Source: Patescibacteria group bacterium
GTDB lineage: Bacteria; Patescibacteriota; Patescibacteriia; UBA2591; JAQWAS01
Assembly (NCBI GenBank): GCA_028707495.1
Contig: JAQWAS010000001.1
Location: forward strand, 48,382-112,381
Reading direction: 5' to 3'
Length of the DNA stretch: 64,000 nucleotides
Shown here: positions 1-64,000 of the stretch, in pieces
Numbering within the stretch: position 1 is the stretch's first letter
How the letters are laid out: every line of letters begins with the position of its first letter
Translations under genes and position numbers: made by a program
The notes under the pieces: model-generated
Told to the model about the DNA's origin: nothing
Seen by the model: the letters and a program-made list of their open reading frames with translations, nothing else
Databases searched by the model: none

Positions 1-22
1 TACTTTTAATGAATATGAAAGT

Positions 23-223
23 ATGCACCCAGGTGCAAATAAAAAATTTATTAAAGATGCATACAATAAAGTAGTCCAAGATATAGCAAAAAATATTAAT
101 GAAGAAAATAATCTAGTATTTATAAATTTTGCATATAAAATTATAAAAGATACACTTGATTATAAAGATACCGTTTCTGTTTTAGTTAAAATTTTTACAC
201 ATGAAAGTAAAGATAAATCATAA
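23..223 (+). CDS. hypothetical small protein (66 aa)
   Basis: ORF only; no recognisable motif; window edge. Confidence 0.3.
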   Translation: MHPGANKKFIKDAYNKVVQDIAKNINEENNLVFINFAYKIIKDTLDYKDTVSVLVKIFTHESKDKS

Positions 224-270
224 TAAGTTTTAATAATAAAAATATGATAACAAAAAATTAAAATAATTTT

Positions 271-708
271 ATGAAATTGTACAGAGCAACATTAGAAAAA
301 CCAATAGTTTTTTCTGAAAGCATAATTATTACGGCTGAGAATTTAAATTCTATTGATTTTGATAAAGTAATCTATTGTGAAATTAGCCCAAAAGGTGCTA
401 TGGGCAATGAGGGTGGAATTCTAATTTATGTATTGAATAGTGAAGATAATCTGATTACTTATGAGACTAATGTATTTAAAGATCAAGAATCTTTTGATTC
501 TGCAGTAGAACGAATTGAACAAAATTTAGATCTCTTTGTTAATTATAGTGGTGGTTTTGGAAACTATGTTTACATTAAGAAAAATATTGAATTTGAAATT
601 GATGAAAAATATAAATGTTTTTGGTATCATTCTAAAAATACTAAACTAAGGATAGATACTTCTGTTGAGGGGGTTTTTCTTATTGTGTCTGCCGAGATGA
701 CTGGCTAA
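271..708 (+). CDS. hypothetical protein (145 aa)
   Basis: ORF with coding-like composition; no motif recognised. Confidence 0.4.
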   Translation: MKLYRATLEKPIVFSESIIITAENLNSIDFDKVIYCEISPKGAMGNEGGILIYVLNSEDNLITYETNVFKDQESFDSAVERIEQNLDLFVNYSGGFGNYVYIKKNIEFEIDEKYKCFWYHSKNTKLRIDTSVEGVFLIVSAEMTG

Positions 709-721
709 GAATATAAATACT

Positions 722-766
722 AAAATTAATTTCTATGTCCAACTATTTTCCAATATTTAAAAAAAT
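722..766. repeat. 45-bp direct repeat, copy 1 (aaaattaatttctatgtccaactattttccaatatttaaaaaaat)
   Basis: 42/45 identical to 1481-1525; contains a copy of the sppA start codon region. Confidence 0.8.
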
Positions 767-771
767 AAAAT

Positions 772-1311
772 ATGAATCAAAACAAAAACCAAGAAAATAA
801 TTTAGCTTTTATTGACGGACAAAATTTATATATGGGGACAAATTCAGAAGACCCAGAAGATCCAGCTTGGGAGGTTGATCTGGCCAAATTTCGTCAATAT
901 TTAACCAGAAAATATTCTGTTCAAAAAGCATATTATTTTTTAGGTTTTGTGAATGAAGATAATCAAGATTTATATGATCAAATTCAAGAAGCTGGATTTA
1001 TTTTAAAATTTAAGGAGCATAGTTCTGTTATGATGAGTAAGAAAAAAGGCAACGTTGATACGGATATTGTTTTTGATGTGATGAAAAGAATATATAAAAA
1101 AGAACTATTTGATAAAATAGTTCTAGTGACTGGAGACGGAGACTATAAAAAGTTAGTTGATTTTTTGATTGAAGAAAACAGATTTAAAAAGATACTTTTT
1201 CCCAATAAACAGTTTGCGTCATCATTGTATAAAAGTATTACCAGGATATATTTTGATTATATGATTAACTTAAAAAGTATAATTGGACAAAATGAAAAAG
1301 GCGACCTTTGA
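772..1311 (+). CDS. NYN / LabA-like domain protein (predicted RNase fold)
   Basis: N-terminal AFIDGQNLY and VLVTGDGDY motifs typical of the NYN/LabA (DUF88) family. Confidence 0.6.
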   Translation: MNQNKNQENNLAFIDGQNLYMGTNSEDPEDPAWEVDLAKFRQYLTRKYSVQKAYYFLGFVNEDNQDLYDQIQEAGFILKFKEHSSVMMSKKKGNVDTDIVFDVMKRIYKKELFDKIVLVTGDGDYKKLVDFLIEENRFKKILFPNKQFASSLYKSITRIYFDYMINLKSIIGQNEKGDL

Positions 1312-1480
1312 TCTTACGATCGCTGGGAGCCTTTTGTCTTAATAACTTAATTATAGCAAAATATATCTTTCTGTCAACAATTTATTTTTTAGCTTAAATT
1401 AGACTAAATTTGATAAAATTTAATAAAGTTATCCACAATGTCAAATGCTTTAAAATTATTTATTGATGATTATTTTTTAA

Positions 1481-1525
1481 AAAATTAAATTCTATGTCTA
1501 ACTATTTTCCAACATTTAAAAAAAT
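1481..1525. repeat. 45-bp direct repeat, copy 2 (overlaps sppA start)
   Basis: Matches 722-766 with 3 mismatches. Confidence 0.8.
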
Positions 1526-2363
1526 TCTTACTAAAACCTTGGGTTTTAATTTTAAGAAGTTTTTTAAAATTATTTTTATCATAATCATCTTCATCGCCGC
1601 CTATATTATCATTAAAGACGAAGTAAAATATCAATTAGATATAGGCGACGATTATTATGAAAGCGACGACTTATCGTCTGATTGTAATGTGGTTGGTGTC
1701 ATCTTGCATGGCGAGTTGGTGACATATATCGCAGATAGCGATGACTCTGAGAGTAATCAGACGACCTCCGAGAATATTGTTTATACTCTTGAAGATTTAG
1801 CAAAAAACGAGGATGTTAAGGCGATTATTTTAGAAATAGATTCATTGGGTGGAGATCCAGTGGCTGGCGAGGAAGTAGCTAACGCTTTAAAGCGCGTAAC
1901 CAAGCCCACAGTGGCTTTAATTAGGGGATATGGCGATTCAGCCGCTTATTGCGCGGCCACCGGCGCGGATGTGATTTTTGCTTCTAAAAATTCCGATATT
2001 GGCTGTATTGGCGCGACTGCGTCATATTTAGATTATTCTCAACAAAACCAGCAAGAAGGCATTACTTATAATCAGCTCAGCTCAGGCAAATTTAAAGATA
2101 TGTTTGATTATGATAAGCCTTTAACTACCGAAGAGAAGACATTAATTATGCGGGATATAAACATTTTACACGAGAATTTTATTAAAGATGTGGCCGAGAA
2201 TAGACAGATGGATATTGATCAAGTTAGAAAATTAGCTGATGGTTCAAGTATGTTGGGTGAGATGGCTTTAGAAAAAGGCTTGATTGATCAAATAGGCGAT
2301 GAATATGAAGTTAGAAAATATTTAAAAGAAAAATTAGGAGAAGAGATTAAAATCTGTTGGTAA
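1494..2363 (+). CDS. sppA: signal peptide peptidase SppA (S49 family, 36K type)
   Basis: N-terminal TM helix, then S49/ClpP-like core (ILEIDSLGGDPVAGEEVANALKR; GYGDSAAYCAATGADVIFA). Confidence 0.7.
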   Translation: MSNYFPTFKKILTKTLGFNFKKFFKIIFIIIIFIAAYIIIKDEVKYQLDIGDDYYESDDLSSDCNVVGVILHGELVTYIADSDDSESNQTTSENIVYTLEDLAKNEDVKAIILEIDSLGGDPVAGEEVANALKRVTKPTVALIRGYGDSAAYCAATGADVIFASKNSDIGCIGATASYLDYSQQNQQEGITYNQLSSGKFKDMFDYDKPLTTEEKTLIMRDINILHENFIKDVAENRQMDIDQVRKLADGSSMLGEMALEKGLIDQIGDEYEVRKYLKEKLGEEIKICW

Positions 2364-2372
2364 TTTTTAATT

Positions 2373-2543
2373 ATGAAAAAAAGAAAAATACTATCTTTTA
2401 TTTTAGCAATATTTGCCATTTTATTCGGGATTTTTATGTTTATATACGGTGGGCATGATGATAGTCCTGGCGGGCAGTTGTTGGGCGTGATAATCTGTGT
2501 TTTGGGTTTGATGGGTTTATTAAAAAATTTTAAAAGATCGTAG
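2373..2543 (+). CDS. small membrane protein (56 aa); not in ORF track
   Basis: ATG 2373 to TAG 2541; MKKRKILSFILAIFAILFGIFMFIYGG..VIICVLGLMGLL has two hydrophobic helices; followed by terminator hairpin. Confidence 0.3.
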   Translation: MKKRKILSFILAIFAILFGIFMFIYGGHDDSPGGQLLGVIICVLGLMGLLKNFKRS

Positions 2544-2561
2544 TTTTTTCCATAAAAAAAT

Positions 2562-2593
2562 AAGCCAGCACATTGCATTGCGCTGGCTTTTTA
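2562..2593. terminator. bidirectional rho-independent terminator (agccagc..gctggct + T-run)
   Basis: 7-bp stem plus TTTTT between convergent genes. Confidence 0.5.
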
Positions 2594-2596
2594 GTG

Positions 2597-3076
2597 TTAT
2601 AGTGGTAAGCCGTTGGTGGCCAAGCTTTGATTTTTGTAAGCCGGGTCATCGGTTACCTGCTTAACAAAAACATCTGAAATGCATTGGGGCATTTGTGGAC
2701 TGGTGTCTTCTGATGGTAATTCTACCTCGGCGATGACAAGATCCTCAAGAAGAGCACCCTGATATTCGTCGATCTCCCAAGTTAGCCCGTCGTCACCCTG
2801 AATTTTGTATCGATATTTAACGAGACGACTGCTAGATGAGAGGTTTTCGAGAATTTCGTAAACCTCATAAGGAATTTCGATTTCTGTTTCTGTCCGTGTT
2901 AATCCCGAGCCGGTTTTTTGGGTTAACATAAACTTTTTCCCCTTGGCTCGGATGCGGATTTCAGGGTCGCCAGTCAGAAGATACTCTTGAACAATAAGAA
3001 TTGCATTGTCATTTTCGAGGCCTGGTGGCAAACCTCTCAACAGAAATTTTCTTTCAATTTCTTGATTTTTTGGCAT
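2597..3076 (-). CDS. CYTH-domain protein (triphosphate tunnel metalloenzyme family)
   Basis: Starts EIERKFLL, the hallmark CYTH N-terminal motif; size 159 aa. Confidence 0.65.
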   Translation of the reverse strand: MPKNQEIERKFLLRGLPPGLENDNAILIVQEYLLTGDPEIRIRAKGKKFMLTQKTGSGLTRTETEIEIPYEVYEILENLSSSSRLVKYRYKIQGDDGLTWEIDEYQGALLEDLVIAEVELPSEDTSPQMPQCISDVFVKQVTDDPAYKNQSLATNGLPL

Positions 3077-3162
3077 TTTTCCTCCTTGGGTTGAAAATTT
3101 TTAAAAAACACAAACTGTTTTTTAATATACTAGTTTATTTTAAAAAAAATGTCAAGGGTTGT

Positions 3163-4395
3163 TTATTTTTCCGATAATTGTATTTTATTTTTGATTTCAG
3201 AAGCTTCAACCGTATATTGATTGCGTGGATTCCACAAGATCCAGCCATTAGTGTTGTTTTCATCGCAAGCCTTAATTTGCGCATCAATCATCTTGGCGGT
3301 GTAATTGGCACCCATATCAAAATCTTGCAACCAGGGACGAGTACTGGCCGGATTGGCTAAATTAGAATTTTGAACAATTTGATTACCCTCAATTAGACTG
3401 TCATTAACTATTTCATAAGGATGAGCGGCTGGATTAGAATAACCCAAATAGCCATTAGGATAATGCGATGGATAAACCATCGGTGAAATATAATCAAAAT
3501 AGGGGAGCGCATCAATTAAGCGTTGGCCAATACCTAAGTCATATTCTGGGTCAGCCCAATTTTTATAAGTTAAACCAAACAAATCAAGAGAGATTGGTTG
3601 TTTGTAAGAACTTAATTCGGTTTTTAGATATTTAAAAAATTCGTTTAAAACTTGATAACGTTTGCGATTATCAGAAAGTTGATGATAGTCTATATTATTA
3701 ATATTACCATCAGAAGGAAAGCGAATATAATCAAATTGAACTTCATCAAAGCCCAAATCAAAAGCTTCTTTAGCTTGATTTACTGGTAATTGCCAAACTT
3801 GAGGATTAGTCATATCTAGCCAGGCATGTCCACCATAGTCACGCCATAAACGTCCATTTTTGGCCTTTAAGGCGTATTGAGGTAAGACTTCGGCGATAGT
3901 GTTATCTTGAAAGGTGACTATTCGGGCAATGGTATAAATATCCTTATCTTGTAAATCTTTTAAAATATTTTTAACATCCTGATTGCTAATGGCGGTGGGA
4001 GAGATGGGTTGATTTTTTAAAATTTCAGATTGCGGATAAAAAATAAATTTATTATTTGGATCTTTAACATCAATCACGAGTGAATTTAATTCAGAGGTTT
4101 CGACTAGGTCGATTAAGTTTTGTCTTAGATCTGAATGAGTAAAGGAATAACCGGTCATATAGATAGCTTTGACTTTTTGGGGTGTAGGTAAAAATAAATT
4201 TTCCGCCGGAGCGGAATTTTCTGCTGGCGAGGCGATTAAAAAATTATTATTTTCAACAATGAGTGATTCGCTGGAATTAATTATAGGAGTTGTTTTAAAT
4301 CTTATAATTTTAAAATATAAATTTAATAAAATAACTCCACCGCCGACAACAGCACATAAAATTATAAAAAACCAAGATAATGATATTTTTTTCAT
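3163..4395 (-). CDS. membrane-anchored putative glycoside-hydrolase-like protein (GHL/DUF4015-like)
   Basis: N-terminal TM anchor; TIM-barrel-like pattern with many aromatic/acidic residues (YIRFPSDG, WLDMTNP); assignment tentative. Confidence 0.35.
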   Translation of the reverse strand: MKKISLSWFFIILCAVVGGGVILLNLYFKIIRFKTTPIINSSESLIVENNNFLIASPAENSAPAENLFLPTPQKVKAIYMTGYSFTHSDLRQNLIDLVETSELNSLVIDVKDPNNKFIFYPQSEILKNQPISPTAISNQDVKNILKDLQDKDIYTIARIVTFQDNTIAEVLPQYALKAKNGRLWRDYGGHAWLDMTNPQVWQLPVNQAKEAFDLGFDEVQFDYIRFPSDGNINNIDYHQLSDNRKRYQVLNEFFKYLKTELSSYKQPISLDLFGLTYKNWADPEYDLGIGQRLIDALPYFDYISPMVYPSHYPNGYLGYSNPAAHPYEIVNDSLIEGNQIVQNSNLANPASTRPWLQDFDMGANYTAKMIDAQIKACDENNTNGWILWNPRNQYTVEASEIKNKIQLSEK

Positions 4396-4600
4396 AACTA
4401 ATTTTAAAAATAGTTAATGTATTATAGCATAAAAATCTTAATAAAAAAATATCAACAGTTGGGCTATTGCTTATTTTTTAAAACTATGCTAAGATATTAA
4501 AGCAAGTATTTTTCTATGCTTCTTACACAGTTTTAATGTGTGAGTCAAGAAAAGCCAAAGGGTCGACTTGCGTATTTAAATTGTGTAAACATTAGTTACT

Positions 4601-4858
4601 ATGGCAAAGAAATTATATGTTGGTGGAATCTCTTATTCAGCTACAGACGATAGCTTGAAAAATCATTTTTCTCAAGCTGGAACAGTTGAATCAGCCACCA
4701 TTATTATTGACAAAATGTCAGGCCGTTCAAAAGGTTTTGGTTTTGTCGAAATGTCAACCGAAGAAGAAGCTCAGAAAGCAATTGAAATGTTTAATGGTCA
4801 GGACATGGATGGACGTACCATTAAAGTCAATGAAGCTCGTCCACGCGAAGAACGCTAG
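4601..4858 (+). CDS. RNA-binding protein, RRM domain
   Basis: RNP2 KLYVGGIS and RNP1 KGFGFVEM motifs; 85 aa. Confidence 0.85.
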   Translation: MAKKLYVGGISYSATDDSLKNHFSQAGTVESATIIIDKMSGRSKGFGFVEMSTEEEAQKAIEMFNGQDMDGRTIKVNEARPREER

Positions 4859-4890
4859 ATTTTAAAGCATTTATAAAATAATGTTTTTAC

Positions 4891-4924
4891 AAAAGACGAT
4901 TCATAGAATCGTCTTTTGGTTTTA
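4891..4924 (+). terminator. rho-independent terminator (aagacgattc-ata-gaatcgtctt + TTTTGGTTTT)
   Basis: Perfect 10-bp stem followed by T-rich tract, immediately after RRM gene. Confidence 0.75.
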
Positions 4925-4974
4925 AAGCAAAAACTTGATATAATAAAGAATAAAGATAATTAATTTATAAATCT

Positions 4975-5490
4975 ATGCGCATAGCTATTATTTCAGATAC
5001 TCATGATAATTTAGTTAATATTAAAAAATGTTTTGAGTGGCTTAAGCAACATGATATTAAAAATGTAATTCATTGCGGTGATGTGTGTGCGCCAGCGGTT
5101 ATAAAATTTATAATAGAAGATTGTCAATTCGACGGTCGATTGGATTTGGTTTTTGGTAATGTTGATGGCGATGAATTTAGAATAACCAATTTAGCACAGC
5201 GCTATGAAGATAAATTTAAAATTCACGGTGAATTAGGTAAAATAGAACTAGACAATCAAAAAATAGCTTTTTGCCATATGCCAGACTTTGCCAAGGCTTT
5301 GGCTCAGACAGGAGATTATAATTTGGTTTTTTATGGCCACACTCATAAACCCTGGGAGGAAAAAATTAATAATTGTTTATTGTTAAATCCTGGTACTTTG
5401 GCAGGCATGTTTTATAAGGCTAGTTTCGCTATTTATGACACACAAACAGGTCAGGCCGAATTAAAAATTTTAGAACAATTAAATTTTTAA
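4975..5490 (+). CDS. metallophosphoesterase, YfcE/MJ0936 family
   Basis: MRIAIISDTHDN, GDV, GNVDG, GHTH metal-ligand motifs. Confidence 0.7.
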   Translation: MRIAIISDTHDNLVNIKKCFEWLKQHDIKNVIHCGDVCAPAVIKFIIEDCQFDGRLDLVFGNVDGDEFRITNLAQRYEDKFKIHGELGKIELDNQKIAFCHMPDFAKALAQTGDYNLVFYGHTHKPWEEKINNCLLLNPGTLAGMFYKASFAIYDTQTGQAELKILEQLNF

Positions 5491-5650
5491 TCTAGAGTCA
5501 TTTTACATAAATTAAATAAATTTTTTAAAACGTTCTATTCAAATTTAATTTTTTAAGTAAGACATCTAACTTGGGTGTTATTTTTTTGTCTTGATAAATT
5601 TTTTTAGATAAGTTAAAATATAGTATTATCAATTTAAATTAACTAAATAT

Positions 5651-6604
5651 ATGACCGTTAAACAAATTTACGATTTAGCTATTAAGGAAGGAATTCGAGC
5701 TGATTTTCGTGGTCAAAAAGATATTCAAGAAATGCTACGACGTTTAAAGAGTCGATATAGTAAAATGTCAGTTAGACAAAAACAGGAATTTGATCAAGAA
5801 AGATTAGTTAATCCTTTTTCAGATACACGGATTTTAAATGACAATGGCAAACAAATTAAGAAAATTTTAACTGGCATTGATATGGATGTGGCAGAATTAA
5901 TGTTAGCTGATAAGTTGGGCGATATTGATTTGGTTTTAGCTCATCATCCCCAGGGTAAGGCTTTGGCTTGTTTAGATGATGTGATGCGTTTGCAGGCTGA
6001 TGTGATGAGTCAATATGGTGTGCCAATTAACATTGCTGAAGCTTTAATTACTGAAAGATTAGAAGAAGTTGGTAGGGGCATATCAGCTGTTAATCATAAT
6101 CGAGCGGTGGATATGGCAAAAATGTTGCATATAAATTATATGTGCGTACATACGCCTTGTGACAATTTAGTGGCTAATTTTTTAGATAAATTAATTGCTA
6201 AAAATAAACCAACTTATGTTGAAGATTTAATCGATTTACTTAAAGAAGTTCCAGAGTATAAACAAGCTATTCAAATCGGAGCTGGTCCAAAATTATTTAG
6301 TGGAAAAATGGGTAACCGTACCGGTAAAATCGGTTTATTAGAGATTACGGGTGGTACTGAAAGTTCACCCAAAGTTTATACTAAATTAGCTCAAGCTGGG
6401 GTAGGCACGGTAGTCGGTATGCACATTGGCGAGGAGCATCGTAAAGAAGCCTACAAAGCTCATATTAATGTGGTTATCGCTGGTCATATCGCTTCAGATT
6501 CAATTGGGATGAATTTATTTTTAGATCAATTAGAGCAAAAAGGTATTGAAATTATTCCAGTTTCTGGTTTGATTCGGGTTAAGCGTTTTAAGTTAAAAAA
6601 ATAA
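5651..6604 (+). CDS. NIF3 / YqfO-like dinuclear metal centre protein
   Basis: LVLAHHP, CVHTPCDN and IAGHIASDSIG align with the HHP / H..D / GHxxTE motifs of NIF3. Confidence 0.5.
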   Translation: MTVKQIYDLAIKEGIRADFRGQKDIQEMLRRLKSRYSKMSVRQKQEFDQERLVNPFSDTRILNDNGKQIKKILTGIDMDVAELMLADKLGDIDLVLAHHPQGKALACLDDVMRLQADVMSQYGVPINIAEALITERLEEVGRGISAVNHNRAVDMAKMLHINYMCVHTPCDNLVANFLDKLIAKNKPTYVEDLIDLLKEVPEYKQAIQIGAGPKLFSGKMGNRTGKIGLLEITGGTESSPKVYTKLAQAGVGTVVGMHIGEEHRKEAYKAHINVVIAGHIASDSIGMNLFLDQLEQKGIEIIPVSGLIRVKRFKLKK

Positions 6605-6619
6605 AATTATATACAGGTT

Positions 6620-7678
6620 ATGAAAAAAGTTAAACTTTTACCCTTTATTTTTTCAACGGTTATTGGAATTTTTTTATTTGTTTTTATTTTAATTAAAATT
6701 GGCGCTGGCAACATTATTGACACGTTGACTTTATTAAAGCCTATCCCTGCCTTATCAGCGGGTATCGTTTTTTTTATTATGGTGTGTTTGCAGAGTTTAC
6801 GTTGGAAAATAATTCTAAAAAATATGGGTTACCTTGTTAGTTTTGGAAAAATTTTTATGGCAAGAACATCTGGTTTTTCGGTTTCATATTTAACTCCCAT
6901 GAGTTTTTTTGGCGGTGAACCTTGGCGAGCTTATTTTTTAAAGCAAGAAGAGGGGATAGCTATTCATCAAAGTTTAAGCTCAATTTTTATTGAAAAAATT
7001 ATCGATTTATTAATGGGAGCTTTGTTATTTTTAATTTCTTTTTTTTATTTAATTACTCGACCCATTTCAGCCCAATTATTAATTATTAGTATTTTAATTT
7101 TAGCTGGCATCGTAGCTGTTGTTTTCTGGTTTTTTAAAAGTTTAAAAAATAGAAAAAGATTTATTAGTAAATTTACCAAATTAATTGGCTTGCACAAAAT
7201 TAAATATATTCAGGAGCGGAGTGATCGTTTACAACGCATCGAAGAAAATTTAAGTAATTTTTTTTGGCACCAAAGGAAAAATTTAATTGTCGTTTTTTTA
7301 ATTATGACTTTAGAAATAGTTTTATCTTTGATTTTATTTAAAATAATAATTTTAGCTCTCGGTTATGATTTAAATGTGATGCAATTAATTTTTTTACGTG
7401 CCATGACTATGGCGGCGACTTTAGTGCCAATTCCGGCAGCCTTAGGTATTTCTGAGGGGGGTAATATTTTGGCTTTTATCATTTTTGGAGTTAGCGCTTC
7501 GGTCGGTATGGCCTTTAGTTTATTAACTCGTTGTTTTTTTGTTATCGAAGTTATCATTGGTTTAATTTTCTTATCGCATTTTGGAATTAAATTAATTAAA
7601 AATTTATTTATTAAAATGTTTAATAATGGCAATGGCAACGGTAATGGTAACAATGGTAATGAAGACAGTAAGATTTAG
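6620..7678 (+). CDS. flippase-like membrane protein (UPF0104 / lysylphosphatidylglycerol synthase TM-region family), C-terminal NG repeat
   Basis: About 8 TM helices; typical MKK..LLPF start; C-terminus NGNGNGNGNNGN. Confidence 0.5.
   Translation: MKKVKLLPFIFSTVIGIFLFVFILIKIGAGNIIDTLTLLKPIPALSAGIVFFIMVCLQSLRWKIILKNMGYLVSFGKIFMARTSGFSVSYLTPMSFFGGEPWRAYFLKQEEGIAIHQSLSSIFIEKIIDLLMGALLFLISFFYLITRPISAQLLIISILILAGIVAVVFWFFKSLKNRKRFISKFTKLIGLHKIKYIQERSDRLQRIEENLSNFFWHQRKNLIVVFLIMTLEIVLSLILFKIIILALGYDLNVMQLIFLRAMTMAATLVPIPAALGISEGGNILAFIIFGVSASVGMAFSLLTRCFFVIEVIIGLIFLSHFGIKLIKNLFIKMFNNGNGNGNGNNGNEDSKI
7624..7660 (+). repeat. hexanucleotide microsatellite (aatggc/aatggt x6) encoding (NG)n tail
   Basis: Tandem aatggc aatggc aacggt aatggt aacaat ggtaat. 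Confidence 0.7.
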
Positions 7679-7702
7679 TTATTAAAAATTTTTTTAAAAA
7701 TA

Positions 7703-7728
7703 AAATCCGTAGATAGCGGATTTTTTTA
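7703..7728 (+). terminator. rho-independent terminator (aaatccg..cggattt + T7)
   Basis: 7-bp stem plus TTTTTTT after flippase-like gene. Confidence 0.55.
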
Positions 7729-7756
7729 TATAGTTATTTTTGTAAAAAGCTTTAAA

Positions 7757-8170
7757 GTTAAGAATATAATTGAAGCGTTGATTTACGGGATTGCCACCTG
7801 CCTGCGGCGGGCAGGCGTCGTCGTCTGCCGAGTCGGCAGACTCCTCCTCGCAATGACACATACCTAAAGTGTCATACTGAACTTGTTTCAGCATCTGTTA
7901 GCGCCTAAAATGTTGATTCTTAAAAAATGTTTTTTTTCGACTACAGATCCTGAAATAAATTCAGGATGACAGAATAAATGTCATGCTGAACTCTAGTCCG
8001 CCAAATCGGAGGATGTTTCAGCATCTGTTAACAAAAGAAGTGTTATGCTGAACTTGTTTCAGCATCTGTAGTTGAGTTAAAATTTGTTATTTTAAATAGA
8101 CGTCATGAGTGTTTACAGATCCTGAAATAAATTCAGGATGACAATACAAAAATTCAGGATGACATCGATA
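7757..8170. repeat. hairpin-dense GC-rich repeat mosaic, left copy (core about 7794-7971)
   Basis: About 180-bp core about 97% identical to 17993-18169; contains nested perfect hairpins (gcctgc..gcaggc; ctgccga..tcggcag; atgacac..gtgtcat; atgctgaa..ttcagcat x3; atcctgaa..ttcaggat x2). Confidence 0.8.
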
Positions 8171-8176
8171 ATCAAC

Positions 8177-8210
8177 AAAAAGTGCAATATGTGTGTACAC
8201 ATTACCAATA
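8177..8210. mobile_element. solo IS-end remnant (matches terminus of IS at 51118-51153)
   Basis: caaaaagtgcaatatgtgtgtacacattacc is identical over 31 bp to the transposase-proximal end of the IS481-family element. Confidence 0.45.
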
Positions 8211-8214
8211 TACC

Positions 8215-8243
8215 TTGACAAGAAATTTAATTTATGCTAGTAT
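8215..8243 (+). promoter_or_regulatory. sigma70-type promoter TTGACA-N17-TAGTAT (promoter module copy 1)
   Basis: Consensus -35, 17-bp spacer, -10; same module at 38409, 51167, 52130. Confidence 0.55.
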
Positions 8244-8306
8244 ATAGATAGATAATAATTATGGTTCTTTAATATCATATTTAATTGCGAAAAGAACAGA
8301 CTGTTA

Positions 8307-9062
8307 ATGCGGTTGGTTGGTTATCTGACTGATTGCCTTAGTGGTCTACTCTTTTCGCAATTATTTACAAAACAAATTTTCCTAAAGGAGGAAAAAGTGG
8401 AAGCTAAAAAAATCCTAAGAATCATGATTAAAGTAGCTTTGATCGCTATGATTGCCTTTACTTTGTTTTGGGGTGCTTGGTATTTGATTACCGGTAGCAT
8501 ACCTTCGGTCGAAACTATCAAGATGACGGAAGGCTGGAGTATCATTCTGCCCTTTGCCATTCCGCGCTGGACTGACATTCCCCTAGCCGGCATATTTGCT
8601 TGTTTATTAGTTCTGTTGTTTACTAATAAGGGATGGCACAAGCGTTACGCCGACGAAATCGAATGGGAATATGATTATGTGGTCACTCTGTACGTAGGGT
8701 TTCTTTACGGGATAATTGTCGGGCTGGGTGCTGGGCTAATTTGCAGTGCGTGTGATTTAGGTGCCGGGCTAGGCGTCGGATTACTTTGCGGACTAGCTGT
8801 CGGCCTATTTTGGGGACCAGTTGGCGGGCTAGGCTTCAGCCTAGCTTGTATGCTAGGCATCGGTCTAAATATAGGGTTGTTTTACATGCCAGCCTTGGTT
8901 CCAGTTGCCGGGTTGGGTTTTGGGATAGGTGTCGGGCTAAAATATCTTTTTACTAGAGAATTCTGCAAGAAAATCGGTCATTTTATTGAAGGAGTCTACA
9001 AAAAGATCAGTCGTTTTATTGTAGAATCTAGTAAAAAGATTGGCTCTTGGATAACAAAATAA
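8307..9062 (+). CDS. glycine-zipper membrane protein (GxxxG repeats); alternative start GTG 8397 with strong SD
   Basis: Repeats GAGLGVGLLCGLAVGLFWGPVGGLGFSL; aaaggagg SD 8 nt before in-frame GTG at 8397. Confidence 0.5.
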   Translation: MRLVGYLTDCLSGLLFSQLFTKQIFLKEEKVEAKKILRIMIKVALIAMIAFTLFWGAWYLITGSIPSVETIKMTEGWSIILPFAIPRWTDIPLAGIFACLLVLLFTNKGWHKRYADEIEWEYDYVVTLYVGFLYGIIVGLGAGLICSACDLGAGLGVGLLCGLAVGLFWGPVGGLGFSLACMLGIGLNIGLFYMPALVPVAGLGFGIGVGLKYLFTREFCKKIGHFIEGVYKKISRFIVESSKKIGSWITK

Positions 9063-9072
9063 CAACGATTTT

Positions 9073-9104
9073 AAGGCCGAGGGAAATCCTCGGCCCTTGT
9101 TTAT
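9073..9104. terminator. bidirectional terminator (ggccgagg-gaaat-cctcggcc)
   Basis: Perfect 8-bp GC stem between convergent genes. Confidence 0.6.
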
Positions 9105-9122
9105 TCAAGTTTTAAAAATATT

Positions 9123-9734
9123 TTAAGCAATCTTTTCCTTAACACGCATTAAAGAAGTTAAGGCGCTTCTTTCCTGTTCATCAAGTTTATTAGTAATATA
9201 TTTAATAGTTGATTGCATCTGAGGAATAAAAACATATTCTAAGGCATTGACCCGGCGGCGGGTTTTTTCAATTTCTTGAGCCAAAAGACGAGCCGAATGT
9301 TCAATTTCAGCTAAATTAACAATATTATCTAAGCTGGCAGAAAAAGACTCTAAAGCAAAATCAATTTCACTACTAGTCGAAGCTAAAGAATAGCAGACAT
9401 GGTCACCTTCTGATTTAAATTTAAATTGAGGGATATTAACGCTCATAACATTTTTAGTTTCAACTTTCAAAGTTATTTTTTTAGATGGCATAATTAAAGC
9501 TTCTTCGGTGACTTCTGGGCGCATGTCAGCTGAGGCAAAAATAAAAGACTTAAAGGCTTGACCTAATTTTTGTTCAACTTCTTGACGGAGAGTTTGAGCC
9601 TGGCGAATAATCGTCATAAATTCTTTCATTAAGCCATCTCTTTTTTCTTTAAGCAGTTTGTGTCCTTGTTGAGCTACTTTAACTCTTTTTTTAAGTCGTA
9701 TAAGTTCTATGCGTGTTGGATTAATTTTTGCCAT
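9123..9734 (-). CDS. atpD: V/A-type ATP synthase subunit D
   Basis: MAKINPTRIELIRLKKR..QQGHKLLK, typical V-type D N-terminus; operon position. Confidence 0.85.
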   Translation of the reverse strand: MAKINPTRIELIRLKKRVKVAQQGHKLLKEKRDGLMKEFMTIIRQAQTLRQEVEQKLGQAFKSFIFASADMRPEVTEEALIMPSKKITLKVETKNVMSVNIPQFKFKSEGDHVCYSLASTSSEIDFALESFSASLDNIVNLAEIEHSARLLAQEIEKTRRRVNALEYVFIPQMQSTIKYITNKLDEQERSALTSLMRVKEKIA

Positions 9735-9767
9735 ACAAAATTAATTTTTTAAATTAATGTGATAGAT

Positions 9768-11150
9768 TTATTTTTTAGGTAGATATTTTTCAATATATTC
9801 TTCTTTAATTCTTTTTAATTCAGAGCGTGGAAGGATAGTTAATAATTCCCAGCCTAAGTTTAAAGTTGTTAAAATATCACGGTCTTCGTTTAAGCCTTGT
9901 TTAACAAATCTTTTTTCAAATTCATCAGCAAATTGACTAAATTTTTTATCGTTTTCTGATAAGGCAGCTTCACCTAAAATAACAGCTAGTTCGCGAGCCT
10001 CCTTACCACGAGCATAAGATGAAAAAAGTTGATTCATTAAGCCGGCGTGATCTTCTCGAGTTTTTCCCTCGCCAACACCTTTATCTTTTAAACGTGATAA
10101 AGATGGTAAGACGTTTACAGATGGATAAATACCCTTGCGATGCAAATCACGATCAATCATAATTTGACCTTCGGTAATATAACCAGTTAAATCCGGAATG
10201 GGATGGGTTTTATCATCTTCAGGCATGGTTAAAATAGGAATTTGAGTGATTGAACCAGGTTTATTTTTAATTCGACCAGCTCTTTCATACAGAGTTGAAA
10301 GATCAGTATACAAATAACCTGGATAACCTCTGCGGCCGGGAATTTCTTTACGTGCCGCTGAAATTTCTCTTAAAGCTTGGCAATAATTAGTCATGTCGGT
10401 TAAAATAACCAAAACATGCATACCTTTTTCATAAGCTAAATATTCTGCTGTGGTTAAAGCTAAACGAGGAAGAGTAATTCTTTCAACGACTGGGTCATCG
10501 GCTAAATTAATATATAAAACAGCTCGCTCGATTGCGCCGGTTTTTTTAAACTCATTAATAAAATATTCGGCTTCTTCAAATGTAATTCCCATGGCGCCGA
10601 AAATAACAGCAAAAGGCGAATCTTTTCCGTCTTTAGAAATAACTTTGGCTTGGCGAGCAATTTGAGCGGCGAGTTGATTGTGGGTTAAACCAGCACCTGA
10701 AAATATCGGTAATTTTTGGCCACGGACTAAAGTGTTTAAAGCATCAATAGTTGAAATACCAGTTTGAATAAAATCATTAGGATAATCTCTGGCAAAAGGA
10801 TTTAAGGGATCACCATTGACATCAAGTTTTGTTTCGGCAATAATAGCTGGACCCTTATCTTTGGGGCGACCAGAGCCGTCAAAGACTCGACCCAAAACAT
10901 CTAAAGATAATGGTAATTCCATGGTTTTACCTAAAAATTTAGCACTTGAACCTTCTAGGGCAATACCTCGAGTTCCTTCAAATAGTTGGACAATCGCCTT
11001 ATCTCCATTAACTTCTAAAACTTGACCGCGACGAATACTTCCATCGTTTAATTTAATTTCAACCAATTCATCATATTTAACTCCCTCAACTTCATCAACG
11101 ATTAAAAGCGGTCCAGAAACTTCTTTAATTGTTTTATATTCTTTCAACAT
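9768..11150 (-). CDS. atpB: V/A-type ATP synthase subunit B (non-catalytic)
   Basis: 460 aa alpha/beta-fold NTPase paralog lacking an intact P-loop; adjacent to A. Confidence 0.9.
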
Positions 11151-11161
11151 ATAATCTATTT

Positions 11162-12916
11162 TTATTTATTTAATGAATTAATTTGATTTTCAATTTGTTG
11201 AATTAGTTGTTCTAATTTATCGATTTCATCCATGGGGATGGATTTGGCACGACCAATTTCTTCTTTAACCGGCAAATCAAGCAAATCTTTAAGTTTAAAA
11301 CCGCTTTGAATTTTTTCTTTAGCTAGTTTATAAAAAACCATAATAGCCTTAAGAATGAGATATTGTTTTTTAATTGAAGAATAGGTATCAATTTCATCAA
11401 AAGCATTTTGAAGCAAAAAATCTTCTCGAATTGACTTAGCTGTGTCTAGAGTTAATTGTTCTTGAAAAGATAATGATTCGACACCAACCAAACGGACAAC
11501 CTCTTCTAAAGCGGATTCTTCTTGTAAAATTGTCATCGCTTGAATTCTTAATTCTGGCCAATCTTGACCAGCGTGGCTAGCCATATATTCGCTTAAATTG
11601 TCGGTATATAAAGAATAACTATTCAGCCAATTTATAGCTGGAAAATGACGACGGTAAGCTAATTGATCATCTAGTGCCCAAAAAACTTTAGTTACTCTCA
11701 ATGTGTTTTGAGTGACTGGTTCTGATAAATCGCCACCGGGAGGAGAAACAGCTCCGACTACGGTTAAGGAGCCTTCACGGTCACCAGCGCCTAAACATTT
11801 TATTTTTCCAGCACGTTCATAAAATTCAGCTGTGCGTGAAGCTAGATAAGCTGGATAGCCTTCTTCACCTGGCATTTCTTCTAAGCGACCAGAAATTTCA
11901 CGCAACGCCTCAGCCCAGCGAGAAGTAGAATCGCCCATTAAGGCTACGTTATAGCCCATGTCACGATAATATTCAGCAATGGTAATCCCAGTATAAATCG
12001 AAGCTTCGCGGGCAGCCACAGGCATATTTGAAGTGTTGGCAATTAAGACGGTTCTTTCCATTAGGGCTTTGCCGGATTTAGGGTCTTTTAATTCTGGAAA
12101 TTCTTGAAGTACATCAGTCATCTCATTGCCACGTTCACCGCAACCAATGAAAATAATAATATCAGCATCAGCCCATTTGGCTAGTTGGTGTTGGACTACT
12201 GTTTTACCAGAGCCAAAAGGACCAGGAATGCAACCCGCACCGCCTTTGGCAATGGGGAAAAAAGTATCAATAATTCTTTGGCCAGTTAATAGTGGTTCGG
12301 TTGGAATTAGTTTTTCCTTAATTTTACGAGCTTCGCGGATGGGCCAAATTTGAGTCATGGTGATGTCTTGTCCGTCAATTTTAGCTATAGCGTCTTTTAA
12401 GGTAAACGAACCAGATTGAATTGTTTCAATGGTGCCATTTTGAATATGAAGTGGTACCATGATTTTATGAATAATTAATTCGGTTTCTTGAACTTCGCCT
12501 AAAACATCTCCAGCTTCAACCTTATCTCCTTTTTTAACCAAGGGTTTAAATTCCCATTTTTTCTTTTCATCCAAGGCTGGAACTTCAACGCCTCGGGTGA
12601 TATAAGCTCCAGTTTTTTCTTCAAGCTTATCTAACGGGCGTTGAATTCCATCATAAATTGAAGTCAATAAACCTGGTCCTAAAACTACAGACAGGGGATG
12701 GCCAGTTAAGTAAACCGGTTCGCCTGGTCCAATGCCTGAGGTATTTTCATAAACTTGAATTGAAGCTTTGTCGCCATCGAGTTCAATAACTTCACCAATA
12801 AGTTTGTGTTCTGAAACTTTAACTACTTCATACATTTTAACTCCAAACATGCCTTCGGCGACAACAAGCGGTCCGGCGACTTTGATAATTTTTCCTTGAG
12901 TTTTTTCTTTTAACAT
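11162..12916 (-). CDS. atpA: V/A-type ATP synthase catalytic subunit A
   Basis: 584 aa; Walker A GPFGSGKT; non-homologous insert region typical of A subunits. Confidence 0.9.
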
Positions 12917-12933
12917 ATTATTTTTTTATAAAA

Positions 12934-13260
12934 TTAATTTTCTGATTTAGATAAAATATCACTCCCAACAGCTTGTTCAACTATTTTTTTTAAATTTTGA
13001 TAACCGTAATTTGTGGTGCCATGTTGAGATGGGATGAAAGTAATAGCGGGCATGGTTTGACGAGCTAGTTCATCAATTTCGTCTTTAAGTTGAGTTGCCC
13101 AATCCTCAGTGATAAATAAGACGCCATAAGATCCGTTTTTAATTTTTTCTAAAGCTTGATGAGCATCGGCAATTTCAACCACTGGAAAAATTTCAACCCC
13201 AAGGGCTTTAAACCCTAAAACGGCATTAGCTGAACCTAAAATAGCGATTTGATATTCCAT
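12934..13260 (-). CDS. atpF: V/A-type ATP synthase subunit F
   Basis: 108 aa; position between C and A. Confidence 0.75.
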   Translation of the reverse strand: MEYQIAILGSANAVLGFKALGVEIFPVVEIADAHQALEKIKNGSYGVLFITEDWATQLKDEIDELARQTMPAITFIPSQHGTTNYGYQNLKKIVEQAVGSDILSKSEN

Positions 13261-13267
13261 AAATTTT

Positions 13268-14263
13268 TTAAAATAAATTTCTTTGACGTTGTTTTAACTC
13301 TTCGGCTGGAATATTATTTAATTTACCAGTCATAACTAAACGAACATTGCGAATAGCATTTTTTTTAGCTAAATAATAGCCAACTAAAATTTCTGGGCCA
13401 TAGCCTATCCATTTAGTTTGTCGAACGAAATCAAGTTCCATATTTTCTAAATCTTTTTCTAATTCCGATAAATTTTGATGCTCTAAATAGTGATCAATAA
13501 AAATTGAAGCATCTTTAGAAAAATTATTTTTTATTTCAATTAAACCTTCTTCGAGTGGTTTTTCTACTAGACGAGCAAAATCATCTAAATCTAAACTACC
13601 TTTTTCTAAAATTTCAGAAACAATATATTCGGACGAGCGTTGCATACGCTTACCACGAATAAATATTTTAAGATTGGCAATATCTATTTGGAGTTTAATC
13701 AATTCTTGAATAAATTTGTTTTTTGTTTTTTGGCCTAAGGCATAAAGAGTTTCAAAATATTGCCAATCAGACCAACGATCAAGCCAATTTGGTTGAACCC
13801 CCTCAGTTTCAATTTTATTTTTAATATAATCAATCGCAAATTTTATTTCTGACGGTAACTCGTTTTTTGCGTCTTCTAAAATAACTTGTTTGAGCTTTGC
13901 AAAATTAACCACCCCCAAATCAGAAGCATAATCTTCGGTGTTTTTGTGACTATATTTTTCTTTAAACAAGAGTTTTATGTTTTGAAAATCATAGCGAATA
14001 AAAAGTATTTTTAACAAATTTTCATCTGGTACAATTTGAAAAAAAAGTTCGCGAACTTGTCTGAGATCATCTTGTAGAGCTTGGTTAAAATTTTTAACTG
14101 GCACATCTAAAAGATTATCGGCATAATCAGTATCATTAAAAACCCTAAAAGCCTGTTCGGCATCAGGAGCGTCGAGCATTCTTTCAAGTTCAGCTTGGTT
14201 TAAAAGCTTATTTTCTTTGGATCTAATTAGACCAGTTGCATAAAGATATTTACTTCGAGACAT
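13268..14263 (-). CDS. atpC: V/A-type ATP synthase subunit C
   Basis: 331 aa helical protein in conserved operon position. Confidence 0.75.
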   Translation of the reverse strand: MSRSKYLYATGLIRSKENKLLNQAELERMLDAPDAEQAFRVFNDTDYADNLLDVPVKNFNQALQDDLRQVRELFFQIVPDENLLKILFIRYDFQNIKLLFKEKYSHKNTEDYASDLGVVNFAKLKQVILEDAKNELPSEIKFAIDYIKNKIETEGVQPNWLDRWSDWQYFETLYALGQKTKNKFIQELIKLQIDIANLKIFIRGKRMQRSSEYIVSEILEKGSLDLDDFARLVEKPLEEGLIEIKNNFSKDASIFIDHYLEHQNLSELEKDLENMELDFVRQTKWIGYGPEILVGYYLAKKNAIRNVRLVMTGKLNNIPAEELKQRQRNLF

Positions 14264-14270
14264 GCAAAAA

Positions 14271-14837
14271 TTAGTTAAATAATGTTTTAGCTATTTTTTC
14301 CTCAGTTTCTTGTTGGGCACGTTTAATTATTTGTTCAAACGAATTATCAATGTTAATTTTGGGCGAAACAAAAATAAAGCCACCTTTGATTTTTTCATTT
14401 TCTTCGATTAATTCGAAATTGCGTTGACTTTGGTTAAGCGCCTGTTGGGTAAGTTTAACTTTATTTTTGGCTGGCTGAATTTGACCATTTTCAAGCTCTG
14501 GTAGATCATAAATCAATTGGCTAATCAGCTCAATATATTGTTTATCATTGAGTTCTAATAATTCATCTAAAGCCATTTTATAAACTTGATCAATAGTTTT
14601 TCTTTTTTTCTCTAAAATTTGAGCGTTGTTTTTTAATTTATTTTGAAACAACTCTTGATCGGCCAGTTTTTCAAGCTGTTGTTTTTTAGCGTCCAAGAGT
14701 ATCTTTTTTTTAGCTTCAATTTTAGTTTGATATTCTGTTTCAAGTTCTTTTGTTGTTTTTTTTGTTTCAGCTTCAATTTTTTTTATTTCAGCTTGAGTTT
14801 CTTGCTGAATTTTTTGAATAATATTTTGTAAAGACAT
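14271..14837 (-). CDS. atpE: V/A-type ATP synthase subunit E
   Basis: 188 aa; N-terminal coiled coil, then globular C-terminus. Confidence 0.75.
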   Translation of the reverse strand: MSLQNIIQKIQQETQAEIKKIEAETKKTTKELETEYQTKIEAKKKILLDAKKQQLEKLADQELFQNKLKNNAQILEKKRKTIDQVYKMALDELLELNDKQYIELISQLIYDLPELENGQIQPAKNKVKLTQQALNQSQRNFELIEENEKIKGGFIFVSPKINIDNSFEQIIKRAQQETEEKIAKTLFN

Positions 14838-14863
14838 AGATTAAATATGTTTGACTAAAATTA

Positions 14864-15352
<489 letters not shown>

Positions 15353-15392
15353 TTAATAATTATTAATTAAAAATTTAAATTTATAATATAAA

Positions 15393-17384
15393 TTAATTTT
15401 GATTTTCCGGTGTAGTAAATTGACCTTGTTTTTTAACTGGTTTAAAGCGCCGACCGCCACCTTCCATAAATTTAGGGAAAAATTCAACATATTGCAAGCG
15501 ACCAGAGTGAATAAATGAACCTAAGGCGTTGATGGCTAAATTAAAGATATGCCCACCAATCAAAATTAAAATAGCAATGGGCCAGCCGATAAAAGGAATC
15601 ATATCTTTAAATAACATGGCAATTAAATTAATTACCATGGCAATAATGCCAGTTGCCAAGCCGAGAGCGAGAATACGCGAATATGATAAAACATCGGATA
15701 AATAACCAACCAAGTCATATAAAGAGAGAATGCCTTGAGGAATTTTTAAAAATATATTTTTGGCGCGACGACCTTGAGTTAAAACAACAGCAGCTACACC
15801 AAGATAAACTAAATAAGTTGCTAATTGACTTAAGCTGGCGATTAATCCAACCTTAGTTAACATCCAAAACAAAATACTAAAAATAAAATATAACCAAATT
15901 GCACTGTCAAAAGATTGATCCCAATCTTTATTTTTTAAATTCCAATATAAATTCACAGCAATACCAACAACAACTTGTATAATTCCTAAAATTAACGAAA
16001 CAACTAGCATTTTTAAAGGTTCTTCGACTGGATTGATAATTCTAATTTTTAATAGAAAATTTCTGATTGGTTCTAAGGATGCTGGTAAATTTTCAAGAGT
16101 AATTCCAAACCAGCCACCTAAAATAGCTCCCATGATAAAAGTTGCTACGCCACCATAAATTAATAATTTGAAAAAGCCTCGTTTTTCTTTCGGAGTTTTT
16201 AAAACTTTCATAGCTAGAAAAGAAAATAAAGCTAAAATAATTCCATAGCCAGCATCACTTAAACACAAACCAAAGAAAATAATAAAAAATGGAGCTAAAT
16301 AGGGAGTTGGATCAACTTCGTGAGATTGAGGAGCTCCGTAGATATTAGTGACAGATTCAAAGGGTTGAACAAAGTTGGAATTACGCAAAACAACCGGCGG
16401 AGTTTCATTTTTTTCTAATTCAATTTTGACAATTTCAGTTTCACTTGAAATTTTATTTAATATTTTTTTTAAATTTTCAACGTGGCGACTTTCGATCCAG
16501 GCCGACAAGCCAAAGGTGTGCTGGGTTTTAGTTATTTGACTGTCAATAATCATTTTTTCTTTTTGCCAAAAAAAGTAATCATAAACAATTTTTAAATCAT
16601 CAAGATAGTGACCCAGATCTTGAATTTGATGTAAAATTTCTTGTTGTTTTTTTTCAGCTTGAATAATCTCTTTTTGAAGGTGTTGAATTGTTTCTTTAGG
16701 TTTTTGGTTTGGATAAATTAAATCAGCATGTTGAAAATCAAATTTTTTAAACAGTTCATCAATTTCTTTTTGAAGAGTTTTAAAATAAATAATTAAAATA
16801 TAATTTTCTTTTTCATCTTCTTTAATATTAATAACCTCAATCAGATCTTTATCTTTTTCAATTTCTTGTAAGAATAAGTCAAAATGTTTTTTGTTAATAA
16901 TGCCAATAGTTGAAATTGTTTTTTGAGTATCTTGAATACTTTGTGGTGGATAAATTAAATCTTGCCAAGGTTCTAATATTTTAATTTCACTTTGATATTT
17001 AATAATTAAATTATTGCATTGATTAAGGTTTTCATTTAAATTTTGTGTTTTTTCAACTAAATCTTGGTAGTCAAAACTAGATAAAATTTTATTTATTTTC
17101 GTTTGAGTGATCGGAATTTTAGGATTTAATAGGTTGTTTATTTTTTTCTGCCAGTTTTTTTCTTTGGGCTTATATTGTTCAATAAAATCGACGCCTGATT
17201 TTATTTGAGCTAATTTATAATCTAAATCAGAAATAACTTTATAGCTATATTGATCTTCTTGGTTTTCCAAATCTTTATTCGAAATAATTTCAAGCCAACC
17301 CAATTGATAAATTGTTTCAATAATTTTTTCTTGATGTTCAACGTGTCCGACTAAACATATTTTTTGGATAGGGGAGACAGCCAT
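15393..17384 (-). CDS. atpI: V/A-type ATP synthase subunit I/a
   Basis: 663 aa; soluble coiled-coil N-terminal half plus multi-TM C-terminal half. Confidence 0.85.
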   Translation of the reverse strand: MAVSPIQKICLVGHVEHQEKIIETIYQLGWLEIISNKDLENQEDQYSYKVISDLDYKLAQIKSGVDFIEQYKPKEKNWQKKINNLLNPKIPITQTKINKILSSFDYQDLVEKTQNLNENLNQCNNLIIKYQSEIKILEPWQDLIYPPQSIQDTQKTISTIGIINKKHFDLFLQEIEKDKDLIEVINIKEDEKENYILIIYFKTLQKEIDELFKKFDFQHADLIYPNQKPKETIQHLQKEIIQAEKKQQEILHQIQDLGHYLDDLKIVYDYFFWQKEKMIIDSQITKTQHTFGLSAWIESRHVENLKKILNKISSETEIVKIELEKNETPPVVLRNSNFVQPFESVTNIYGAPQSHEVDPTPYLAPFFIIFFGLCLSDAGYGIILALFSFLAMKVLKTPKEKRGFFKLLIYGGVATFIMGAILGGWFGITLENLPASLEPIRNFLLKIRIINPVEEPLKMLVVSLILGIIQVVVGIAVNLYWNLKNKDWDQSFDSAIWLYFIFSILFWMLTKVGLIASLSQLATYLVYLGVAAVVLTQGRRAKNIFLKIPQGILSLYDLVGYLSDVLSYSRILALGLATGIIAMVINLIAMLFKDMIPFIGWPIAILILIGGHIFNLAINALGSFIHSGRLQYVEFFPKFMEGGGRRFKPVKKQGQFTTPENQN

Positions 17385-17412
17385 ATTTTTATAAAAAAAT
17401 AAAAAATAAATC

Positions 17413-17730
17413 TTAAGACTTATTTAATATATAATCTAAAATTATTTTTTGAGCTTGATTATTTTTTTTCGTATCTAATTTTTCAATTTTTTTAAAATCT
17501 TGTTTAAATTTTTCATCTGCCTGTGTAAGACGAATTTGATTGTTGTTTTTAATATCTTTATTGAGTGCGTCAAAATCGTCTTGAATTTCTTTTTCAAGTT
17601 GATCAATTAAGGTTTCTTGCGCCTGTTTGAATTGGGTTATTTTTTGTTGATTTTGATTTTGAGCTAATTGAATTTTTTCTTGAGCTGTTCGTTCTATTTT
17701 TTTTATTTCATCAATTGGGTTTTGAGTCAT
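17413..17730 (-). CDS. V/A-type ATP synthase subunit G/H (peripheral stalk)
   Basis: 105 aa charged coiled-coil protein, first gene of the operon as in Thermus atpG. Confidence 0.6.
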   Translation of the reverse strand: MTQNPIDEIKKIERTAQEKIQLAQNQNQQKITQFKQAQETLIDQLEKEIQDDFDALNKDIKNNNQIRLTQADEKFKQDFKKIEKLDTKKNNQAQKIILDYILNKS

Positions 17731-17764
17731 ATTCTTTTAAGTCTAAAAATTTAAGAATTTGTTT

Positions 17765-17793
17765 ATTATAAATCTATTTTAAGAAGAAGTCAA
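17765..17793 (-). promoter_or_regulatory. promoter of V-ATPase operon: TTGACT-N17-TATAAT on minus strand
   Basis: Reverse complement reads TTGACTtcttcttaaaatagattTATAAT, about 35 nt upstream of the first start codon. Confidence 0.55.
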
Positions 17794-17835
17794 TTATTTT
17801 TTATGTGGATAAAATAAACATCTCGGCTTTTTTAA

Positions 17836-18260
17836 AAGAGTCATTGCGAGGAATCCCGATTTTTGGGATGACGAAGCAATTTCGTAAAAGAAAACCTTAA
17901 AATTAAGAATACAATTGAAGCGTTGATTTACGGGATTGCTTCGTCGTCGGATTACCTCCTTCTCACAATGACACTTTAGGAACGGGATTGCCACCTGTCT
18001 GCGGCGGGCAGGTGTCGTCGTCTGCCGAGTCGGCAGACTCCTTCTCGCAATGACACATACCTAAAGTGTCATGCTGAACTTGTTTCAGCATCTGTTAGCG
18101 CTTAAAATGTTGATTCTTAAAAAATGTTTTTTTTTCGACTACAGATCCTGAAATAAATTCAGGATGACAATACAAAAATTCAGGATGACAATGGGGTTCT
18201 GGATAACAATACAAAGCATTCCATTGCACGGAACTCTGCTCGCAATGACGCTTGTTTTTT
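17836..18260. repeat. hairpin-dense GC-rich repeat mosaic, right copy (core about 17993-18169, plus a degenerate partial copy 17905-17992)
   Basis: Same modules and order as 7757-8170, direct orientation. Confidence 0.8.
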
Positions 18261-18314
18261 AATATTAACTTCCCATTTTTAATTATTTTTGCTATACTGA
18301 CTTAATTGATTTTT

Positions 18315-19826
18315 ATGTCTAAACCAACAACACAAAAAGAAAAAAGATTTTATCGTTTTCTAGAAATTTGGCCAGGCGCAATTGTTTGGGCAACTTACAT
18401 TGCAGCTATTGGTCTATCTTTTTTTAAACCACTTTGGGTGATTTATTTTATTATTGCTTTTAGTATTTATTGGGTAATGAGAATTCTTTATTTGTTGATT
18501 TATAATATTTATTCCTGGATAAAAATGCGTCAAACTGTAAAAGTTGATTGGCTATCCAAACTTAAAGAAGAAAAAAATTGGCAAGATTATTATCATTTAA
18601 TTTTTTTACCGACATACAAAGAGGGGATAGAAATTTTACGCGAATCTTTTAAACATTTAACTCAAACAGATTATCCGAGCGATAAATTTATAATAGTTCT
18701 GGGCGGAGAAGAACGTGATAAAGAAAATTTTTTGCAAATAGCAGAACAGATAAAAAAAGAGTTTTCTGAAAAAATATTTAAAATGTTAATTACGGTTCAT
18801 CCCAAAGGTTTACCCGACGAAATTCCCGGCAAAGGTTCAAATGTTAATTGGATGGGACATCAAGCTAAAAAATTAATTGATGAATTAAATTTAGATTATG
18901 AAAAAATAATTGTTTCAACTTTTGATATTGACACTTGTGTTCATCCGACTTATTTTGCTCATTTAACTTATAAATACATAAATCATCCTAATCCAACTAG
19001 GGCCAGTTATCAGCCAATCGCAGTTTATCATAATAATATTTGGGAGGCCCCGGCCGTTTTGCGTGTAGTTGCCAATTCAACCACTTTTTGGTTGCTTTCA
19101 GAGTTGGCTCGACCAGAACGACTTTTTACTTTTTCCTCGCACAGTATGAGTTTTAGGGCATTAGTAGATGTGGGTTTTTGGGAAAAAGATATTGTGACCG
19201 AAGATTCAAGGATATTTTTACAATGTTTTATTCATTACAAGGGTGAATATAGCGTAGAACCTATGTTTATACCAGTTTCTATGGATACGGTTATGTCAGA
19301 TAATTTATGGCAAAGCTTTAAAAATCAATATAAACAAATTCAACGTTGGGGTTGGGCGGTTGAACACTTTCCGTATATGGTTTGGAATTTTTTTAAAAAT
19401 CCCCAAGGCAAACAAATTCCTTGGCTTAAAAAGATGCGCTATCTTTTTCAATTTACTGAAGGTGAATATTCTTGGCCAACAGCGCCAATTCTATTGTTAG
19501 TTTTGGGTCGTTTGCCTTTGTTTCTAGCTGACCCAGCTACTGAAGCTAAGGTTATAGCCCAAAATGCACCTTATGTTTTACAGTGGATTATGACTTGTGG
19601 TGTGCTTGGTCTTATAATTTTAGCTATTTTAAGTACAATTATTTTACCTAAACGGCTTCATAAAAGCTCTAAATTTGGGTATGTGATAATGATCGTTCAG
19701 TGGATTTTAGTGCCAATTACAATGATAATTTTTGGTTCTATTCCGGCAGTTGATGCTCAAACACGTTTAATGTTAGGTAAAAATTTAGGTTTTAGGGTGA
19801 CAGAAAAAAAGAGAAAACAAAGATAA
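18315..19826 (+). CDS. GT2-like membrane glycosyltransferase (processive-type QxxRW motif)
   Basis: N- and C-terminal TM helices; FDIDT (DxD-like) and QIQRWGWA (QxxRW); ATG at 18315 preferred over TTG at 18306. Confidence 0.45.
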   Translation: MSKPTTQKEKRFYRFLEIWPGAIVWATYIAAIGLSFFKPLWVIYFIIAFSIYWVMRILYLLIYNIYSWIKMRQTVKVDWLSKLKEEKNWQDYYHLIFLPTYKEGIEILRESFKHLTQTDYPSDKFIIVLGGEERDKENFLQIAEQIKKEFSEKIFKMLITVHPKGLPDEIPGKGSNVNWMGHQAKKLIDELNLDYEKIIVSTFDIDTCVHPTYFAHLTYKYINHPNPTRASYQPIAVYHNNIWEAPAVLRVVANSTTFWLLSELARPERLFTFSSHSMSFRALVDVGFWEKDIVTEDSRIFLQCFIHYKGEYSVEPMFIPVSMDTVMSDNLWQSFKNQYKQIQRWGWAVEHFPYMVWNFFKNPQGKQIPWLKKMRYLFQFTEGEYSWPTAPILLLVLGRLPLFLADPATEAKVIAQNAPYVLQWIMTCGVLGLIILAILSTIILPKRLHKSSKFGYVIMIVQWILVPITMIIFGSIPAVDAQTRLMLGKNLGFRVTEKKRKQR

Positions 19827-19828
19827 CA

Positions 19829-20797
19829 ATGCTTACTCAAAAATTTTCTAAAATTCAACAAAATATAAATTTAGCCGAATATACGACTTTTAAGATTGGT
19901 GGACCGGCTAAGTATTTTTATGTGGCTGAAGACAAAGACGACTTAATTGAGGTCTTAAATTTTTGTTTAGAAAATAAAATTCCATATTTTATTTTAGGTG
20001 GTGGGAGTAATATTTTAATTAGCGATCAGGGGTTTGGTGGTTTGGTAATTAAAATTATAAACAATAATTTAAAAATAATAAATCAAGATGAAAAATCTAA
20101 AATTATTCAAGCTGGTGCTGGTGATAAATTGGCCAATGTAGTGGGCTTAGCTTTGCAAAACGAGTTGAGTGGCTTGGAAAATTTTATTGGTATTCCGGGC
20201 ACAATCGGCGGGGCGGTGAGAGGCAATGCGGGTGCTTATTTAAAATCCATTAGCGATGTTCTAAAATCGGTCACGGTTTTACGCTTAGAAAATGGGGATT
20301 GGCAAATTCAAAAATTAACACCCAAGGAGTGTAATTTCGAATATCGTCAAAGTATTTTTAAAGCCAATCAAGATATAATCTGGCAAGTAGAATTGGAATT
20401 AATTTCGGGCAATAAAGAGGAAATATTGGCTAAAATGAAGGAATATATTTTAAAACGCCAGCAAGTTCAGTCACCAACTTGGTTGAGTGCTGGCTGTGTT
20501 TTTATTAATCCTTCAGTACAAAATATTGATTTGTTGGTTTTAGAGGACCAAGGTTATGACGTGGCTAGGTTTAAAGAAACCGGTAAGATACCAGCCGGTT
20601 GGTTGATTGAACAATTAAATTTAAAGGGTAAAACTATTGGTCAAGCTCAAGTAACTTACGAGCATGCTAATTTTATAATTAATTTAGGCCAAGCGACAGC
20701 TGATGATGTTTTAAAATTAATTAAGTTTGTTCAGGAGCAGGTTAAGAATAAATTTAAAATAAATTTAGAATTAGAAATCGAATTGGTTGGATTTTAG
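19829..20797 (+). CDS. murB: UDP-N-acetylenolpyruvoylglucosamine reductase MurB
   Basis: FAD-binding N-terminus YTTFKIGGPA..ILGGGSN; C-terminal MurB domain. Confidence 0.85.
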   Translation: MLTQKFSKIQQNINLAEYTTFKIGGPAKYFYVAEDKDDLIEVLNFCLENKIPYFILGGGSNILISDQGFGGLVIKIINNNLKIINQDEKSKIIQAGAGDKLANVVGLALQNELSGLENFIGIPGTIGGAVRGNAGAYLKSISDVLKSVTVLRLENGDWQIQKLTPKECNFEYRQSIFKANQDIIWQVELELISGNKEEILAKMKEYILKRQQVQSPTWLSAGCVFINPSVQNIDLLVLEDQGYDVARFKETGKIPAGWLIEQLNLKGKTIGQAQVTYEHANFIINLGQATADDVLKLIKFVQEQVKNKFKINLELEIELVGF

Positions 20798-20843
20798 CAA
20801 GCCGATATGAATAATTTTAAGTAGTTGATGTATATATTGGGGC

Positions 20844-20872
20844 TTGACAAAAATAATAAAATAAACTAAGAT
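20844..20872 (+). promoter_or_regulatory. promoter TTGACA-N17-TAAGAT upstream of giant protein gene
   Basis: Consensus -35, 17-bp spacer. Confidence 0.45.
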
Positions 20873-20923
20873 GATTAATTAATAATTAGGTGATATTTTA
20901 TTATTTATTAATTAATTAAATAT

Positions 20924-23900
20924 ATGCATCAATTCAAAATTCAACAGGAGGGAAAAAATAGCAAAAGAGCAATTATTTTTATAGTTGTTTTTACTTTTTT
21001 AAACGTATTTTTAATTTCATCTATTTCGTCTGTTTTGGCTCAGACCCCCATCCAGAGCAAGAATTTGATAAATGGCTTAAGTTTCTCGGGTGATAATTTA
21101 AAACAGATTGCATCTAAATCAATTGAAATAAATAAAGTTCCGGGCATTTTAAAATATACCCCCAAATTGACAAATTTAAATCAAAATTTAAACGAAAGTC
21201 ATTTATTAATTAACAATATTAAAATAGATAAGCAGTCTTGGTCTAGTTTTAAATTAGATGATTATCGTAATTTTAAAGAATATAAAATACAGGGACGAGT
21301 TAATTTAGGAGATTTAGATTATAAAGTTTTTGATATTGCAAATCTTTCCACGGTTGAATCTGTGGTTTTTTCAGGAAAAGTCACGACATTTCCAATTTTA
21401 AAACCTGATGGTCAAAATTATGGTCATGGTTTCGCAAGGGTAATTTTAATTGGTCAAGATGAAAAGGGCAAAATTCGTGAATATGCAGTTTTAGATACTT
21501 CTCATTTTTATGCTGACAAATTTGATAATTCTAAAAATGAATATGATTTTAATATGATTGGGGATGAAGCCTTAGCTCTTCCAGGTTCAATTAAACCCTT
21601 GCATCTCGTTGTTGAGGGTAGTAATGTTGAAGTTAATTTTGAAAAAATTTATTATTCAACAACTAAAACTGGTCTTGATTTTAAGCAAGTTTTAAACGAA
21701 CAAAATGATGCTAAAATTAGAATGATTAACGAAAAAAATGAGAGGTTTGGTTATCACTGGGAAGCGGGGAATACTGGCATTTCACAAGAATCTTATGAGA
21801 TAAAAAAGGCTTATTTAGGAGACACAATGACTGGTCAATATGACTCGGTTAAAGTTTATAAGCCCATGCCAAACGCTGAGATAATTTATTATTCTGGAGG
21901 CGTTTTTTCTTTTGTGCCCATGGGAGAAATGACATATTCTTTACCCTCAAGACATTTAGAAGATTCGGGGTCTGCAATGCTTCCATCTTCTCCAACGGCT
22001 TTGCCGGCTGATTATGATAAAATAGAATTCTCATGGAGAGATGCGCATAACCAAGATTGGACAACATCAGTTAAAACCCAGGTTGGCGCAACGTGTTGGG
22101 CGTACGCAGCCACAGCAGCCCATGAACTAATGGTTAATACTTATTTTGCAAGGCATTTAGATAAAGATTTAAGCGAACAGCAGTTTATATCAAGAGGCGG
22201 AACAACCGACCCCATTTGTGGAGGGCAAGTTAATCCCGCAGAACAGGTTGCTTATACCCGCGGTCAGTTTGATGAGACATGTTTCCCAGCAACGGGTTTA
22301 TCTACAACACCTTGCAGTCCTTGTGCGGATTGGGATACGAGGGCATGGAAATCAACAACATATGAAAATTCAATAAATTACAGAAACCCTGTTGACTTAA
22401 TGAAGGATTTAAGAAGCAACGCAGGTATGGTTTTAGGATTAAACGAATGGAATCACGCAGTTAATCTTGTTGGAGCTGAAATATGGAGAGACGATTCGTC
22501 GCTTATTATGGAATATAAAAATTCCTGGGGCCCAACATGGGGAATTGACGGTTATGGTTATTTGTACGGTCCGATAGATATTGCAGTTTTTAATAAATGG
22601 GGTCACCCTGAAACTGCGGCTACAGGAGCGCCGACAACACAGCTTTGCACTGATGCAGACAGCGATGGTTATTGTTGGTGGGGATTAGGATCTAAACCTT
22701 CAACTGGTTGTCCAACTAGCTGTGCAGGAAACAGTGTTGCTGATTGCGACGATTCAGATGCAAATAAACAAGGCCTAGTTGATGGGTATATTTGTGCTGA
22801 CAATTCGGACGTGATTTCGTCATGTACAACAATTAACTCCCCTGGAACATATTATTTAAGTGGGGACATGTCAGCAAGCGGAAATTGCATTAACATTAAC
22901 AGTGATAATGTAGCTTTAACGTGCAGTGGCGCAACAATCACAGGAACTGGAACAGGAACCGGCATAAAGATTGATTCACAATCTGATGTTAGAATTTATG
23001 ATTGTAATTTAAATAATTTTAATATTGGTGTTGAAATTTTAAACTCAGACGGAGTAATGTTAGCTGATTCAAATGTAAGCAATTCAAATACAGGATTTAA
23101 AATAAACGGAAGTGAAAACGTGGTTGAAAAATATGGAATTTTAACTTCAAACGGAAAAGGTGTTGAATTAATTAATTCAAATAATAATTACATTTATCAA
23201 AACACATTCCAATCAAATACATACGGAATTTATTTAACTAATTCATTAAATAATGAATTTCAGGGAAATGTGATTAAAACATCAAGCAATACAGGATTTT
23301 ATGCAGATAGTGCAAGTGATAATAATGAGGTCGGAAATTTATATGCGTGTAGCTCGTCTGTTAAGGATATTAATGATCAAGGAACAAATGATTATTCTAT
23401 AACTGCGTGCGGTTCAGCCACGGGGACAACTTGCGATTATACATGTTCTGTTGGATGCACCAATTTATATTGGCCGGCAACATATCCAGGGGGAGATGCA
23501 TATTATCCAGAGAGAATTAGAGAGACATCAGAAGAAGGCAAGCATTATTTTATAATTGATGCTTATGGCGGGACAATTAATTTATGCGAAGATGGTTATT
23601 ATCCGTTGGATTATCCAACACAGCAAATCTTACTCGGAACTTACAATGTTGTAGTTGATTTTAAAAATTCAGAATTTGTCGGCAAAACAAGGGATTATGG
23701 CGATTATATTTTTGATCCGGGCGTATATCCGCCTTTTGGAAATTATCCATTAGTCCGCGAGGATTATGATGCTTGGTTTTCAAAAGGAACAATTAAGAAT
23801 ATGAAAATATCAAATGTTTCTACCGGCATAGCGCTGATGGGAACTTCGGGCTCAACAATAACAACCTGGGATAATATTCACTTTGAAAATGTTAAAGTTG

Positions 23901-26900
23901 GTGCTTATGCAAGAAATTTAAAAATAATTAATTCTAAATTTATAAATTGCGATGAATATGGGATTTACCTTTATGATGTGGAAGGAAACCAGTTGATTGT
24001 TGAAAATTCAGAATTTAAAAATATCGGAATTAATGGGATTTACACCAATGCAGTGTCAACAGTACAGGTAGGGGGAACTGGAACAACCGACATTGAAAAA
24101 GGAAATTATTTTGAAAATTGCAATAAAATTTATCTTGGAAGAGGTGATACAACTGGAACTGATAATATTCGGCATAATGTTTTAGTTGATACGGGGCTAG
24201 AAACTGAGCTTGAAAATGTTAATTTTATTAATAATAAAATTTTTAATTCTCCTTATTATGGCTTAAATGTTTCTACCTATTCGGCAGGGACTGTGGCGGT
24301 TCAAAATAATACAGTTTGCGGAAGTATCGGAACAAGAGACATATATGATTCGTCTACCAGAGGAACCTATTTAAACAATGCCTGTGGCTCATCAACACCA
24401 AGTGGATTATGTGTTTTTACTGGCAATACTTATTATCGGGATGTAGATGGTGATGGATATGGAAATCCGGACACAACACAAACAAGAGCATGTCCAACTG
24501 TGGGCTATATTTGGAGAGCTGGTGATTGTGATGATACTGATGTAGATGTTAATCCAGAGGGAGAAGAAGTTTGTGATAATAAAGATAATAACTGTGATGG
24601 GACAACAGACAACATACTAGAAGATTGTGGTTCTGGTGTTTGTATTGGAACTAAATTATGCACTGCCGGGATTTGGGGTGTTTGTTCATCTTCGGGAAAT
24701 GATGCAGGAGTTTGTGCAAAATGTAGTGATACTGGAATTGCAGTTTATGACGGAACGCAAAATATAGATTGTGATGATGGAGCATACTGTAACGGTACAG
24801 AAGTTTGTAGTGCAATTTATACATGTACCGCAGGCACACCGATAAATTGTTCAGTTAACAATTTAGACCCAATTGGAATGTGCATTTGGAATCCAGACGG
24901 AAACCCATTAACCTGGGATTATTTTGCTGGTTTTACATCTGCATGCAATGAAACAACCGATTCATGCACTTCAGGAACAGTTGAATTAACACACACTTGC
25001 GACGTAACTACTTGTGGCGCAGAATGTGACGCAACCCACGAATGTGAAGACAGTTCATGCGAAGAAACATACACCGATTATTGTGATGGTTTAAAATTAA
25101 CAGAATACAATTCAAATCTTATTTTAGATTCAATTTTAATTTCTGATTCATGCGAAAATATGTGTGGAGTAGATTGTGGATGTACCGATTGCGACACGGA
25201 TTGTTCTGCGCCAAGTACGAACACATATTGTGTGAAAGACGTGTGTGGCGCAGTTTGCGATTCGCACGATGATTGTGCGCCAACAGAATGTACACACTTA
25301 AGCGGTTGTGTGGGTAATGATTATTATGAATATTCAAACGTGTCCAATGATTGTACGGGTGGTTGTGCTTGCACAAGCAATGACTGTGGAATACCAATAA
25401 TCTATGAGTTTGATTCAAGATGTGTTGAATGTATGATTGATGACGACTGCAATTCTTATGATGCAGACTATTGTACAGGAAATTCAATCATGCATGATGA
25501 GGGTAGATGTTTAGGGTATGTATGCGAAACTGAAACAACAGAAACGCAAAATTGTAATTTATTAAACAATAATTATTGTTTAGGAACAGACATTATGCAA
25601 GATATTTACACATGTTCATTGGCAGTCTGTGTAATTGATGAAACAAATTTAATTGAAAATTGTAATGATGAATTATATTGTAATGGAGCAGAAACATGCG
25701 CAGATGCAATTTGTACCGCAGGCACACCGATAAATTGTTCAGTTAACAATTTAGACCCAATTGGAATGTGCATTTGGAATCCAGACGGAAACCCATTAAC
25801 CTGGGATTATTTTGCTGGTTTTACATCTGCATGCAATGAAACAACCGATTCATGCACTTCAGGAACAGTTGAATTAACACACACTTGCGACGTAACTACT
25901 TGTGGCGCAGAATGTGACGCAACCCACGAATGTGAAGACAGTTCATGCGAAGAAACATACACCGATTATTGTGATGGTTTAAAATTAACAGAATACAATT
26001 CAAATCTTATTTTAGATTCAATTTTAATTTCTGATTCATGCGAAAATATGTGTGGAGTAGATTGTGGATGTACCGATTGCGACACGGATTGTTCTGCGCC
26101 AAGTACGAACACATATTGTGTGAAAGACGTGTGTGGCGCAGTTTGCGATTCGCACGATGATTGTGCGCCAACAGAATGTACACACTTAAGCGGTTGTGTG
26201 GGTAATGATTATTATGAATATTCAAACGTGTCCAATGATTGTACGGGTGGTTGTGCTTGCACAAGCAATGACTGTGGAATACCAATAATCTATGAGTTTG
26301 ATTCAAGATGTGTTGAATGTGTTGATTTAGATGATGAAGAAACTTTCTTGGGTAGGGTTGTCAGATCGGGCGATTCTTATCTTATAAATGATGATATTAT
26401 GTTATGTTCTGGAACATACAATTTTGACGATACGGCATTAATAGCTAATAGCAATAATTTGATTATTGATTGTAATGATGCGGAATTGATTGGACAAGGG
26501 ATAAGGTCTGGATATTATATTGATAATTATTATGGAATTGAAATTAACAATAAAAATAATGTTATTATTAAAAATTGTCATATTGAAAATTTTATAAAGG
26601 GATCAGTAATTAATAATGTTCAGGGTGTTCAGTTTATTGATAATGAATTTATTAACAATACAGATGCGAGTATCTATGGTGAGATGAGTATTAACGATGT
26701 TTTAATTCAAGGAAATTATATTATTAACGATCCCTTGGCTTCATCAACTTATGGGATTCAATTACAAGATGTTTCTAATTCATTAATTATTGAAAACAAC
26801 GTGAGTCAAAATAGTCTTGGTATTTATCTTGGACCTGATTCTGAAAATAATAATATAACAAACAATTATTTAGAAAATAATTTTAATTCAGGAATTTCAT

Positions 26901-28372
26901 TAACTTTAGCAAATAATAATTTAATTAATGGAAATAATTTAGAAAGCAATAGTAAAGGAATCACTACGAGTTCTTGTTCTAATATTGATATTTACAATAA
27001 CACAAATTTATTTAGTGAAGATGTCGGAATTGAGATTTATCAATCGGATCTTTGTGAGGTAATTAATAATACAATTATTGACTCAGGATTTGGAATTAAG
27101 GTGGAAATGGGAAATGATAATTCTATATTAAATAATAATATAGACGGTTCTATGCAAGGTATCAAAATATCAAGAACGACAAATAATAATATTGAAGATA
27201 ATATAATTGATATTAATGCGGGTTATTTAGAAAACGCTTATAGTATTGATGTTAGTGTGGGAACTGATGAATTATACAATAATTGTAATAATATTATAAA
27301 AAGAAATACGGACTCAGCAGGAAAGCAGATTATTTATTTTAAAAATGATGATGATATTGAATCAATTTTACCCATGATAATAGAACCAATTACAGAACTC
27401 ATATTGTGTAATACAGATGATGTGGTTGTTGATGGTATAGAAATTGATGGAAGTAATATCGATGGTAATACTAATGGTGTGATTATTGAAAGCTCAGATA
27501 ATATCATTTTTAGAAATTCAAACATTATTAATAGTTATATTGGAATTAATATTAGAGAGTCTAAATTTAATTATTTTAATTTAAATCAAATTAATAACAA
27601 TAATTTCGGAATAATATTAACAATGTCAAGTGAAAATATAATTGAAAATAATAATATTTGTGACAATGAATTTGTTGATTTATTGATTGGAGAGGCGAGT
27701 AGCTATAACGATGGTGATAATATTTGCAATGACGTTATTTATGGATCTGGATTAGAATTATATAATACTATTGAATGTTCAACTAGTTGTTCAGAGGCAA
27801 GAGTTAAATTTTTACCACCTTTAGAAAAAATAAAAGATATGTTTGGTATTATTGAAAATAAAATTAAAAAAGTTATAGGTATTAAAGTAAAGCTGGGAAA
27901 TGGCAATGAGACTTCCAATACAAAAATAATAGAAGACAATCAAATCGTAGATGAAAATAATGGAAACATAATTAAACCAAAAACAGAAGATAATTTTGTC
28001 ACTATCAAAGAGGGGGTTAAAATAGAAGGGACAGAAATAATTTTTGAACATCAAGATAACAATGTTGTTTTAGATTTAGAAATTAAAGAGACGACAGAAC
28101 AAGAAAAATTATCAGACGGAGTTGTTGTGATTGAAGAAGAAAATAAAGAAATTAAAGAATCTGAAATTGGTTCGATAATTAAAAATAAAAATGTTGAAAT
28201 AATGCCGATAGAAGTTGTTAAAAAAGAAACAGAAATGGTGGTTGGTGAATTTATGTCAAGTTTTAAAAAAGATATTATTGAAATTAAACCAGAAATAACA
28301 TCGACCGACATTTTAATCACCACTAAAGAGGGCGTTAAAAAAATAGAGGATTTGGAAGTCGATAAGAATTAA
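20924..28372 (+). CDS. giant secreted multidomain protein (2482 aa): signal peptide, papain-like C1 cysteine protease, two parallel beta-helix repeat blocks, Cys-rich metal-binding-like modules, duplicated Cys-rich modules, E/K/I-rich C-terminal region
   Basis: C1 catalytic signatures QVGATCWAYA (Gln/Cys), NHAVNLVG (His), YKNSWGPTWGIDGYGY (Asn/Trp); beta-helix repeats such as NNNYIYQNTFQSNTYGIYLTNS; DVDGDGYGNPD..CDDTDVDVNPEGEEVCDNKDNNCDG. Confidence 0.85.
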   Translation: MHQFKIQQEGKNSKRAIIFIVVFTFLNVFLISSISSVLAQTPIQSKNLINGLSFSGDNLKQIASKSIEINKVPGILKYTPKLTNLNQNLNESHLLINNIKIDKQSWSSFKLDDYRNFKEYKIQGRVNLGDLDYKVFDIANLSTVESVVFSGKVTTFPILKPDGQNYGHGFARVILIGQDEKGKIREYAVLDTSHFYADKFDNSKNEYDFNMIGDEALALPGSIKPLHLVVEGSNVEVNFEKIYYSTTKTGLDFKQVLNEQNDAKIRMINEKNERFGYHWEAGNTGISQESYEIKKAYLGDTMTGQYDSVKVYKPMPNAEIIYYSGGVFSFVPMGEMTYSLPSRHLEDSGSAMLPSSPTALPADYDKIEFSWRDAHNQDWTTSVKTQVGATCWAYAATAAHELMVNTYFARHLDKDLSEQQFISRGGTTDPICGGQVNPAEQVAYTRGQFDETCFPATGLSTTPCSPCADWDTRAWKSTTYENSINYRNPVDLMKDLRSNAGMVLGLNEWNHAVNLVGAEIWRDDSSLIMEYKNSWGPTWGIDGYGYLYGPIDIAVFNKWGHPETAATGAPTTQLCTDADSDGYCWWGLGSKPSTGCPTSCAGNSVADCDDSDANKQGLVDGYICADNSDVISSCTTINSPGTYYLSGDMSASGNCININSDNVALTCSGATITGTGTGTGIKIDSQSDVRIYDCNLNNFNIGVEILNSDGVMLADSNVSNSNTGFKINGSENVVEKYGILTSNGKGVELINSNNNYIYQNTFQSNTYGIYLTNSLNNEFQGNVIKTSSNTGFYADSASDNNEVGNLYACSSSVKDINDQGTNDYSITACGSATGTTCDYTCSVGCTNLYWPATYPGGDAYYPERIRETSEEGKHYFIIDAYGGTINLCEDGYYPLDYPTQQILLGTYNVVVDFKNSEFVGKTRDYGDYIFDPGVYPPFGNYPLVREDYDAWFSKGTIKNMKISNVSTGIALMGTSGSTITTWDNIHFENVKVGAYARNLKIINSKFINCDEYGIYLYDVEGNQLIVENSEFKNIGINGIYTNAVSTVQVGGTGTTDIEKGNYFENCNKIYLGRGDTTGTDNIRHNVLVDTGLETELENVNFINNKIFNSPYYGLNVSTYSAGTVAVQNNTVCGSIGTRDIYDSSTRGTYLNNACGSSTPSGLCVFTGNTYYRDVDGDGYGNPDTTQTRACPTVGYIWRAGDCDDTDVDVNPEGEEVCDNKDNNCDGTTDNILEDCGSGVCIGTKLCTAGIWGVCSSSGNDAGVCAKCSDTGIAVYDGTQNIDCDDGAYCNGTEVCSAIYTCTAGTPINCSVNNLDPIGMCIWNPDGNPLTWDYFAGFTSACNETTDSCTSGTVELTHTCDVTTCGAECDATHECEDSSCEETYTDYCDGLKLTEYNSNLILDSILISDSCENMCGVDCGCTDCDTDCSAPSTNTYCVKDVCGAVCDSHDDCAPTECTHLSGCVGNDYYEYSNVSNDCTGGCACTSNDCGIPIIYEFDSRCVECMIDDDCNSYDADYCTGNSIMHDEGRCLGYVCETETTETQNCNLLNNNYCLGTDIMQDIYTCSLAVCVIDETNLIENCNDELYCNGAETCADAICTAGTPINCSVNNLDPIGMCIWNPDGNPLTWDYFAGFTSACNETTDSCTSGTVELTHTCDVTTCGAECDATHECEDSSCEETYTDYCDGLKLTEYNSNLILDSILISDSCENMCGVDCGCTDCDTDCSAPSTNTYCVKDVCGAVCDSHDDCAPTECTHLSGCVGNDYYEYSNVSNDCTGGCACTSNDCGIPIIYEFDSRCVECVDLDDEETFLGRVVRSGDSYLINDDIMLCSGTYNFDDTALIANSNNLIIDCNDAELIGQGIRSGYYIDNYYGIEINNKNNVIIKNCHIENFIKGSVINNVQGVQFIDNEFINNTDASIYGEMSINDVLIQGNYIINDPLASSTYGIQLQDVSNSLIIENNVSQNSLGIYLGPDSENNNITNNYLENNFNSGISLTLANNNLINGNNLESNSKGITTSSCSNIDIYNNTNLFSEDVGIEIYQSDLCEVINNTIIDSGFGIKVEMGNDNSILNNNIDGSMQGIKISRTTNNNIEDNIIDINAGYLENAYSIDVSVGTDELYNNCNNIIKRNTDSAGKQIIYFKNDDDIESILPMIIEPITELILCNTDDVVVDGIEIDGSNIDGNTNGVIIESSDNIIFRNSNIINSYIGINIRESKFNYFNLNQINNNNFGIILTMSSENIIENNNICDNEFVDLLIGEASSYNDGDNICNDVIYGSGLELYNTIECSTSCSEARVKFLPPLEKIKDMFGIIENKIKKVIGIKVKLGNGNETSNTKIIEDNQIVDENNGNIIKPKTEDNFVTIKEGVKIEGTEIIFEHQDNNVVLDLEIKETTEQEKLSDGVVVIEEENKEIKESEIGSIIKNKNVEIMPIEVVKKETEMVVGEFMSSFKKDIIEIKPEITSTDILITTKEGVKKIEDLEVDKN
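24824..25434 (+). repeat. perfect tandem duplication, copy 1 (611 bp, period 888 bp)
   Basis: Identical at every position I compared to 25712-26322; explains the two identical minus-strand phantom ORFs. Confidence 0.85.
25712..26322 (+). repeat. perfect tandem duplication, copy 2
   Basis: See copy 1. Confidence 0.85.
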
Positions 28373-28485
28373 AATTGTAAATAAAGTTTGGCAAGAATTT
28401 AAATTTATGTTAAGATAAAAGTATCAATTTTAAGTGTGTGGAAAAATAAAATTTATACTTATTAACACATATAATTTTAAAAGGG

Positions 28486-28514
28486 TTGACAAAAAAAAAT
28501 AAATAAATTATCAT
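28486..28514 (+). promoter_or_regulatory. candidate promoter TTGACA-N17-TATCAT for infA-rpmJ-rps operon
   Basis: Consensus -35; weaker -10. Confidence 0.35.
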
Positions 28515-28565
28515 TTAATAAATGTGTAAATGTTTTTTTACATTCAACACATTTTTAATTTTATT

Positions 28566-28799
28566 ATGGTACAAGAAACAACTTCTAAATCCAAAGAATA
28601 TTTAGAGCTAGATGGAGAAATTATTGAACTTTTACCAGCAACCAACTTTGAGATTGAATTAGAAAACGGGCAGACGATTCGAGCTTATTTATCTGGCAAG
28701 ATGAGAATGCATCGTATTCGTTTGGCAGTTGGCGATAAGGTAAAAGTAAAAATTAGTCCATACGATCTAGGAAAAGGTATTATTGTCTATCGTTATTAA
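28566..28799 (+). CDS. infA: translation initiation factor IF-1
   Basis: S1-like fold [47 protein letters not shown]; start at MVQETT. Confidence 0.85.
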
Positions 28800-28809
28800 T
28801 TTAAAATAC

Positions 28810-28923
28810 ATGAAAGTAAGAGCATCAGTTAAAAAAATTTGTAAAGATTGTAAAGTTATTCGACGCCAAGGTCGAGTGTGTGTTGTGTGTAAAAATCCTA
28901 AACACAAGCAACGCCAGAAATAG
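28810..28923 (+). CDS. rpmJ: 50S ribosomal protein L36 (37 aa; not in ORF track)
   Basis: [37 protein letters not shown], canonical L36 zinc ribbon. Confidence 0.85.
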
Positions 28924-28926
28924 GAA

Positions 28927-28956
28927 CAGTGAGTAGGGAGTAGCGGGTAGGTTGTA
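28927..28956. repeat. left arm of inverted repeat bracketing the four-helix-bundle gene (core gggtaggttgta)
   Basis: 12-bp perfect plus extended imperfect complementarity to 29384-29415. Confidence 0.7.
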
Positions 28957-28999
28957 AAGAAGAGAGAAATGATGAATTTTAAAAATAAAAAATATTATT

Positions 29000-29365
29000 A
29001 TGGAAAACCAAATAAGATCTTATAAAGATTTAATTGTTTGGAAAAAATCCATGGATTTAGTTGAGGCTATTTATAAATTAACACAGAATTTTCCACAGTC
29101 AGAAACTTATGGTTTAGTTTCTCAAATGAGACGGTGTGTTGTTTCCATCCCTTCAAATATTGCTGAAGGATGTAAACGCGGCACTAAAAAAGATTACAGA
29201 CAGTTTTTGATTATAGCCTATAGTTCAGGAGCTGAATTAGAAACTCAAATAGAAATTTCAAAAAGATTAAATTTTACAGAAACAATAAATTATATTAAAG
29301 TAGATGGTTTGTTGGATGAGATTATGCGTATGTTAAATACAATTATTGGCAAATTAAGTATTTAA
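29000..29365 (+). CDS. four-helix-bundle protein (23S rRNA intervening-sequence protein / bAvd-like, TIGR02436 family)
   Basis: YKDLIVWKKSMDLVEAIYKLTQNFPQSETYGLVSQMRRCVVSIPSNIAEG..SSGAELETQ matches the family closely. Confidence 0.75.
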   Translation: MENQIRSYKDLIVWKKSMDLVEAIYKLTQNFPQSETYGLVSQMRRCVVSIPSNIAEGCKRGTKKDYRQFLIIAYSSGAELETQIEISKRLNFTETINYIKVDGLLDEIMRMLNTIIGKLSI

Positions 29366-29383
29366 TTTTTATTACCTAATCAC

Positions 29384-29415
29384 TACAACCTACCCACTAA
29401 TCACTAATCACTAAC
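29384..29415. repeat. right arm of inverted repeat (tacaacctaccc + (actaatc)n)
   Basis: Reverse complement of 28945-28956. Confidence 0.7.
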
Positions 29416-29420
29416 AAAAA

Positions 29421-29810
29421 ATGGCAAGAATCGCAGGTATAAATTTACCACAAAATAAACGAGTTGAAATAGGTTTAACCTATATTTTTGGCATTGGCAA
29501 TGTGACCGCCAATAAAATTTTAAAACAAACCAAAATTGATCCCAGTACTCGGATTAAAGATTTAAATAATGACGAAGTTGAAAGTTTGAGACAGTTGATA
29601 GAAAAAAATTATCGTGTAGAGGGTGATTTAAGACGTGATATAGTTTTTAATATTAAAAGATTAAAAGAAATCAATTGTTATCGTGGCGAGCGACATAAAA
29701 GAAAATTACCAGCAAGAGGTCAAAGAACTAAAACTAATAGTCGCACAGTCCGTGGTAATGTTAGAAGAACTACTGTAAGTGGTCGAGCTAAAGCAGCTCA
29801 AAAAACCTAA
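29421..29810 (+). CDS. rpsM: 30S ribosomal protein S13
   Basis: [23 protein letters not shown]. Confidence 0.9.
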
Positions 29811-29822
29811 AATTTTTAAAAT

Positions 29823-30467
29823 ATGAAACAACAGATTCAAGATCAACAATTAGATAAAGATTTAAATAACGAAGAACAAACTTCAGAAGATTTAGCTGAA
29901 GATGTTAAAGTTGCAGATGCAGTGGACGCGGAGGAACAAGATAAAACAAAAACAGACGCCCAGGGAGAAACGGAAATTAAAGATGAAAAAGTAAAAGAAG
30001 AAGTTAAAGTTGAACAGGAAGTTAAAATTGAACCAGAATACAAAAAATTAAAAGCTCGTAAACGTGGTTCGGGTTCTTATAAAACTAAATTAGGTAAAAA
30101 ACGTAAAAAAGCGCATTTGCCAGTTAAAAGAGGTAAGGCTTATGTTTTCGCAACTTATAACAATACTCATATAACTTTAACTGACTTAGGCGGTAATGTA
30201 ATTGCCTCGGCTTCAGCTGGAGAATGTGGTTTTAAAGGACCAAAAAAAGCGACACCTTATGCTGCGGGTGTAATAGTTAAGACTGCGGTTGATAAAGCAA
30301 AGCAACGAGGCTTTGAAGAGGCGTCAGTATTTGTTAAGGGTGTGGGTTTAGGCCGTGAAGCTGCGGTCCGGAGTTTATATGCTAACGGAGTTAATATAGT
30401 TGCTATTAAAGACATCACTCCAGTGCCACATAACGGTTGTCGACCTAAAAAACCGCGACGCGTTTAA
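29823..30467 (+). CDS. rpsK: 30S ribosomal protein S11 with about 85-aa acidic/lysine-rich N-terminal extension
   Basis: Core AYVFATYNNTHITLTDLGGNVIASASAG..; extension E/K/D low complexity. Confidence 0.85.
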   Translation: MKQQIQDQQLDKDLNNEEQTSEDLAEDVKVADAVDAEEQDKTKTDAQGETEIKDEKVKEEVKVEQEVKIEPEYKKLKARKRGSGSYKTKLGKKRKKAHLPVKRGKAYVFATYNNTHITLTDLGGNVIASASAGECGFKGPKKATPYAAGVIVKTAVDKAKQRGFEEASVFVKGVGLGREAAVRSLYANGVNIVAIKDITPVPHNGCRPKKPRRV

Positions 30468-30494
30468 AAATTAATTTTTAGTTTTAATAAATCA

Positions 30495-31127
30495 ATGGCC
30501 AGAAATTTAGATCCAAAATGTAAACAATGTCGACGCGAAGGCGAAAAACTCTTTTTAAAGGGTGAGCGTTGTTATTCAAGTAAATGTGCAATGGTTAAAC
30601 GTAAATATCCACCCGGACAACACGGAACTAAAAGAACTGGACGCATGTCGCAGTATGGTATTCAATTACGTCAGAAACAAAAAGCCAAACGCATGTATAT
30701 GGTTCTGGAAAAACAATTTAAAAATTATTTCTTGCAAGCCCGTAAATTAAAAGGTGATACCGGTAAAACTTTATTAGAATTATTAGAACGTCGCTTAGAT
30801 AATGTGGTTTATCGTTCATCATTATTAACTTCTCGTCAAGCTGCCCGTCAAGCTATAACACATGGTCATATTACAGTTAATAGTAAAAAAGTTGATATAC
30901 CATCTTATAGTGTTAAAAAGGGTGATGTGGTTAGTATTAAAGAGACGAGTAAAATGAAAAGTAAGATTGAAGAAGTTTTAAATTCAAATTCTGGCTCTCA
31001 GGAAATTCCTAAATGGTTGAAGGTTGATGTTAAAAAAATGACTATTCAAATTGAAAGCTTACCACAGCCAGAGGATCTACCGCAAGATGTTGATACATTA
31101 TTAATCACTGAGTTTTATTCAAGATAA
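30495..31127 (+). CDS. rpsD: 30S ribosomal protein S4
   Basis: MARNLDPKCKQCRREGEKLFLKGERC.. zinc-finger N-terminus and S4 domain. Confidence 0.9.
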   Translation: MARNLDPKCKQCRREGEKLFLKGERCYSSKCAMVKRKYPPGQHGTKRTGRMSQYGIQLRQKQKAKRMYMVLEKQFKNYFLQARKLKGDTGKTLLELLERRLDNVVYRSSLLTSRQAARQAITHGHITVNSKKVDIPSYSVKKGDVVSIKETSKMKSKIEEVLNSNSGSQEIPKWLKVDVKKMTIQIESLPQPEDLPQDVDTLLITEFYSR

Positions 31128-31154
31128 TTTTAAATTTTTTAAAAAACAAAAAAT

Positions 31155-31988
31155 ATGGAAAATATTCCTTTACCTAGTCAAGTTACTATTAATCAGGACA
31201 AAAATGATAAAAATCAAGCTGAAATTGTTGTCGAACCTTGCTATCCTGGTTATGGCTTGACTTTAGGAAATTCTTTACGTCGAGTTTTGTTGTCATCTTT
31301 AAAAGGCACAGCTATTTATGCGGTTAAAATTAAAGGCGTAGCTCATGAATTTTCCGGCATTCAATATGTAAAAGAAGACGTGGTAGATATTATTTTAAAT
31401 TTAAAACAAGTCCATTTAAAATCTTTCACTGACGAACCCGTGGAATTAGAATTAAAAGTTAAAGGTAAAAAGAAAGTTACAGCTGGCGATATTAGTAAGA
31501 ATGCTCAAGTGGAAATTATCAATAAAGATTTAGTTATTGCGACTTTAACAGACGCTAAAGCTGATTTTGATATGAAAATTTGGGTTGATAGAGGCTTAGG
31601 TTATATTCTGGTTGAAGAGAAAAAAGATTTTAATGCTGAGGTTGGCGTGATCGGAGTAGATGCGATTTACACACCAGTTTTAAAATGTGGTTTTAATGTT
31701 GAAAATGTGCGTGTCGGTGATCGTACCGATTATGATAAAATAATCTTTGATTTAGAAACTGACGGGACAATTACACCAGAAAACGCTTTTAATAAAGCGG
31801 CTGGAATTTTAGTCAGACAATTTGGCTTCATTTTAGATGCTACTCAGGGCGAGGATGTTAAGGAAATTAAAATTAAAAAAGAAAATGAAGACGTTGAAGA
31901 AGCTGAAGAAGTCGAAGAAAAAGAAGCCGAAAAGAAAACCAAAAAGATAGCCAAAGAAAAAGCCACTAATAAAAAAACCAAAAAATAA
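31155..31988 (+). CDS. rpoA: DNA-directed RNA polymerase alpha subunit; short form with K/E-rich tail in place of a canonical alpha-CTD
   Basis: NTD motifs EPCYPGYGLTLGNSLRRVLLSSL; total 277 aa; last about 50 aa low-complexity EEAEEVEEKEAEKKTKK. Confidence 0.85.
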   Translation: MENIPLPSQVTINQDKNDKNQAEIVVEPCYPGYGLTLGNSLRRVLLSSLKGTAIYAVKIKGVAHEFSGIQYVKEDVVDIILNLKQVHLKSFTDEPVELELKVKGKKKVTAGDISKNAQVEIINKDLVIATLTDAKADFDMKIWVDRGLGYILVEEKKDFNAEVGVIGVDAIYTPVLKCGFNVENVRVGDRTDYDKIIFDLETDGTITPENAFNKAAGILVRQFGFILDATQGEDVKEIKIKKENEDVEEAEEVEEKEAEKKTKKIAKEKATNKKTKK

Positions 31989-32025
31989 TTTTTTAAATTT
32001 AGATTTTATATTTTAATTTATTATT

Positions 32026-32376
32026 ATGCGTCACTTAAAGAAAGGTAGAAAACTAGATAGAAAAAAAGCGCCTCGTGAAGCTTTATTAAAAAATTTAGCT
32101 CAATCTTTGATTTTATATGAAAAAATTGAAACTACAGAGGCCAAAGCTAAAGAAATGCGTTCAATAGTCGAAAAAATGATTACTATTGGTAAAGAAAATA
32201 ATTTAACCACGCGTCGGCATTTGATAAGTCTTTTACCAACCAAAAACGCTGTTGATAAGGTTTTGGAAGTTTTAGGTCCAAAATACAAAGATCGACCCGG
32301 TGGTTATACTCGCATTGTGAAAATTGGGCCACGTCAAGGAGATGGCGCTAAAATAGTACAGATTAGTTTGGTGTAG
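32026..32376 (+). CDS. rplQ: 50S ribosomal protein L17
   Basis: MRHLKKGRKLDRK.. Confidence 0.9.
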   Translation: MRHLKKGRKLDRKKAPREALLKNLAQSLILYEKIETTEAKAKEMRSIVEKMITIGKENNLTTRRHLISLLPTKNAVDKVLEVLGPKYKDRPGGYTRIVKIGPRQGDGAKIVQISLV

Positions 32377-32432
32377 ATACAATATGGGATTTATTAGTGT
32401 TATTGGTATAAATTAGTATTATAAATATATAT

Positions 32433-32774
32433 ATGGAAAGACAAACAATAAAAATTGATGCCACAGACCAAGTTTTAGGTAGACTAGCAACTCAGATTGT
32501 GACTTTTTTGCGTGGTAAAAACAAGCCTGGCTTTAGACCTAATGTTGATGGGGGAGAAATAGTTATAATCGAAAATGCGTCTAAAATCAAGGTAACTGGT
32601 AATAAGATGGACAAGAAAGAATATTTTCGCTATTCTGGTTATCCCAGCGGACGTAAAAGTCGTAAAATGAATGAATTGTCTATGACTCAATTATTGACCA
32701 AGGCGGTTTATAATATGTTACCTAAAAATAAATTACGCAATTCAATGATGAAACGTTTAACCATTAACGAATAG
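32433..32774 (+). CDS. rplM: 50S ribosomal protein L13
   Basis: LGRLATQIVTFLRGKNKP.. Confidence 0.85.
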   Translation: MERQTIKIDATDQVLGRLATQIVTFLRGKNKPGFRPNVDGGEIVIIENASKIKVTGNKMDKKEYFRYSGYPSGRKSRKMNELSMTQLLTKAVYNMLPKNKLRNSMMKRLTINE

Positions 32775-32778
32775 ATCT

Positions 32779-33231
32779 ATGACCGAGAAAAAAAGTGTTG
32801 AAATTAAAGAAAAAAAAACAACCACAATTTCTAAATCCAAAGAAAAATATATTGGTGCCAGCGGCGGACGCAAAACAGCCACTGTTCAGGTGAGATTATA
32901 TCCACAAGGTAGTGGCGAGGTTGTTATTAACGATAAGAAATTAAAAGAATATTTTCCACAGCCAGAATTTCAAAGAATTGTTTTACAGTCTTTAAAAATG
33001 ACTGATGAAAAAAGTAGTCTTGATTTATCAATTAAAGTTAAGGGTGGCGGGGTGCACGGTCAGGCTGAAGCAATTCGACATGGTATTAGCCGAGCTTTAG
33101 TTAAATATAATGAAGAATATAGAACAACTTTAAAAAAGAATGGATTTTTAACTCGAGATGCACGTAAAAAAGAACGTAAAAAACCTGGCTTGAAAAAAGC
33201 TAGACGCGCCCCACAATGGAAGAAACGTTAA
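32779..33231 (+). CDS. rpsI: 30S ribosomal protein S9 (short N-terminal extension)
   Basis: GGRKTATVQVRLYPQGSG..C-terminal ARRAPQWKKR. Confidence 0.9.
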   Translation: MTEKKSVEIKEKKTTTISKSKEKYIGASGGRKTATVQVRLYPQGSGEVVINDKKLKEYFPQPEFQRIVLQSLKMTDEKSSLDLSIKVKGGGVHGQAEAIRHGISRALVKYNEEYRTTLKKNGFLTRDARKKERKKPGLKKARRAPQWKKR

Positions 33232-33304
33232 TAAGGAGGTTTATTATGGCTTGGGATGGCAGTGACTCTGAAGGCGATCAAAAGGTTATCAAAAAAAAGG
33301 TAAA

Positions 33305-33334
33305 AAGGGGATCGAAAGGTCCCCCCTTTTTTTA
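33305..33334 (+). terminator. rho-independent terminator after rpsI (gggga..tcccc + T7)
   Basis: GC hairpin followed by TTTTTTT. Confidence 0.6.
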
Positions 33335-33353
33335 TAAAAACATGATTCAGGAC

Positions 33354-33382
33354 TTGACATTTTTCTAAAAATAAGCTAAGAT
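33354..33382 (+). promoter_or_regulatory. promoter TTGACA-N17-TAAGAT for CAP-domain gene
   Basis: Consensus -35, 17-bp spacer. Confidence 0.5.
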
Positions 33383-33479
33383 TGAGGCGGTTCTTTAAAA
33401 GATTAACATAACTATAAAATTTTTACAAAAATAACCAAACAGAAATAACCAAACAAATCTTATTTAAAGGGAGAGAAAG

Positions 33480-34369
33480 ATGAAAAGATGTTGCGTATTA
33501 CTGGGATTGATTTTAATCTCGGTATTTTCCGTTCAGGGGTTTGAGAACGATCCAGACTTGAACCGAGAAAACTTGGTCGATATGATCAATAGCTATCGGG
33601 AAGATTACAAATATTCACCTCTAGAAATTAGCCCAACTCTGGAACGGTTGGCTATGGACTATTGCAAGAAAATTCTTCGAACGGGCGTAATTAATCCCGA
33701 CTCGGCGAGTTTGGATGGCGGGCTGACAGAGAGAATCAAAGCCAGTGGTTATAAGGGCACTTATCAATATCAAGTAGCTATGCAACGGAACGATGGTTTT
33801 AGTCTAAGCTACGTCCTGAGTCAATTATTCGAGGATTCCGAAGTACTTAGGAGCTCAGACTATCAGCACATTGGTATTGGTTATATCACTGCTTCACAAA
33901 AACCACCTACGTCATTATTTTTGGTGGGAGCGGTTCAAGCCAAAAAAAAGATTCACCACAAGATCTGATTAAAAACATTAACGATTTCAGGTCTTCGATT
34001 GGTGCGCCACCGTTAAAAAATAACCATCTCTTATCTTTGGCTGCCCAAAATCACTGTCAGTATTTATTTGAAGTGGAAGATTTTAGCCATTGGGGAAGAG
34101 ACGGGTCGTATCCGGCTGACAGGATTAAGGCTTGTGGATATAAAGCTGTCTACAGTGGCGAAAATCTTGCCGCTGTTGCTGGCGGATTTAATTCACAAGA
34201 GGTCGTTAAAGGATGGGAAAATAGCCCTAAACATCGAGAAATAATGTCGGATCGACATTACGAAGAGATAGGTATTGGCTATATCACCACAGACGAATGG
34301 GGATACGAAGATCTTTACGGTACAATGGTGACTATCTATGTGGTGACCTTTGGGGCTCGTGATGATTAG
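33480..34369 (+). pseudogene. secreted tandem CAP/SCP (PR-1-like) domain protein interrupted by a -1 frameshift in an A8 tract at 33942-33949 (ORFs 33480-33968 and about 33941-34369)
   Basis: Signal peptide; both halves begin with a CAP-type N-terminus and carry GIGY; second half has GENLAAV and HYEEIGIGY; adding one A restores a single about 300-aa frame. Confidence 0.5.
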
Positions 34370-34385
34370 TGAAATTTTATTAACA

Positions 34386-34420
34386 AAAGGGATGGTGTAA
34401 GCCGTCCCTTAAAATTTATA
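34386..34420 (+). terminator. candidate terminator (agggatgg..ccgtccct)
   Basis: 8-bp stem with one G-U pair; weak T tract. Confidence 0.35.
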
Positions 34421-34515
34421 ATTATTTTTTTAAACAAAATAAAAATTAAAATTAAATTTTAAAAACTTAAATTTAAAAATTTAAAAAATAAAAGGTTTAT
34501 TTTTTTGTTTTTTTA

Positions 34516-35967
34516 ATGTATAATAAATATATTATGACATCTGGTCGCATAACTAAAAACACGTTTTATTTGACTTTAGCCTATGTAATCCAAAAGGTGA
34601 TAGCTTTTGTTTATTTTGCATTATTAGCTCGCTTTTTGGGGGCTGGAGACGTTGGTAAATATGTTTTTGCTTTATCTTTCACAACTATATTTTCAGTTTT
34701 TGTGGATGTGGGTTTGAATTCAGTTTTAACTCGGGAAGTAGCTAAACAAAAAGATAAAAGCAATGTTTTTTTAAAAAATGTTTTTACTTTTAAATTAATT
34801 GCCTCGGTGCTTATTTATGGAGCGATTGTGTTAGTAATTAATTTATTGGGCTATCAGACAATCACCAAACAATTAGTTTATTTAGCTGGTTTAGTCATGA
34901 TTCTGGATTCTTTTACTTTAAGTTTTTATGCTATTTTTCGGGGTCATCAAAATTTAAAATATGAAGGTATTGGCACAATTATTTATCAAATAATTGTCAT
35001 GACTGGTGGTGGAATAGCGATTTTTTTAAAATTACCTTTGCACGTTTTTATTTCTGTTTTAATTTTAGCTAGTTTATTTAACTTTAGTTTTTCTCTAATA
35101 TTGTTATACAAAAAATTAAATATTCAATTAGGTTGGCAAATCGACAAGCCAATTTTAAAATTTTTGTTAACCATTACAATTCCCTTTGCCATTGCCGGCA
35201 TTTTTATTAAAGTTTATTCTTATATGGATCAGGTTTTGTTATCAAAATTAGCCGGTGATACTGCCTTGGGTTTTTATAGTGTAGGCTATAAATTAACTTT
35301 TGCCTTACAATTTATTCCAGCAGCTTTTGGGGCGTCTATTTTTCCAGCTTTGGCAGAATTTTATGTTCAGGCACGAGAAAAATTGTCACAAACTTTCGAA
35401 AAAGCTATTAGCTATTTAAGCGTTTTGGCTTTTCCAATTTCAGTTGGTGGTTTCATTTTAGCTGATAAAATTATTTTAGAAATTTATGGTCCGGAATATC
35501 AAGCCTCAATCTTGGTTTTGCAAATTTTGATTTGTGCTATGTTTTTTATTTTTATCAATTATCCACTGGGTTCAATTTTAAACGCTTGTGATCGTCAGAA
35601 AAATAATACGATCAATATTGGCATAACTATGGTAGTAAATATTATTTTAAATTTAATTTTAATTCCACGTTATACTTATTTGGGTGCATCTATCGCAGCT
35701 TTGATTAGCCATGGTTTACTGACAGGTTTAGGTTTGTATTGGGTGGGTAAGACTATTGATTATAACCGCTGGCATGTTTGGAAGATAATTTTAAAATCGA
35801 TTTTGGCTAGTTTGATTATGGGTGGAGTGATTTATTGTTTTAAATCTTGGTTATGGTGGCCATTTTGGATTCCGGTGGGTGGTGGAATCTATATTTTAAT
35901 TATTATTTTAATTGGCGGTTTAAAACGCCAAGATGTACAATCAATTTTACTTTCGTTTAAAAAATAA
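34516..35967 (+). CDS. wzx: oligosaccharide flippase Wzx (MOP superfamily)
   Basis: 483 aa, about 12-14 TM, polysaccharide-biosynthesis-protein pattern. Confidence 0.65.
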   Translation: MYNKYIMTSGRITKNTFYLTLAYVIQKVIAFVYFALLARFLGAGDVGKYVFALSFTTIFSVFVDVGLNSVLTREVAKQKDKSNVFLKNVFTFKLIASVLIYGAIVLVINLLGYQTITKQLVYLAGLVMILDSFTLSFYAIFRGHQNLKYEGIGTIIYQIIVMTGGGIAIFLKLPLHVFISVLILASLFNFSFSLILLYKKLNIQLGWQIDKPILKFLLTITIPFAIAGIFIKVYSYMDQVLLSKLAGDTALGFYSVGYKLTFALQFIPAAFGASIFPALAEFYVQAREKLSQTFEKAISYLSVLAFPISVGGFILADKIILEIYGPEYQASILVLQILICAMFFIFINYPLGSILNACDRQKNNTINIGITMVVNIILNLILIPRYTYLGASIAALISHGLLTGLGLYWVGKTIDYNRWHVWKIILKSILASLIMGGVIYCFKSWLWWPFWIPVGGGIYILIIILIGGLKRQDVQSILLSFKK

Positions 35968-35972
35968 TTTAT

Positions 35973-37109
35973 ATGAAGATTTTAATTATTAATCCCAATT
36001 CTGATGGTGGCGTGTGCCAATACACGCAAGCCCTATGCCAGGCTTTAGAAAAAGAGCGAGCCAGTTTTATTTTATTAACTACTCAGGGTAAAAATGAGTT
36101 AGATTATTTTAAAAATGATTTTATAATTCGCCGCGAATTGAAATCGCCACGGGCGTTTTTATTTTTTAAATTATGGCGTTATTGGCACAATCGCCGTTGT
36201 ATTTTAAAAATGGTTCGTCGGGAAAAAATCGATGTAGTACATTTTGAGTGGTTATTGAGTCAAACTATGGATACCGGTTTAATAAAGAAATTACAGCGTT
36301 TAAACATTTTAACTGTTTACACGGCGCATAATATTTTACCGCACGAAGCTCGACCGGGAGATAAGCGTAAATTAAAAAAAATTTATCAAACAGTTGAAAA
36401 AATAATAGTTCACGCTGAAAATAATAAACAAGATCTAATTGATAATTTTAATATTCCAGCTAACAAAATAGATGTTATTTTCCATGGTAATTTTTTAAAT
36501 GTGGTTAAATTGCAATCAGAATTAACTTTTCTTGAAGCGCGCCGCATGTTAGGTTTAGAACAAAACAATTTTATAATTTTATTTTTTGGCAACGTGCGAC
36601 CCTATCGCGGATTAGATGTTTTAATTAAAGCCATGGTATATTTACGCAAATATTCCAATATTAAACTGGTGATTGCCGGTAAAATTCATGATTTTGAAAT
36701 TACGCAGGATTTGATTGATTTGTTTAAAGTTCGTGAAAGTACAGATTTTCATTTAAATTATATCTCGCTAGATGAAGTGCATAAATATTTTTATGCGGCT
36801 GATGTGGTGGTATTACCTTATCATAAAATTTATCAAAGTGGAGCAATTCAATTAGCTTATTCTTTTGGTCGACCGGTAATTAGTACCCAAACTGGTGGTG
36901 TGCCAGAAGTTATTGATGAAGATAAAAGTGGTTTTGTTATTCCGGTTGATGATTCTAAAATATTGGCTAAAAAGATTTTAACAATGTATCAGAATTTAGA
37001 TAAAACCAAATTAATGGGACGCTATAGTTTAGAATTAGCCAAGCAAAAATTTGATTGGACGGACATAGCTAAAAAAACCATTCAAGTTTATCAAAATAAT
37101 TTAAAATAA
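35973..37109 (+). CDS. glycosyltransferase family 1 (GT4-like)
   Basis: C-terminal GT-B nucleotide-sugar binding region (GRPVISTQTGGVPEVI). Confidence 0.7.
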   Translation: MKILIINPNSDGGVCQYTQALCQALEKERASFILLTTQGKNELDYFKNDFIIRRELKSPRAFLFFKLWRYWHNRRCILKMVRREKIDVVHFEWLLSQTMDTGLIKKLQRLNILTVYTAHNILPHEARPGDKRKLKKIYQTVEKIIVHAENNKQDLIDNFNIPANKIDVIFHGNFLNVVKLQSELTFLEARRMLGLEQNNFIILFFGNVRPYRGLDVLIKAMVYLRKYSNIKLVIAGKIHDFEITQDLIDLFKVRESTDFHLNYISLDEVHKYFYAADVVVLPYHKIYQSGAIQLAYSFGRPVISTQTGGVPEVIDEDKSGFVIPVDDSKILAKKILTMYQNLDKTKLMGRYSLELAKQKFDWTDIAKKTIQVYQNNLK

Positions 37110-37110
37110 T

Positions 37111-37833
37111 ATGCCACGATTGAGTGTTATAATTCCGACCTATCAGGATGGTAAATTAATTTCACAAACCATTGAATCAATTTTAGATCAAAATTTTAAA
37201 GATTTTGAAATTATTGTCGTGGTGGATGGTTCGACCGACGATACCTTAGAGAATTTAAAATGTTATAAAAACAAGATCAAGATTTTTTATCAGACCAACC
37301 AAGGCGCACCAGCAGCCCGTAATCGAGGGCTAAGAGAAGCTAATCCAAATTCAGAATTTATTATTTTTTGTGATAGCGATATGATATTATATGAAACAGC
37401 TTTTGAAAAAATGATCCAAATTTTAGAGCAACATCCCGACAAAAGTTATGTTTATAGTTCGTTCAGGTGGGGAAGTAAAAAATTTAAATTGCATGAATTT
37501 GATGCTATGAAATTAAAACAAGAAAATTATATTCACACCAGCTCGATGATCCGTCGTTGTGACTTTTCTCAACAAGGTTGGGACGAAAGTTTAAAAAGAT
37601 TTCAAGATTGGGATTTGTGGTTAACCATGTTAGAGCAAGGTAAAACCGGTAAATGGATTGATGAGATTTTATTTTATTTTTCTCCAGGCAAAAATCGTAT
37701 TAGTTCATGGTTGCCCAAATTTGTTTATAAAATACCTTGGCAGAAAATTGGTTGGGCGCCAACTTTAATCCAAAAATATTTTCAAGCCAAAAAAATTATT
37801 CAAAAGAAGCATACTCTTGACAGAAAAAGTTAG
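37111..37833 (+). CDS. glycosyltransferase family 2
   Basis: LSVIIPTYQDG..IIVVVDGSTDDT and CDSDM DxD motif. Confidence 0.75.
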   Translation: MPRLSVIIPTYQDGKLISQTIESILDQNFKDFEIIVVVDGSTDDTLENLKCYKNKIKIFYQTNQGAPAARNRGLREANPNSEFIIFCDSDMILYETAFEKMIQILEQHPDKSYVYSSFRWGSKKFKLHEFDAMKLKQENYIHTSSMIRRCDFSQQGWDESLKRFQDWDLWLTMLEQGKTGKWIDEILFYFSPGKNRISSWLPKFVYKIPWQKIGWAPTLIQKYFQAKKIIQKKHTLDRKS

Positions 37834-37892
37834 TCATGATAAATTATAAATTAAGATTGATCTTTTTAATTTTTTAAAAAAAGGAGGTTCTA

Positions 37893-38138
37893 TTGGTTCA
37901 CGAACAGGGAATCTTAAATTGGGTAGAAGACATGTTAAGGGGGTTGTTGGATGGTCAATTTTTAGAGGGGTTAAACATGACCTTTGGCCCCCAAGACAAA
38001 GAGCTTATAGCTCAAAGAATTATGGATGAATGGAATATCGATTTTTCCCCAGGTGACATTGTTAATAATGTAACAGTCAGGCTATTAGTTGATATAATTG
38101 AAAAAAAAATAGAAAGGAAAAAAATTGCTGGAAATTAG
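37893..38138 (+). CDS. small ACP-like protein, paralog 1 (81 aa; TTG start with perfect SD)
   Basis: aaggaggt SD; C-terminal DEWNIDFSPGDI..TVRLLVDII resembles ACP helix III-IV (EEFDTEIPDEEAEKITTV..AIDYI); no canonical DSL serine. Confidence 0.45.
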   Translation: MVHEQGILNWVEDMLRGLLDGQFLEGLNMTFGPQDKELIAQRIMDEWNIDFSPGDIVNNVTVRLLVDIIEKKIERKKIAGN

Positions 38139-38364
38139 TTTAATGGATGTTCAAAAAATTCTCATGTTTGTTCTTGGCATTGCTTGTTCTAGAGCTTTAT
38201 CGGCTCAAAGCAATATTTCGGACAAAATGGAAGAAGCGTCTTTTAGAGAAGAAATAGCTAAAAAACTTCAAGATGAATTTAACATCCAAATTAATCCTGA
38301 CGATATAAAAGGTATATCCACTCCAAGAGAGTTAACTAAGTTTTTAATTAACTCCTCAAATTAG
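38125..38364 (+). CDS. small ACP-like protein, paralog 2 (79 aa)
   Basis: DEFNIQINPDDIKGISTPRELTKFLI; overlaps paralog 1 by 14 nt (translational coupling). Confidence 0.45.
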   Translation: MLEISLMDVQKILMFVLGIACSRALSAQSNISDKMEEASFREEIAKKLQDEFNIQINPDDIKGISTPRELTKFLINSSN

Positions 38365-38371
38365 AAGATCT

Positions 38372-38404
38372 TGAAGCTCGTGCATTTGCGCGAGCTTTTT
38401 ATTT
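38372..38404 (+). terminator. rho-independent terminator (aagctcg..cgagctt + T5)
   Basis: 7-bp stem plus TTTTT. Confidence 0.55.
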
Positions 38405-38408
38405 ACTC

Positions 38409-38437
38409 TTGACAAGAAATTAAATATATGCTAGTAT
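38409..38437 (+). promoter_or_regulatory. promoter module copy 2: TTGACA-N17-TAGTAT
   Basis: Near-identical to 8215-8243. Confidence 0.55.
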
Positions 38438-38483
38438 TAAATAATAATAAAAAAATTAAAACTAAAAAATAGAAAGAGGAAGA

Positions 38484-38735
38484 ATGTGTGTTAACAAATT
38501 TAATCCCGCACGAGAAATTCCCAAGATTATTGCTACCACCTTAGGAATTGAAGTTGGTGAAATAGGTTTGGGAACTAAGGTGCAAGATCTAATAGATCAC
38601 GATAATCCGGATTCCAGAGAGCAGTTGATCTGCGCTTTAACATCTGTCAAAGAAGTTAGAGTGAGTAGAGCTGATATTTTTGGACTTAAAACGGTAATAG
38701 AGATAATAAATCTCTTTTATGAAAGAATCTTCTGA
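38484..38735 (+). CDS. small ACP-like protein, paralog 3 (83 aa) with DS motif
   Basis: Good SD aaagagga; NPDSREQLICAL aligns with the ACP DSLxxVEL helix II; own promoter and terminator. Confidence 0.45.
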   Translation: MCVNKFNPAREIPKIIATTLGIEVGEIGLGTKVQDLIDHDNPDSREQLICALTSVKEVRVSRADIFGLKTVIEIINLFYERIF

Positions 38736-38744
38736 TGATGAATT

Positions 38745-38780
38745 TAAACCCCGCCTAGTCGGGGTTTTCCTTTGTTTTAA
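38745..38780 (+). terminator. rho-independent terminator (aaccccg..cggggtt + T)
   Basis: 7-bp stem plus T tract. Confidence 0.6.
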
Positions 38781-38807
38781 ATTTAAAAATAGGTTAAAAT
38801 AGTATAT

Positions 38808-39674
38808 ATGTCTCAACAAATTGATTTATCAATTATTATTGTTAATTGGAATGTTAAGGATTTATTGATCAAATCTTTGCAAAGTATTTTAGATAACACA
38901 CATGATATTAATTATGAAATTATTGTAGTAGATAATGCTTCGCAAGATGGTAGCGCAGATACGATTAAAGAAAAATTTCCGCAAATAAAGTTGATCGTCA
39001 ATCAACAAAATTTGGGTTATGCTCGAGCTAATAACCAGGGCATTCAACAGGCCAGGGGAGAGTATATTTTATTATTAAACCCAGATACATTGATTTTGGA
39101 AAACGCTTTGGTAAAATGTTTAAATTATATTAAAATTAATCCCAATATCGGAGTTTTAGGTTGTCGATTATTAAATCCTGATGGCTCTTTACAGCCGTCT
39201 GTAAGGCGTTTTCCGGGGCTTTGGGATCAAGTTGGTATATTACTCAAATTACATCACATTATGCCAAATTTAGCCGTTTTTAAACGTTATTTAGCAAATG
39301 ATTTAGATTATAGTCGTAGCCAGTCGGTTGAGCAGGTGATGGGTGCTTTTTTCTTAATTCCACACAAAATTATAAATCAAGTTGGTTTATTAGACGAAAT
39401 TTTTTTTATCTGGTTTGAGGAAGTAGATTATTGTCAACGAGTTAAGCAAGCTGGCCATCAAGTCTATTATTTTAATCAAGCGCAAATTATTCATCATTTT
39501 GGTCAAAGCTTTAAACAAAGATTGAGTTTAGACAAACAAAAAATTTTTAATCAAAGTTTGAGTTATTATTTTAAAAAACACCATTCTAAATTAGAATATA
39601 TAATTATTAATTTATTGCGACCCGTAAGTTTGGCGTTAGCTGGTTTAAGTCAGATTTTTAATTTTAAACAATGA
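38808..39674 (+). CDS. glycosyltransferase family 2
   Basis: LSIIIVNWN..VVDNASQDGS; LLLNPDT; EEVDYCQRV. Confidence 0.75.
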   Translation: MSQQIDLSIIIVNWNVKDLLIKSLQSILDNTHDINYEIIVVDNASQDGSADTIKEKFPQIKLIVNQQNLGYARANNQGIQQARGEYILLLNPDTLILENALVKCLNYIKINPNIGVLGCRLLNPDGSLQPSVRRFPGLWDQVGILLKLHHIMPNLAVFKRYLANDLDYSRSQSVEQVMGAFFLIPHKIINQVGLLDEIFFIWFEEVDYCQRVKQAGHQVYYFNQAQIIHHFGQSFKQRLSLDKQKIFNQSLSYYFKKHHSKLEYIIINLLRPVSLALAGLSQIFNFKQ

Positions 39675-41158
39675 AATTATTAACCCAAAAAACAAACTAT
39701 TTAAAAATTGGCACGATTTTTTTATTTTTATTATTTTTAGAAATAACATCGTTTGTAGGTTATTTAAATCCTGAAGTTAATGTTTTAGTTTTTAGTTTAA
39801 TTTTATTTTTTACTTTGATTTTAAGCTGGCAAAAATTAGAATACGGAATTTACATTATTTTAGCTGAGTTATTTATTGGTTCAAAGGGTTATTTATTTTT
39901 TTTACCAGTTGGTGAAAAAATGATTTCCTTGCGGATTGCTTTATTTGTGATAATGATGTTGGTTTGGGGATTAAAACTAATTATAGTTTGGTTTAAGAAA
40001 CATTCTTGGCCTGATAATTTTTTTGAAATTAGAAAATCTAAATTTTTTAAATATTATTTAATTTTGGCTTTATGTTTAATCTGGGGTGTAGTTTGGGGGT
40101 TAATTAGAAAAAATAGTTTAAGCAATCTATTTTTTGATTTTAATGGTTGGTTATATTTTATTTTAGTTATACCATTTTTTGATATTATTAAAACTGAACA
40201 ACATATTCAAAATATATTTAAAATTTTATCAGCTAGCTTGTTGATAGTTTGTTTTAAAACGGTATTTTTATTCTGGGTTTTTACTCATAACTTAGTTTGC
40301 TGGATGCAACCATTATATCGTTGGATGAGCGACAATTATATTGGTGAAATTAGTCTGATGAGTTATGATTTTTATCGTGTTTTTATTCAATCACAAATTT
40401 TTGTTTTAGTTGGTTTTTTTGTATTTTTGGTTGTTAGTTTGCGTTTTTTATTTAAACAAAACAACGGCTGGTTTAAAAATAAAAATTTGGCTTACGTTCT
40501 AACTGTTTTAAGCAGTTTAACTTTATTGATTAGTTTTTCGCGCTCTTTTTGGGTGGGTCTATTGGCTGGTATAATTTTATTGTTAATTTTAAGTAAAAAA
40601 GCGTGGCCACAGATTAAAATTAGTTTAGTAAAAATAGTTTTAGTTTTAATTTTAATTGCAGTTAGTAGTGCAGTTTTGGCCTTAGGTCTAGCTAATTTGC
40701 CCAAACCTTCTGGCGAGGTGGTTTCCCTGACCAGTTTAGTCGAGAAAAGACTAACCCAAAACGAGGTGGCTGGTATGAGCCGTTTAAATTTAATTCAACC
40801 ATTATTAAAAGCTATCGCTAAACATCCGGTGATTGGTTCGGGTTTTGGGCAGACGGTAACTTATCAATCCTTAGATCCTAGAAATTTAAAAGATAATTCT
40901 GAAGGTTGGTACACAACTTTCGCTTTCGAATGGGGTTATTTTGATATTTGGTTAAAAATTGGTTTGGTTGGATTGATGGTTTATTTATTTTTAATCTGGC
41001 AGATTATAAAAAGTGGCTGGCAAAATAGGTCAATTTTAAATATAAGTTTAATTCTAGGTTTAGTCGCGGTTTTAGTTACTAGTTTTTTTAGTCCGTATCT
41101 AAATCATCCCTTGGGGATTGGTTATTTAATTTTATGTTCAGTTATTTTTGAAAAATGA
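39671..41158 (+). CDS. Wzy / O-antigen-ligase-like polytopic membrane protein
   Basis: 495 aa, about 10-12 TM, large periplasmic loop with RSFWVGLLAG. Confidence 0.5.
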   Translation: MKLLTQKTNYLKIGTIFLFLLFLEITSFVGYLNPEVNVLVFSLILFFTLILSWQKLEYGIYIILAELFIGSKGYLFFLPVGEKMISLRIALFVIMMLVWGLKLIIVWFKKHSWPDNFFEIRKSKFFKYYLILALCLIWGVVWGLIRKNSLSNLFFDFNGWLYFILVIPFFDIIKTEQHIQNIFKILSASLLIVCFKTVFLFWVFTHNLVCWMQPLYRWMSDNYIGEISLMSYDFYRVFIQSQIFVLVGFFVFLVVSLRFLFKQNNGWFKNKNLAYVLTVLSSLTLLISFSRSFWVGLLAGIILLLILSKKAWPQIKISLVKIVLVLILIAVSSAVLALGLANLPKPSGEVVSLTSLVEKRLTQNEVAGMSRLNLIQPLLKAIAKHPVIGSGFGQTVTYQSLDPRNLKDNSEGWYTTFAFEWGYFDIWLKIGLVGLMVYLFLIWQIIKSGWQNRSILNISLILGLVAVLVTSFFSPYLNHPLGIGYLILCSVIFEK

Positions 41159-41976
41159 AATTACCAAATTTAACATCAAGATTTTATATTTTTTTTAGTC
41201 ATAAAGTTTTCAAAAAATGGAAATCAACCCTACGGGGTTTATATTATAGTTTAACTAAGTTGATTTATTATGGTACTTTTGATATGTTTGCAGCAGTGGA
41301 TATAGAGACCATTAGTAGTTGTAATTTAAAATGCCATTATTGTCCGACAGCTTATTATGATCGTGGTCAGCATTTAATGTCAGAAAATTTGTTCAAAAAA
41401 ATTATTGATGAATTGGCTGAAATTAGGTTTAGGGGTAGGATTTCACCACATTTTTATGGCGAACCATTATTAGATGATAGATTGTCTAAATTATTATTAT
41501 ATGCTCGACAAAAATTACCACAGGCCGATATTATTATTCATACCAATGGTTTGTTATTAACTAAAAAAAAGTTTGATGAATTTTTAAAAAATAAAGTTGA
41601 TGGATTTGTAATTACCCTGCACAATGATTTAGTTAAAAATAAAATGGATCAATTTTTTAAATTATTAAATAAAAAAGAAAAACGTAAAATCAGAATTTTA
41701 AAGCCCGAAAAAATGATTTTATTTAATCGCGGTGGATTGGTTAAAATAACAAGAGCACATAAAATAAAAAGATGTTTTTATATACGCGATGAAATAGCCA
41801 TTAATTATGGCGGTGAAGTGGTTTGTACTAATGATTTTTTGGCTAAATATAGTTTTGGTAATGTTAAAAATCAATCATTGACGGATATTTGGCATAAACC
41901 CAAATTTAAACAAATCAGACGAAATCTTTTAAAAGGAAAACCGGCCATGAATATTTGTCGAAATTGTTTGAAATAA
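41155..41976 (+). CDS. radical SAM protein with SPASM/twitch-like C-terminal Cys cluster
   Basis: CNLKCHYCP (CxxxCxxC) and C-terminal C..C..CRNC. Confidence 0.65.
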   Translation: MKLPNLTSRFYIFFSHKVFKKWKSTLRGLYYSLTKLIYYGTFDMFAAVDIETISSCNLKCHYCPTAYYDRGQHLMSENLFKKIIDELAEIRFRGRISPHFYGEPLLDDRLSKLLLYARQKLPQADIIIHTNGLLLTKKKFDEFLKNKVDGFVITLHNDLVKNKMDQFFKLLNKKEKRKIRILKPEKMILFNRGGLVKITRAHKIKRCFYIRDEIAINYGGEVVCTNDFLAKYSFGNVKNQSLTDIWHKPKFKQIRRNLLKGKPAMNICRNCLK

Positions 41977-42044
41977 AAAACCCCCGAACGTGATTAGTCC
42001 GGAGTAGGTTTTATTCGATCCAACATTAATTTATCAAATTATTT

Positions 42045-43058
42045 ATGTCAACAACTAAAGTCGCTATTAGTTTGGTTACCTGGAACGCAGTCAAATATCT
42101 GCCATGGTGTTTGGATTCAGTTTTAAATCAAACTTTCAAGGATTATGAAATTTTAATTATTGATAATGCCTCGACTGATGGCACAGTTGATTTTATTCGA
42201 CAAAACTATCCGAATTTAAAAGTAGTAGTTAATAAAAATAACTTAGGTTTTAGTCAGGCACACAATCAAGCGATTCATTGGACCGAAAGTCAATATGTTT
42301 TATGCTTAAATCAAGATGTAATTTTAGAGCCAGATTTTTTACAACAAGCCATTGATTTTTTAGATCACAATTCAAAGATTGGGAGTTTAACTGGCAAATT
42401 ATTAACTTGGAATTTTGACGAATCTAGCATCTTGCCCAAAATTACCAAAAGTGGTAAGTTAGACAGCGCGGGTCTAGTCATTCATAAAAATCATCAAATA
42501 GTTGATATTGGTCAGGGACGCAGAGATGGAGAACAATTTAAAACTGGTCAGGAAATTTTTGGAGTTTCTGGCGCTGCGCCAATTTATCGTCGTCAAGCCC
42601 TAAATGATGTTAAATATAAAAACGAATATTTTGATGAAAACTTTTTTATGTACAAAGAAGATGTTGATTTAGCTTATCGTTTAAGATGGTATGGTTGGTC
42701 GGCGGCATATTGGCCAGCAGTTGTGGCTTATCATCAACGGGGTGCCCAAGGTAAAGAAAATTTTAAAAGTACTCATCAGCATCGTTCAGTTAAGTCTGAT
42801 TTTGTTAATTATCATTCCTATAAAAATCACTGGTATGTTTTAATTAAAAACGAAACGCTGAACAATATATTTGTTCATTTACCGCATATCTTTTGGTACG
42901 AATTTAAAAAGTTTATTTATTTAATTCTATTTGAAAAACAAACCTTAAAAAGCTTTAAAGAAATTAAAAAATATTGGCGTTTAATGTTAAATAAGCGGCA
43001 CTATATTTTAAAAAATAAAAAAGTTGAATCTAAAGAAATAAGACAATGGTATGTATAA
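42045..43058 (+). CDS. glycosyltransferase family 2
   Basis: ISLVTWN..IIDNASTDGT; KEDVDLAYRL. Confidence 0.75.
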   Translation: MSTTKVAISLVTWNAVKYLPWCLDSVLNQTFKDYEILIIDNASTDGTVDFIRQNYPNLKVVVNKNNLGFSQAHNQAIHWTESQYVLCLNQDVILEPDFLQQAIDFLDHNSKIGSLTGKLLTWNFDESSILPKITKSGKLDSAGLVIHKNHQIVDIGQGRRDGEQFKTGQEIFGVSGAAPIYRRQALNDVKYKNEYFDENFFMYKEDVDLAYRLRWYGWSAAYWPAVVAYHQRGAQGKENFKSTHQHRSVKSDFVNYHSYKNHWYVLIKNETLNNIFVHLPHIFWYEFKKFIYLILFEKQTLKSFKEIKKYWRLMLNKRHYILKNKKVESKEIRQWYV

Positions 43059-43860
43059 AGATGTAGCTATAATCATAGTAAATTATAAATCAAAAGGCTT
43101 ATTGAAAAATTGTTTAAAGTCTATTTTTAGTGATTTGGAAAATACAACTTTAAATTACAGTGTAGTCGTGATTGATAATGATTCTCAAGATGATAGCGAA
43201 CAAATGTTAATTCAAGAATTTCCTCGGACTGAGAGGATTTTTTTAAAAAATAATTTAGGCTACGCTCGAGCCGTTAACCTTGGTTTGAAAAAATTTCCAG
43301 CTAAATATTATTTTGTTTTAAATCCTGATACTCTGTTTTTAGAAAAAAAAGTTATTGAGCGTTTGTTTAATTTTATGGAGGCACATCCACGAGTTGGTTT
43401 GGTTGGACCGAAATTAATTAATCCCGACCGAAGTATTCAATATTCAGCTTGTCGTTTCCCTAACTTTTGGGTACCAATTTATCGTCGAACCAAATTAGGT
43501 AAATTAAAACGAGCGAGTCAAAAAATTGATCATTTTTTAATGCATGAATGGGATCATCGTGATACTCGAGAAGTTGATTGGGTTTTGGGTACGGGTATGT
43601 TTGTGCGCCATCAGGCTATGGAAGAGGTTGGTGGTATGGACGAAAGATTTTTTATGTATTTTGAAGACGTGGATTGGTGTCGGCGTTTTAAAGAAAAGAA
43701 TTGGCCAGTTTATTATTTGGCTGACGTTGAGGTTATTCATTATCATGGCCGTCCTTCAGCTGAAATGACAGGTATTAAAAGTATTTTATTTAGTCGTGGC
43801 ACGCGCATACACATTGCTTCTTGGTTAAAATATTTTTTAAAATATTGGCTTCATAAATAA
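43051..43860 (+). CDS. glycosyltransferase family 2
   Basis: IIVNYKS..VIDNDSQDDS; FEDVDWCRRF. Confidence 0.75.
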   Translation: MYKDVAIIIVNYKSKGLLKNCLKSIFSDLENTTLNYSVVVIDNDSQDDSEQMLIQEFPRTERIFLKNNLGYARAVNLGLKKFPAKYYFVLNPDTLFLEKKVIERLFNFMEAHPRVGLVGPKLINPDRSIQYSACRFPNFWVPIYRRTKLGKLKRASQKIDHFLMHEWDHRDTREVDWVLGTGMFVRHQAMEEVGGMDERFFMYFEDVDWCRRFKEKNWPVYYLADVEVIHYHGRPSAEMTGIKSILFSRGTRIHIASWLKYFLKYWLHK

Positions 43861-43866
43861 TTTTTT

Positions 43867-45819
43867 ATGGATTATTATACCTTTCAGCAACAAGCAACTA
43901 ATTTTTTAGACCAACAAATTAACCGGCCACGCTGGCGCAAAGTTAAAATTGGCTTAACGATTTTTTTCTGTTTAATTTTAATTTTAATTGGTTTTAGTAT
44001 TAAAGATTTATTTTTAATTAAAAATGTTATTCAAAACAGTTTACAAGCTAAAGATTTAATTGTCACCGTGCAAAATGATTTAATGCGTCAGGATTATCAA
44101 GTTATTAATCAAAACATCGATCAGGCTGATTACATTTTAAATCAACAATTGTCGGCGCTAGATAGATTATTAATTTTAGATAAATTGCCGATGGTTAGGC
44201 GACAGGTTTTTTTAATTGAAAATTTTTTAATGTTAGGGCAAAACACGACACAAACTTTAAAAATAATTTTACCGATAGCAGATAATTTATTGCAAATTAT
44301 TAGTCAAGCCCAATCATTAGAAAATGTTTTGCAAGATCAACGTTTAACAATTTTAAATTATTTAGAAGCGAATCATACACAATTAATTTTAGCAACTGAA
44401 AAAATTAATGTTTCTCAAGAATTAATTCAAATAATTGATGATTATTCAACCTTTAAACAAGCTGAAGAATTAATTGATGTGTATGTTAAAGATTTGAAAT
44501 CAACCTATAAATTAGTTGGTCAAATAGTTGATTTTTTAAATATTGCGCCACAAGCCTTGGGTTATCCTCAAGAAAAAAATTATTTAATAATTTTACAAAA
44601 TAATAATGAATTAAGACCAACGGGCGGTTTTATCGGTAGTTATGGAATTTTAAAATTACAAAATGCAGAAATCAAAGAATTGAAAATAGATGACGTCTAT
44701 AATCTCGATAAATTAGTTGAGGGTGATTTAAATCAATCATCCCCAGAGCCTTTGTGTCAGCACGCGCATTGGTGTGATTGGTATTTACGAGATGCCAATT
44801 GGTGGCCAGATTTTCCCACCTCAGCTCAAAATATAATTCATTTTTATCAACTCGAAAGACAAGTAGCTAATTTAGACCTACAGCAAATTGATGGGGTGAT
44901 AGCGATTAATCCAGAATTTGTAGTTAATCTAGTGGAATTAATTGGTCCGATTAAAATCAATAATATAGAATTCAGTAGTGATAATTTTGTTCAACTTTTA
45001 CAAGAAGAGGTTGAGATGACATATTATGAAAAGGGCATTCCGCAGGCTGAGCGTAAGGAAATTTTAAATGATTTATACGCTTTTATTTTTAAACAAATTT
45101 TAAGTTTACCTTTGGAAAAATATTTAACGCTAGTTAATATTACACAGAATAATATCAATCAACGTAATTTAACTTTTTATTTTACGGATCAAAATTTACA
45201 AAATTATTTTGAACAACATAATTGTACGGGCGAAATAAAAAATTTGGCGGGAGATTATTTGATGTTGGTGGATACTAATTTACGTAGTTTAAAAACCGAT
45301 CGTTTAATTCAACGTCAAATAAATTATCAAGTTTATCCCGATGAAGATGATTTGATAGTGCAACTAAAAATTCATTATACTAATTTGGGTCAAAATGAGG
45401 ATTGGCAAACCGATGATTATCGAAATTATGTTAGAATTTATTTACCCAAAGATATAGGATTAATTGACAGTTATGGTTTTATAAAAAATGAAGGTACGCC
45501 AGCCTCAGCTGAGCCTTTAATATATACAGAAAATAATAAAACCGTTTTAGCTGGTTTAATTATGGTTCCCTTGGGTCAAGAAAAAGAAATCGGATTTACA
45601 TATCGTTTACCAAAAGAAATTAGTCAATTTAAAGATTATAATTTATATATTCAAAAACAATCGGGTATGCAAAATGTAAGTCTAAATGTTGATTTAAAAT
45701 TTAATAAAAAAATTAGTCAAACTAAGGCTACAGATGTGTATATTCAGCAAATCAATCAACAACAAGTTAAAATTGAAAATAATTTAAAACAAGATTTGGC
45801 GATTGAAATAAATTTTTAA
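43867..45819 (+). CDS. DUF4012-like membrane-anchored protein
   Basis: N-terminal TM; NNELRPTGGFIGSYG signature as recalled for DUF4012. Confidence 0.45.
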   Translation: MDYYTFQQQATNFLDQQINRPRWRKVKIGLTIFFCLILILIGFSIKDLFLIKNVIQNSLQAKDLIVTVQNDLMRQDYQVINQNIDQADYILNQQLSALDRLLILDKLPMVRRQVFLIENFLMLGQNTTQTLKIILPIADNLLQIISQAQSLENVLQDQRLTILNYLEANHTQLILATEKINVSQELIQIIDDYSTFKQAEELIDVYVKDLKSTYKLVGQIVDFLNIAPQALGYPQEKNYLIILQNNNELRPTGGFIGSYGILKLQNAEIKELKIDDVYNLDKLVEGDLNQSSPEPLCQHAHWCDWYLRDANWWPDFPTSAQNIIHFYQLERQVANLDLQQIDGVIAINPEFVVNLVELIGPIKINNIEFSSDNFVQLLQEEVEMTYYEKGIPQAERKEILNDLYAFIFKQILSLPLEKYLTLVNITQNNINQRNLTFYFTDQNLQNYFEQHNCTGEIKNLAGDYLMLVDTNLRSLKTDRLIQRQINYQVYPDEDDLIVQLKIHYTNLGQNEDWQTDDYRNYVRIYLPKDIGLIDSYGFIKNEGTPASAEPLIYTENNKTVLAGLIMVPLGQEKEIGFTYRLPKEISQFKDYNLYIQKQSGMQNVSLNVDLKFNKKISQTKATDVYIQQINQQQVKIENNLKQDLAIEINF

Positions 45820-45854
45820 ATTTGCTATAATACAAGACTATAAAAATTAAACTT

Positions 45855-46862
45855 ATGTTTAGTAAAAAAATAGGTATTGATTTGGGGACAACTAACACTT
45901 TGGTCCATATTCCCAAACGTGGGGTGGCAATTAACGAACCATCGGTCATTGCTATTTCTAAAATTGATAAAAAAATATTAGCCGTAGGCGAAGAAGCTAA
46001 AGACATGTTGGGTCGCACACCAGATTCAATTATTGCTTCTCAACCCATGAAAGATGGAGTAATCGCCGATTATCGAGCCACTGAAGCTATGTTAAAATAT
46101 TTTATTAATAAAACTTTAACCGGTTTTCGTTTTTTTCGTCCCGAAGTGATGGTCTGTACACCCGGCGGTGCGACTTCAACTGAAAAACGGGCGGTGATTG
46201 ATGCGGCCATGGCGGCGGGGGCTAAAGCGGCTTATATTATTAAAGAACCAATTGCGGCAGCCATTGGGGCTTCTATTCCAATTGGATCAGCTTCAGGACA
46301 TATGATTGTAAATATGGGTGGTGGAACTTGCGAAATTGCTGTTATTTCTTTGGGCGGTATTGTAGCTAGCAGCTCAATTCGAGTCGCTGGTAATAAATTT
46401 GATATGGCTATTTTAGAACACGTGCGTCGTCGCTATAATTTAGATATTGGCGAAGCGACCGCTGAACAAGTTAAAATTAATATTGGTTCAGCTCTTTTCT
46501 TAGAAAATAAATTAAAAATGCGAGTCAGGGGTCGCAATACTATTACGGGTTTGCCGTATACAGTGACAATTACTTCTAATGATGTAACTGAAGCTATTCA
46601 AATAGAATTAGAAAACATTATTTCTGCTATCAAAATGGTTCTACGGGATACGCCTCCAGAACTTTCGGCTGACGTGATGGATAAGGGTATTGTTTTAGCT
46701 GGTGGTTCATCACAGCTACGCAAATTAGATAAATTATTTTCTCAGGCTTTAAATATTCCAGTTTATATTGCGGATGAACCGATTTTATGTGTCATTCGAG
46801 GAATTGGTTTAGCCTTAGATAATTTGGATTCATACAAGAGAAGTTTGTTATCTAATAAATAA
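45855..46862 (+). CDS. actin-like MreB paralog (first copy)
   Basis: IGIDLGTTNTLV; GGGTCEIAVISLGG; full-length MreB alignment. Confidence 0.8.
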   Translation: MFSKKIGIDLGTTNTLVHIPKRGVAINEPSVIAISKIDKKILAVGEEAKDMLGRTPDSIIASQPMKDGVIADYRATEAMLKYFINKTLTGFRFFRPEVMVCTPGGATSTEKRAVIDAAMAAGAKAAYIIKEPIAAAIGASIPIGSASGHMIVNMGGGTCEIAVISLGGIVASSSIRVAGNKFDMAILEHVRRRYNLDIGEATAEQVKINIGSALFLENKLKMRVRGRNTITGLPYTVTITSNDVTEAIQIELENIISAIKMVLRDTPPELSADVMDKGIVLAGGSSQLRKLDKLFSQALNIPVYIADEPILCVIRGIGLALDNLDSYKRSLLSNK

Positions 46863-46864
46863 AT

Positions 46865-48418
46865 ATGGAAGGATCACCTGACTACAAATCACAACCTGAT
46901 ATTGAAAATGATAGAATAAATCAAGCTGATAAATTAATTAATACGGAAGAAAAATTAAAAGAACCAGAATCTTTTTGGTTAAAAAATTTTGAAAAACTCA
47001 AAGAAAAAGCTAAAGAAATTTTAAAGAAGTCCTCGGCTAAAGCTAGGACTTTTGTGCTTTACGGTATGATTTGTTTGGCAACAGCTAGTCCAGAAGCAAC
47101 CCTAGCTAAAGCTAAATTTAATATTGATAATGAAAAAAATATTTGGGAATTGTTTATTGATGATGAAGATGAAAAAAATAAAGAAGTCAAAGAGGGATAT
47201 TGTTTGAAATTAGTTCCATTAAATGAAATTGGAATTGACACAACGAGTCATAAATTTCAATCACCGGTTTTTGAAAAAATAGACACTACAGCCGTAGAGA
47301 TGTCTGGTGTTAATTATGAAATTAAAGATCGCCAAAGTTTTAATGATTTTGTTTCAGAGCAAGCAATTTTAAAATCAGAGGAATTAGGTTTTGAGCTCGA
47401 CAAAATTACACCTCAAGAATTAATTTTACTCACAGCTAAAATCACGGAAGATAATTTAGAATACGAATACGGAGCAAATTGGCTTGATGCTGTAGTTTAT
47501 TCGGATAGTATTGATCAAGAGATAAGTGAAATGCCCTTAGATCAAATGTTAATTAAAAATAAAAAGGGTGTTTGTCGGCATTATGCTGTTTTATATAAAT
47601 TAATTTTTGATGAAATAAAAGAAATATCCAAATCGTCATATTTAGAAAATATTTTAGTTAAAGAGGTGCCGAATTTTAACATAATGCATGCGTATAATGT
47701 GGTTTTTGAATTACATCAAGATGATAAATCAACCACGATTAAAATGTCATTTTTAGATACAACCTTTGACGATAATTTGGGGAATTTTAACGATAATTTG
47801 GAGGCGGGAGATGAAGACCATGGGGGTAAAAGAGAAAATTTTTTGGGCACTACTTTTGGTACGGTTGAATTGTTTAATTTTAATGAACAAATTGATGTTT
47901 TGGACGCTTTTAAAGAATTTTACGTTGATTCGACAGATGTATATAATGAAATGGTAATTTCTAAATATGATTTAATTATGTATTATGCTGATCAAGAAAT
48001 GGCTCAAGCGGTTTTATTTTCCGAGAAAAAAGATCCTGAGGGGATAGAAAAATCTTTAGAAATTTTACAGCGGGCTTGGGATGAATTTAAAAATGATGTG
48101 GTGGCACGAGATAAATATAATCCAAATTTTATTAGTTTAGAGGACAGATTGTTTGTAGATCGTAAGTTGGGAGATTATGTTAAATTATATTGGAGAGATA
48201 TTCCAATAGAGATTTTAGATCCTATGATTAAAGAATCTATAGATATGGGCATTATAATGCCAGCTAGGTTTTTATTAACTAATCTACAAGAAGAAGCTTT
48301 AGTTTTGTCATCTAAAAAGGCCAGAAAAGAAAATCAAAAGAGAATAGATGATTTAGAAGGATATTTAATTGGGACTGAATTTAAATTTGCCATGGGATTG
48401 GATAAATCCAAAAAATAA
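46865..48418 (+). CDS. transglutaminase-like (TGc) domain protein
   Basis: KGVCRHYAVLY (Cys), MHAYNVVFE (His), SFLDTTFD (Asp) with canonical spacing. Confidence 0.5.
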   Translation: MEGSPDYKSQPDIENDRINQADKLINTEEKLKEPESFWLKNFEKLKEKAKEILKKSSAKARTFVLYGMICLATASPEATLAKAKFNIDNEKNIWELFIDDEDEKNKEVKEGYCLKLVPLNEIGIDTTSHKFQSPVFEKIDTTAVEMSGVNYEIKDRQSFNDFVSEQAILKSEELGFELDKITPQELILLTAKITEDNLEYEYGANWLDAVVYSDSIDQEISEMPLDQMLIKNKKGVCRHYAVLYKLIFDEIKEISKSSYLENILVKEVPNFNIMHAYNVVFELHQDDKSTTIKMSFLDTTFDDNLGNFNDNLEAGDEDHGGKRENFLGTTFGTVELFNFNEQIDVLDAFKEFYVDSTDVYNEMVISKYDLIMYYADQEMAQAVLFSEKKDPEGIEKSLEILQRAWDEFKNDVVARDKYNPNFISLEDRLFVDRKLGDYVKLYWRDIPIEILDPMIKESIDMGIIMPARFLLTNLQEEALVLSSKKARKENQKRIDDLEGYLIGTEFKFAMGLDKSKK

Positions 48419-48523
48419 GTTTATGCTGATTGGCATCGACCCCGCCCATCACGAAAGGTGGGGCGCGACGAGGATGTTTCAATGTTTGTTTTATCAAATA
48501 AGTTTAATTTTTAAAATAAGTTT

Positions 48524-49648
48524 ATGTTTATCGGTATCGACGCTTCACGCGCCAATAAAAAACATAAAACCGGAGTCGAATGGTATGCTTATCATTTAAT
48601 CCAAAATTTAAAAAAAATTGATTCACACAATCAATATTTTTTATATACCAACAAAAAATTAAAAGGCGAACTAGGCGATTGCCCGGCTAATTTTCAAGAG
48701 GTAGTTTTAAATTGGCCACCACGGTATTTATGGACGCAAATTAGATTATCTTGGGCTATGAAATTTAGCAAATACAAACCAGATGTTTTATTTATTCCAG
48801 CTCACACTATTCCAATTTTACATCCGAAAAATTCAATCGTGACTATTCACGATGTGGGTTTTGCGCGTTTTCCAAAATTATATAACTGGAAAGATAAATT
48901 GTATCACAACTGGACTTTAAAATTTATCAAAAAGCATGCTAAAAAAATAATTACAGTCTCCCAATTTTCCAAACAAGAAATCGTTAAATTTTATAAAATT
49001 AAGCCAGACAAAATCCAAGTTATTTACAATGGCTTTGATGCGGGCAATTATCAATCTGTTCAAGATAAAAACTTAATTCAACTAATTTTAGAAAAATATA
49101 GCATCACTCAACCTTATTTTTTAAATATCGCACGCTTGGAATATAAAAAAAATATTTTAGGCTTAATTAAGTCTTTTGAAATTTTTAAAAATAAATTTGA
49201 ATCAGCCCAAAATTTTAAATTAATTTTAGTTGGCAATAGGGGAGCTGGCGCAGATCAAATTTTACAAGCTATTGAGAAATCAAAATTTAAAAAAGACATT
49301 TTAACTTTAGGTTGGCTTGACAGAAGAGATTTAAACTATTTAATGAACGGTTGTCGAGCTTTTATTTTTCCATCTTTATACGAAGGTTTTGGCATTCCAG
49401 TTTTAGAAGCCATGTCGTGTGGCGTACCAGTGATAACTTCTCGAGCAGCTTCATTACCAGAGGTGGTCGCAGATGCTGCTTTGTGTGTTGATCCAGAAAA
49501 TTATAATGATTTGGCTCAAAAAATGTATCAAATTGATACAGATGAGAATTTGCGTCAAGAATTAATTAAAAAAGGTTTTCAGCAAATTAAAAAGTTTTCT
49601 TGGCAGGAATGTGCGCAAAGAGTTTTGGATGTGTTGACAAGAGATTAA
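48524..49648 (+). CDS. glycosyltransferase family 1 (GT4)
   Basis: YEGFGIPVLEAMSCGVPVI. Confidence 0.8.
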   Translation: MFIGIDASRANKKHKTGVEWYAYHLIQNLKKIDSHNQYFLYTNKKLKGELGDCPANFQEVVLNWPPRYLWTQIRLSWAMKFSKYKPDVLFIPAHTIPILHPKNSIVTIHDVGFARFPKLYNWKDKLYHNWTLKFIKKHAKKIITVSQFSKQEIVKFYKIKPDKIQVIYNGFDAGNYQSVQDKNLIQLILEKYSITQPYFLNIARLEYKKNILGLIKSFEIFKNKFESAQNFKLILVGNRGAGADQILQAIEKSKFKKDILTLGWLDRRDLNYLMNGCRAFIFPSLYEGFGIPVLEAMSCGVPVITSRAASLPEVVADAALCVDPENYNDLAQKMYQIDTDENLRQELIKKGFQQIKKFSWQECAQRVLDVLTRD

Positions 49649-49731
49649 TTATGTGATAGGTTTATAACAATATTAAATAATATAAAAAGTTCTTTATAGA
49701 ATACAATAAAAAAATAAGGAGAGAAGGCATA

Positions 49732-50127
49732 ATGAAAAAATATTTCGTAAGCGAATTGGTGGCCGTTATTCTAACTGTTATACTGTATTTAATAACCAGA
49801 TTAGTTTTTAAACTTAGTTATGAGATTTCAATGGGGGTAATATTCTTTTTTTCTCTACTCATATTAGCTAATTCTGAAGTTGAAATTGGGGCAGCCGATG
49901 GTGTCGTAACAATTGTTGTCGGTATTTTTATCGGCTTTGTTAATCCAATTGCGAGTATAATAGTTTTTTTGGGAACAATTACCGCTATAATTATAATGAT
50001 AGCTTCGGTAAGTAGCGATAAGACTCTCAACTCTAGAATCAAAAAATTTTTCATTTTCATGACCTTGCTGGTAGAATTTATTTTTTTAGGAATGGCCTTT
50101 GATCAATTTCTACCAACGTTCTTATAG
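49732..50127 (+). CDS. small membrane protein (131 aa)
   Basis: Three to four hydrophobic helices. Confidence 0.4.
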   Translation: MKKYFVSELVAVILTVILYLITRLVFKLSYEISMGVIFFFSLLILANSEVEIGAADGVVTIVVGIFIGFVNPIASIIVFLGTITAIIIMIASVSSDKTLNSRIKKFFIFMTLLVEFIFLGMAFDQFLPTFL

Positions 50128-50133
50128 TTTTCT

Positions 50134-50162
50134 TAAAAACCGCTACAATGGCGGTTTTTTAT
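50134..50162 (+). terminator. rho-independent terminator (aaaaccgc..gcggtttt + T6) abutting IS end
   Basis: 8-bp stem plus TTTTTT. Confidence 0.6.
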
Positions 50163-51153
50163 TGTTTTAGACACATACATTTTGCACCCTCAAACCAAGG
50201 GCTTGATTAGGAGTTAGACCGTTTAAGGCACAATGTTCTAAATCATTGTAATACATATTCCAAAGTTTAATCTTGTATTTTAATTCTTCAAAACTATTAA
50301 ATTTAACCTGGTTATAGAATTGTTCTTGATCGGTACGATGACTACGCTCTACGTGTCCATTTTGAGCAGGCTTACCAGGATCAATCAGATAATGTTGTAT
50401 GTTTAATCTTTGACATTCTAAATCAAGTATGTGTAGGCGTGGATTAAGTGGATGGATACTTTTAATATAGCCCGTATAACGATTAGTGAAGATCGAAGCA
50501 TTGTCAGTCTTGATAGCTAAGATTTTATGAGGGAAGTTTTGAATAACTTGATTAAAAAAATCTAGACTTAAATGATTGCCTTGGGCTTCATAGATTTTAA
50601 TATAGCGCCAACGTGTAGCACAGTCAATAGCTGTAAACTGGTAAAAACGCCTAGAACCTAGTAATTGAGGCACATATTTAACGTCTATCTCAACTAAGTC
50701 ACCTGGTTGTAGTTGTGCTTTAACATACTTGTATTTAACTTTACGCACACGATATTTACGTGTTAAACCCTCTGTTTTGATGATTTTACCAATAGTGCGA
50801 TGATGAAGATGAATCCCTTGTTTATTTAAGCGCCAGGCTAATTTTTGAGCGCACAGACCTGTTTCTTGTCTTAACTCAATAACTTGTTCTTTGATTCGAA
50901 TAGACGTCTCTTGGGGATGGCTTTTAGGGCGAGTTGACTTGTTGACTAGACCAGCTAAACCAGACTGTTTAAAGTTAGCTAACCAATACTTAAGAGTCCT
51001 TTCACAGAAGGGACAAACTTGAACCATATTTTTAATGGTAATTTTACCATCAAGGATTGGTTTAATCCAACGAAGTTTTTCTTCGATTGTTGATTTGGGC
51101 ATAGTTTTAGACATGCCCCTAGTTTAGCAAAAAGTGCAATATGTGTGTACACA
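50160..51153 (-). mobile_element. IS481-family insertion sequence (about 1 kb) with imperfect terminal inverted repeats
   Basis: TIR candidates tgttttagacacatacattttgcac (left) and reverse complement of gtgcaatatgtgtgtacaca (right); transposase stop codon lies inside the IR as usual for IS481. Confidence 0.6.
50167..51114 (-). CDS. DDE transposase, IS481 family (HTH + integrase core)
   Basis: N-terminal HTH; rve core with D..D..E (IDVKYV, KTDNASIF, HVERSHRT). Confidence 0.75.
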   Translation of the reverse strand: MSKTMPKSTIEEKLRWIKPILDGKITIKNMVQVCPFCERTLKYWLANFKQSGLAGLVNKSTRPKSHPQETSIRIKEQVIELRQETGLCAQKLAWRLNKQGIHLHHRTIGKIIKTEGLTRKYRVRKVKYKYVKAQLQPGDLVEIDVKYVPQLLGSRRFYQFTAIDCATRWRYIKIYEAQGNHLSLDFFNQVIQNFPHKILAIKTDNASIFTNRYTGYIKSIHPLNPRLHILDLECQRLNIQHYLIDPGKPAQNGHVERSHRTDQEQFYNQVKFNSFEELKYKIKLWNMYYNDLEHCALNGLTPNQALGLRVQNVCV

Positions 51154-51166
51154 TTACCTTATCCCC

Positions 51167-51195
51167 TTGACAAGAAAAATAATTTATGATAACAT
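51167..51195 (+). promoter_or_regulatory. promoter module copy 3: TTGACA-N17-TAACAT, directly outside IS end
   Basis: Same module as 8215, 38409, 52130. Confidence 0.45.
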
Positions 51196-51295
51196 ATAGA
51201 TAGTTCGTTTAATGCCTGGATTATCCTAGGAGGGTAATTTCAGGAACAAAATGTTTCATTTAAAATTGTTCCCAGGAGGAACAAGGAGGTATTTC

Positions 51296-52075
51296 ATGCT
51301 CGGAGAAGGTAAACTCAAACACACAGCAGTAGTTGTGCGTAGTTACAAAAACTCTCATGTTACGCAGCAAATTCGAAATCTGTTGAATATGGGTGTGGGA
51401 AAGATCTACGTGGTGGTTAAGAATACCGAGGATAAGGGGTCAACCAAGGGTTGGCTCAAAAAATATAAGAACGATCCTAGGTTGGAAGTCTTCGAGATGG
51501 AAGATGGATATACCTGGTGTAATGCGCTTAATGCGGCGATCTACAAGATTCAAATGGAAAATCTCTCTGAGAGATCCACTGTCGAGTTCGTGCTGAATCT
51601 GTCGGTAGAAACCAAGATCACCAAGAAACACCTGGTTACTATGTTGGACGTTTTGACTGACAGTCAACGCGTCGGCGTAGTAGGTAGTTCTTTTGTCGGT
51701 TACTGTCAGGGCAATCAGGTTAGTCTCGGGAGATCATACCGTCACCCCCGTAACACTGGGATGGTGATTAGATTTGAGGTGTTTAAAAAACTTCTCGGTC
51801 TATTCAACAACTTGTGTGATGACAAGGGCGGCATGGAGGATATCGAATTTATCCTTCGCATGTTAGTATACACCAACTATGAATACAGGATGCTCAATTT
51901 GGGTATCAAGCTCGTTGTAGGGGTGTATTACAATCAGGACACGAAGGAACAAAGAGAGCAATCTGCCATGGATCTGATTATTCAGATGTGGCGCAACACT
52001 TTTCCCAACAAAGACTCTGAGGGTCGTCTGCGCTTCGAAAATGCAATCGCAGAAATGGGACTCGAAGAAGCTTAA
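51296..52075 (+). CDS. GT-A-fold (GT2-like) glycosyltransferase-like protein, compositionally foreign (GC-rich); start at ATG 51296 with AGGAGG SD
   Basis: TAVVVRSYKN..KIYVVVKN GT-A N-terminus; GGMEDIEFILRM resembles GT2 EDxDxxxR; GC visibly higher than flanks. Confidence 0.45.
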   Translation: MLGEGKLKHTAVVVRSYKNSHVTQQIRNLLNMGVGKIYVVVKNTEDKGSTKGWLKKYKNDPRLEVFEMEDGYTWCNALNAAIYKIQMENLSERSTVEFVLNLSVETKITKKHLVTMLDVLTDSQRVGVVGSSFVGYCQGNQVSLGRSYRHPRNTGMVIRFEVFKKLLGLFNNLCDDKGGMEDIEFILRMLVYTNYEYRMLNLGIKLVVGVYYNQDTKEQREQSAMDLIIQMWRNTFPNKDSEGRLRFENAIAEMGLEEA

Positions 52076-52092
52076 AGCTTTCTTTCGGTATA

Positions 52093-52127
52093 ACGCCGTC
52101 GACAGTTTTGTCGGCGGCTTTTTATTA
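52093..52127 (+). terminator. GC-rich rho-independent terminator (gccgtcgaca..tgtcggcggc + T5)
   Basis: 10-bp stem with one G-U pair, then TTTTT. Confidence 0.6.
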
Positions 52128-52129
52128 TC

Positions 52130-52158
52130 TTGACAAGAAAAATAATTTAAAGTATAAT
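52130..52158 (+). promoter_or_regulatory. promoter module copy 4: TTGACA-N17-TATAAT upstream of typA
   Basis: Perfect consensus hexamers. Confidence 0.6.
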
Positions 52159-52228
52159 TAAAAATTCGTATATATTCTTTATTAAGAAATTACGTGAATT
52201 CGTAATTTTTTTAAATAATAATTAAATT

Positions 52229-54013
52229 ATGGAAATTAGAAATATTGCTATCATCGCACATGTTGATCATGGTAAAACAACCTTAACTGATGCTTTAATG
52301 AAGCAAACTGGCATGACAGATGGGTCAGTGACGATGGATAGCAATGACATGGAAAAAGAAAGGGGCATTACGATTTATTCTAAAAATACATCGGTTTTTT
52401 ATAATGGAACTAAAATAAACATCGTTGATACGCCTGGCCACGCTGATTTCAGCTCTGAAGTTGAACGAATTTTGCGTTCAATTGACTGCGTCCTTCTTTT
52501 GGTGGATGCTCAAGAGGGTCCCATGCCTCAAACTAAGTTTGTTTTAAAAAAATCATTAGAACTTGGATTAAAACCAATTGTCGTTATTAATAAAATTGAT
52601 AAGCCTGACGCTCGACCAGAAGAAGTTAGAGAGATGGTTTTTGAATTATTTTTAGATTTGGGAGCTAGCGATGAACAGTTAGATTTTCCGGTTATTTTTG
52701 CCACTTCAAAACTAGGCATAGCTAAATTGAATTTAGCAGATGAATCAACTGATTTAAACCCACTTTTAGATTTAATTTTAGATAAAGTTGTGCCGGTTCC
52801 AGCTAAGATGGTTGATGAGTTATTTAGCGCTCAACCTTTTAATTTAGCTTATGATAATTTTTTAGGCCGATGTGCTATTTGTCGAATTTATTCTGGAAAA
52901 GTTAAAAATGGTCAAACAATAAAAATAATTAATTCAGAAAAAAATAATCGGAGTGGTAAAATAACCAAGCTTTTTACTTTTCATGGCTTGGAAAGAAAAG
53001 AAGTCGAAGAAGCTGTGGCTGGTGATATTGTAATGATTGCTGGATTTCCAAATATTAATATCGGTGAAACTCTGGTTGAAAATGAATCTCAAATTCCTCT
53101 GCCGGATATTAAAATAGACGAGCCGACAATTTCTTTAAATTTTTTAGTTAACAATTCGCCCTTTGCTGGCCGAGAAGGAAAATTTGTAACCAGTCGACAA
53201 TTGAAAGAGCGTTTAGAAAAAGAACTTGAGGTGAATGTTGGTCTTAAAGTAGATTTTTCAGAAACAGCTTATTATAATGTTTGCGGTCGAGGAGAATTAC
53301 ATATCGCTATTTTACTTGAGAATTTGCGACGTGAAGGTTATGAACTCCAAGTTTCACAACCAAAAGTTATCATTAAAAAAGAAAATGGTCTGGATCTTGA
53401 ACCATTCGAGGAATTAACCATTGATGTGCCAGAAAAAAATTCAGGTGTCGTAATTGAAAAAATTTCTAAAAGACGAGGTCAATTAATTAATATAAAAAAT
53501 CATCATAATCAAAGTCGTTTAATTTTTGAAATTCCAACGCGCGGTTTACTTGGTTATCGCAATGAATTTGTGGTTGATACGCGTGGTGAAGGAATTTTAT
53601 GTACTCATTTTTTAGATTTTAAACCCTTTGTCGGAGAAATAGAAAAAAATGAGCTAGGTTCAATGATTTCTGGATTTTTAGGCAAATCCTCAGCCTATTC
53701 TTTAGCTAATTTACAAGAAAGAGGTTCCTTATATATCGGACCAAATGTTGAAGTTTATGAGGGTATGGTAATCGGAAATGTTGCCAAGGGAAATGATATG
53801 GTTGTTAATCCAATCAAGGGTAAAGCTTTAACTAATATGCGTGCTTCCGGTGCTGATGATGCCATAAAATTAGTTAATCCACTTGAAATCTCATTAGAAC
53901 GTGGGCTAAGTATTGTTGGAGAAGATGAATATTTAGAAGTGACGCCTAAAAATATTCGTTTAAGAAAAAAAATGCTAACTGCTATTGAAAGAGCGCGCCA
54001 CAAAAAGAAGTAA
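52229..54013 (+). CDS. typA: translational GTPase TypA/BipA
   Basis: NIAIIAHVDHGKTTL, DTPGHADF, NKIDKP; 594 aa with EF-G-like domains. Confidence 0.9.
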   Translation: MEIRNIAIIAHVDHGKTTLTDALMKQTGMTDGSVTMDSNDMEKERGITIYSKNTSVFYNGTKINIVDTPGHADFSSEVERILRSIDCVLLLVDAQEGPMPQTKFVLKKSLELGLKPIVVINKIDKPDARPEEVREMVFELFLDLGASDEQLDFPVIFATSKLGIAKLNLADESTDLNPLLDLILDKVVPVPAKMVDELFSAQPFNLAYDNFLGRCAICRIYSGKVKNGQTIKIINSEKNNRSGKITKLFTFHGLERKEVEEAVAGDIVMIAGFPNINIGETLVENESQIPLPDIKIDEPTISLNFLVNNSPFAGREGKFVTSRQLKERLEKELEVNVGLKVDFSETAYYNVCGRGELHIAILLENLRREGYELQVSQPKVIIKKENGLDLEPFEELTIDVPEKNSGVVIEKISKRRGQLINIKNHHNQSRLIFEIPTRGLLGYRNEFVVDTRGEGILCTHFLDFKPFVGEIEKNELGSMISGFLGKSSAYSLANLQERGSLYIGPNVEVYEGMVIGNVAKGNDMVVNPIKGKALTNMRASGADDAIKLVNPLEISLERGLSIVGEDEYLEVTPKNIRLRKKMLTAIERARHKKK

Positions 54014-54128
54014 AATAAAATTATATTTTTTAAACTCATCAATTTTTGTTGGTGGTTTTTTTATTTAATATATATTACGTGGTTTTTAGTTTGTCTAACA
54101 ACTAAATTTATGCTAAAATATATTCAAT

Positions 54129-55139
54129 ATGTCGCAGATTAAATTTAATTGGCCAATTTGTGGCCATCAAAATATAGTCAATTTTTTACAACACAGTATT
54201 CAACAAGATAATTTAATGAATGCTTATTTATTTTATGGTTCACAACATTTAGGTAAAACTGCTGTGGCAAAATATTTTATTCAATCTATTTTTTGTTCAG
54301 CCGAACAACGGCCTTGTCAACAATGCGTTTTGTGCCAACAAATTCAAAAAAATATCCATCCAGACATTATTTGGTTGACTCGAAATGAAGATAAAAAAAA
54401 CATTACCATTGAACAAATTCGGGAATTACGCCAAAAATTAAGATTAGAATCGTTTTTAAACTCTTATAAAATAGCCGTTATTCAGCAAGCAGAATTAATG
54501 ACTACCGAAGCCAGTAACGCCTTATTAAAAACATTGGAAGAGCCTAGTTGGCACACGATTATTATTTTAATTGCCGATCAAATCAAGTTGATTCCTAGTA
54601 CAGTTATTTCACGTTGCCAAACTTTAAATTTTAAAACAGTTAGCCGTCAGACTATTAGTCAATTTTTAAAAGATAATTCTAAATTAAATAAATTAGATAT
54701 TGAAAAAATTGTAGCTTTGAGTCTGGGTCGGCCAGGCATAGCGATGAATTTTATTCAGCAAACCGATAGTTGGCTTGAACATACTAAACGAGCGAAGGAA
54801 TTTGTAAATCAAATTTTAGTTAATCAAAATTTAAATCAGCGTTTTAAATATATTCAGCAACTGGCTGGCGAACAAAAAACTTTTATTGAATCTCAAAATT
54901 CATGGCAAGAAGATTTGATGATGTGGAGTTTGATTGTTAGGGATCTAATTTTAATTAAAAAAAATTTAAGTCAGGCGATAACTTATCTAGAATTTGAAAA
55001 TCAATTACGCCAAGTTACTTCAGATTACACACTTCAACAATTAACCAAATTTTTATATAATATACAACAGACGGGCATGTATTTAAAGCGCAATTTAAAT
55101 CCTAAATTGGTTTTAGAAAATTTAATTCTTTCAATATAA
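54129..55139 (+). CDS. holB: DNA polymerase III subunit delta-prime
   Basis: AAA+ clamp-loader fold with CQQCVLCQQI zinc module. Confidence 0.7.
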   Translation: MSQIKFNWPICGHQNIVNFLQHSIQQDNLMNAYLFYGSQHLGKTAVAKYFIQSIFCSAEQRPCQQCVLCQQIQKNIHPDIIWLTRNEDKKNITIEQIRELRQKLRLESFLNSYKIAVIQQAELMTTEASNALLKTLEEPSWHTIIILIADQIKLIPSTVISRCQTLNFKTVSRQTISQFLKDNSKLNKLDIEKIVALSLGRPGIAMNFIQQTDSWLEHTKRAKEFVNQILVNQNLNQRFKYIQQLAGEQKTFIESQNSWQEDLMMWSLIVRDLILIKKNLSQAITYLEFENQLRQVTSDYTLQQLTKFLYNIQQTGMYLKRNLNPKLVLENLILSI

Positions 55140-55143
55140 ATTT

Positions 55144-56259
55144 ATGTCTAAGAAAATTTTATTTCTTATAACAATTTTAATTTTAATCTTACCTTTGTCT
55201 GGATGTATTACAATTAAAACTCAAAAAGACGCACCCAATGGTGGTATTTTTAAGGCTGTCGATGGGGCCATTGGCGTTGAAAGCTGGCAACAAAAAAATT
55301 TCATTGAGCAAATTGAAATTAAAAAATTTTTATCAAAAAAAACCGAAGTACGCACCATTGATTTAGCCAATATCAAAGAAATTATTTTTGATCCACAAGA
55401 AAGTCAAATTTTATATATTATTACCAACCAAGGTTTGCATGTCTCGTATGATGGAGCTGAAAAATGGACTAAAATTCATCCAGCTGGTAATATTAGTTCT
55501 TTAGCTACTCACCCGAGTGATCGCAATATTTTGTATTTAGCGGTTGGTAATTTAATTTATAAAACTTGGGACGCAGGGAATCAATGGCAAAATATTTATA
55601 CTGAGGCAACTGGCGCAGGAATTAATAGTTTGGCCATAGACAGCTATGATGCACGTAAAGTTTATGCTGGTCGATCAGACGGGACATTAATTCGTAGTTT
55701 AGACAATGGTGACAGTTGGGACGTGGTCGAAAAATTTGACAATCCCATTAATAAAATATTGATTAATAAAAATGATACACGCATTATTTATATAGTGACA
55801 CAAGATAAGGGTGTTTTTAAAACGACTGATTTAGGTGCCAATTGGCAGGATATTATTAATAGCGAAGTTAAAAAGGAATATAAGGGTATTACAACTATTT
55901 ATCAGATTATGTTAAATTATGCTCATCGCGATGCTATTTTAATGGCAACTAACTATGGTTTGGTCGAAAGTTTAGATGGGGGACAGACTTGGCAAGCCTT
56001 TAATTTATTGTCAGCACCCAATAGTATGGTTTTTTATTCTTTAGCTGTAAATCCGCAAAATGATAATTATATTTATTACGGAACTAAAAATAATATTTAT
56101 AAAACCACTGATCGAGGAGGCACTTGGATTACTCAAAATTTACCAACTTCCAGAACACCCACCAGTTTAAAAGTAGACCTAGATGATGGTCAAATTATTT
56201 ATATGGGTGTGACTAAATTTGAAGAAAAAAAGGGTGGCTTATTTCGGTCGGGCTTGTAA
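55144..56259 (+). CDS. lipoprotein with BNR/Asp-box (S-x-D-x-G-x-x-W) beta-propeller repeats
   Basis: Lipobox LSGC; repeats SYDGAEKW, DAGNQW, DNGDSW, DLGANW, DGGQTW, DRGGTW. Confidence 0.65.
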   Translation: MSKKILFLITILILILPLSGCITIKTQKDAPNGGIFKAVDGAIGVESWQQKNFIEQIEIKKFLSKKTEVRTIDLANIKEIIFDPQESQILYIITNQGLHVSYDGAEKWTKIHPAGNISSLATHPSDRNILYLAVGNLIYKTWDAGNQWQNIYTEATGAGINSLAIDSYDARKVYAGRSDGTLIRSLDNGDSWDVVEKFDNPINKILINKNDTRIIYIVTQDKGVFKTTDLGANWQDIINSEVKKEYKGITTIYQIMLNYAHRDAILMATNYGLVESLDGGQTWQAFNLLSAPNSMVFYSLAVNPQNDNYIYYGTKNNIYKTTDRGGTWITQNLPTSRTPTSLKVDLDDGQIIYMGVTKFEEKKGGLFRSGL

Positions 56260-56304
56260 TTAGCAATTTAATTATTTAATTATTAATTTTTTAAATTAAA
56301 TTTT

Positions 56305-56859
56305 ATGAATCAAATCATTGAACAACACAATGCCAAATTTGACCAAATTATTGAACATTTAAAAACCGAATTGAAGGAATTACACATTGGTCGAGCTCAA
56401 CCGAGTTTAGTTGAAAATGTAAAAATTGAATCTTATGGCACTCAAACACCTTTACAGCAATTAGGGAGTATTACGGTGAGTGATGCGAGATCGTTAGTTA
56501 TTCAAATTTGGGATAAGAGTATTTTAAAAAATGTTGAAAAAGCTTTAATTGATTCACCAATTGAAATGAGCGTGAATGTGGACGGAGAACTGATTCGAAT
56601 TAATTTACCAGCTTTAACCGAGGAACGTCGACAACAATTAACCAAAGTTTTACATCAACGTTTGGAACAGGCCAAAATTGCAGTTAGAAATTTGCGAGAT
56701 GAGGTTAGAGATGAAATTATGCAAAAGTTTAGAGATAAAGAATTAACCGAAGATGATAAATATCGTTTATTTGAGGAATTGGATAAATTTACCGGCGAAT
56801 ATAATGATAAAATTAAAGAGATTGGCGAAAATAAAGAAAAAGAGATTATTACAGTTTAA
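56305..56859 (+). CDS. frr: ribosome recycling factor
   Basis: 184 aa; typical RRF pattern. Confidence 0.85.
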   Translation: MNQIIEQHNAKFDQIIEHLKTELKELHIGRAQPSLVENVKIESYGTQTPLQQLGSITVSDARSLVIQIWDKSILKNVEKALIDSPIEMSVNVDGELIRINLPALTEERRQQLTKVLHQRLEQAKIAVRNLRDEVRDEIMQKFRDKELTEDDKYRLFEELDKFTGEYNDKIKEIGENKEKEIITV

Positions 56860-56889
56860 ATTTAATCATTGATTAAAAAATAATAAAAT

Positions 56890-58017
56890 ATGCTAACAAC
56901 TATTTTAGTTTTTGTTTTAGTTTTAGGCTTAATCGTTTTTGTGCACGAATTGGGCCATTTTTTAACTGCTAAAAAATTTGGAGTTAAAGCTGAGGAATTT
57001 GGTTTTGGTTTTCCGCCACGCATCTGTGGTTGGCGGAAGGTTGGAGATAAACGAAAATTTTTTTTGGGCAACAAAGATATTTATTCTGATGACACAATTT
57101 ATTCTTTAAATTGGATTCTGCTTGGCGGTTTTGTTAAAATTAAGGGTGAAAATGGTGAATCAAATCAAGATAAAGACAGTTTTAGTTATCAAAAAATTTG
57201 GCGTCGAACTTTAATTTTATCAGCTGGCGTTTTAATGAACGTAATTTTAGCTTTTATAATTTTTTCGGTTGGTTTTTCGGTTGGTTTACCCCAGTCTTTA
57301 GATGGTGACTTGCCCAACAGCGCTAGAATAAAAAATAGACACATTCAAATTATTGAAGTTTTGGCTGATTCGCCAGCTGATGAACGGGGGATTAAAATGG
57401 GAGATATTTTAATTGCGATTGATGATCAAGAATTTAAAAATATTTCAGAAATTCAGCAATACGTTGATCAACATCAGTCTCAAAATATTAATTTAACTTT
57501 ACAAAGAGGTCAAGATAAAATTAATCAAGACATCGTACCAATTAAAAACGACGATCAGACCTCAGCTAAAATTGGAGTAAGTTTATCGGAAACTGGCATT
57601 GTCTCATATCCATGGTATAGAGCTATTTTATTAGGTATAACCACAACTATCAGTTTGTTGTGGTATATTGTTGTAGCCTTGTTTACGATAATTAAAAATT
57701 TAATTTTAGGTGCTGGTGTGCCAGAGGGTGTGGCCGGGCCAATTGGAGTAGCGGTTTGGACTGGTCAACTGGTAGATTTAGGTTGGATGTATGTTTTAAA
57801 TTTTGTAGCCATCTTGTCGTTAAATTTGGCAATTATTAATTTTTTGCCCTTTCCAGCCTTAGATGGGGGACGAGTCTTATTTTTAGTTATTGAAAAATTA
57901 CGTGGCAAGCCGGTTGATCAAAGGATAGAAAATTTAATCCATAGTATCGGTTTTATTTTATTAATTCTTTTGATGGTTTTGATAACTTATCGCGATATAG
58001 TTAAATATATATTTTAA
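56890..58017 (+). CDS. rseP: RIP zinc metalloprotease RseP (site-2 protease) with PDZ domain
   Basis: HELGHF in first TM helix; PDZ; LDGG motif. Confidence 0.85.
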   Translation: MLTTILVFVLVLGLIVFVHELGHFLTAKKFGVKAEEFGFGFPPRICGWRKVGDKRKFFLGNKDIYSDDTIYSLNWILLGGFVKIKGENGESNQDKDSFSYQKIWRRTLILSAGVLMNVILAFIIFSVGFSVGLPQSLDGDLPNSARIKNRHIQIIEVLADSPADERGIKMGDILIAIDDQEFKNISEIQQYVDQHQSQNINLTLQRGQDKINQDIVPIKNDDQTSAKIGVSLSETGIVSYPWYRAILLGITTTISLLWYIVVALFTIIKNLILGAGVPEGVAGPIGVAVWTGQLVDLGWMYVLNFVAILSLNLAIINFLPFPALDGGRVLFLVIEKLRGKPVDQRIENLIHSIGFILLILLMVLITYRDIVKYIF

Positions 58018-58025
58018 TAAAATTT

Positions 58026-58343
58026 ATGAAGATCAACCTACCCTTTAAAATTGACGCATCTTCCAAAGAGATCATGGACTTAATGCGCTCTTGTAGTTAT
58101 CATCTAATTCATGATAGAATGAATAATAAATTGAGTTATGTGCGTCCGTTGGGTAATTATCATTATCCAAGATTTCATATTTATATTGAAAATAATCCCC
58201 AGGGCGAATTAATTTTAAATTTACACTTAGATCAAAAAAGTGTAAGTTACGGAAGGCAGACGGCACATAGTGGGGAATATGATGATGAGACGGTAAAACA
58301 AGAAGGTGAGCGTTTAAAAATATTTTTAAATTTGAAAGCTTAA
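58026..58343 (+). CDS. hypothetical protein (105 aa)
   Basis: ORF only. Confidence 0.35.
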   Translation: MKINLPFKIDASSKEIMDLMRSCSYHLIHDRMNNKLSYVRPLGNYHYPRFHIYIENNPQGELILNLHLDQKSVSYGRQTAHSGEYDDETVKQEGERLKIFLNLKA

Positions 58344-58347
58344 AATT

Positions 58348-59577
58348 ATGTTACAATCAAAATTATTTACCAAAACAACTAAAACCATACCTCGAGATGA
58401 AATCAGTGTTAATTCCCAGCTTTTAATTAGAGCTGGCTTTATTGATAAAACCATGGCTGGGGTTTATTCATATTTACCTTTAGGTTTGAAAGTTTTAAAT
58501 AAAATTAAAAATATTATTAGAGATGAAATGGACGCTATTGGTGGACAAGAAATTTTAATGCCCGCTTTAACCCCAAAAGAAATTTGGCAACAAACTCAAC
58601 GCTATGACAATTTTGATGCTTTGTTTAAATTAAAAGGTATTGGTGATAAGGATTATGTTTTAGGTGCAACTCATGAGGAAGTGGTTACACCTTTAGTTAA
58701 AAATTTTGTTCAGTCATATAAAGATTTACCAGTTTATGTTTATCAAATTCAAGACAAATATCGTAATGAACCACGCGCTAAATCGGGTTTATTGCGCGGT
58801 CGAGAATTTAGTATGAAAGACTTATACTCTTTTCATCTAGATGAAAAGAATTTAGATGAATATTACGAAAAAGTTAAACAAGCTTATTTTAAAATTTTTA
58901 AACGAGTTGGTTTGGGCGAGATGACTTATTTAACTTATGCGTCTGGTGGTGTTTTTTCAAAATATTCGCACGAATTTCAATCTTTGGCTAAAACTGGAGA
59001 AGATATAATCTATCTTTGTAATAAATGTCACAACGCTTTAAATAAAGAACTAATTAAATCTGAAGGTAAAAAATGTCCGGAATGTGGCAACCTAGAATTA
59101 GAAGAAAAAACAGCCATTGAGGTGGGAAATATTTTTAAATTAGGTACTAAATTTTCTCAAGCTTTTGATTTAAATTATACTGACGAAAATGGCCAGCTTC
59201 AACCAGTTTTAATGGGTTGTTATGGTATGGGACCATCGAGAATTATGGGAGCCGTGGTAGAAATTCATCATGACACTAATGGAATAATTTGGCCACAAGA
59301 AATTACACCTTATCAAGTTCATTTATTAAATTTAGCTAGTCAACAGAAATTAACCGATAAAATTTATGAAACTTTACAAAAACGGCATATTGAAGTATTA
59401 TATGATGATCGCGAGGTTTCACCAGGTACAAAACTTAAAGATGCTGATTTAATCGGTTTACCGTGGCGATTGGTCGTAAGCGATAAGACGGGAGATAAGG
59501 TTGAAATTAAACAGCGAACCAGTCAGGATATTAAATTAATTAAAGCTCAAGATATAATTAAAATTATTAATAAATAA
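58348..59577 (+). CDS. proS: prolyl-tRNA synthetase, short form with Cys4 zinc insert
   Basis: Class II motifs YQIQDKYRNEPRAKSGLLRGREFSMKDLYSFH; CNKCH..CPECG. Confidence 0.75.
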   Translation: MLQSKLFTKTTKTIPRDEISVNSQLLIRAGFIDKTMAGVYSYLPLGLKVLNKIKNIIRDEMDAIGGQEILMPALTPKEIWQQTQRYDNFDALFKLKGIGDKDYVLGATHEEVVTPLVKNFVQSYKDLPVYVYQIQDKYRNEPRAKSGLLRGREFSMKDLYSFHLDEKNLDEYYEKVKQAYFKIFKRVGLGEMTYLTYASGGVFSKYSHEFQSLAKTGEDIIYLCNKCHNALNKELIKSEGKKCPECGNLELEEKTAIEVGNIFKLGTKFSQAFDLNYTDENGQLQPVLMGCYGMGPSRIMGAVVEIHHDTNGIIWPQEITPYQVHLLNLASQQKLTDKIYETLQKRHIEVLYDDREVSPGTKLKDADLIGLPWRLVVSDKTGDKVEIKQRTSQDIKLIKAQDIIKIINK

Positions 59578-59578
59578 T

Positions 59579-60646
59579 ATGTTTAAAAAGTTATTGGGTC
59601 ATTTTATTCGAGCACACGACATGGGGATTGATATGGGAACAGTTAATACTTTAGTTTATGTCAGAGATAAAGGAATTGTAATTAATGAGCCATCAGTCGT
59701 GGCAATTAATACTAAATCAGATCAAATTTTAGCAATTGGCGATGAAGCTAAAAAAATGTTAGGGAAGACGCCAGAACATATTTTAGCGACTCGACCGTTA
59801 GAACGTGGAGTAATTTCTGATTTTGAGGCTACTGAAAAAATGATTCATTATTTTATTGATAAAGTTCATCAAACTAAAAATTTATTTTTACCTCACCCAC
59901 GCATTGTAACGGGTTTACCATTAGACGTGACGGAGGTTGAAAAAAAGGCAGTTGAAGATGCTATTTTGCAGGCCGGAGCTCAACGTGTTTATTTGGTCGA
60001 AGAGCCTTTGGCAGCAGCGGTTGGCGCTCATTTACCAATTGAACAGCCGACCGGCTATATGATTGTTGACTTAGGGGGTGGCACAACTAAAATTGCGGTG
60101 ATTTCTTTGGGAAGTATTGTTAGTCAAAAAAGTATTGATGTCGCTGGTCAAGAATTGAACAAAGATATTGTTCAGTATGCCCAAGACGAATTAAATATTT
60201 TATTAGGCGAAGAAACGGCTGAAAGATTAAAGATTAAAATTGGTTCGGCGGTGGTAGAAAAAGAGTTAAAAGAATTAAAAGTTAGGGGTCGTGATTTAAA
60301 TACTGGCTTACCACGAGAGATAGTTTTAAATGAGGGACAGGTACTAGAAGCCATTAATCGATCACTAAGAATTATAGTTGATAATATAAAATACGTTTTA
60401 GAGGTAACACCACCAGAATTAGTGTCAGATATTTATGAACGGGGACTTTTCTTGAGTGGTGGCGGTGCTTTATTAAGAAACATTGACCAATATATTAGTC
60501 AACAAATTAATATTCAAGTAAATTTAATTGACGATCCTTTAACGGCAGTTGTGCGTGGCACGGGAGCTATTTTAGAAAATTTAGAAACCTTAAAAGAGGT
60601 TTTGATTCCATCTGCCAAGGAAGAAGCAAAAGAAAACAAAATTTAA
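59579..60646 (+). CDS. mreB: rod-shape-determining protein MreB (second copy, with mreCD-mrdA)
   Basis: GIDMGTVNTLVYV; DLGGGTTKIAVISLG. Confidence 0.9.
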   Translation: MFKKLLGHFIRAHDMGIDMGTVNTLVYVRDKGIVINEPSVVAINTKSDQILAIGDEAKKMLGKTPEHILATRPLERGVISDFEATEKMIHYFIDKVHQTKNLFLPHPRIVTGLPLDVTEVEKKAVEDAILQAGAQRVYLVEEPLAAAVGAHLPIEQPTGYMIVDLGGGTTKIAVISLGSIVSQKSIDVAGQELNKDIVQYAQDELNILLGEETAERLKIKIGSAVVEKELKELKVRGRDLNTGLPREIVLNEGQVLEAINRSLRIIVDNIKYVLEVTPPELVSDIYERGLFLSGGGALLRNIDQYISQQINIQVNLIDDPLTAVVRGTGAILENLETLKEVLIPSAKEEAKENKI

Positions 60647-60673
60647 ATTTTTAAGTTTAAATTATTTTGACTT

Positions 60674-61525
60674 ATGTCAAGGTTTAACCAATCAAAATTT
60701 AAACTGGCGGGGTTTGTTATACTTCTGCTTATTTTTTTATTATTTTTTGGAATTTTATCAGGTTTTAAAAATATAGTATTTAAAATTACTCAGCCTTTCA
60801 GTCGAGCTTTTTATGGCCTAAGCCAACGTGTTAACGATTCAATTGGTTGGTGGCAATATCGCGAAAGCTTTGCTGAAATACAAAATAAATTAGAATTGGA
60901 AATTAAAGATTTAGCGCTAGATCAAGTGGCTTTATTAAAATTAAAAGAAGAAAACCAAATTTTACGTCAAAATTTAGATTTTTTTAATCAAAAAAATTAT
61001 GATTATAAATTAGCTAATTTAATTAGTAAAACTAGTCCGAGTTATTTAAACAATACTGACCAAGAAAATTTATGGATTATTGATCGAGGTTGGCAGGATA
61101 ATTTAAAAAAAGATTATGCTGTTATCGTGCCACGCCAGACTAATCAAAATACGGTTGAAGGATTTTTGGTTGGTAAAATTTTTAAAGTTGAAAAAAATCA
61201 ATCTTGGGTTTTGCCAGTTTTAGCTAATCAAAGCAAAATAGCCGCTAAAATTCTTAGTCAACAGCAAACAACGGGCTTAGTTGAGGGTATGTATAATCAA
61301 AATTTAAAAATGGATTTAATTCCACAAGATCAAGAAATTTACCAAGGAGACTTAGTTATAACTTCTGGTCTTGAGCCAGGAATGCCAGGTGATTTAATTC
61401 TAGGTCGAGTTAAAGAAATTGAAGAAACTAATTTACAAAAAATATTTAAAACTGCTCTAATTGAACCGTTAATTAATTTTGATCATATTAATTTAGTAAC
61501 AGTTTTAATTCCACATGCAGAATAA
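60674..61525 (+). CDS. mreC: rod-shape-determining protein MreC
   Basis: N-terminal TM, coiled coil, beta-barrel region; position. Confidence 0.75.
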   Translation: MSRFNQSKFKLAGFVILLLIFLLFFGILSGFKNIVFKITQPFSRAFYGLSQRVNDSIGWWQYRESFAEIQNKLELEIKDLALDQVALLKLKEENQILRQNLDFFNQKNYDYKLANLISKTSPSYLNNTDQENLWIIDRGWQDNLKKDYAVIVPRQTNQNTVEGFLVGKIFKVEKNQSWVLPVLANQSKIAAKILSQQQTTGLVEGMYNQNLKMDLIPQDQEIYQGDLVITSGLEPGMPGDLILGRVKEIEETNLQKIFKTALIEPLINFDHINLVTVLIPHAE

Positions 61526-62069
61526 AGCTTCAAAATCGTTTAAATTTATTTTTTATTTTATTTTAGCTGGATTAATTATTTTATTTCAGCTTAATTTTTT
61601 AAATCAAGTTCCGTATTTTAAAAATTTAAATTTGATTTTAGTTGGTTTAATTTTTTTAATTTTTATTAAAATTAAACACACTTGGTTTTATTTTTTATTA
61701 GTTGGTCTAATATTAGATTTGATTTTACCTTTGAATGATGGTTTTCTACTGATATACTTTGGTATAATTTGGTTAGTTAATATTTTTTTAATTCAGAAAA
61801 TTATTATTGCTAATCAGGTGGTTAGTTTATTTTTGCTTTTATGTATTGATATAGTTTTTTATTATATATATTTATGGCTAGGTTTTTATGTATTAAATTT
61901 ATTTTGGTCAACAACATCTAGTTTTGTTTTTAGCTGGCAAATATTAAAAGAAATTTTGCAACACATATTAATAAATAGTATTTTTTTAATTTTAATTTAT
62001 TTTATTTTTAAAAATAAAATTGATCAATTACATGAAGGAAGTAAACCCTTTTATACCACAATTGGATAA
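61515..62069 (+). CDS. mreD: rod-shape-determining protein MreD
   Basis: Small polytopic membrane protein after mreC. Confidence 0.65.
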   Translation: MQNKASKSFKFIFYFILAGLIILFQLNFLNQVPYFKNLNLILVGLIFLIFIKIKHTWFYFLLVGLILDLILPLNDGFLLIYFGIIWLVNIFLIQKIIIANQVVSLFLLLCIDIVFYYIYLWLGFYVLNLFWSTTSSFVFSWQILKEILQHILINSIFLILIYFIFKNKIDQLHEGSKPFYTTIG

Positions 62070-63942
62070 AAATTTTAAAGAATATTCAGTCGGCAAACTA
62101 AAGGAGCATGAAATTGAGGGTGATTTTACCAGTGCCAGCCGAGCAAAATTTTTAAAACTTAGTTTTAATTCTAAAAATATTACTTGGATTTTTATTGTTT
62201 TTTTTCTGGGTATAATTGTTTTGGCAAGTAGATTATTTTTTTTGCAAATAGTAAAAAACGATTATTATTTAAATCTGGCCGAAGGCAATCGGATTCGTCT
62301 ACACACAATTTTAAGCCCACGAGGAATTTTTTATGATCGCAATAATCAACCCTTAGTTAAAAATGTTCCTAGGTTTTTTTTACAAATTGTGCCAGCTGAT
62401 TTACCATTAGACATAACCGAGCGTAATAATTTAATTCAACAAGTTAGCAATCAAACGCACATTATTCAATCTAAGATTGAAGATAGATTGGCAACAGTTT
62501 CAAAATATTCGTACCAACCAATTGTTTTTGATCAAACTTTGGATTATCAAACGGCTTTACTTTTTAAAACCCAGGAAAACAATTTGCCGGGTTTTAACAT
62601 TGTAACTCAAGAATCGCGTGAATATCTTTATCCGCAAGCCTTGGCGCACGTTTTGGGCTATATTGGTATAATTTCTAGCGAAGAGATTCAAAAGCTTGAA
62701 AAAGAAAATTATACTTCACAAGATTTAATTGGTAAAACCGGTTTAGAATATTTTTACGAACCATTTTTAAAAGGTCAAAATGGTGTCGAAAAGGTTGAAG
62801 TGAATTCTATCGGTAAAGTTGCACGTGTTATTGATAGTCGTGCGCCTCAATCAGGTCAAGATATATATTTAACCTTGGATTTAGATTTACAACTTAGATT
62901 AACTGAAATTACGCAAGGAATTTTAGATAAAAATAATTTAGTTCGGGGTGCGGTTATAGCTATGGATCCTCGTGATGGCAGTGTTTTAGCCTTAAATTCT
63001 TTTCCAACCTTTGATAATAATAAATTTGTGACCGGTTTTTCACAGTCAGAATTTGAACAGGTTTTTAACAATCCCGATCAGCCATTATTTAAAAGATTTA
63101 TCCAAGGAGAATATCCACCTGGTTCAGTTATTAAACCTTTAATCGCTTTAGGAGCTTTAGAAGAGGGAATTATTAATCGAAATACCAGTTTTTTAAGCGT
63201 AGGTGGTTTTTGGATAAGTGAATGGTTTTTCCCAGATTGGAAAGCTGGCGGGCATGGCTTAACAAATGTGACTAAAGCCATCGCTGAATCGGTTAATACC
63301 TTTTTTTATTATATTGGTGGCGGTTACCAAGATTTTCAAGGTTTAGGTTTGGAAAAGATAAATTATTATTTAAAAAAATTTGGTTTGACCCAAGTTACGG
63401 GCATAGATTTGGCTAATGAAAAAAGTGGATTTTTACCAACTCAAGAGTGGAAGGAAGAAGTTAAAAATGAAGTGTGGTATATTGGCGACACTTATCATTT
63501 GAGTATTGGACAGGGTGATGTGTTGGTTACGCCATTGCAAGTAGCTAATTATACCGCAGCGATTGCTAACGATGGGACGCTTTATCAACCACATTTAATT
63601 CAACAGCACCAACCAATAATTTTAAGTCAAAATTTAGTTGATTTTAAAAATTTAGAAATAGTTCAACAGGGCCTACACGAGACAACTTTATACGGTAGCG
63701 CCAGCAGTTTTTCGGCTTGGGGAATTAGCGCAGCAGGTAAAACCGGTACAGCTCAGGTGGGTGGTGACAAATTACCACATTCGTGGTTTACCGGATATGC
63801 GCCTTATGATGATCCGGAAATTGTTATTACGGTTTTAATTGAAAATGCCGGTGATGGCAGTTTGTATGCTTCACCCATCGCTAGGGAATTCTTAAAATAT
63901 TATTTCGATCGCCAACCAGTAGTGGATAAACCGCTTGATTAA
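62020..63942 (+). CDS. mrdA: penicillin-binding protein 2 (transpeptidase)
   Basis: GSVIKP (SxxK), ESVN (SxN), KTGTAQ (KTG). Confidence 0.9.
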   Translation: MINYMKEVNPFIPQLDKNFKEYSVGKLKEHEIEGDFTSASRAKFLKLSFNSKNITWIFIVFFLGIIVLASRLFFLQIVKNDYYLNLAEGNRIRLHTILSPRGIFYDRNNQPLVKNVPRFFLQIVPADLPLDITERNNLIQQVSNQTHIIQSKIEDRLATVSKYSYQPIVFDQTLDYQTALLFKTQENNLPGFNIVTQESREYLYPQALAHVLGYIGIISSEEIQKLEKENYTSQDLIGKTGLEYFYEPFLKGQNGVEKVEVNSIGKVARVIDSRAPQSGQDIYLTLDLDLQLRLTEITQGILDKNNLVRGAVIAMDPRDGSVLALNSFPTFDNNKFVTGFSQSEFEQVFNNPDQPLFKRFIQGEYPPGSVIKPLIALGALEEGIINRNTSFLSVGGFWISEWFFPDWKAGGHGLTNVTKAIAESVNTFFYYIGGGYQDFQGLGLEKINYYLKKFGLTQVTGIDLANEKSGFLPTQEWKEEVKNEVWYIGDTYHLSIGQGDVLVTPLQVANYTAAIANDGTLYQPHLIQQHQPIILSQNLVDFKNLEIVQQGLHETTLYGSASSFSAWGISAAGKTGTAQVGGDKLPHSWFTGYAPYDDPEIVITVLIENAGDGSLYASPIAREFLKYYFDRQPVVDKPLD

Positions 63943-64000
63943 AATTTAAATTTATTGTATTCTTTACTTTATGTTTTATTAAAAATTAATTATAATTAAT

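What the first reader, a model, noticed from the sequence alone, without database searches (positions are those of the whole stretch)
41155..41976. Radical SAM / SPASM-type enzyme inside a Wzx/Wzy glycan cluster
A 273-aa protein has CNLKCHYCP (CxxxCxxC) and a C-terminal C..C..CRNC cluster. It is translationally coupled (4-nt overlap) to the Wzy-like membrane protein and followed by two GT2 genes. SPASM/twitch radical-SAM enzymes usually mature peptides or modify sugars and cofactors, so one in a small-genome surface-polysaccharide operon is unusual. Candidate roles are sugar C-methylation or epimerisation, or crosslinking one of the nearby small proteins.
Basis: partly seen in the sequence, partly recalled or inferred. 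Interest (0 to 1): 0.5.

Follow-up and report, generated by a model that had tools for sequence, protein, structure and literature searches.

The report
BtrN-like radical-SAM sugar oxidase beside Wzy
The gene is real and encodes a small iron-sulfur "radical SAM" enzyme closely resembling BtrN, a known sugar-alcohol oxidase. It belongs to a rare, uncharacterised family that sits in cell-surface sugar-polymer gene clusters and at prophage ends, so it most likely modifies a sugar, not a peptide.

Summary
ORF 41155-41976 (+, 273 aa) has CNLKCHYC plus four C-terminal Cys. It overlaps the Wzy_C gene by ATGA and is followed by two GT2 genes.

It is not a full SPASM enzyme or a peptide maturase. It is a near full-length homolog of BtrN, the founding "twitch" radical-SAM dehydrogenase:
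- phmmer E 1.6e-36, 32% identity.
- AF2 model pLDDT 93.5; Foldseek TM 0.88, rmsd 2.1 A.
- All seven Cys align with BtrN's 3+4 cluster ligands, leaving no spare Cys.

The family is small (262 clusters at E<=1e-30 among 1.84 billion representatives) and always lies in glycan contexts: GT2/GT4 (also as fusions), methyltransferases, Wzx, and overlapping DegT aminotransferases in one clade.

The window's own clade carries a basic amphipathic N-terminal extension of about 43 aa. It is adjacent to Wzy_C genes in six lineages. In Enterobacteriaceae and Acinetobacter it sits at prophage ends next to tailspike, tail-fibre or lysis genes.

The three small ACP-like ORFs are orphans in separate transcription units and are unlinked.

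Best reading: an oxygen- and NAD-independent oxidation of a sugar hydroxyl on a Wzx/Wzy-pathway intermediate. The chemistry and substrate are inferred. I rate it a new variant of a known kind.

The parts
41155..41976 (+). BtrN-family twitch radical-SAM enzyme, 273 aa (the finding)
   Evidence: ORF. Pfam Radical_SAM + SPASM above GA. BtrN 4m7t/4m7s E 1.6e-36 over q43-271. AF2 pLDDT 93.5. Foldseek BtrN TM 0.88, rmsd 2.1 A.
41155..41283 (+). Clade-specific N-terminal extension (aa 1-43), absent from BtrN: two helices, basic, aromatic-rich, amphipathic
   Evidence: BtrN alignment starts at q43-44. Conserved motif in clade. Helices 9-17 and 20-39 in the model. Net charge +7, 11 aromatic residues, muH 0.55 vs mean 0.23 for the rest.
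41320..41343 (+). CX3CX2C radical-SAM cluster motif (C56, C60, C63)
   Evidence: Invariant in 79/79 family sequences and aligned to BtrN C16/C20/C23. BtrN RS-cluster Cys identities from PMC9012708.
41728..41730 (+). R192 of the NRGG motif, equivalent to BtrN Arg152
   Evidence: Invariant or nearly invariant in A1/A2. Aligned to BtrN 'SNRGG'. The catalytic role of Arg152 is from my own recollection of the BtrN structure paper, which could not be read here.
41773..41967 (+). Twitch domain with four auxiliary-cluster Cys (C207, C224, C268, C271)
   Evidence: Pfam SPASM 207-271. All four aligned with BtrN's four C-terminal Cys and conserved in 77-79 of 79 sequences. BtrN auxiliary cluster is Cys4-ligated (PMC9012708).
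39671..41158 (+). Wzy_C-domain polytopic membrane protein (polymerase/ligase family), translationally coupled to the rSAM
   Evidence: Pfam Wzy_C 56 bits. ATGA overlap. 30% identical to the Wzy_C partner of the Kerfeldbacteria homolog.
38808..39674 (+). GT2 glycosyltransferase, first gene of the GT2-Wzy_C-rSAM overlapping triplet
   Evidence: Pfam Glycos_transf_2 94.6 bits. ATGA overlap with Wzy_C. Preceded by a terminator at 38746-38767.
41982..42004 (.). GC-rich hairpin just after the rSAM stop codon (possible weak or bidirectional terminator or attenuator before the next GT2)
   Evidence: Scanner hit on the - strand. Sequence read.
42045..43058 (+). GT2 glycosyltransferase
   Evidence: Pfam Glycos_transf_2 97 bits.
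43051..43860 (+). GT2 glycosyltransferase (rhamnosyltransferase-like)
   Evidence: Pfam Glycos_transf_2 64 bits. NCBIfam rhamnosyltransferase 68 bits, below cut-off.
43867..45819 (+). DUF4012 protein, last gene of the cluster
   Evidence: Pfam DUF4012 102 bits.
34516..35967 (+). Wzx-type flippase (Polysacc_synt), start of the glycan cluster
   Evidence: Pfam Polysacc_synt 151 bits.
35973..37109 (+). GT4 glycosyltransferase
   Evidence: Pfam Glycos_transf_1 / Glyco_transf_4.
37111..37833 (+). GT2 glycosyltransferase
   Evidence: Pfam Glycos_transf_2 105 bits.

Best explanation
The gene encodes a BtrN-family 'twitch' radical-SAM enzyme that tailors a carbohydrate of the Wzx/Wzy surface-glycan pathway.

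Shown here: it has the CX3CX2C site for the SAM-cleaving [4Fe-4S] cluster and the four Cys of a single, fully Cys-ligated auxiliary [4Fe-4S] cluster. It adopts the BtrN fold and keeps the NRGG arginine. It has no RRE, no B12 domain and no spare cysteine.

Inferred mechanism, by analogy with BtrN: the reduced RS cluster cleaves SAM to the 5'-deoxyadenosyl radical. That radical abstracts the carbinol H of a secondary sugar hydroxyl. The ketyl-type radical is deprotonated (R192) and gives its electron to the auxiliary cluster, leaving a keto-sugar. This is a two-electron oxidation that needs neither O2 nor NAD(P)+.

Inferred substrate: a cytoplasmic intermediate, either a nucleotide sugar or, more likely for this clade, the undecaprenyl-PP-linked repeat unit at the membrane. 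Two observations point that way. First, this clade alone has gained a basic, aromatic, amphipathic N-terminal extension. Second, it is repeatedly paired with a Wzy_C polymerase/ligase that would have to accept the altered unit.

In relatives the same enzyme is coupled to a DegT aminotransferase (keto to amino sugar), fused to GT2/GT4, or carried alone at prophage ends. That fits a portable surface-glycan modification function.
For: Homology and fold:
- BtrN is the only strong PDB sequence hit (E 1.6e-36, q43-271 vs BtrN 4-235 of about 250).
- 32% identity over 227 positions.
- AF2 model pLDDT 93.5, pTM 0.90.
- Foldseek top hit is BtrN with AdoMet and 2-DOIA, E 1.9e-20, TM 0.88, rmsd 2.1 A; the next hit is at E 4.5e-8.

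Cofactor sites:
- All 7 Cys are conserved in 77-79 of 79 family members and aligned to BtrN's Cys.
- BtrN's auxiliary cluster is Cys4-ligated, and BtrN carries out a 2-electron oxidation of a secondary alcohol (PMC9012708).

No family-specific NCBIfam model is reached, including all peptide maturases.

Glycan context across 85+ loci:
- GT4 in 18 loci, methyltransferase in 16, GT2 in 14, B12-rSAM in 11, polysaccharide deacetylase in 10, Wzx in 6 or more, PMT_2 in archaea.
- DegT/DnrJ/EryC1 aminotransferase immediately downstream, mostly overlapping, in 10 of the 17 members of one clade. This is the BtrN/BtrS logic.

Domain fusions: GT2+rSAM (P0133), rSAM+GT4 (P0160), rSAM+methyltransferase (P0129).

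Wzy_C adjacency in the window's clade:
- window; Kerfeldbacteria; Serratia two-gene island; Deltaproteobacteria Wzz-rSAM-Wzy_C; the same layout in a 49%-identity relative; an Acinetobacter prophage.
- Gene orders differ between lineages, and the Wzy partners are far more divergent than the rSAMs.

N-terminal extension properties.

Prophage-end positions next to receptor-binding or lysis genes.
Against: - Chemistry cannot be read from sequence. Twitch or BtrN-like folds also support epimerisation (HygY; only the title was seen) and other radical reactions.
- Identity to BtrN is only 32%, and substrate-contact residues could not be compared because the BtrN structure papers are not held.
- The 64-kb window has no aminotransferase, reductase or methyltransferase to use a keto product, so a keto-sugar end product or an unlinked partner must be assumed.
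- Wzy_C adjacency holds in only about 6 of about 16 lineages of the clade. The closest relative (61%) stands alone next to a phosphohexomutase gene.
- The membrane-binding role of the N-terminal helices is inference from composition.
- The role of Arg152/R192 rests on my recollection.
- No isolated phage genome carries a close homolog.
Confidence: 0.6

Rival explanations
1. It is a radical-SAM sugar epimerase (HygY/NeoN-like). H-abstraction at a sugar carbon is followed by H-atom return to the opposite face, changing the configuration of one residue of the repeat unit.
For: [quoted passage not shown] No enzyme that would consume a keto product is present in the window. An epimerised unit would also explain the need for a dedicated Wzy_C.
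Against: Known radical-SAM epimerases of this type use a non-ligand Cys as H-atom donor (HygY title; the EpeE C223A structures listed). This protein has exactly seven Cys, all aligned to BtrN cluster ligands. The nearest characterised relative by far is a dehydrogenase. A sister clade is coupled to aminotransferases, which need a ketone.
Confidence: 0.2
2. It is a RiPP-type maturase that crosslinks or modifies one of the three nearby small (ACP-like) proteins.
For: Pfam SPASM hit. Weak sub-threshold similarity to many peptide maturase models over the rSAM core. Three small ORFs lie 2.4-3.3 kb upstream.
Against: Only four C-terminal Cys, so a twitch domain and not a SPASM domain. The 43-aa N-terminal extension is too short for an RRE, and there is no PqqD-like hit. 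The small ORFs have only self-hits in 5.8 billion proteins and no counterpart near any of 85+ homolog loci. Strong terminators (38373-98, 38746-67) and their own promoters separate them from the rSAM operon. Every conserved neighbour or fusion partner is a glycan enzyme.
Confidence: 0.03
3. It performs some other radical carbohydrate chemistry: dehydration or deoxygenation (AprD4-like), decarboxylation (BlsE-like), deamination (DesII-like) or C-C bond formation on a sugar or lipid-linked intermediate.
For: Foldseek also recovers DesII, BlsE and SpeY at E of about 1e-6 to 1e-5. Frequent neighbouring methyltransferases, B12-rSAMs and second rSAM/SPASM genes show that these loci make heavily tailored sugars.
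Against: Those enzymes are far more distant (12-16% identity, TM 0.3-0.5) than BtrN and gave no sequence hit at E<=1. The Cys4 auxiliary cluster and the NRGG Arg are conserved as in BtrN.
Confidence: 0.15

Closest known systems
BtrN (2-deoxy-scyllo-inosamine dehydrogenase, butirosin biosynthesis, Niallia/Bacillus circulans; PDB 4M7T/4M7S)
   Same: Near full-length homology (E 1.6e-36, 32% identity). Same size core and same fold (TM 0.88, rmsd 2.1 A). CX3CX2C plus four auxiliary-cluster Cys in register. NRGG Arg and the FYGEPLL motif conserved. No spare Cys.
   Different: Extra 43-aa basic amphipathic N-terminal extension. Sits in a Wzx/Wzy glycan operon overlapping a Wzy_C gene, not in a 2-deoxystreptamine aminoglycoside cluster. 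No 2-DOI synthase or BtrS-type aminotransferase in the window. The substrate must differ (a sugar of a surface polymer, not an aminocyclitol). BtrN falls in a different clade of the family tree.
Other twitch radical-SAM carbohydrate enzymes: SpeY (spectinomycin dehydrogenase, PDB 7WZV) and HygY (hygromycin B epimerase)
   Same: Twitch-type radical-SAM enzymes acting on secondary alcohols of sugars or cyclitols. SpeY is recovered structurally (E about 3e-6).
   Different: Only 14-16% identity and TM about 0.45 to SpeY, with no sequence-level hit. HygY-type epimerisation needs a catalytic non-ligand Cys, which is absent here.
SPASM-domain RiPP maturases (anSME, CteB, SuiB, PqqE, SkfB)
   Same: Share the radical-SAM core and the first half of the SPASM motif (CX9-15GX4C ... 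CX2C). The Pfam SPASM model matches.
   Different: They have 7-8 C-terminal Cys, two auxiliary clusters (SkfB excepted), usually an N-terminal RRE, and adjacent precursor peptides. None of these is present. Structural matches are poor (TM 0.3-0.5).
Phage- or island-borne O-antigen conversion modules (P22 gtrABC, Oac acetyltransferases, D3/epsilon15 Wzy-beta cassettes); from my own knowledge
   Same: Close homologs occupy the same genomic slot, between the tailspike or tail fibre or lysis genes and the integrase or prophage end. In Acinetobacter and Serratia they travel with a Wzy_C gene.
   Different: Known conversion enzymes are glucosyl-, acetyl- or phosphoethanolamine-transferases or polymerases. 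No radical-SAM chemistry has been described for seroconversion (no paper found). The window copy is chromosomal, in a CPR glycan operon, not in a prophage.

Membership tests
Radical SAM superfamily | CX3CX2C motif binding the SAM-cleaving [4Fe-4S] cluster within a partial TIM-barrel core | tested here: met
   C56/C60/C63. Pfam PF04055 46.4 bits, above GA 29.5. The model has the alternating strand/helix core. Invariant in 79/79 relatives.
BtrN-like twitch radical-SAM enzymes | Full-length sequence and fold similarity to BtrN | tested here: met
   phmmer E 1.6e-36 over q43-271. Foldseek E 1.9e-20, TM 0.88, rmsd 2.1 A.
BtrN-like twitch radical-SAM enzymes | Single auxiliary [4Fe-4S] cluster with four Cys ligands in an abridged SPASM ('twitch') domain | tested here: met
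   C207, C224, C268 and C271 align column-for-column with BtrN's four C-terminal Cys. BtrN's auxiliary cluster has Cys4 ligation per PMC9012708. Actual cluster binding was not measured.
BtrN-like twitch radical-SAM enzymes | Two-electron oxidation of a secondary alcohol to a ketone | not testable with these tools
   Inferred from homology, from the absence of a spare Cys, and from DegT coupling in a sister clade. Needs an enzymatic assay.
BtrN orthologs (2-DOIA dehydrogenase of aminoglycoside pathways) | Context of 2-deoxystreptamine biosynthesis (2-DOI synthase, BtrS-type aminotransferase) | tested here: not met
   No aminotransferase or cyclase anywhere in the 64-kb window. Neighbours are Wzx, Wzy_C and GT2/GT4. 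The protein falls in a different tree clade from BtrN.
SPASM-domain radical-SAM enzymes (two auxiliary clusters) | Seven-Cys motif CX9-15GX4C-gap-CX2CX5CX3C-gap-C | tested here: not met
   Only CX11GX4C ... CX2C. The protein ends two residues after the CX2C.
RiPP radical-SAM maturases | RRE (PqqD-like) recognition domain and a conserved adjacent precursor peptide | tested here: not met
   No PqqD/RRE hit, and the N-terminal extension is 43 aa in two helices. The small ORFs are orphans, absent near homologs, and transcriptionally separate.
Class B (cobalamin-dependent) radical-SAM methyltransferases | N-terminal B12-binding domain | tested here: not met
   No PF02310 hit in this protein. B12-rSAMs are separate genes in some relatives' loci.
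Twitch radical-SAM epimerases (HygY/NeoN type) | Non-ligand catalytic Cys acting as H-atom donor | tested here: not met
   Exactly 7 Cys in the protein, all aligned to BtrN cluster ligands. The criterion is taken from the HygY paper title and my own knowledge.
Prokaryotic viperins (pVip defence) | Full-length match to pVip models, with a nucleotide-binding C-terminal extension | tested here: not met
   Only a 41-bit partial match over the rSAM core (residues 53-153).

The most novel reading that the evidence does not exclude
The window's clade of BtrN-like enzymes, alone or as an rSAM + Wzy_C two-gene module, is a horizontally mobile surface-glycan conversion device. It is shared between CPR/Patescibacteria, Deltaproteobacteria, Enterobacteriaceae, Acinetobacter and their prophages. 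It would use radical-SAM chemistry to oxidise (or otherwise rewrite) a sugar of the lipid-linked repeat unit, with a cognate Wzy_C enzyme then polymerising or ligating the altered unit. That would be the first radical-SAM-based seroconversion or phage-receptor-masking mechanism, and a route to keto-sugars in polymers under anoxic, NAD-independent conditions.
Probability: 0.25. Interest if true: 0.75.

Novelty: new variant of a known kind. Interest (0 to 1): 0.55.

Why it matters
BtrN-type radical-SAM dehydrogenases are known only from aminoglycoside antibiotic pathways. This work shows that a compact, rare family of close BtrN relatives is instead wired into cell-surface glycan assembly across Bacteria and Archaea. 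Members are fused to glycosyltransferases, coupled to sugar aminotransferases, paired with Wzy_C polymerases/ligases, and carried at prophage ends next to receptor-binding proteins.

If the inferred chemistry is right, it is an oxygen- and NAD-independent way to install keto (and from there amino) sugars in surface polymers. It is also a new candidate class of phage-encoded serotype-conversion enzyme. For CPR bacteria, whose envelopes are almost unknown, it flags an unusual sugar in their surface polymer. The prediction can be tested directly in tractable hosts such as Klebsiella, Serratia and E. coli KMi006.

Tried and rejected
- NCBIfam scan: 56 weak hits, none near its cut-off (best 80 vs 380). 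No curated family assignment, so all 'maturase' names were rejected.
- PADLOC: only a generic partial pVip hit, so defence viperin was rejected.
- Phage database (tblastn of the Klebsiella homolog): one 28% hit in 50,697 records. The gene is a prophage cargo seen in bacterial genomes but not documented in isolated phages.
- Plasmids: only distant hits (33% or less).
- The BtrN structure paper, the SPASM/twitch review and the HygY paper could not be read because they are not held. The BtrN substrate-contact residues were therefore not compared, and the Arg152 role is from memory.
- My first greedy gene caller lost the rSAM in 16 high-GC loci. I replaced it by anchoring on the HMM hit. Apparent long 'fusions' in L062, L069, L076 and L078 are ORF-extension artefacts of that caller. 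Real fusions were taken from database proteins instead.
- A small iterated Wzy HMM recruited few partners because Wzy_C proteins are too divergent. Adjacency was established with Pfam on the individual neighbours.
- Literature searches for radical SAM combined with O-antigen, Wzy, seroconversion or capsule returned nothing relevant.
- Reverse co-occurrence test with the small ORFs: only self-hits.
Full report
**1. Observation**

The ORF is exactly as described: 41155-41976 on the + strand, 273 aa.
- It carries CNLKCHYC (C56/C60/C63) and four further Cys (C207, C224, C268, C271). The protein ends '...ICRNCLK'.
- Pfam Radical_SAM (46.4 bits) and SPASM (51.2 bits) both exceed their gathering scores.
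- The start codon overlaps the stop of the upstream Wzy_C-domain gene (39671-41158) in an ATGA. That gene in turn overlaps the preceding GT2 gene the same way.
- Two GT2 genes and a DUF4012 gene follow. Wzx, GT4 and GT2 genes lie upstream.
- The window is about 31% GC. The identical protein is deposited from a 'Patescibacteria group bacterium' MAG.

**2. What the protein is**

No NCBIfam model comes near its cut-off; the best is 80 bits against a cut-off of 380.

Against all PDB sequences, the only strong hit is BtrN, the radical-SAM 2-deoxy-scyllo-inosamine dehydrogenase of butirosin biosynthesis. The match is E 1.6e-36, with query 43-271 aligned to BtrN 4-235 of about 250 residues. Identity is 32% over 227 aligned positions.

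An AlphaFold2 model built on a 110-sequence alignment is confident (pLDDT 93.5, pTM 0.90). Foldseek against the PDB returns BtrN with AdoMet and 2-DOIA far ahead of everything else: E 1.9e-20, TM 0.88, rmsd 2.1 A. The next hit, CteB, is at 4.5e-8.

In a 79-sequence family alignment that includes BtrN:
- C56/C60/C63 align with BtrN C16/C20/C23.
- The four C-terminal Cys align with BtrN's four C-terminal Cys.
- Six of the seven Cys columns are invariant, and C271 is present in 77 of 79 sequences.

BtrN's auxiliary [4Fe-4S] cluster is ligated by four Cys and is thought to accept the electron in a two-electron alcohol-to-ketone oxidation (PMC9012708).

The protein is therefore a 'twitch' enzyme with one auxiliary cluster. 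It is not a full SPASM enzyme, because the CX2CX5CX3C...C half is missing. The Arg of the NRGG motif (R192, equivalent to BtrN R152) and H156 are conserved. I recall Arg152 as the proposed base in BtrN, but I could not re-read the paper.

**3. Family size and contexts**

An exhaustive phmmer scan of 1.84 billion cluster representatives finds only 262 at E<=1e-30, so the family is small.

I collected 76 loci from species-representative genomes, plus loci from exact-protein look-ups. Unbiased clustering of all ORFs within 3 kb of each rSAM, with Pfam annotation of representatives, gives only glycan-pathway neighbours:

| Neighbour | Loci |
|---|---|
| GT4 | 18 |
| SAM methyltransferase | 16 |
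| GT2 | 14 |
| second rSAM/SPASM | 14 |
| B12-rSAM | 11 |
| polysaccharide deacetylase | 10 |
| DegT/DnrJ/EryC1 aminotransferase | 10 |
| NAD epimerase/dehydratase | 7 |
| Wzx flippase | 6 or more |

Archaeal loci also carry PMT_2 (GT-C type) glycosyltransferases.

A neighbour-joining tree resolves context-specific clades. One clade of 17 has the DegT aminotransferase immediately downstream, usually overlapping, in 10 members. That is the dehydrogenase-then-transaminase logic of BtrN/BtrS.

Database members also occur as fusions: GT2+rSAM, rSAM+GT4, rSAM+methyltransferase and rSAM+rSAM.

No conserved small peptide gene was found anywhere.

**4. The window's own clade**

Thirteen tree leaves, plus further look-ups, share a conserved N-terminal extension of about 43 aa ('M(K/R)LP...RGxYN..K...YG') that BtrN and the DegT clade lack.
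- In the model it forms two helices, 9-17 and 20-39.
- It is basic (+3 to +7), aromatic-rich and amphipathic. The hydrophobic moment is 0.50-0.66, against a mean of 0.23 for the rest of the protein.

Members of this clade are directly adjacent to a Wzy_C gene in six lineages:
- the window;
- a Kerfeldbacteria MAG (rSAM then Wzy_C);
- Serratia sp. FGI94 and S. rubidaea, as a two-gene island beside dsbB;
- a Deltaproteobacteria MAG (Wzz-rSAM-Wzy_C, 9-nt gap);
- a 49%-identity metagenomic relative (Wzz-rSAM-Wzy_C-GT9-GT4);
- Acinetobacter seifertii.

Gene order differs between lineages. The Wzy partners are much more diverged than the rSAMs. The window's Wzy is 30% identical to the Kerfeldbacteria one and 22% or undetectable to the others, while the rSAMs are 46-47% identical. 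That argues for functional coupling and against frozen synteny.

Other members stand alone or sit next to a GT2:
- the 61% relative, next to a phosphohexomutase gene;
- a standalone copy after alaS (L009);
- Spirosoma, with a GT2.

**5. Prophage positions**

The enterobacterial and Acinetobacter members (44-47% identical to the window protein) sit at prophage ends:
- K. pneumoniae: beside a P22-type tailspike.
- K. aerogenes: between integrase and tailspike, at two different chromosomal sites.
- Raoultella: just beyond the tail-fibre, tail-fibre-assembly and Mu-like baseplate genes.
- A. seifertii: between a GH108 endolysin and a phage integrase, together with an IS-disrupted Wzy_C.
- E. coli: the single positive among 5,426 complete genomes, between the holin/endolysin/spanin cassette and large tail ORFs next to host yfgI.

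From my own knowledge, this is the slot where P22-like phages carry O-antigen conversion genes. A close homolog was not found in 50,697 deposited phage genomes, so this remains a contextual inference.

**6. The small ORFs**

- s1 (37893-38138) and s2 (38125-38364) are weakly similar to each other.
- s2 just passes Pfam PP-binding over its C-terminal half.
- Only s3 (38484-38735) has a DS motif.
- s2 and s3 have only self-hits in 5.8 billion proteins.
- None of the three has a counterpart near any other family member.
- The two strongest + strand terminators of the region follow s2 (38373-38398) and s3 (38746-38767). TTGACA promoters precede s1 and s3.

They are therefore separate transcription units and are not linked to the rSAM.

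**7. Mechanism**

Shown here: the cofactor sites, the fold, the family contexts and the fusions.

Inferred:
- BtrN-type catalysis. SAM cleavage is followed by abstraction of a carbinol H, then deprotonation and electron transfer to the Cys4 auxiliary cluster, giving a keto-sugar.
- Dehydrogenation is preferred over epimerisation. The protein has no non-ligand Cys to return an H atom, and a sister clade feeds aminotransferases.
- The substrate must be cytoplasmic. The clade-specific amphipathic extension and the Wzy_C pairing suggest the Und-PP-linked repeat unit, with the Wzy_C enzyme adapted to the altered unit.

Against this, the window has no enzyme to process a ketone, Wzy_C adjacency is incomplete, and the chemistry is not proven.

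**8. Verdict**

- The protein is a new variant of a known kind, a BtrN-like twitch radical-SAM enzyme recruited to Wzx/Wzy surface-glycan assembly.
- No paper in the searchable library describes such a role.

Noticed in passing
L001 10001-10834; L088/L089 9001-9834; L086 9001-9834; L012 8001-8852; L093 9001-9834: Close homologs (44-47% identity) in Klebsiella, Raoultella, Acinetobacter and one E. coli lie at prophage ends, beside tailspike, tail-fibre or lysis genes and integrases. This is the typical slot of lysogenic-conversion (O-antigen-modifying) genes. In Acinetobacter the gene travels with an IS-disrupted Wzy_C.
   Followed up: partly
L041, L047, L049, L050, L052, L057, L059, L062, L067, L078 (rSAM at about 8000-8750, DegT immediately downstream): A separate clade of the family, mostly Pseudomonadota and Myxococcota MAGs, has a DegT/DnrJ/EryC1 aminotransferase overlapping the rSAM stop codon. 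This looks like a BtrN/BtrS-like keto-then-amino sugar module outside aminoglycoside pathways.
   Followed up: partly
window 37893-38138, 38125-38364, 38484-38735: Three small ACP-like ORFs sit inside the glycan cluster, in two separate transcription units with strong promoters and terminators. Only the third keeps a DS (phosphopantetheine-site-like) motif. All are orphans with only self-hits in 5.8 billion proteins. Their function is unknown.
   Followed up: partly
window 41155-41976 (database entry P0001) and P0008, P0051: JGI/IMG names this protein and some relatives '8-amino-3,8-dideoxy-alpha-D-manno-octulosonate transaminase'. That is clearly wrong for a radical-SAM protein. It is probably a KO transfer from rSAM-aminotransferase neighbours or fusions.
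   Followed up: no
A1/A2 alignment columns at window C224: Archaeal and many other clades have a 'CC' doublet (LCCNDY) at the second auxiliary-cluster Cys, where the window's clade and BtrN have a single Cys (CTND/CFED). The extra Cys could be an H-atom donor, which would mean epimerase chemistry in those clades.
   Followed up: no
window 20924-28372: A giant ORF of 2,482 aa on the + strand, just downstream of a MurB-like gene and a GT2-like membrane protein. Not analysed.
   Followed up: no
window 9768-17384 (- strand): A V/A-type ATPase operon (A and B subunits, C/AC39, subunit I) in this Patescibacteria-like genome.
   Followed up: no
window 50167-51114 (- strand): An IS481-family transposase (rve, HTH_32, LZ_Tnp_IS481) about 4 kb downstream of the glycan cluster, next to another GT4 gene (48524-49648).
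   Followed up: no
window 45855-46862 and 59579-60646: Two actin-like MreB-type genes. The second is a clear MreB next to mreC and a PBP2-like gene. The first (by eye, GIDLGTTNT motif; not scanned) directly follows the glycan cluster.
   Followed up: no
NZ_CP006570.1 395367-396083 (hit H3, Sodalis praecaptivus megaplasmid): A 33%-identity family member annotated as 'radical SAM/SPASM domain-containing protein | glycosyltransferase'. This is another rSAM-GT adjacency or fusion, here on a plasmid.
   Followed up: no

What the first reader, a model, noticed from the sequence alone, without database searches (positions are those of the whole stretch)
50160..52127. IS481-family element adjacent to a GC-rich, compositionally foreign GT-A-like gene with its own SD and GC-rich terminator
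The IS (50160-51153) has imperfect terminal inverted repeats, and its transposase stop codon lies inside the IR, as is typical for IS481. Immediately outside its end lies a promoter module (51167-51195). Next comes a 259-aa ORF starting at ATG 51296 with an AGGAGG SD. This ORF has clearly higher GC and G/C-ending codons than its surroundings. It carries GT-A/GT2-like features (VVVRSYKN..IYVVVKN; EDIEFILRM) and ends with a GC-rich terminator (52093-52127). This looks like recently acquired cargo mobilised or activated by the IS.
Basis: partly seen in the sequence, partly recalled or inferred. Interest (0 to 1): 0.5.

Follow-up and report, generated by a model that had tools for sequence, protein, structure and literature searches.

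The report
Promoter-seeking insertion sequence beside foreign glycosyltransferase-like gene
A real 996-bp jumping gene sits next to a GC-rich, probably horizontally acquired sugar-transferase-like gene, but it did not carry that gene or its promoter: it belongs to a group of jumping genes that land exactly 8 bases upstream of bacterial promoters.

Summary
The IS481-like element is 50163-51158 (996 bp), has imperfect terminal inverted repeats (IRs), its stop codon lies in the left IR, and it is flanked by a 4-bp target-site duplication (TSD), TTAT.

- **Not cargo:** the duplication brackets the IS alone. Other copies of this IS clade, in 33 independent flanks, sit beside unrelated genes.
- **Promoter is the target:** 28 of 33 flanks have TTGAC at exactly +9 to +13 from the IS end (P about 1e-78). 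27 of 33 have a -10 box 16-18 nt further on. The orientation is always the same.
- **Foreign origin is plausible but not shown to be recent:** relatives are other Patescibacteria proteins at 54% identity or less. The family's GC3 exceeds that of neighbouring genes in 13 of 13 loci.

I found no report of an IS that inserts at a fixed distance from the -35 box.

The parts
50135..50159 (+). Intrinsic terminator of the upstream 131-aa orphan membrane ORF (49732-50127)
   Evidence: Terminator scan. RNAfold -12.1 kcal/mol. The ORF has no homolog other than itself.
50159..50162 (.). Left copy of the 4-bp target-site duplication, TTAT
   Evidence: Identical to 51159-51162. 4-bp duplications occur in 6 of 18 full copies against a 2.6% chance rate, P = 4e-6.
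50163..51158 (-). IS481-family insertion sequence, 996 bp. Left IR about 50163-50187. Right IR about 51129-51158.
   Evidence: The ends are set by where identity stops in copies with at least 6 different left flanks and many right flanks. Copies 96-99.8% identical occur in several metagenomes.
50167..51114 (-). Transposase gene, 315 aa. Its stop codon lies inside the left IR.
   Evidence: Pfam rve 5.5e-11, rve_3 1.9e-13, HTH_32, HTH_28, LZ_Tnp_IS481. NCBIfam IS481 scores 208 bits against a cutoff of 224. Identical to MDD4606806.1.
51159..51162 (.). Right copy of the 4-bp target-site duplication, TTAT
51167..51195 (+). Resident sigma70-type promoter of the GT-like gene (TTGACA, 17 nt with TG, TAACAT). 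It is the target of the IS, not part of it.
   Evidence: Promoter scan. TTGAC sits at +9 to +13 from the IS end in 28 of 33 independent flanks, and a -10 box follows in 27 of 33.
51196..51295 (+). 5' leader with two hairpins. H1 is 51215-51244 (loop UAGGA). H2 is 51266-51284 (UUGUUCC-CAGGA-GGAACAA). H2 abuts the ribosome-binding site AGGAGG at 51284-51289.
   Evidence: RNAfold. Two hairpins in equivalent positions occur in the leaders of 12 homolog loci. Formal covariation support is weak. No Rfam match.
51296..52075 (+). 259-aa GT-A-fold protein of an unannotated family. GC-rich compositional outlier.
52095..52123 (+). GC-rich intrinsic terminator of the GT-like gene
   Evidence: 10-bp stem with 7 GC pairs plus a T-run. 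-18.5 kcal/mol.
52130..52158 (+). typA/bipA promoter (12/12 consensus). Its -35 and spacer are 21/21 identical to the GT-gene promoter.
   Evidence: TypA is identified by Pfam.
8176..8206 (+). 31-nt solo remnant of the same IS right end. It lies 8 nt upstream of another TTGACA promoter (8215-8243) that drives a second GC-richer ORF (8397-9062).
   Evidence: BLAST 88% over 77 nt against 51128-51203. Exact 25-mer match. ORF GC3 about 0.42. No Pfam hit.

Best explanation
Two independent things are juxtaposed.

(1) The gene cassette. It comprises its own sigma70 promoter, a structured leader, a ribosome-binding site, a 259-aa GT-A-fold enzyme and a strong terminator. It lies between an orphan membrane gene and typA. 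The enzyme is probably a soluble nucleotide-sugar-dependent transferase of an uncharacterised family confined largely to Patescibacteria. Its GC3 is twice that of the host. Family members are GC3-enriched relative to their neighbours in every locus examined. The most likely history is horizontal acquisition from a higher-GC member of the same radiation, not yet ameliorated (inferred).

(2) The IS. A 996-bp IS481-like element later inserted, making a 4-bp TTAT duplication, exactly 8 nt upstream of the -35 hexamer of that cassette's promoter. Its transposase gene points away from the promoter (shown). This is not specific to this gene. The whole IS clade (copies 61-99.8% identical) inserts in this register and orientation next to unrelated promoters (shown).

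The proposed mechanism is asymmetric recognition of the TTGAC(A) motif, or of promoter-bound RNA polymerase/sigma, by the transposition complex. Selection would then remove insertions at non-promoter TTGAC sites (inferred). Insertion there leaves the core promoter and the gene intact, so it acts as a safe harbour in a gene-dense small genome. Copies seem to persist preferentially upstream of dispensable, foreign-looking genes (inferred from the finding that the DNA 100-800 nt downstream of the IS end is GC-richer than the rest of its contig in 13 of 16 cases). That would explain why an IS and a foreign gene are neighbours here.
For: IS limits and duplication. 6 of 18 full copies show a 4-bp duplication against 2.6% by chance, P = 4e-6.

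Target register:
- 28 of 33 independent flanks have TTGAC at +9 to +13. The background rate is 0.00107 per position, giving P about 1e-78.
- 27 of 33 have TAnnnT 16-18 nt after the hexamer, and positions 29-30 are enriched for TG.
- 2 of 3 additional sites from more distant transposases also conform.
- Apart from the -35 and -10 boxes, most flanks share no sequence, and the downstream genes are diverse.

GT-like gene:
- GC3 outlier.
- The family's GC3 exceeds the neighbours' mean in 13 of 13 loci, with z up to 14.
- The family is rare and Patescibacteria-centred and absent from viral contigs.
- GT-A fold.
- The same promoter, long leader and terminator layout appears in the seven loci inspected, and long leaders with two hairpins in 13.

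IS near foreign-looking genes: the 100-800 nt downstream of the IS end are GC-richer than the rest of the contig in 13 of 16 cases, sign test P = 0.02.
Against: - Only 6 of 18 copies show a clean 4-bp duplication. The rest may be chimeric metagenome assemblies or recombinants, but this was not shown.
- No empty site or donor sequence was found, so the order of events and the horizontal origin of the gene rest on composition alone.
- A uniformly higher GC3 in all 13 homolog loci could instead reflect a constraint intrinsic to this gene family.
- The 46 nt beyond the IS end (51159-51204) recur at 81-87% identity, with a sharp common 3' boundary, beside the IS end at 8207-8251 and in L019. In L019 a 4-bp repeat flanks IS plus promoter. 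Occasional co-movement of a promoter with the IS is therefore not excluded.
- Target recognition by the transposase is inferred from surviving insertions only.
Confidence: 0.72

Rival explanations
1. The IS mobilised the GT-like gene as a passenger, through one-ended or composite transposition that used an alternative right end beyond the gene. The 1.96-kb block 50163-52125 would then have arrived as a unit upstream of the typA promoter.
For: - TTAT also occurs at 52122-52125, exactly 8 nt upstream of the typA -35 box. A composite inserted by the clade's target rule would give this geometry.
- The reconstructed pre-IS junction (50150-50162 joined to 51163-51186) and 52113-52149 are 33/37 identical.
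- A second member of this rare GT family (L017, Falkowbacteria) also has a solo right end of the IS family 8 nt upstream of its promoter.
- The DNA just downstream of the IS end is GC-richer than the rest of its contig in 13 of 16 cases.
Against: - A perfect TTAT duplication flanks the IS alone.
- Nothing resembling the IS IR lies at 52095-52125.
- 33 independent flanks carry unrelated genes.
- The L017 and window cases differ in promoter sequence and IS lineage, and the proteins are only 40% identical.
- A similar terminator-tail-plus-promoter junction also occurs at 38385-38437 with no IS, so the 37-nt repeat can be stereotyped host architecture.
Confidence: 0.1
2. The IS supplies or carries the promoter, acting as a mobile promoter, and so switches on a gene that arrived without one. 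The mobile unit would be about 1042 bp (50163-51204).
For: - Identity with other copies in L019 and L021-L023 runs on to 51204.
- The 46-nt tail with the promoter recurs beside IS ends at 8207-8251 and in L019, and ends sharply at ...ATA(G/A)ATAG in all three.
- In L019 a 4-bp repeat flanks IS plus tail.
- Promoters that propagate within genomes are described in the literature (reference list of PMC9208149).
Against: - In the window the duplication sits at the 996-bp ends. The 4 nt after 51204 (TTCG) do not match TTAT.
- The tail is only 72-87% identical between copies whose IS bodies are 99.8% identical, so it is not part of the recently spreading unit.
- Across the clade the flanks are mostly unrelated promoters.
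- Resident promoters at 38409, 49634 and 52130 belong to the same TTGACAAGA type without any IS.
- GT-family genes in other genomes have their own promoters.
Confidence: 0.1
3. The GT-like gene is vertically inherited. Its high GC3 would reflect a constraint specific to this gene family, such as mRNA structure, expression level or GC-biased gene conversion at a recombination-prone locus, rather than foreign origin.
For: - GC3 is higher than in neighbouring genes in all 13 homolog loci, whatever the host GC. Random transfers would be expected to give differences in both directions.
- The promoter and leader in the window are AT-rich and of host type.
Against: - The size of the excess varies widely, from z = 0.5 to z = 14, and is near zero in GC-rich hosts. 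This fits transfer from GC-rich donors.
- The family is very patchy, with 13 loci among 185,579 species genomes.
- Two Doudnabacteria carry proteins only 43% identical.
- Other single-gene GC3-rich units exist in this window.
- Highly expressed native genes here have low GC3.
Confidence: 0.08

Closest known systems
IS481 family of insertion sequences (IS481 and IS1002 of Bordetella)
   Same: About 1 kb. A single DDE (rve) transposase ORF with N-terminal helix-turn-helix and leucine-zipper regions. Imperfect terminal IRs starting TGT. Stop codon in the IR. Short target duplication. IS481 is the best-scoring NCBIfam model.
   Different: The score is below the NCBIfam equivalog cutoff (208 against 224). 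The duplication is 4 bp. The target is N4-N4-TTGAC(A) upstream of promoters in one orientation, not the NCTAGN reported for IS481/IS1002 (the latter from my own knowledge). Known IS481 effects on neighbouring genes come from outward promoters inside the IS; here the promoter is in the target.
Mobile elements that use transcription signals as safe harbours: class C group II introns inserting after intrinsic terminators, and yeast Ty3 and Tf1 integrating at or upstream of promoters (from my own knowledge)
   Same: Insertion at a fixed position relative to a transcription signal. Genes are spared, which allows persistence in compact genomes.
   Different: These are retroelements with different enzymes and different signals. 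Here a DDE transposase element uses a bacterial sigma70 -35 box. No interaction with the transcription machinery has been shown.
IS elements with sequence-specific intergenic targets (IS1397/ISKpn1 in REP sequences; IS1111/IS110 guided by seekRNA or bridge RNA)
   Same: Orientation-specific insertion into recurring intergenic motifs (PMC1525189 and PMC11187229, listed).
   Different: Those targets are repeats or RNA-specified sites. Here the target is a functional promoter element shared by otherwise unrelated sequences.
GT-A fold, family GT2 glycosyltransferases (SpsA 1qg8/1h7l, PcManGT 6yv7, WrtF 9omh, TarP 6h1j)
   Different: 12-16% identity. Pfam Glycos_transf_2 scores 13.9 bits against a 23.3 cutoff. 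The DXD site reads S103-V104-E105. No membrane or polymerase domains. No characterised member.
Mobile promoters / promoter propagation in prokaryotes (Matus-Garcia et al. 2012, cited in PMC9208149)
   Same: Near-identical promoter sequences (CTTGACAAGAAA..AATTTA) lie upstream of non-homologous genes at 8214, 38408, 51166 and 52129, plus the related 49634 promoter found. Two of them abut IS ends.
   Different: Movement of the promoter itself is not demonstrated here. The duplication in the window brackets the IS only.

Membership tests
IS481 family | Single ORF encoding a DDE transposase with an rve (integrase core) domain | tested here: met
   rve 5.5e-11 and rve_3 1.9e-13. One intact 315-aa ORF.
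IS481 family | Transposase reaches the curated IS481 family model threshold | tested here: inconclusive
   NF033577 is the best hit by far (208.4 bits, E 1.5e-61) but falls below the 224-bit cutoff. Pfam LZ_Tnp_IS481 scores 23.9 against a 22.2 cutoff. Related proteins are named IS481 family transposase by NCBI.
IS481 family | Terminal imperfect inverted repeats, with the stop codon in the IR | tested here: met
   TGTTTTAGACACATACATTTTGCAC against the reverse complement of the right end..TGTGTACACACATATTGCAC. The stop lies at 50167-50169 inside the left IR.
IS481 family | Short direct target duplication | tested here: met
   TTAT in the window. 4-bp duplications in 6 of 18 copies against 2.6% by chance.
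IS481 family | NCTAGN-type target, as in IS481 and IS1002 | tested here: not met
   The target is N8 followed by TTGAC(A). No CTAG occurs at the junctions. This is a property of some members, not of the family.
Composite or passenger-carrying transposon (IS plus GT-like gene as one unit) | A target duplication and element ends bracket both the IS and the passenger | tested here: not met
   The duplication brackets 50163-51158 only. No IR-like sequence lies after the gene.
Composite or passenger-carrying transposon (IS plus GT-like gene as one unit) | The same passenger accompanies other copies of the IS | tested here: not met
   33 independent flanks carry different genes. The one other GT-family case (L017) is an independent event.
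IS with an outward-facing promoter | The promoter, or its -35 box, lies inside the IS boundaries | tested here: not met
   The -35 box starts 9 nt outside the IS end, beyond the duplication.
GT-A fold glycosyltransferase (GT2-like) | GT-A Rossmann-like fold | tested here: met
GT-A fold glycosyltransferase (GT2-like) | Match to Pfam Glycos_transf_2 (PF00535) above the gathering score | tested here: not met
   13.9 bits against 23.3, E 0.05. Only 1 of 48 homologs carries a precomputed PF00535 hit.
GT-A fold glycosyltransferase (GT2-like) | DXD metal/nucleotide-sugar motif after strand beta-4 | tested here: not met
   The position reads S103 (invariant), V104, E105 (both at least 90% conserved). 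An acidic residue is kept, so metal binding is not excluded.
GT-A fold glycosyltransferase (GT2-like) | Glycosyl transfer activity and donor/acceptor identity | not testable with these tools
   No characterised relative. No PDB sequence hit.

The most novel reading that the evidence does not exclude
A broad clade of IS481-like elements in Patescibacteria uses sigma70 promoters as integration sites. Insertion is orientation-specific and occurs exactly 8 bp upstream of the -35 hexamer. This could work through direct read-out of TTGACA by the transposase or through promoter-bound RNA polymerase/sigma. Occasionally the element may drag the 46-nt promoter along, generating mobile promoters. This would be a bacterial DNA-transposon counterpart of promoter-targeted integration by Ty3 and Tf1. 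It would also be a safe-harbour strategy suited to tiny, gene-dense genomes.
Probability: 0.55. Interest if true: 0.75.

Novelty: new variant of a known kind. Interest (0 to 1): 0.6.

Why it matters
As first framed, the locus is ordinary: an IS next to a foreign gene. What matters is why the two are neighbours.

- **For annotation and interpretation.** In these genomes an IS next to a promoter-bearing gene should not be read as IS-mediated activation or cargo.
- **For transposon biology.** A DDE transposase that finds the -35 box with single-base precision and fixed polarity would be a compact, natural promoter-proximal integration system. It is directly testable because it needs only a 996-bp element and a TTGACA target. 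It would also show how mobile DNA survives in genomes with almost no spare sequence.
- **For the protein family.** The GT-like gene defines a small unannotated GT-A family. The family has a non-canonical S-V-E site and a conserved two-hairpin leader. It is a candidate for a surface or metabolite glycosylation function exchanged among Patescibacteria.

Tried and rejected
- **Empty-site or donor search.** Exact look-ups of the 131-aa neighbour and TypA found only the same sample or nothing. A homology search of the 131-aa ORF returned only itself. The 100% identical contigs L001 and L029 simply break inside the IS ends.
- **Look-up of the transposase** through a window reference and through P0049 failed. 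The cluster members P0169 and P0170 worked.
- **Viral origin of the GT family.** No relative in IMG/VR.
- **Known RNA in the leader or window.** No Rfam hit at gathering thresholds; only chance-level hits at E of 0.3 or more in three leaders. No tRNA in the window.
- **PDB by sequence.** Only a spurious hit at E 0.14.
- **Pfam on distant family members.** Nothing informative, apart from one weak Glyco_transf_7C hit.
- **RNAalifold on the ribosome-binding-site-proximal hairpin.** It gave only 4 pairs and a weak covariation term, because MAFFT did not align the stems in register. I did not build a covariance model.
- **IS ends at 51204.** I first read the BLAST identity running to 51204 as the IS carrying the promoter. 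I rejected this after the 32-locus scan showed unrelated flanks and duplications at the 996-bp ends.
- **28-nt and 37-nt direct repeats around the gene.** I first considered these a footprint of insertion. I downgraded this because the same junction type occurs at 38385-38437 and five promoters share the TTGACAAGA type.
- **Literature.** Four searches and one paper read found no report of -35-register targeting.
Full report
**Setting**

The window is 32.4% GC and mostly plus-strand genes. It matches a Patescibacteria (CPR) MAG at 100%: locus tags PHS07_, transposase MDD4606806.1 and neighbouring hypothetical protein MDD4606807.1.

**Checking the observation**

The minus-strand ORF 50167-51114 encodes a 315-aa protein.
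- It has rve/rve_3 integrase-core domains, HTH_28/HTH_32 domains and the IS481 leucine-zipper domain.
- Its best NCBIfam model by a wide margin is IS481, at 208 bits, just under the 224-bit equivalog cutoff.

The plus-strand ORF from ATG 51296 is preceded by AGGAGG (51284-51289). It is followed by a 10-bp, 7-GC stem plus T-run at 52095-52123, with a folding energy of -18.5 kcal/mol.

A consensus-like promoter lies at 51167-51195: TTGACA, a 17-nt spacer with an extended-10 TG, then TAACAT.

Among 56 non-overlapping ORFs of at least 100 aa, this ORF has the highest GC (0.44) and the highest GC3 (0.52). The window mean GC3 is 0.247 with sd 0.068, so z is about 4. The elevated GC coincides with the coding region and the terminator stem. 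The promoter and leader are AT-rich.

**True limits of the IS**

Near-identical transposases (cluster members P0169 and P0170) lie on eleven short contigs from several projects. Aligned to the window, all stop at 50163 on the left, with at least six different flanks.

An exact 23-mer from the right end was then searched in JGI metagenomes. It returned 32 more loci. With these, the element is defined as TGTTTTAG...CATTACC, 993-996 bp, which is window 50163-51158.

In the window it is bracketed by TTAT/TTAT. Clean 4-bp duplications also occur in L033 (TGAA), L042 (CAAA), L043 (TAAA), L045 (AGAT) and L060 (AAAA). That is 6 of 18 full copies, against 2.6% for mismatched flank pairs (P = 4e-6). These copies are only 61-69% identical in DNA to the window IS, so they represent a clade and not one element.

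Two contigs 100% identical to the window (L001 and L029) break inside the two IS ends. IS-only contigs of about 996 bp are common. Both are the usual signs of a multicopy, recently active repeat.

**The unexpected result: what lies beyond the right end**

After removing near-duplicates there are 33 independent right flanks.
- 28 have TTGAC at exactly positions +9 to +13 after the IS end. Position +14 is A in 25 and T in 7.
- 27 have TAnnnT 16-18 nt after the hexamer.
- Positions 29-30 are enriched for TG, as in an extended -10 box.
- Otherwise the flanks are mostly unrelated in sequence.

TTGAC occurs at 0.00107 per position in the same loci, so the probability of 28 or more out of 33 is about 1e-78.

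Three of the five exceptions still carry a recognisable promoter at or near this register.
- L034+ has TAGCCA, a 17-nt spacer and TATAAT in the same register.
- L030/L056 has ATGACA shifted by one base.
- L046 has TTGACA further away.

Two of three further sites, reached through more distant transposases (P0086 and P0146), also conform.

The left flanks show no such motif. They are often the T-tails of the upstream gene's terminator.

The duplication occupies +1 to +4, so the promoter is target DNA. The IS inserts 8 bp upstream of -35 boxes, always with the transposase gene diverging from the promoter. In the window, TTGACA begins at 51167, which is 51158 + 9.

The promoter module is not linked to the IS. 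It is the resident promoter of the GT-like gene, and it is the reason the IS is there.

The gene is not a passenger.
- It lies outside the duplication.
- No IR-like sequence follows it.
- The genes downstream of the other IS copies are diverse: histidine-phosphatase-like proteins, small membrane proteins, repeat proteins and many hypotheticals.

Activation cannot be excluded experimentally, but it is not needed. The core promoter is complete, and insertion replaces only DNA upstream of about -43.

**A real, weaker association with foreign-looking genes**

In 13 of 16 loci with enough sequence, the 100-800 nt downstream of the IS end are GC-richer than the rest of the contig. The mean difference is +0.069, and the sign test gives P = 0.02.

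The window holds a second example. A 31-nt solo remnant of the IS right end (8176-8206) lies 8 nt before another TTGACA promoter. That promoter drives a Gly-rich membrane ORF (8397-9062) with GC3 of about 0.42.

I interpret this as survivorship. Insertions next to promoters of dispensable, acquired genes are better tolerated. This is inference.

**The GT-like protein**

- Sequence searches find only a small family: 48 clusters at 90% identity, and 192 representatives at E<=1e-3 among 1.84 billion. None is annotated.
- Pfam gives only a sub-threshold GT2 hit (13.9 against 23.3 bits). No PDB chain matches by sequence.
- With the 48-sequence alignment, AlphaFold2 gives pLDDT 95.2 and pTM 0.92.
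- Invariant or near-invariant residues include D46, S103-V104-E105 at the usual DXD position, the block G145-x-S147-Y148-x-H150-P151-R152-N153-T154, and G179-M-E-D182 within GGMEDIEF.

It is therefore a soluble GT-A-fold enzyme with a non-canonical metal or donor site. Glycosyl or related nucleotide-sugar transfer is the most likely chemistry, but this is inferred.

**Origin of the gene**

Thirteen genome loci carry relatives. Ten are labelled as Patescibacteria lineages or unclassified bacteria: Magasanik-, Morani-, Pacei-, Doudna-, Lipton- and Falkowbacteria. Three are MAGs labelled Gammaproteobacteria. None is in viral contigs.

The window protein is the most isolated member, with at most 54% identity to any other.

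In all 13 loci where it could be measured, the homolog's GC3 exceeds the mean of its neighbours. The z-score ranges from 0.5 in GC-rich hosts to 5.9, 10.9 and 14 in L008, L012 and L013.

Patchy distribution, variable contrast and two dissimilar versions within Doudnabacteria favour repeated transfer from GC-richer donors within the radiation. The one-sided sign of the difference leaves room for an intrinsic constraint.

Recency could not be tested. No empty site, no near-identical donor and no relative of the orphan neighbour exist in the databases.

**Cassette anatomy**

In the seven loci whose flanks I read, the gene has its own TTGACA/TAnnAT promoter, a 90-160-nt leader and a GC-rich terminator.

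Minimum-free-energy folds of 13 leaders place two hairpins in equivalent positions. Their stems differ between loci, for example UUGUUCC/GGAACAA in the window, UUCGUCC/GGACGAA in L012 and UCACCC/GGGUGA in L013. The second hairpin ends 2-5 nt before the ribosome-binding site. It is often nested in a helix that pairs an upstream UCC/UUCC with the ribosome-binding site itself.

There is no Rfam match. An RNAalifold run on a MAFFT alignment gave only weak support. I report this as a lead and not as a finding.

**Unresolved details**

(a) The 46 nt after the IS end (51159-51204) are 81-87% identical to the sequence after the IS remnant at 8207-8251 and to the flank in L019. All three stop being similar after ...ATA(G/A)ATAG. 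In L019 a 4-bp repeat brackets IS plus tail. This hints that a promoter can occasionally travel with the IS. However, the tail is far more diverged than the 99.8%-identical IS bodies, and in the window the duplication excludes the tail.

(b) The -35 box and spacer of the GT promoter are 21/21 identical to the typA promoter 963 bp downstream. With the IS removed, a 37-nt stretch (terminator tail plus promoter) is 33/37 identical on both sides of the gene. A very similar junction at 38385-38437, and five TTGACAAGA-type promoters in the window, suggest stereotyped or propagated promoters rather than an insertion footprint.

(c) A second member of the rare GT family (L017, Falkowbacteria) also has a solo IS right end 8 nt before its promoter. 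Two of 15 family loci is more than I would expect, but the baseline is unknown.

**Comparison with what is known**

The element fits the IS481 family in transposase type, size, IRs and short duplication. Its target differs from the NCTAGN of IS481/IS1002, which I cite from my own knowledge.

The literature held here describes several related things:
- IS elements with outward promoters or -35 boxes;
- IS elements enriched in promoter regions;
- REP-targeting and RNA-guided IS elements;
- 'mobile promoters'.

These come from PMC9330008, PMC9208149, PMC1525189 and PMC11187229. In four searches I found no report of an IS that inserts at a fixed distance from the -35 hexamer with fixed polarity. 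This is absence in a partial library, not proof of novelty.

**Verdict**

The most interesting content is the promoter-register target specificity of this IS clade.

Noticed in passing
window 8176-9100: A 31-nt solo remnant of the same IS right end (8176-8206) lies 8 nt before a TTGACA promoter (8215-8243). A long leader (about 150 nt) follows, then a GC-richer Gly-rich membrane ORF (8397-9062, GC3 about 0.42, no Pfam hit) and a GC-rich terminator. Similar solo ends of 31-38 nt occur in L017, L048 and L049. How they arise is unexplained.
   Followed up: partly
window 7780-8175: An intergenic cluster of short repeats. The palindrome ATCCTGAAATAAATTCAGGAT occurs twice, AAATTCAGGATGACA three times, and TGTCATGCTGAACT..TGTTTCAGCATCTGT three times. 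GC-rich palindromes lie at 7790-7845. This looks like a graveyard of small mobile repeats.
   Followed up: partly
leaders upstream of the GT-family genes: window 51196-51295; L004, L006-L016: Two hairpins sit in conserved positions, with stems that differ between loci and loops or 3' arms rich in AUGG(G/A). The second abuts, and is often nested in a helix that sequesters, the ribosome-binding site. No Rfam match. This may be a family-specific translational control element.
   Followed up: partly
L017 4890-4975 (Candidatus Falkowbacteria RIFOXYA2_FULL_47_19): A solo right end of the IS family (..AAAAGTGCAATATGTGTGCACACATTACC), then N8 and TTGACA, directly upstream of that genome's GT-family gene. 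The arrangement of IS end, promoter and GT-like gene therefore recurs in 2 of 15 family loci.
   Followed up: partly
L019 (also L021-L023), both IS junctions: A 4-bp repeat (GTTA in window orientation) flanks the IS plus a 46-nt promoter tail (1042 bp) rather than the 996-bp IS. The tail is 81% identical to window 51167-51204. This may be promoter co-mobilisation, chance, or chimeric assembly, since L020 pairs the same left flank with a different right flank.
   Followed up: partly
window 8214, 38408, 49634, 51166, 52129: A stereotyped promoter type, CTTGACAAGA(A/G)A..AATT(T)A, lies upstream of five unrelated genes. Three of them follow a terminator tail TTTTTAT at 3-5 nt. The pattern resembles 'promoter propagation'.
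   Followed up: partly
window 1494-2363, 2597-3076 (minus strand), 33480-33968: Other single ORFs with raised GC3: 0.35 (S49 peptidase), 0.40 (CYTH domain) and 0.44 (CAP domain). The CYTH and CAP genes each have their own TTGACA promoter. The genome seems dotted with single-gene GC-rich units.
   Followed up: partly
L030-L061, downstream of IS right ends: The 100-800 nt downstream of the IS end are GC-richer than the rest of their contig in 13 of 16 cases, including both window sites and L017, which was added from the GT-family search; the mean difference is +0.069. Two of the downstream genes look like histidine phosphatases (L036, L045/L053).
   Followed up: partly
window 51251 versus 51296: GenBank annotates the GT-like protein from ATG 51251 (274 aa, MDD4606807.1). 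Alignment with homologs and the position of the ribosome-binding site support ATG 51296 (259 aa).
   Followed up: yes
window 20924-28372: A single 2,482-aa ORF. No tRNA or Rfam-recognised RNA occurs anywhere in the 64 kb.
   Followed up: no
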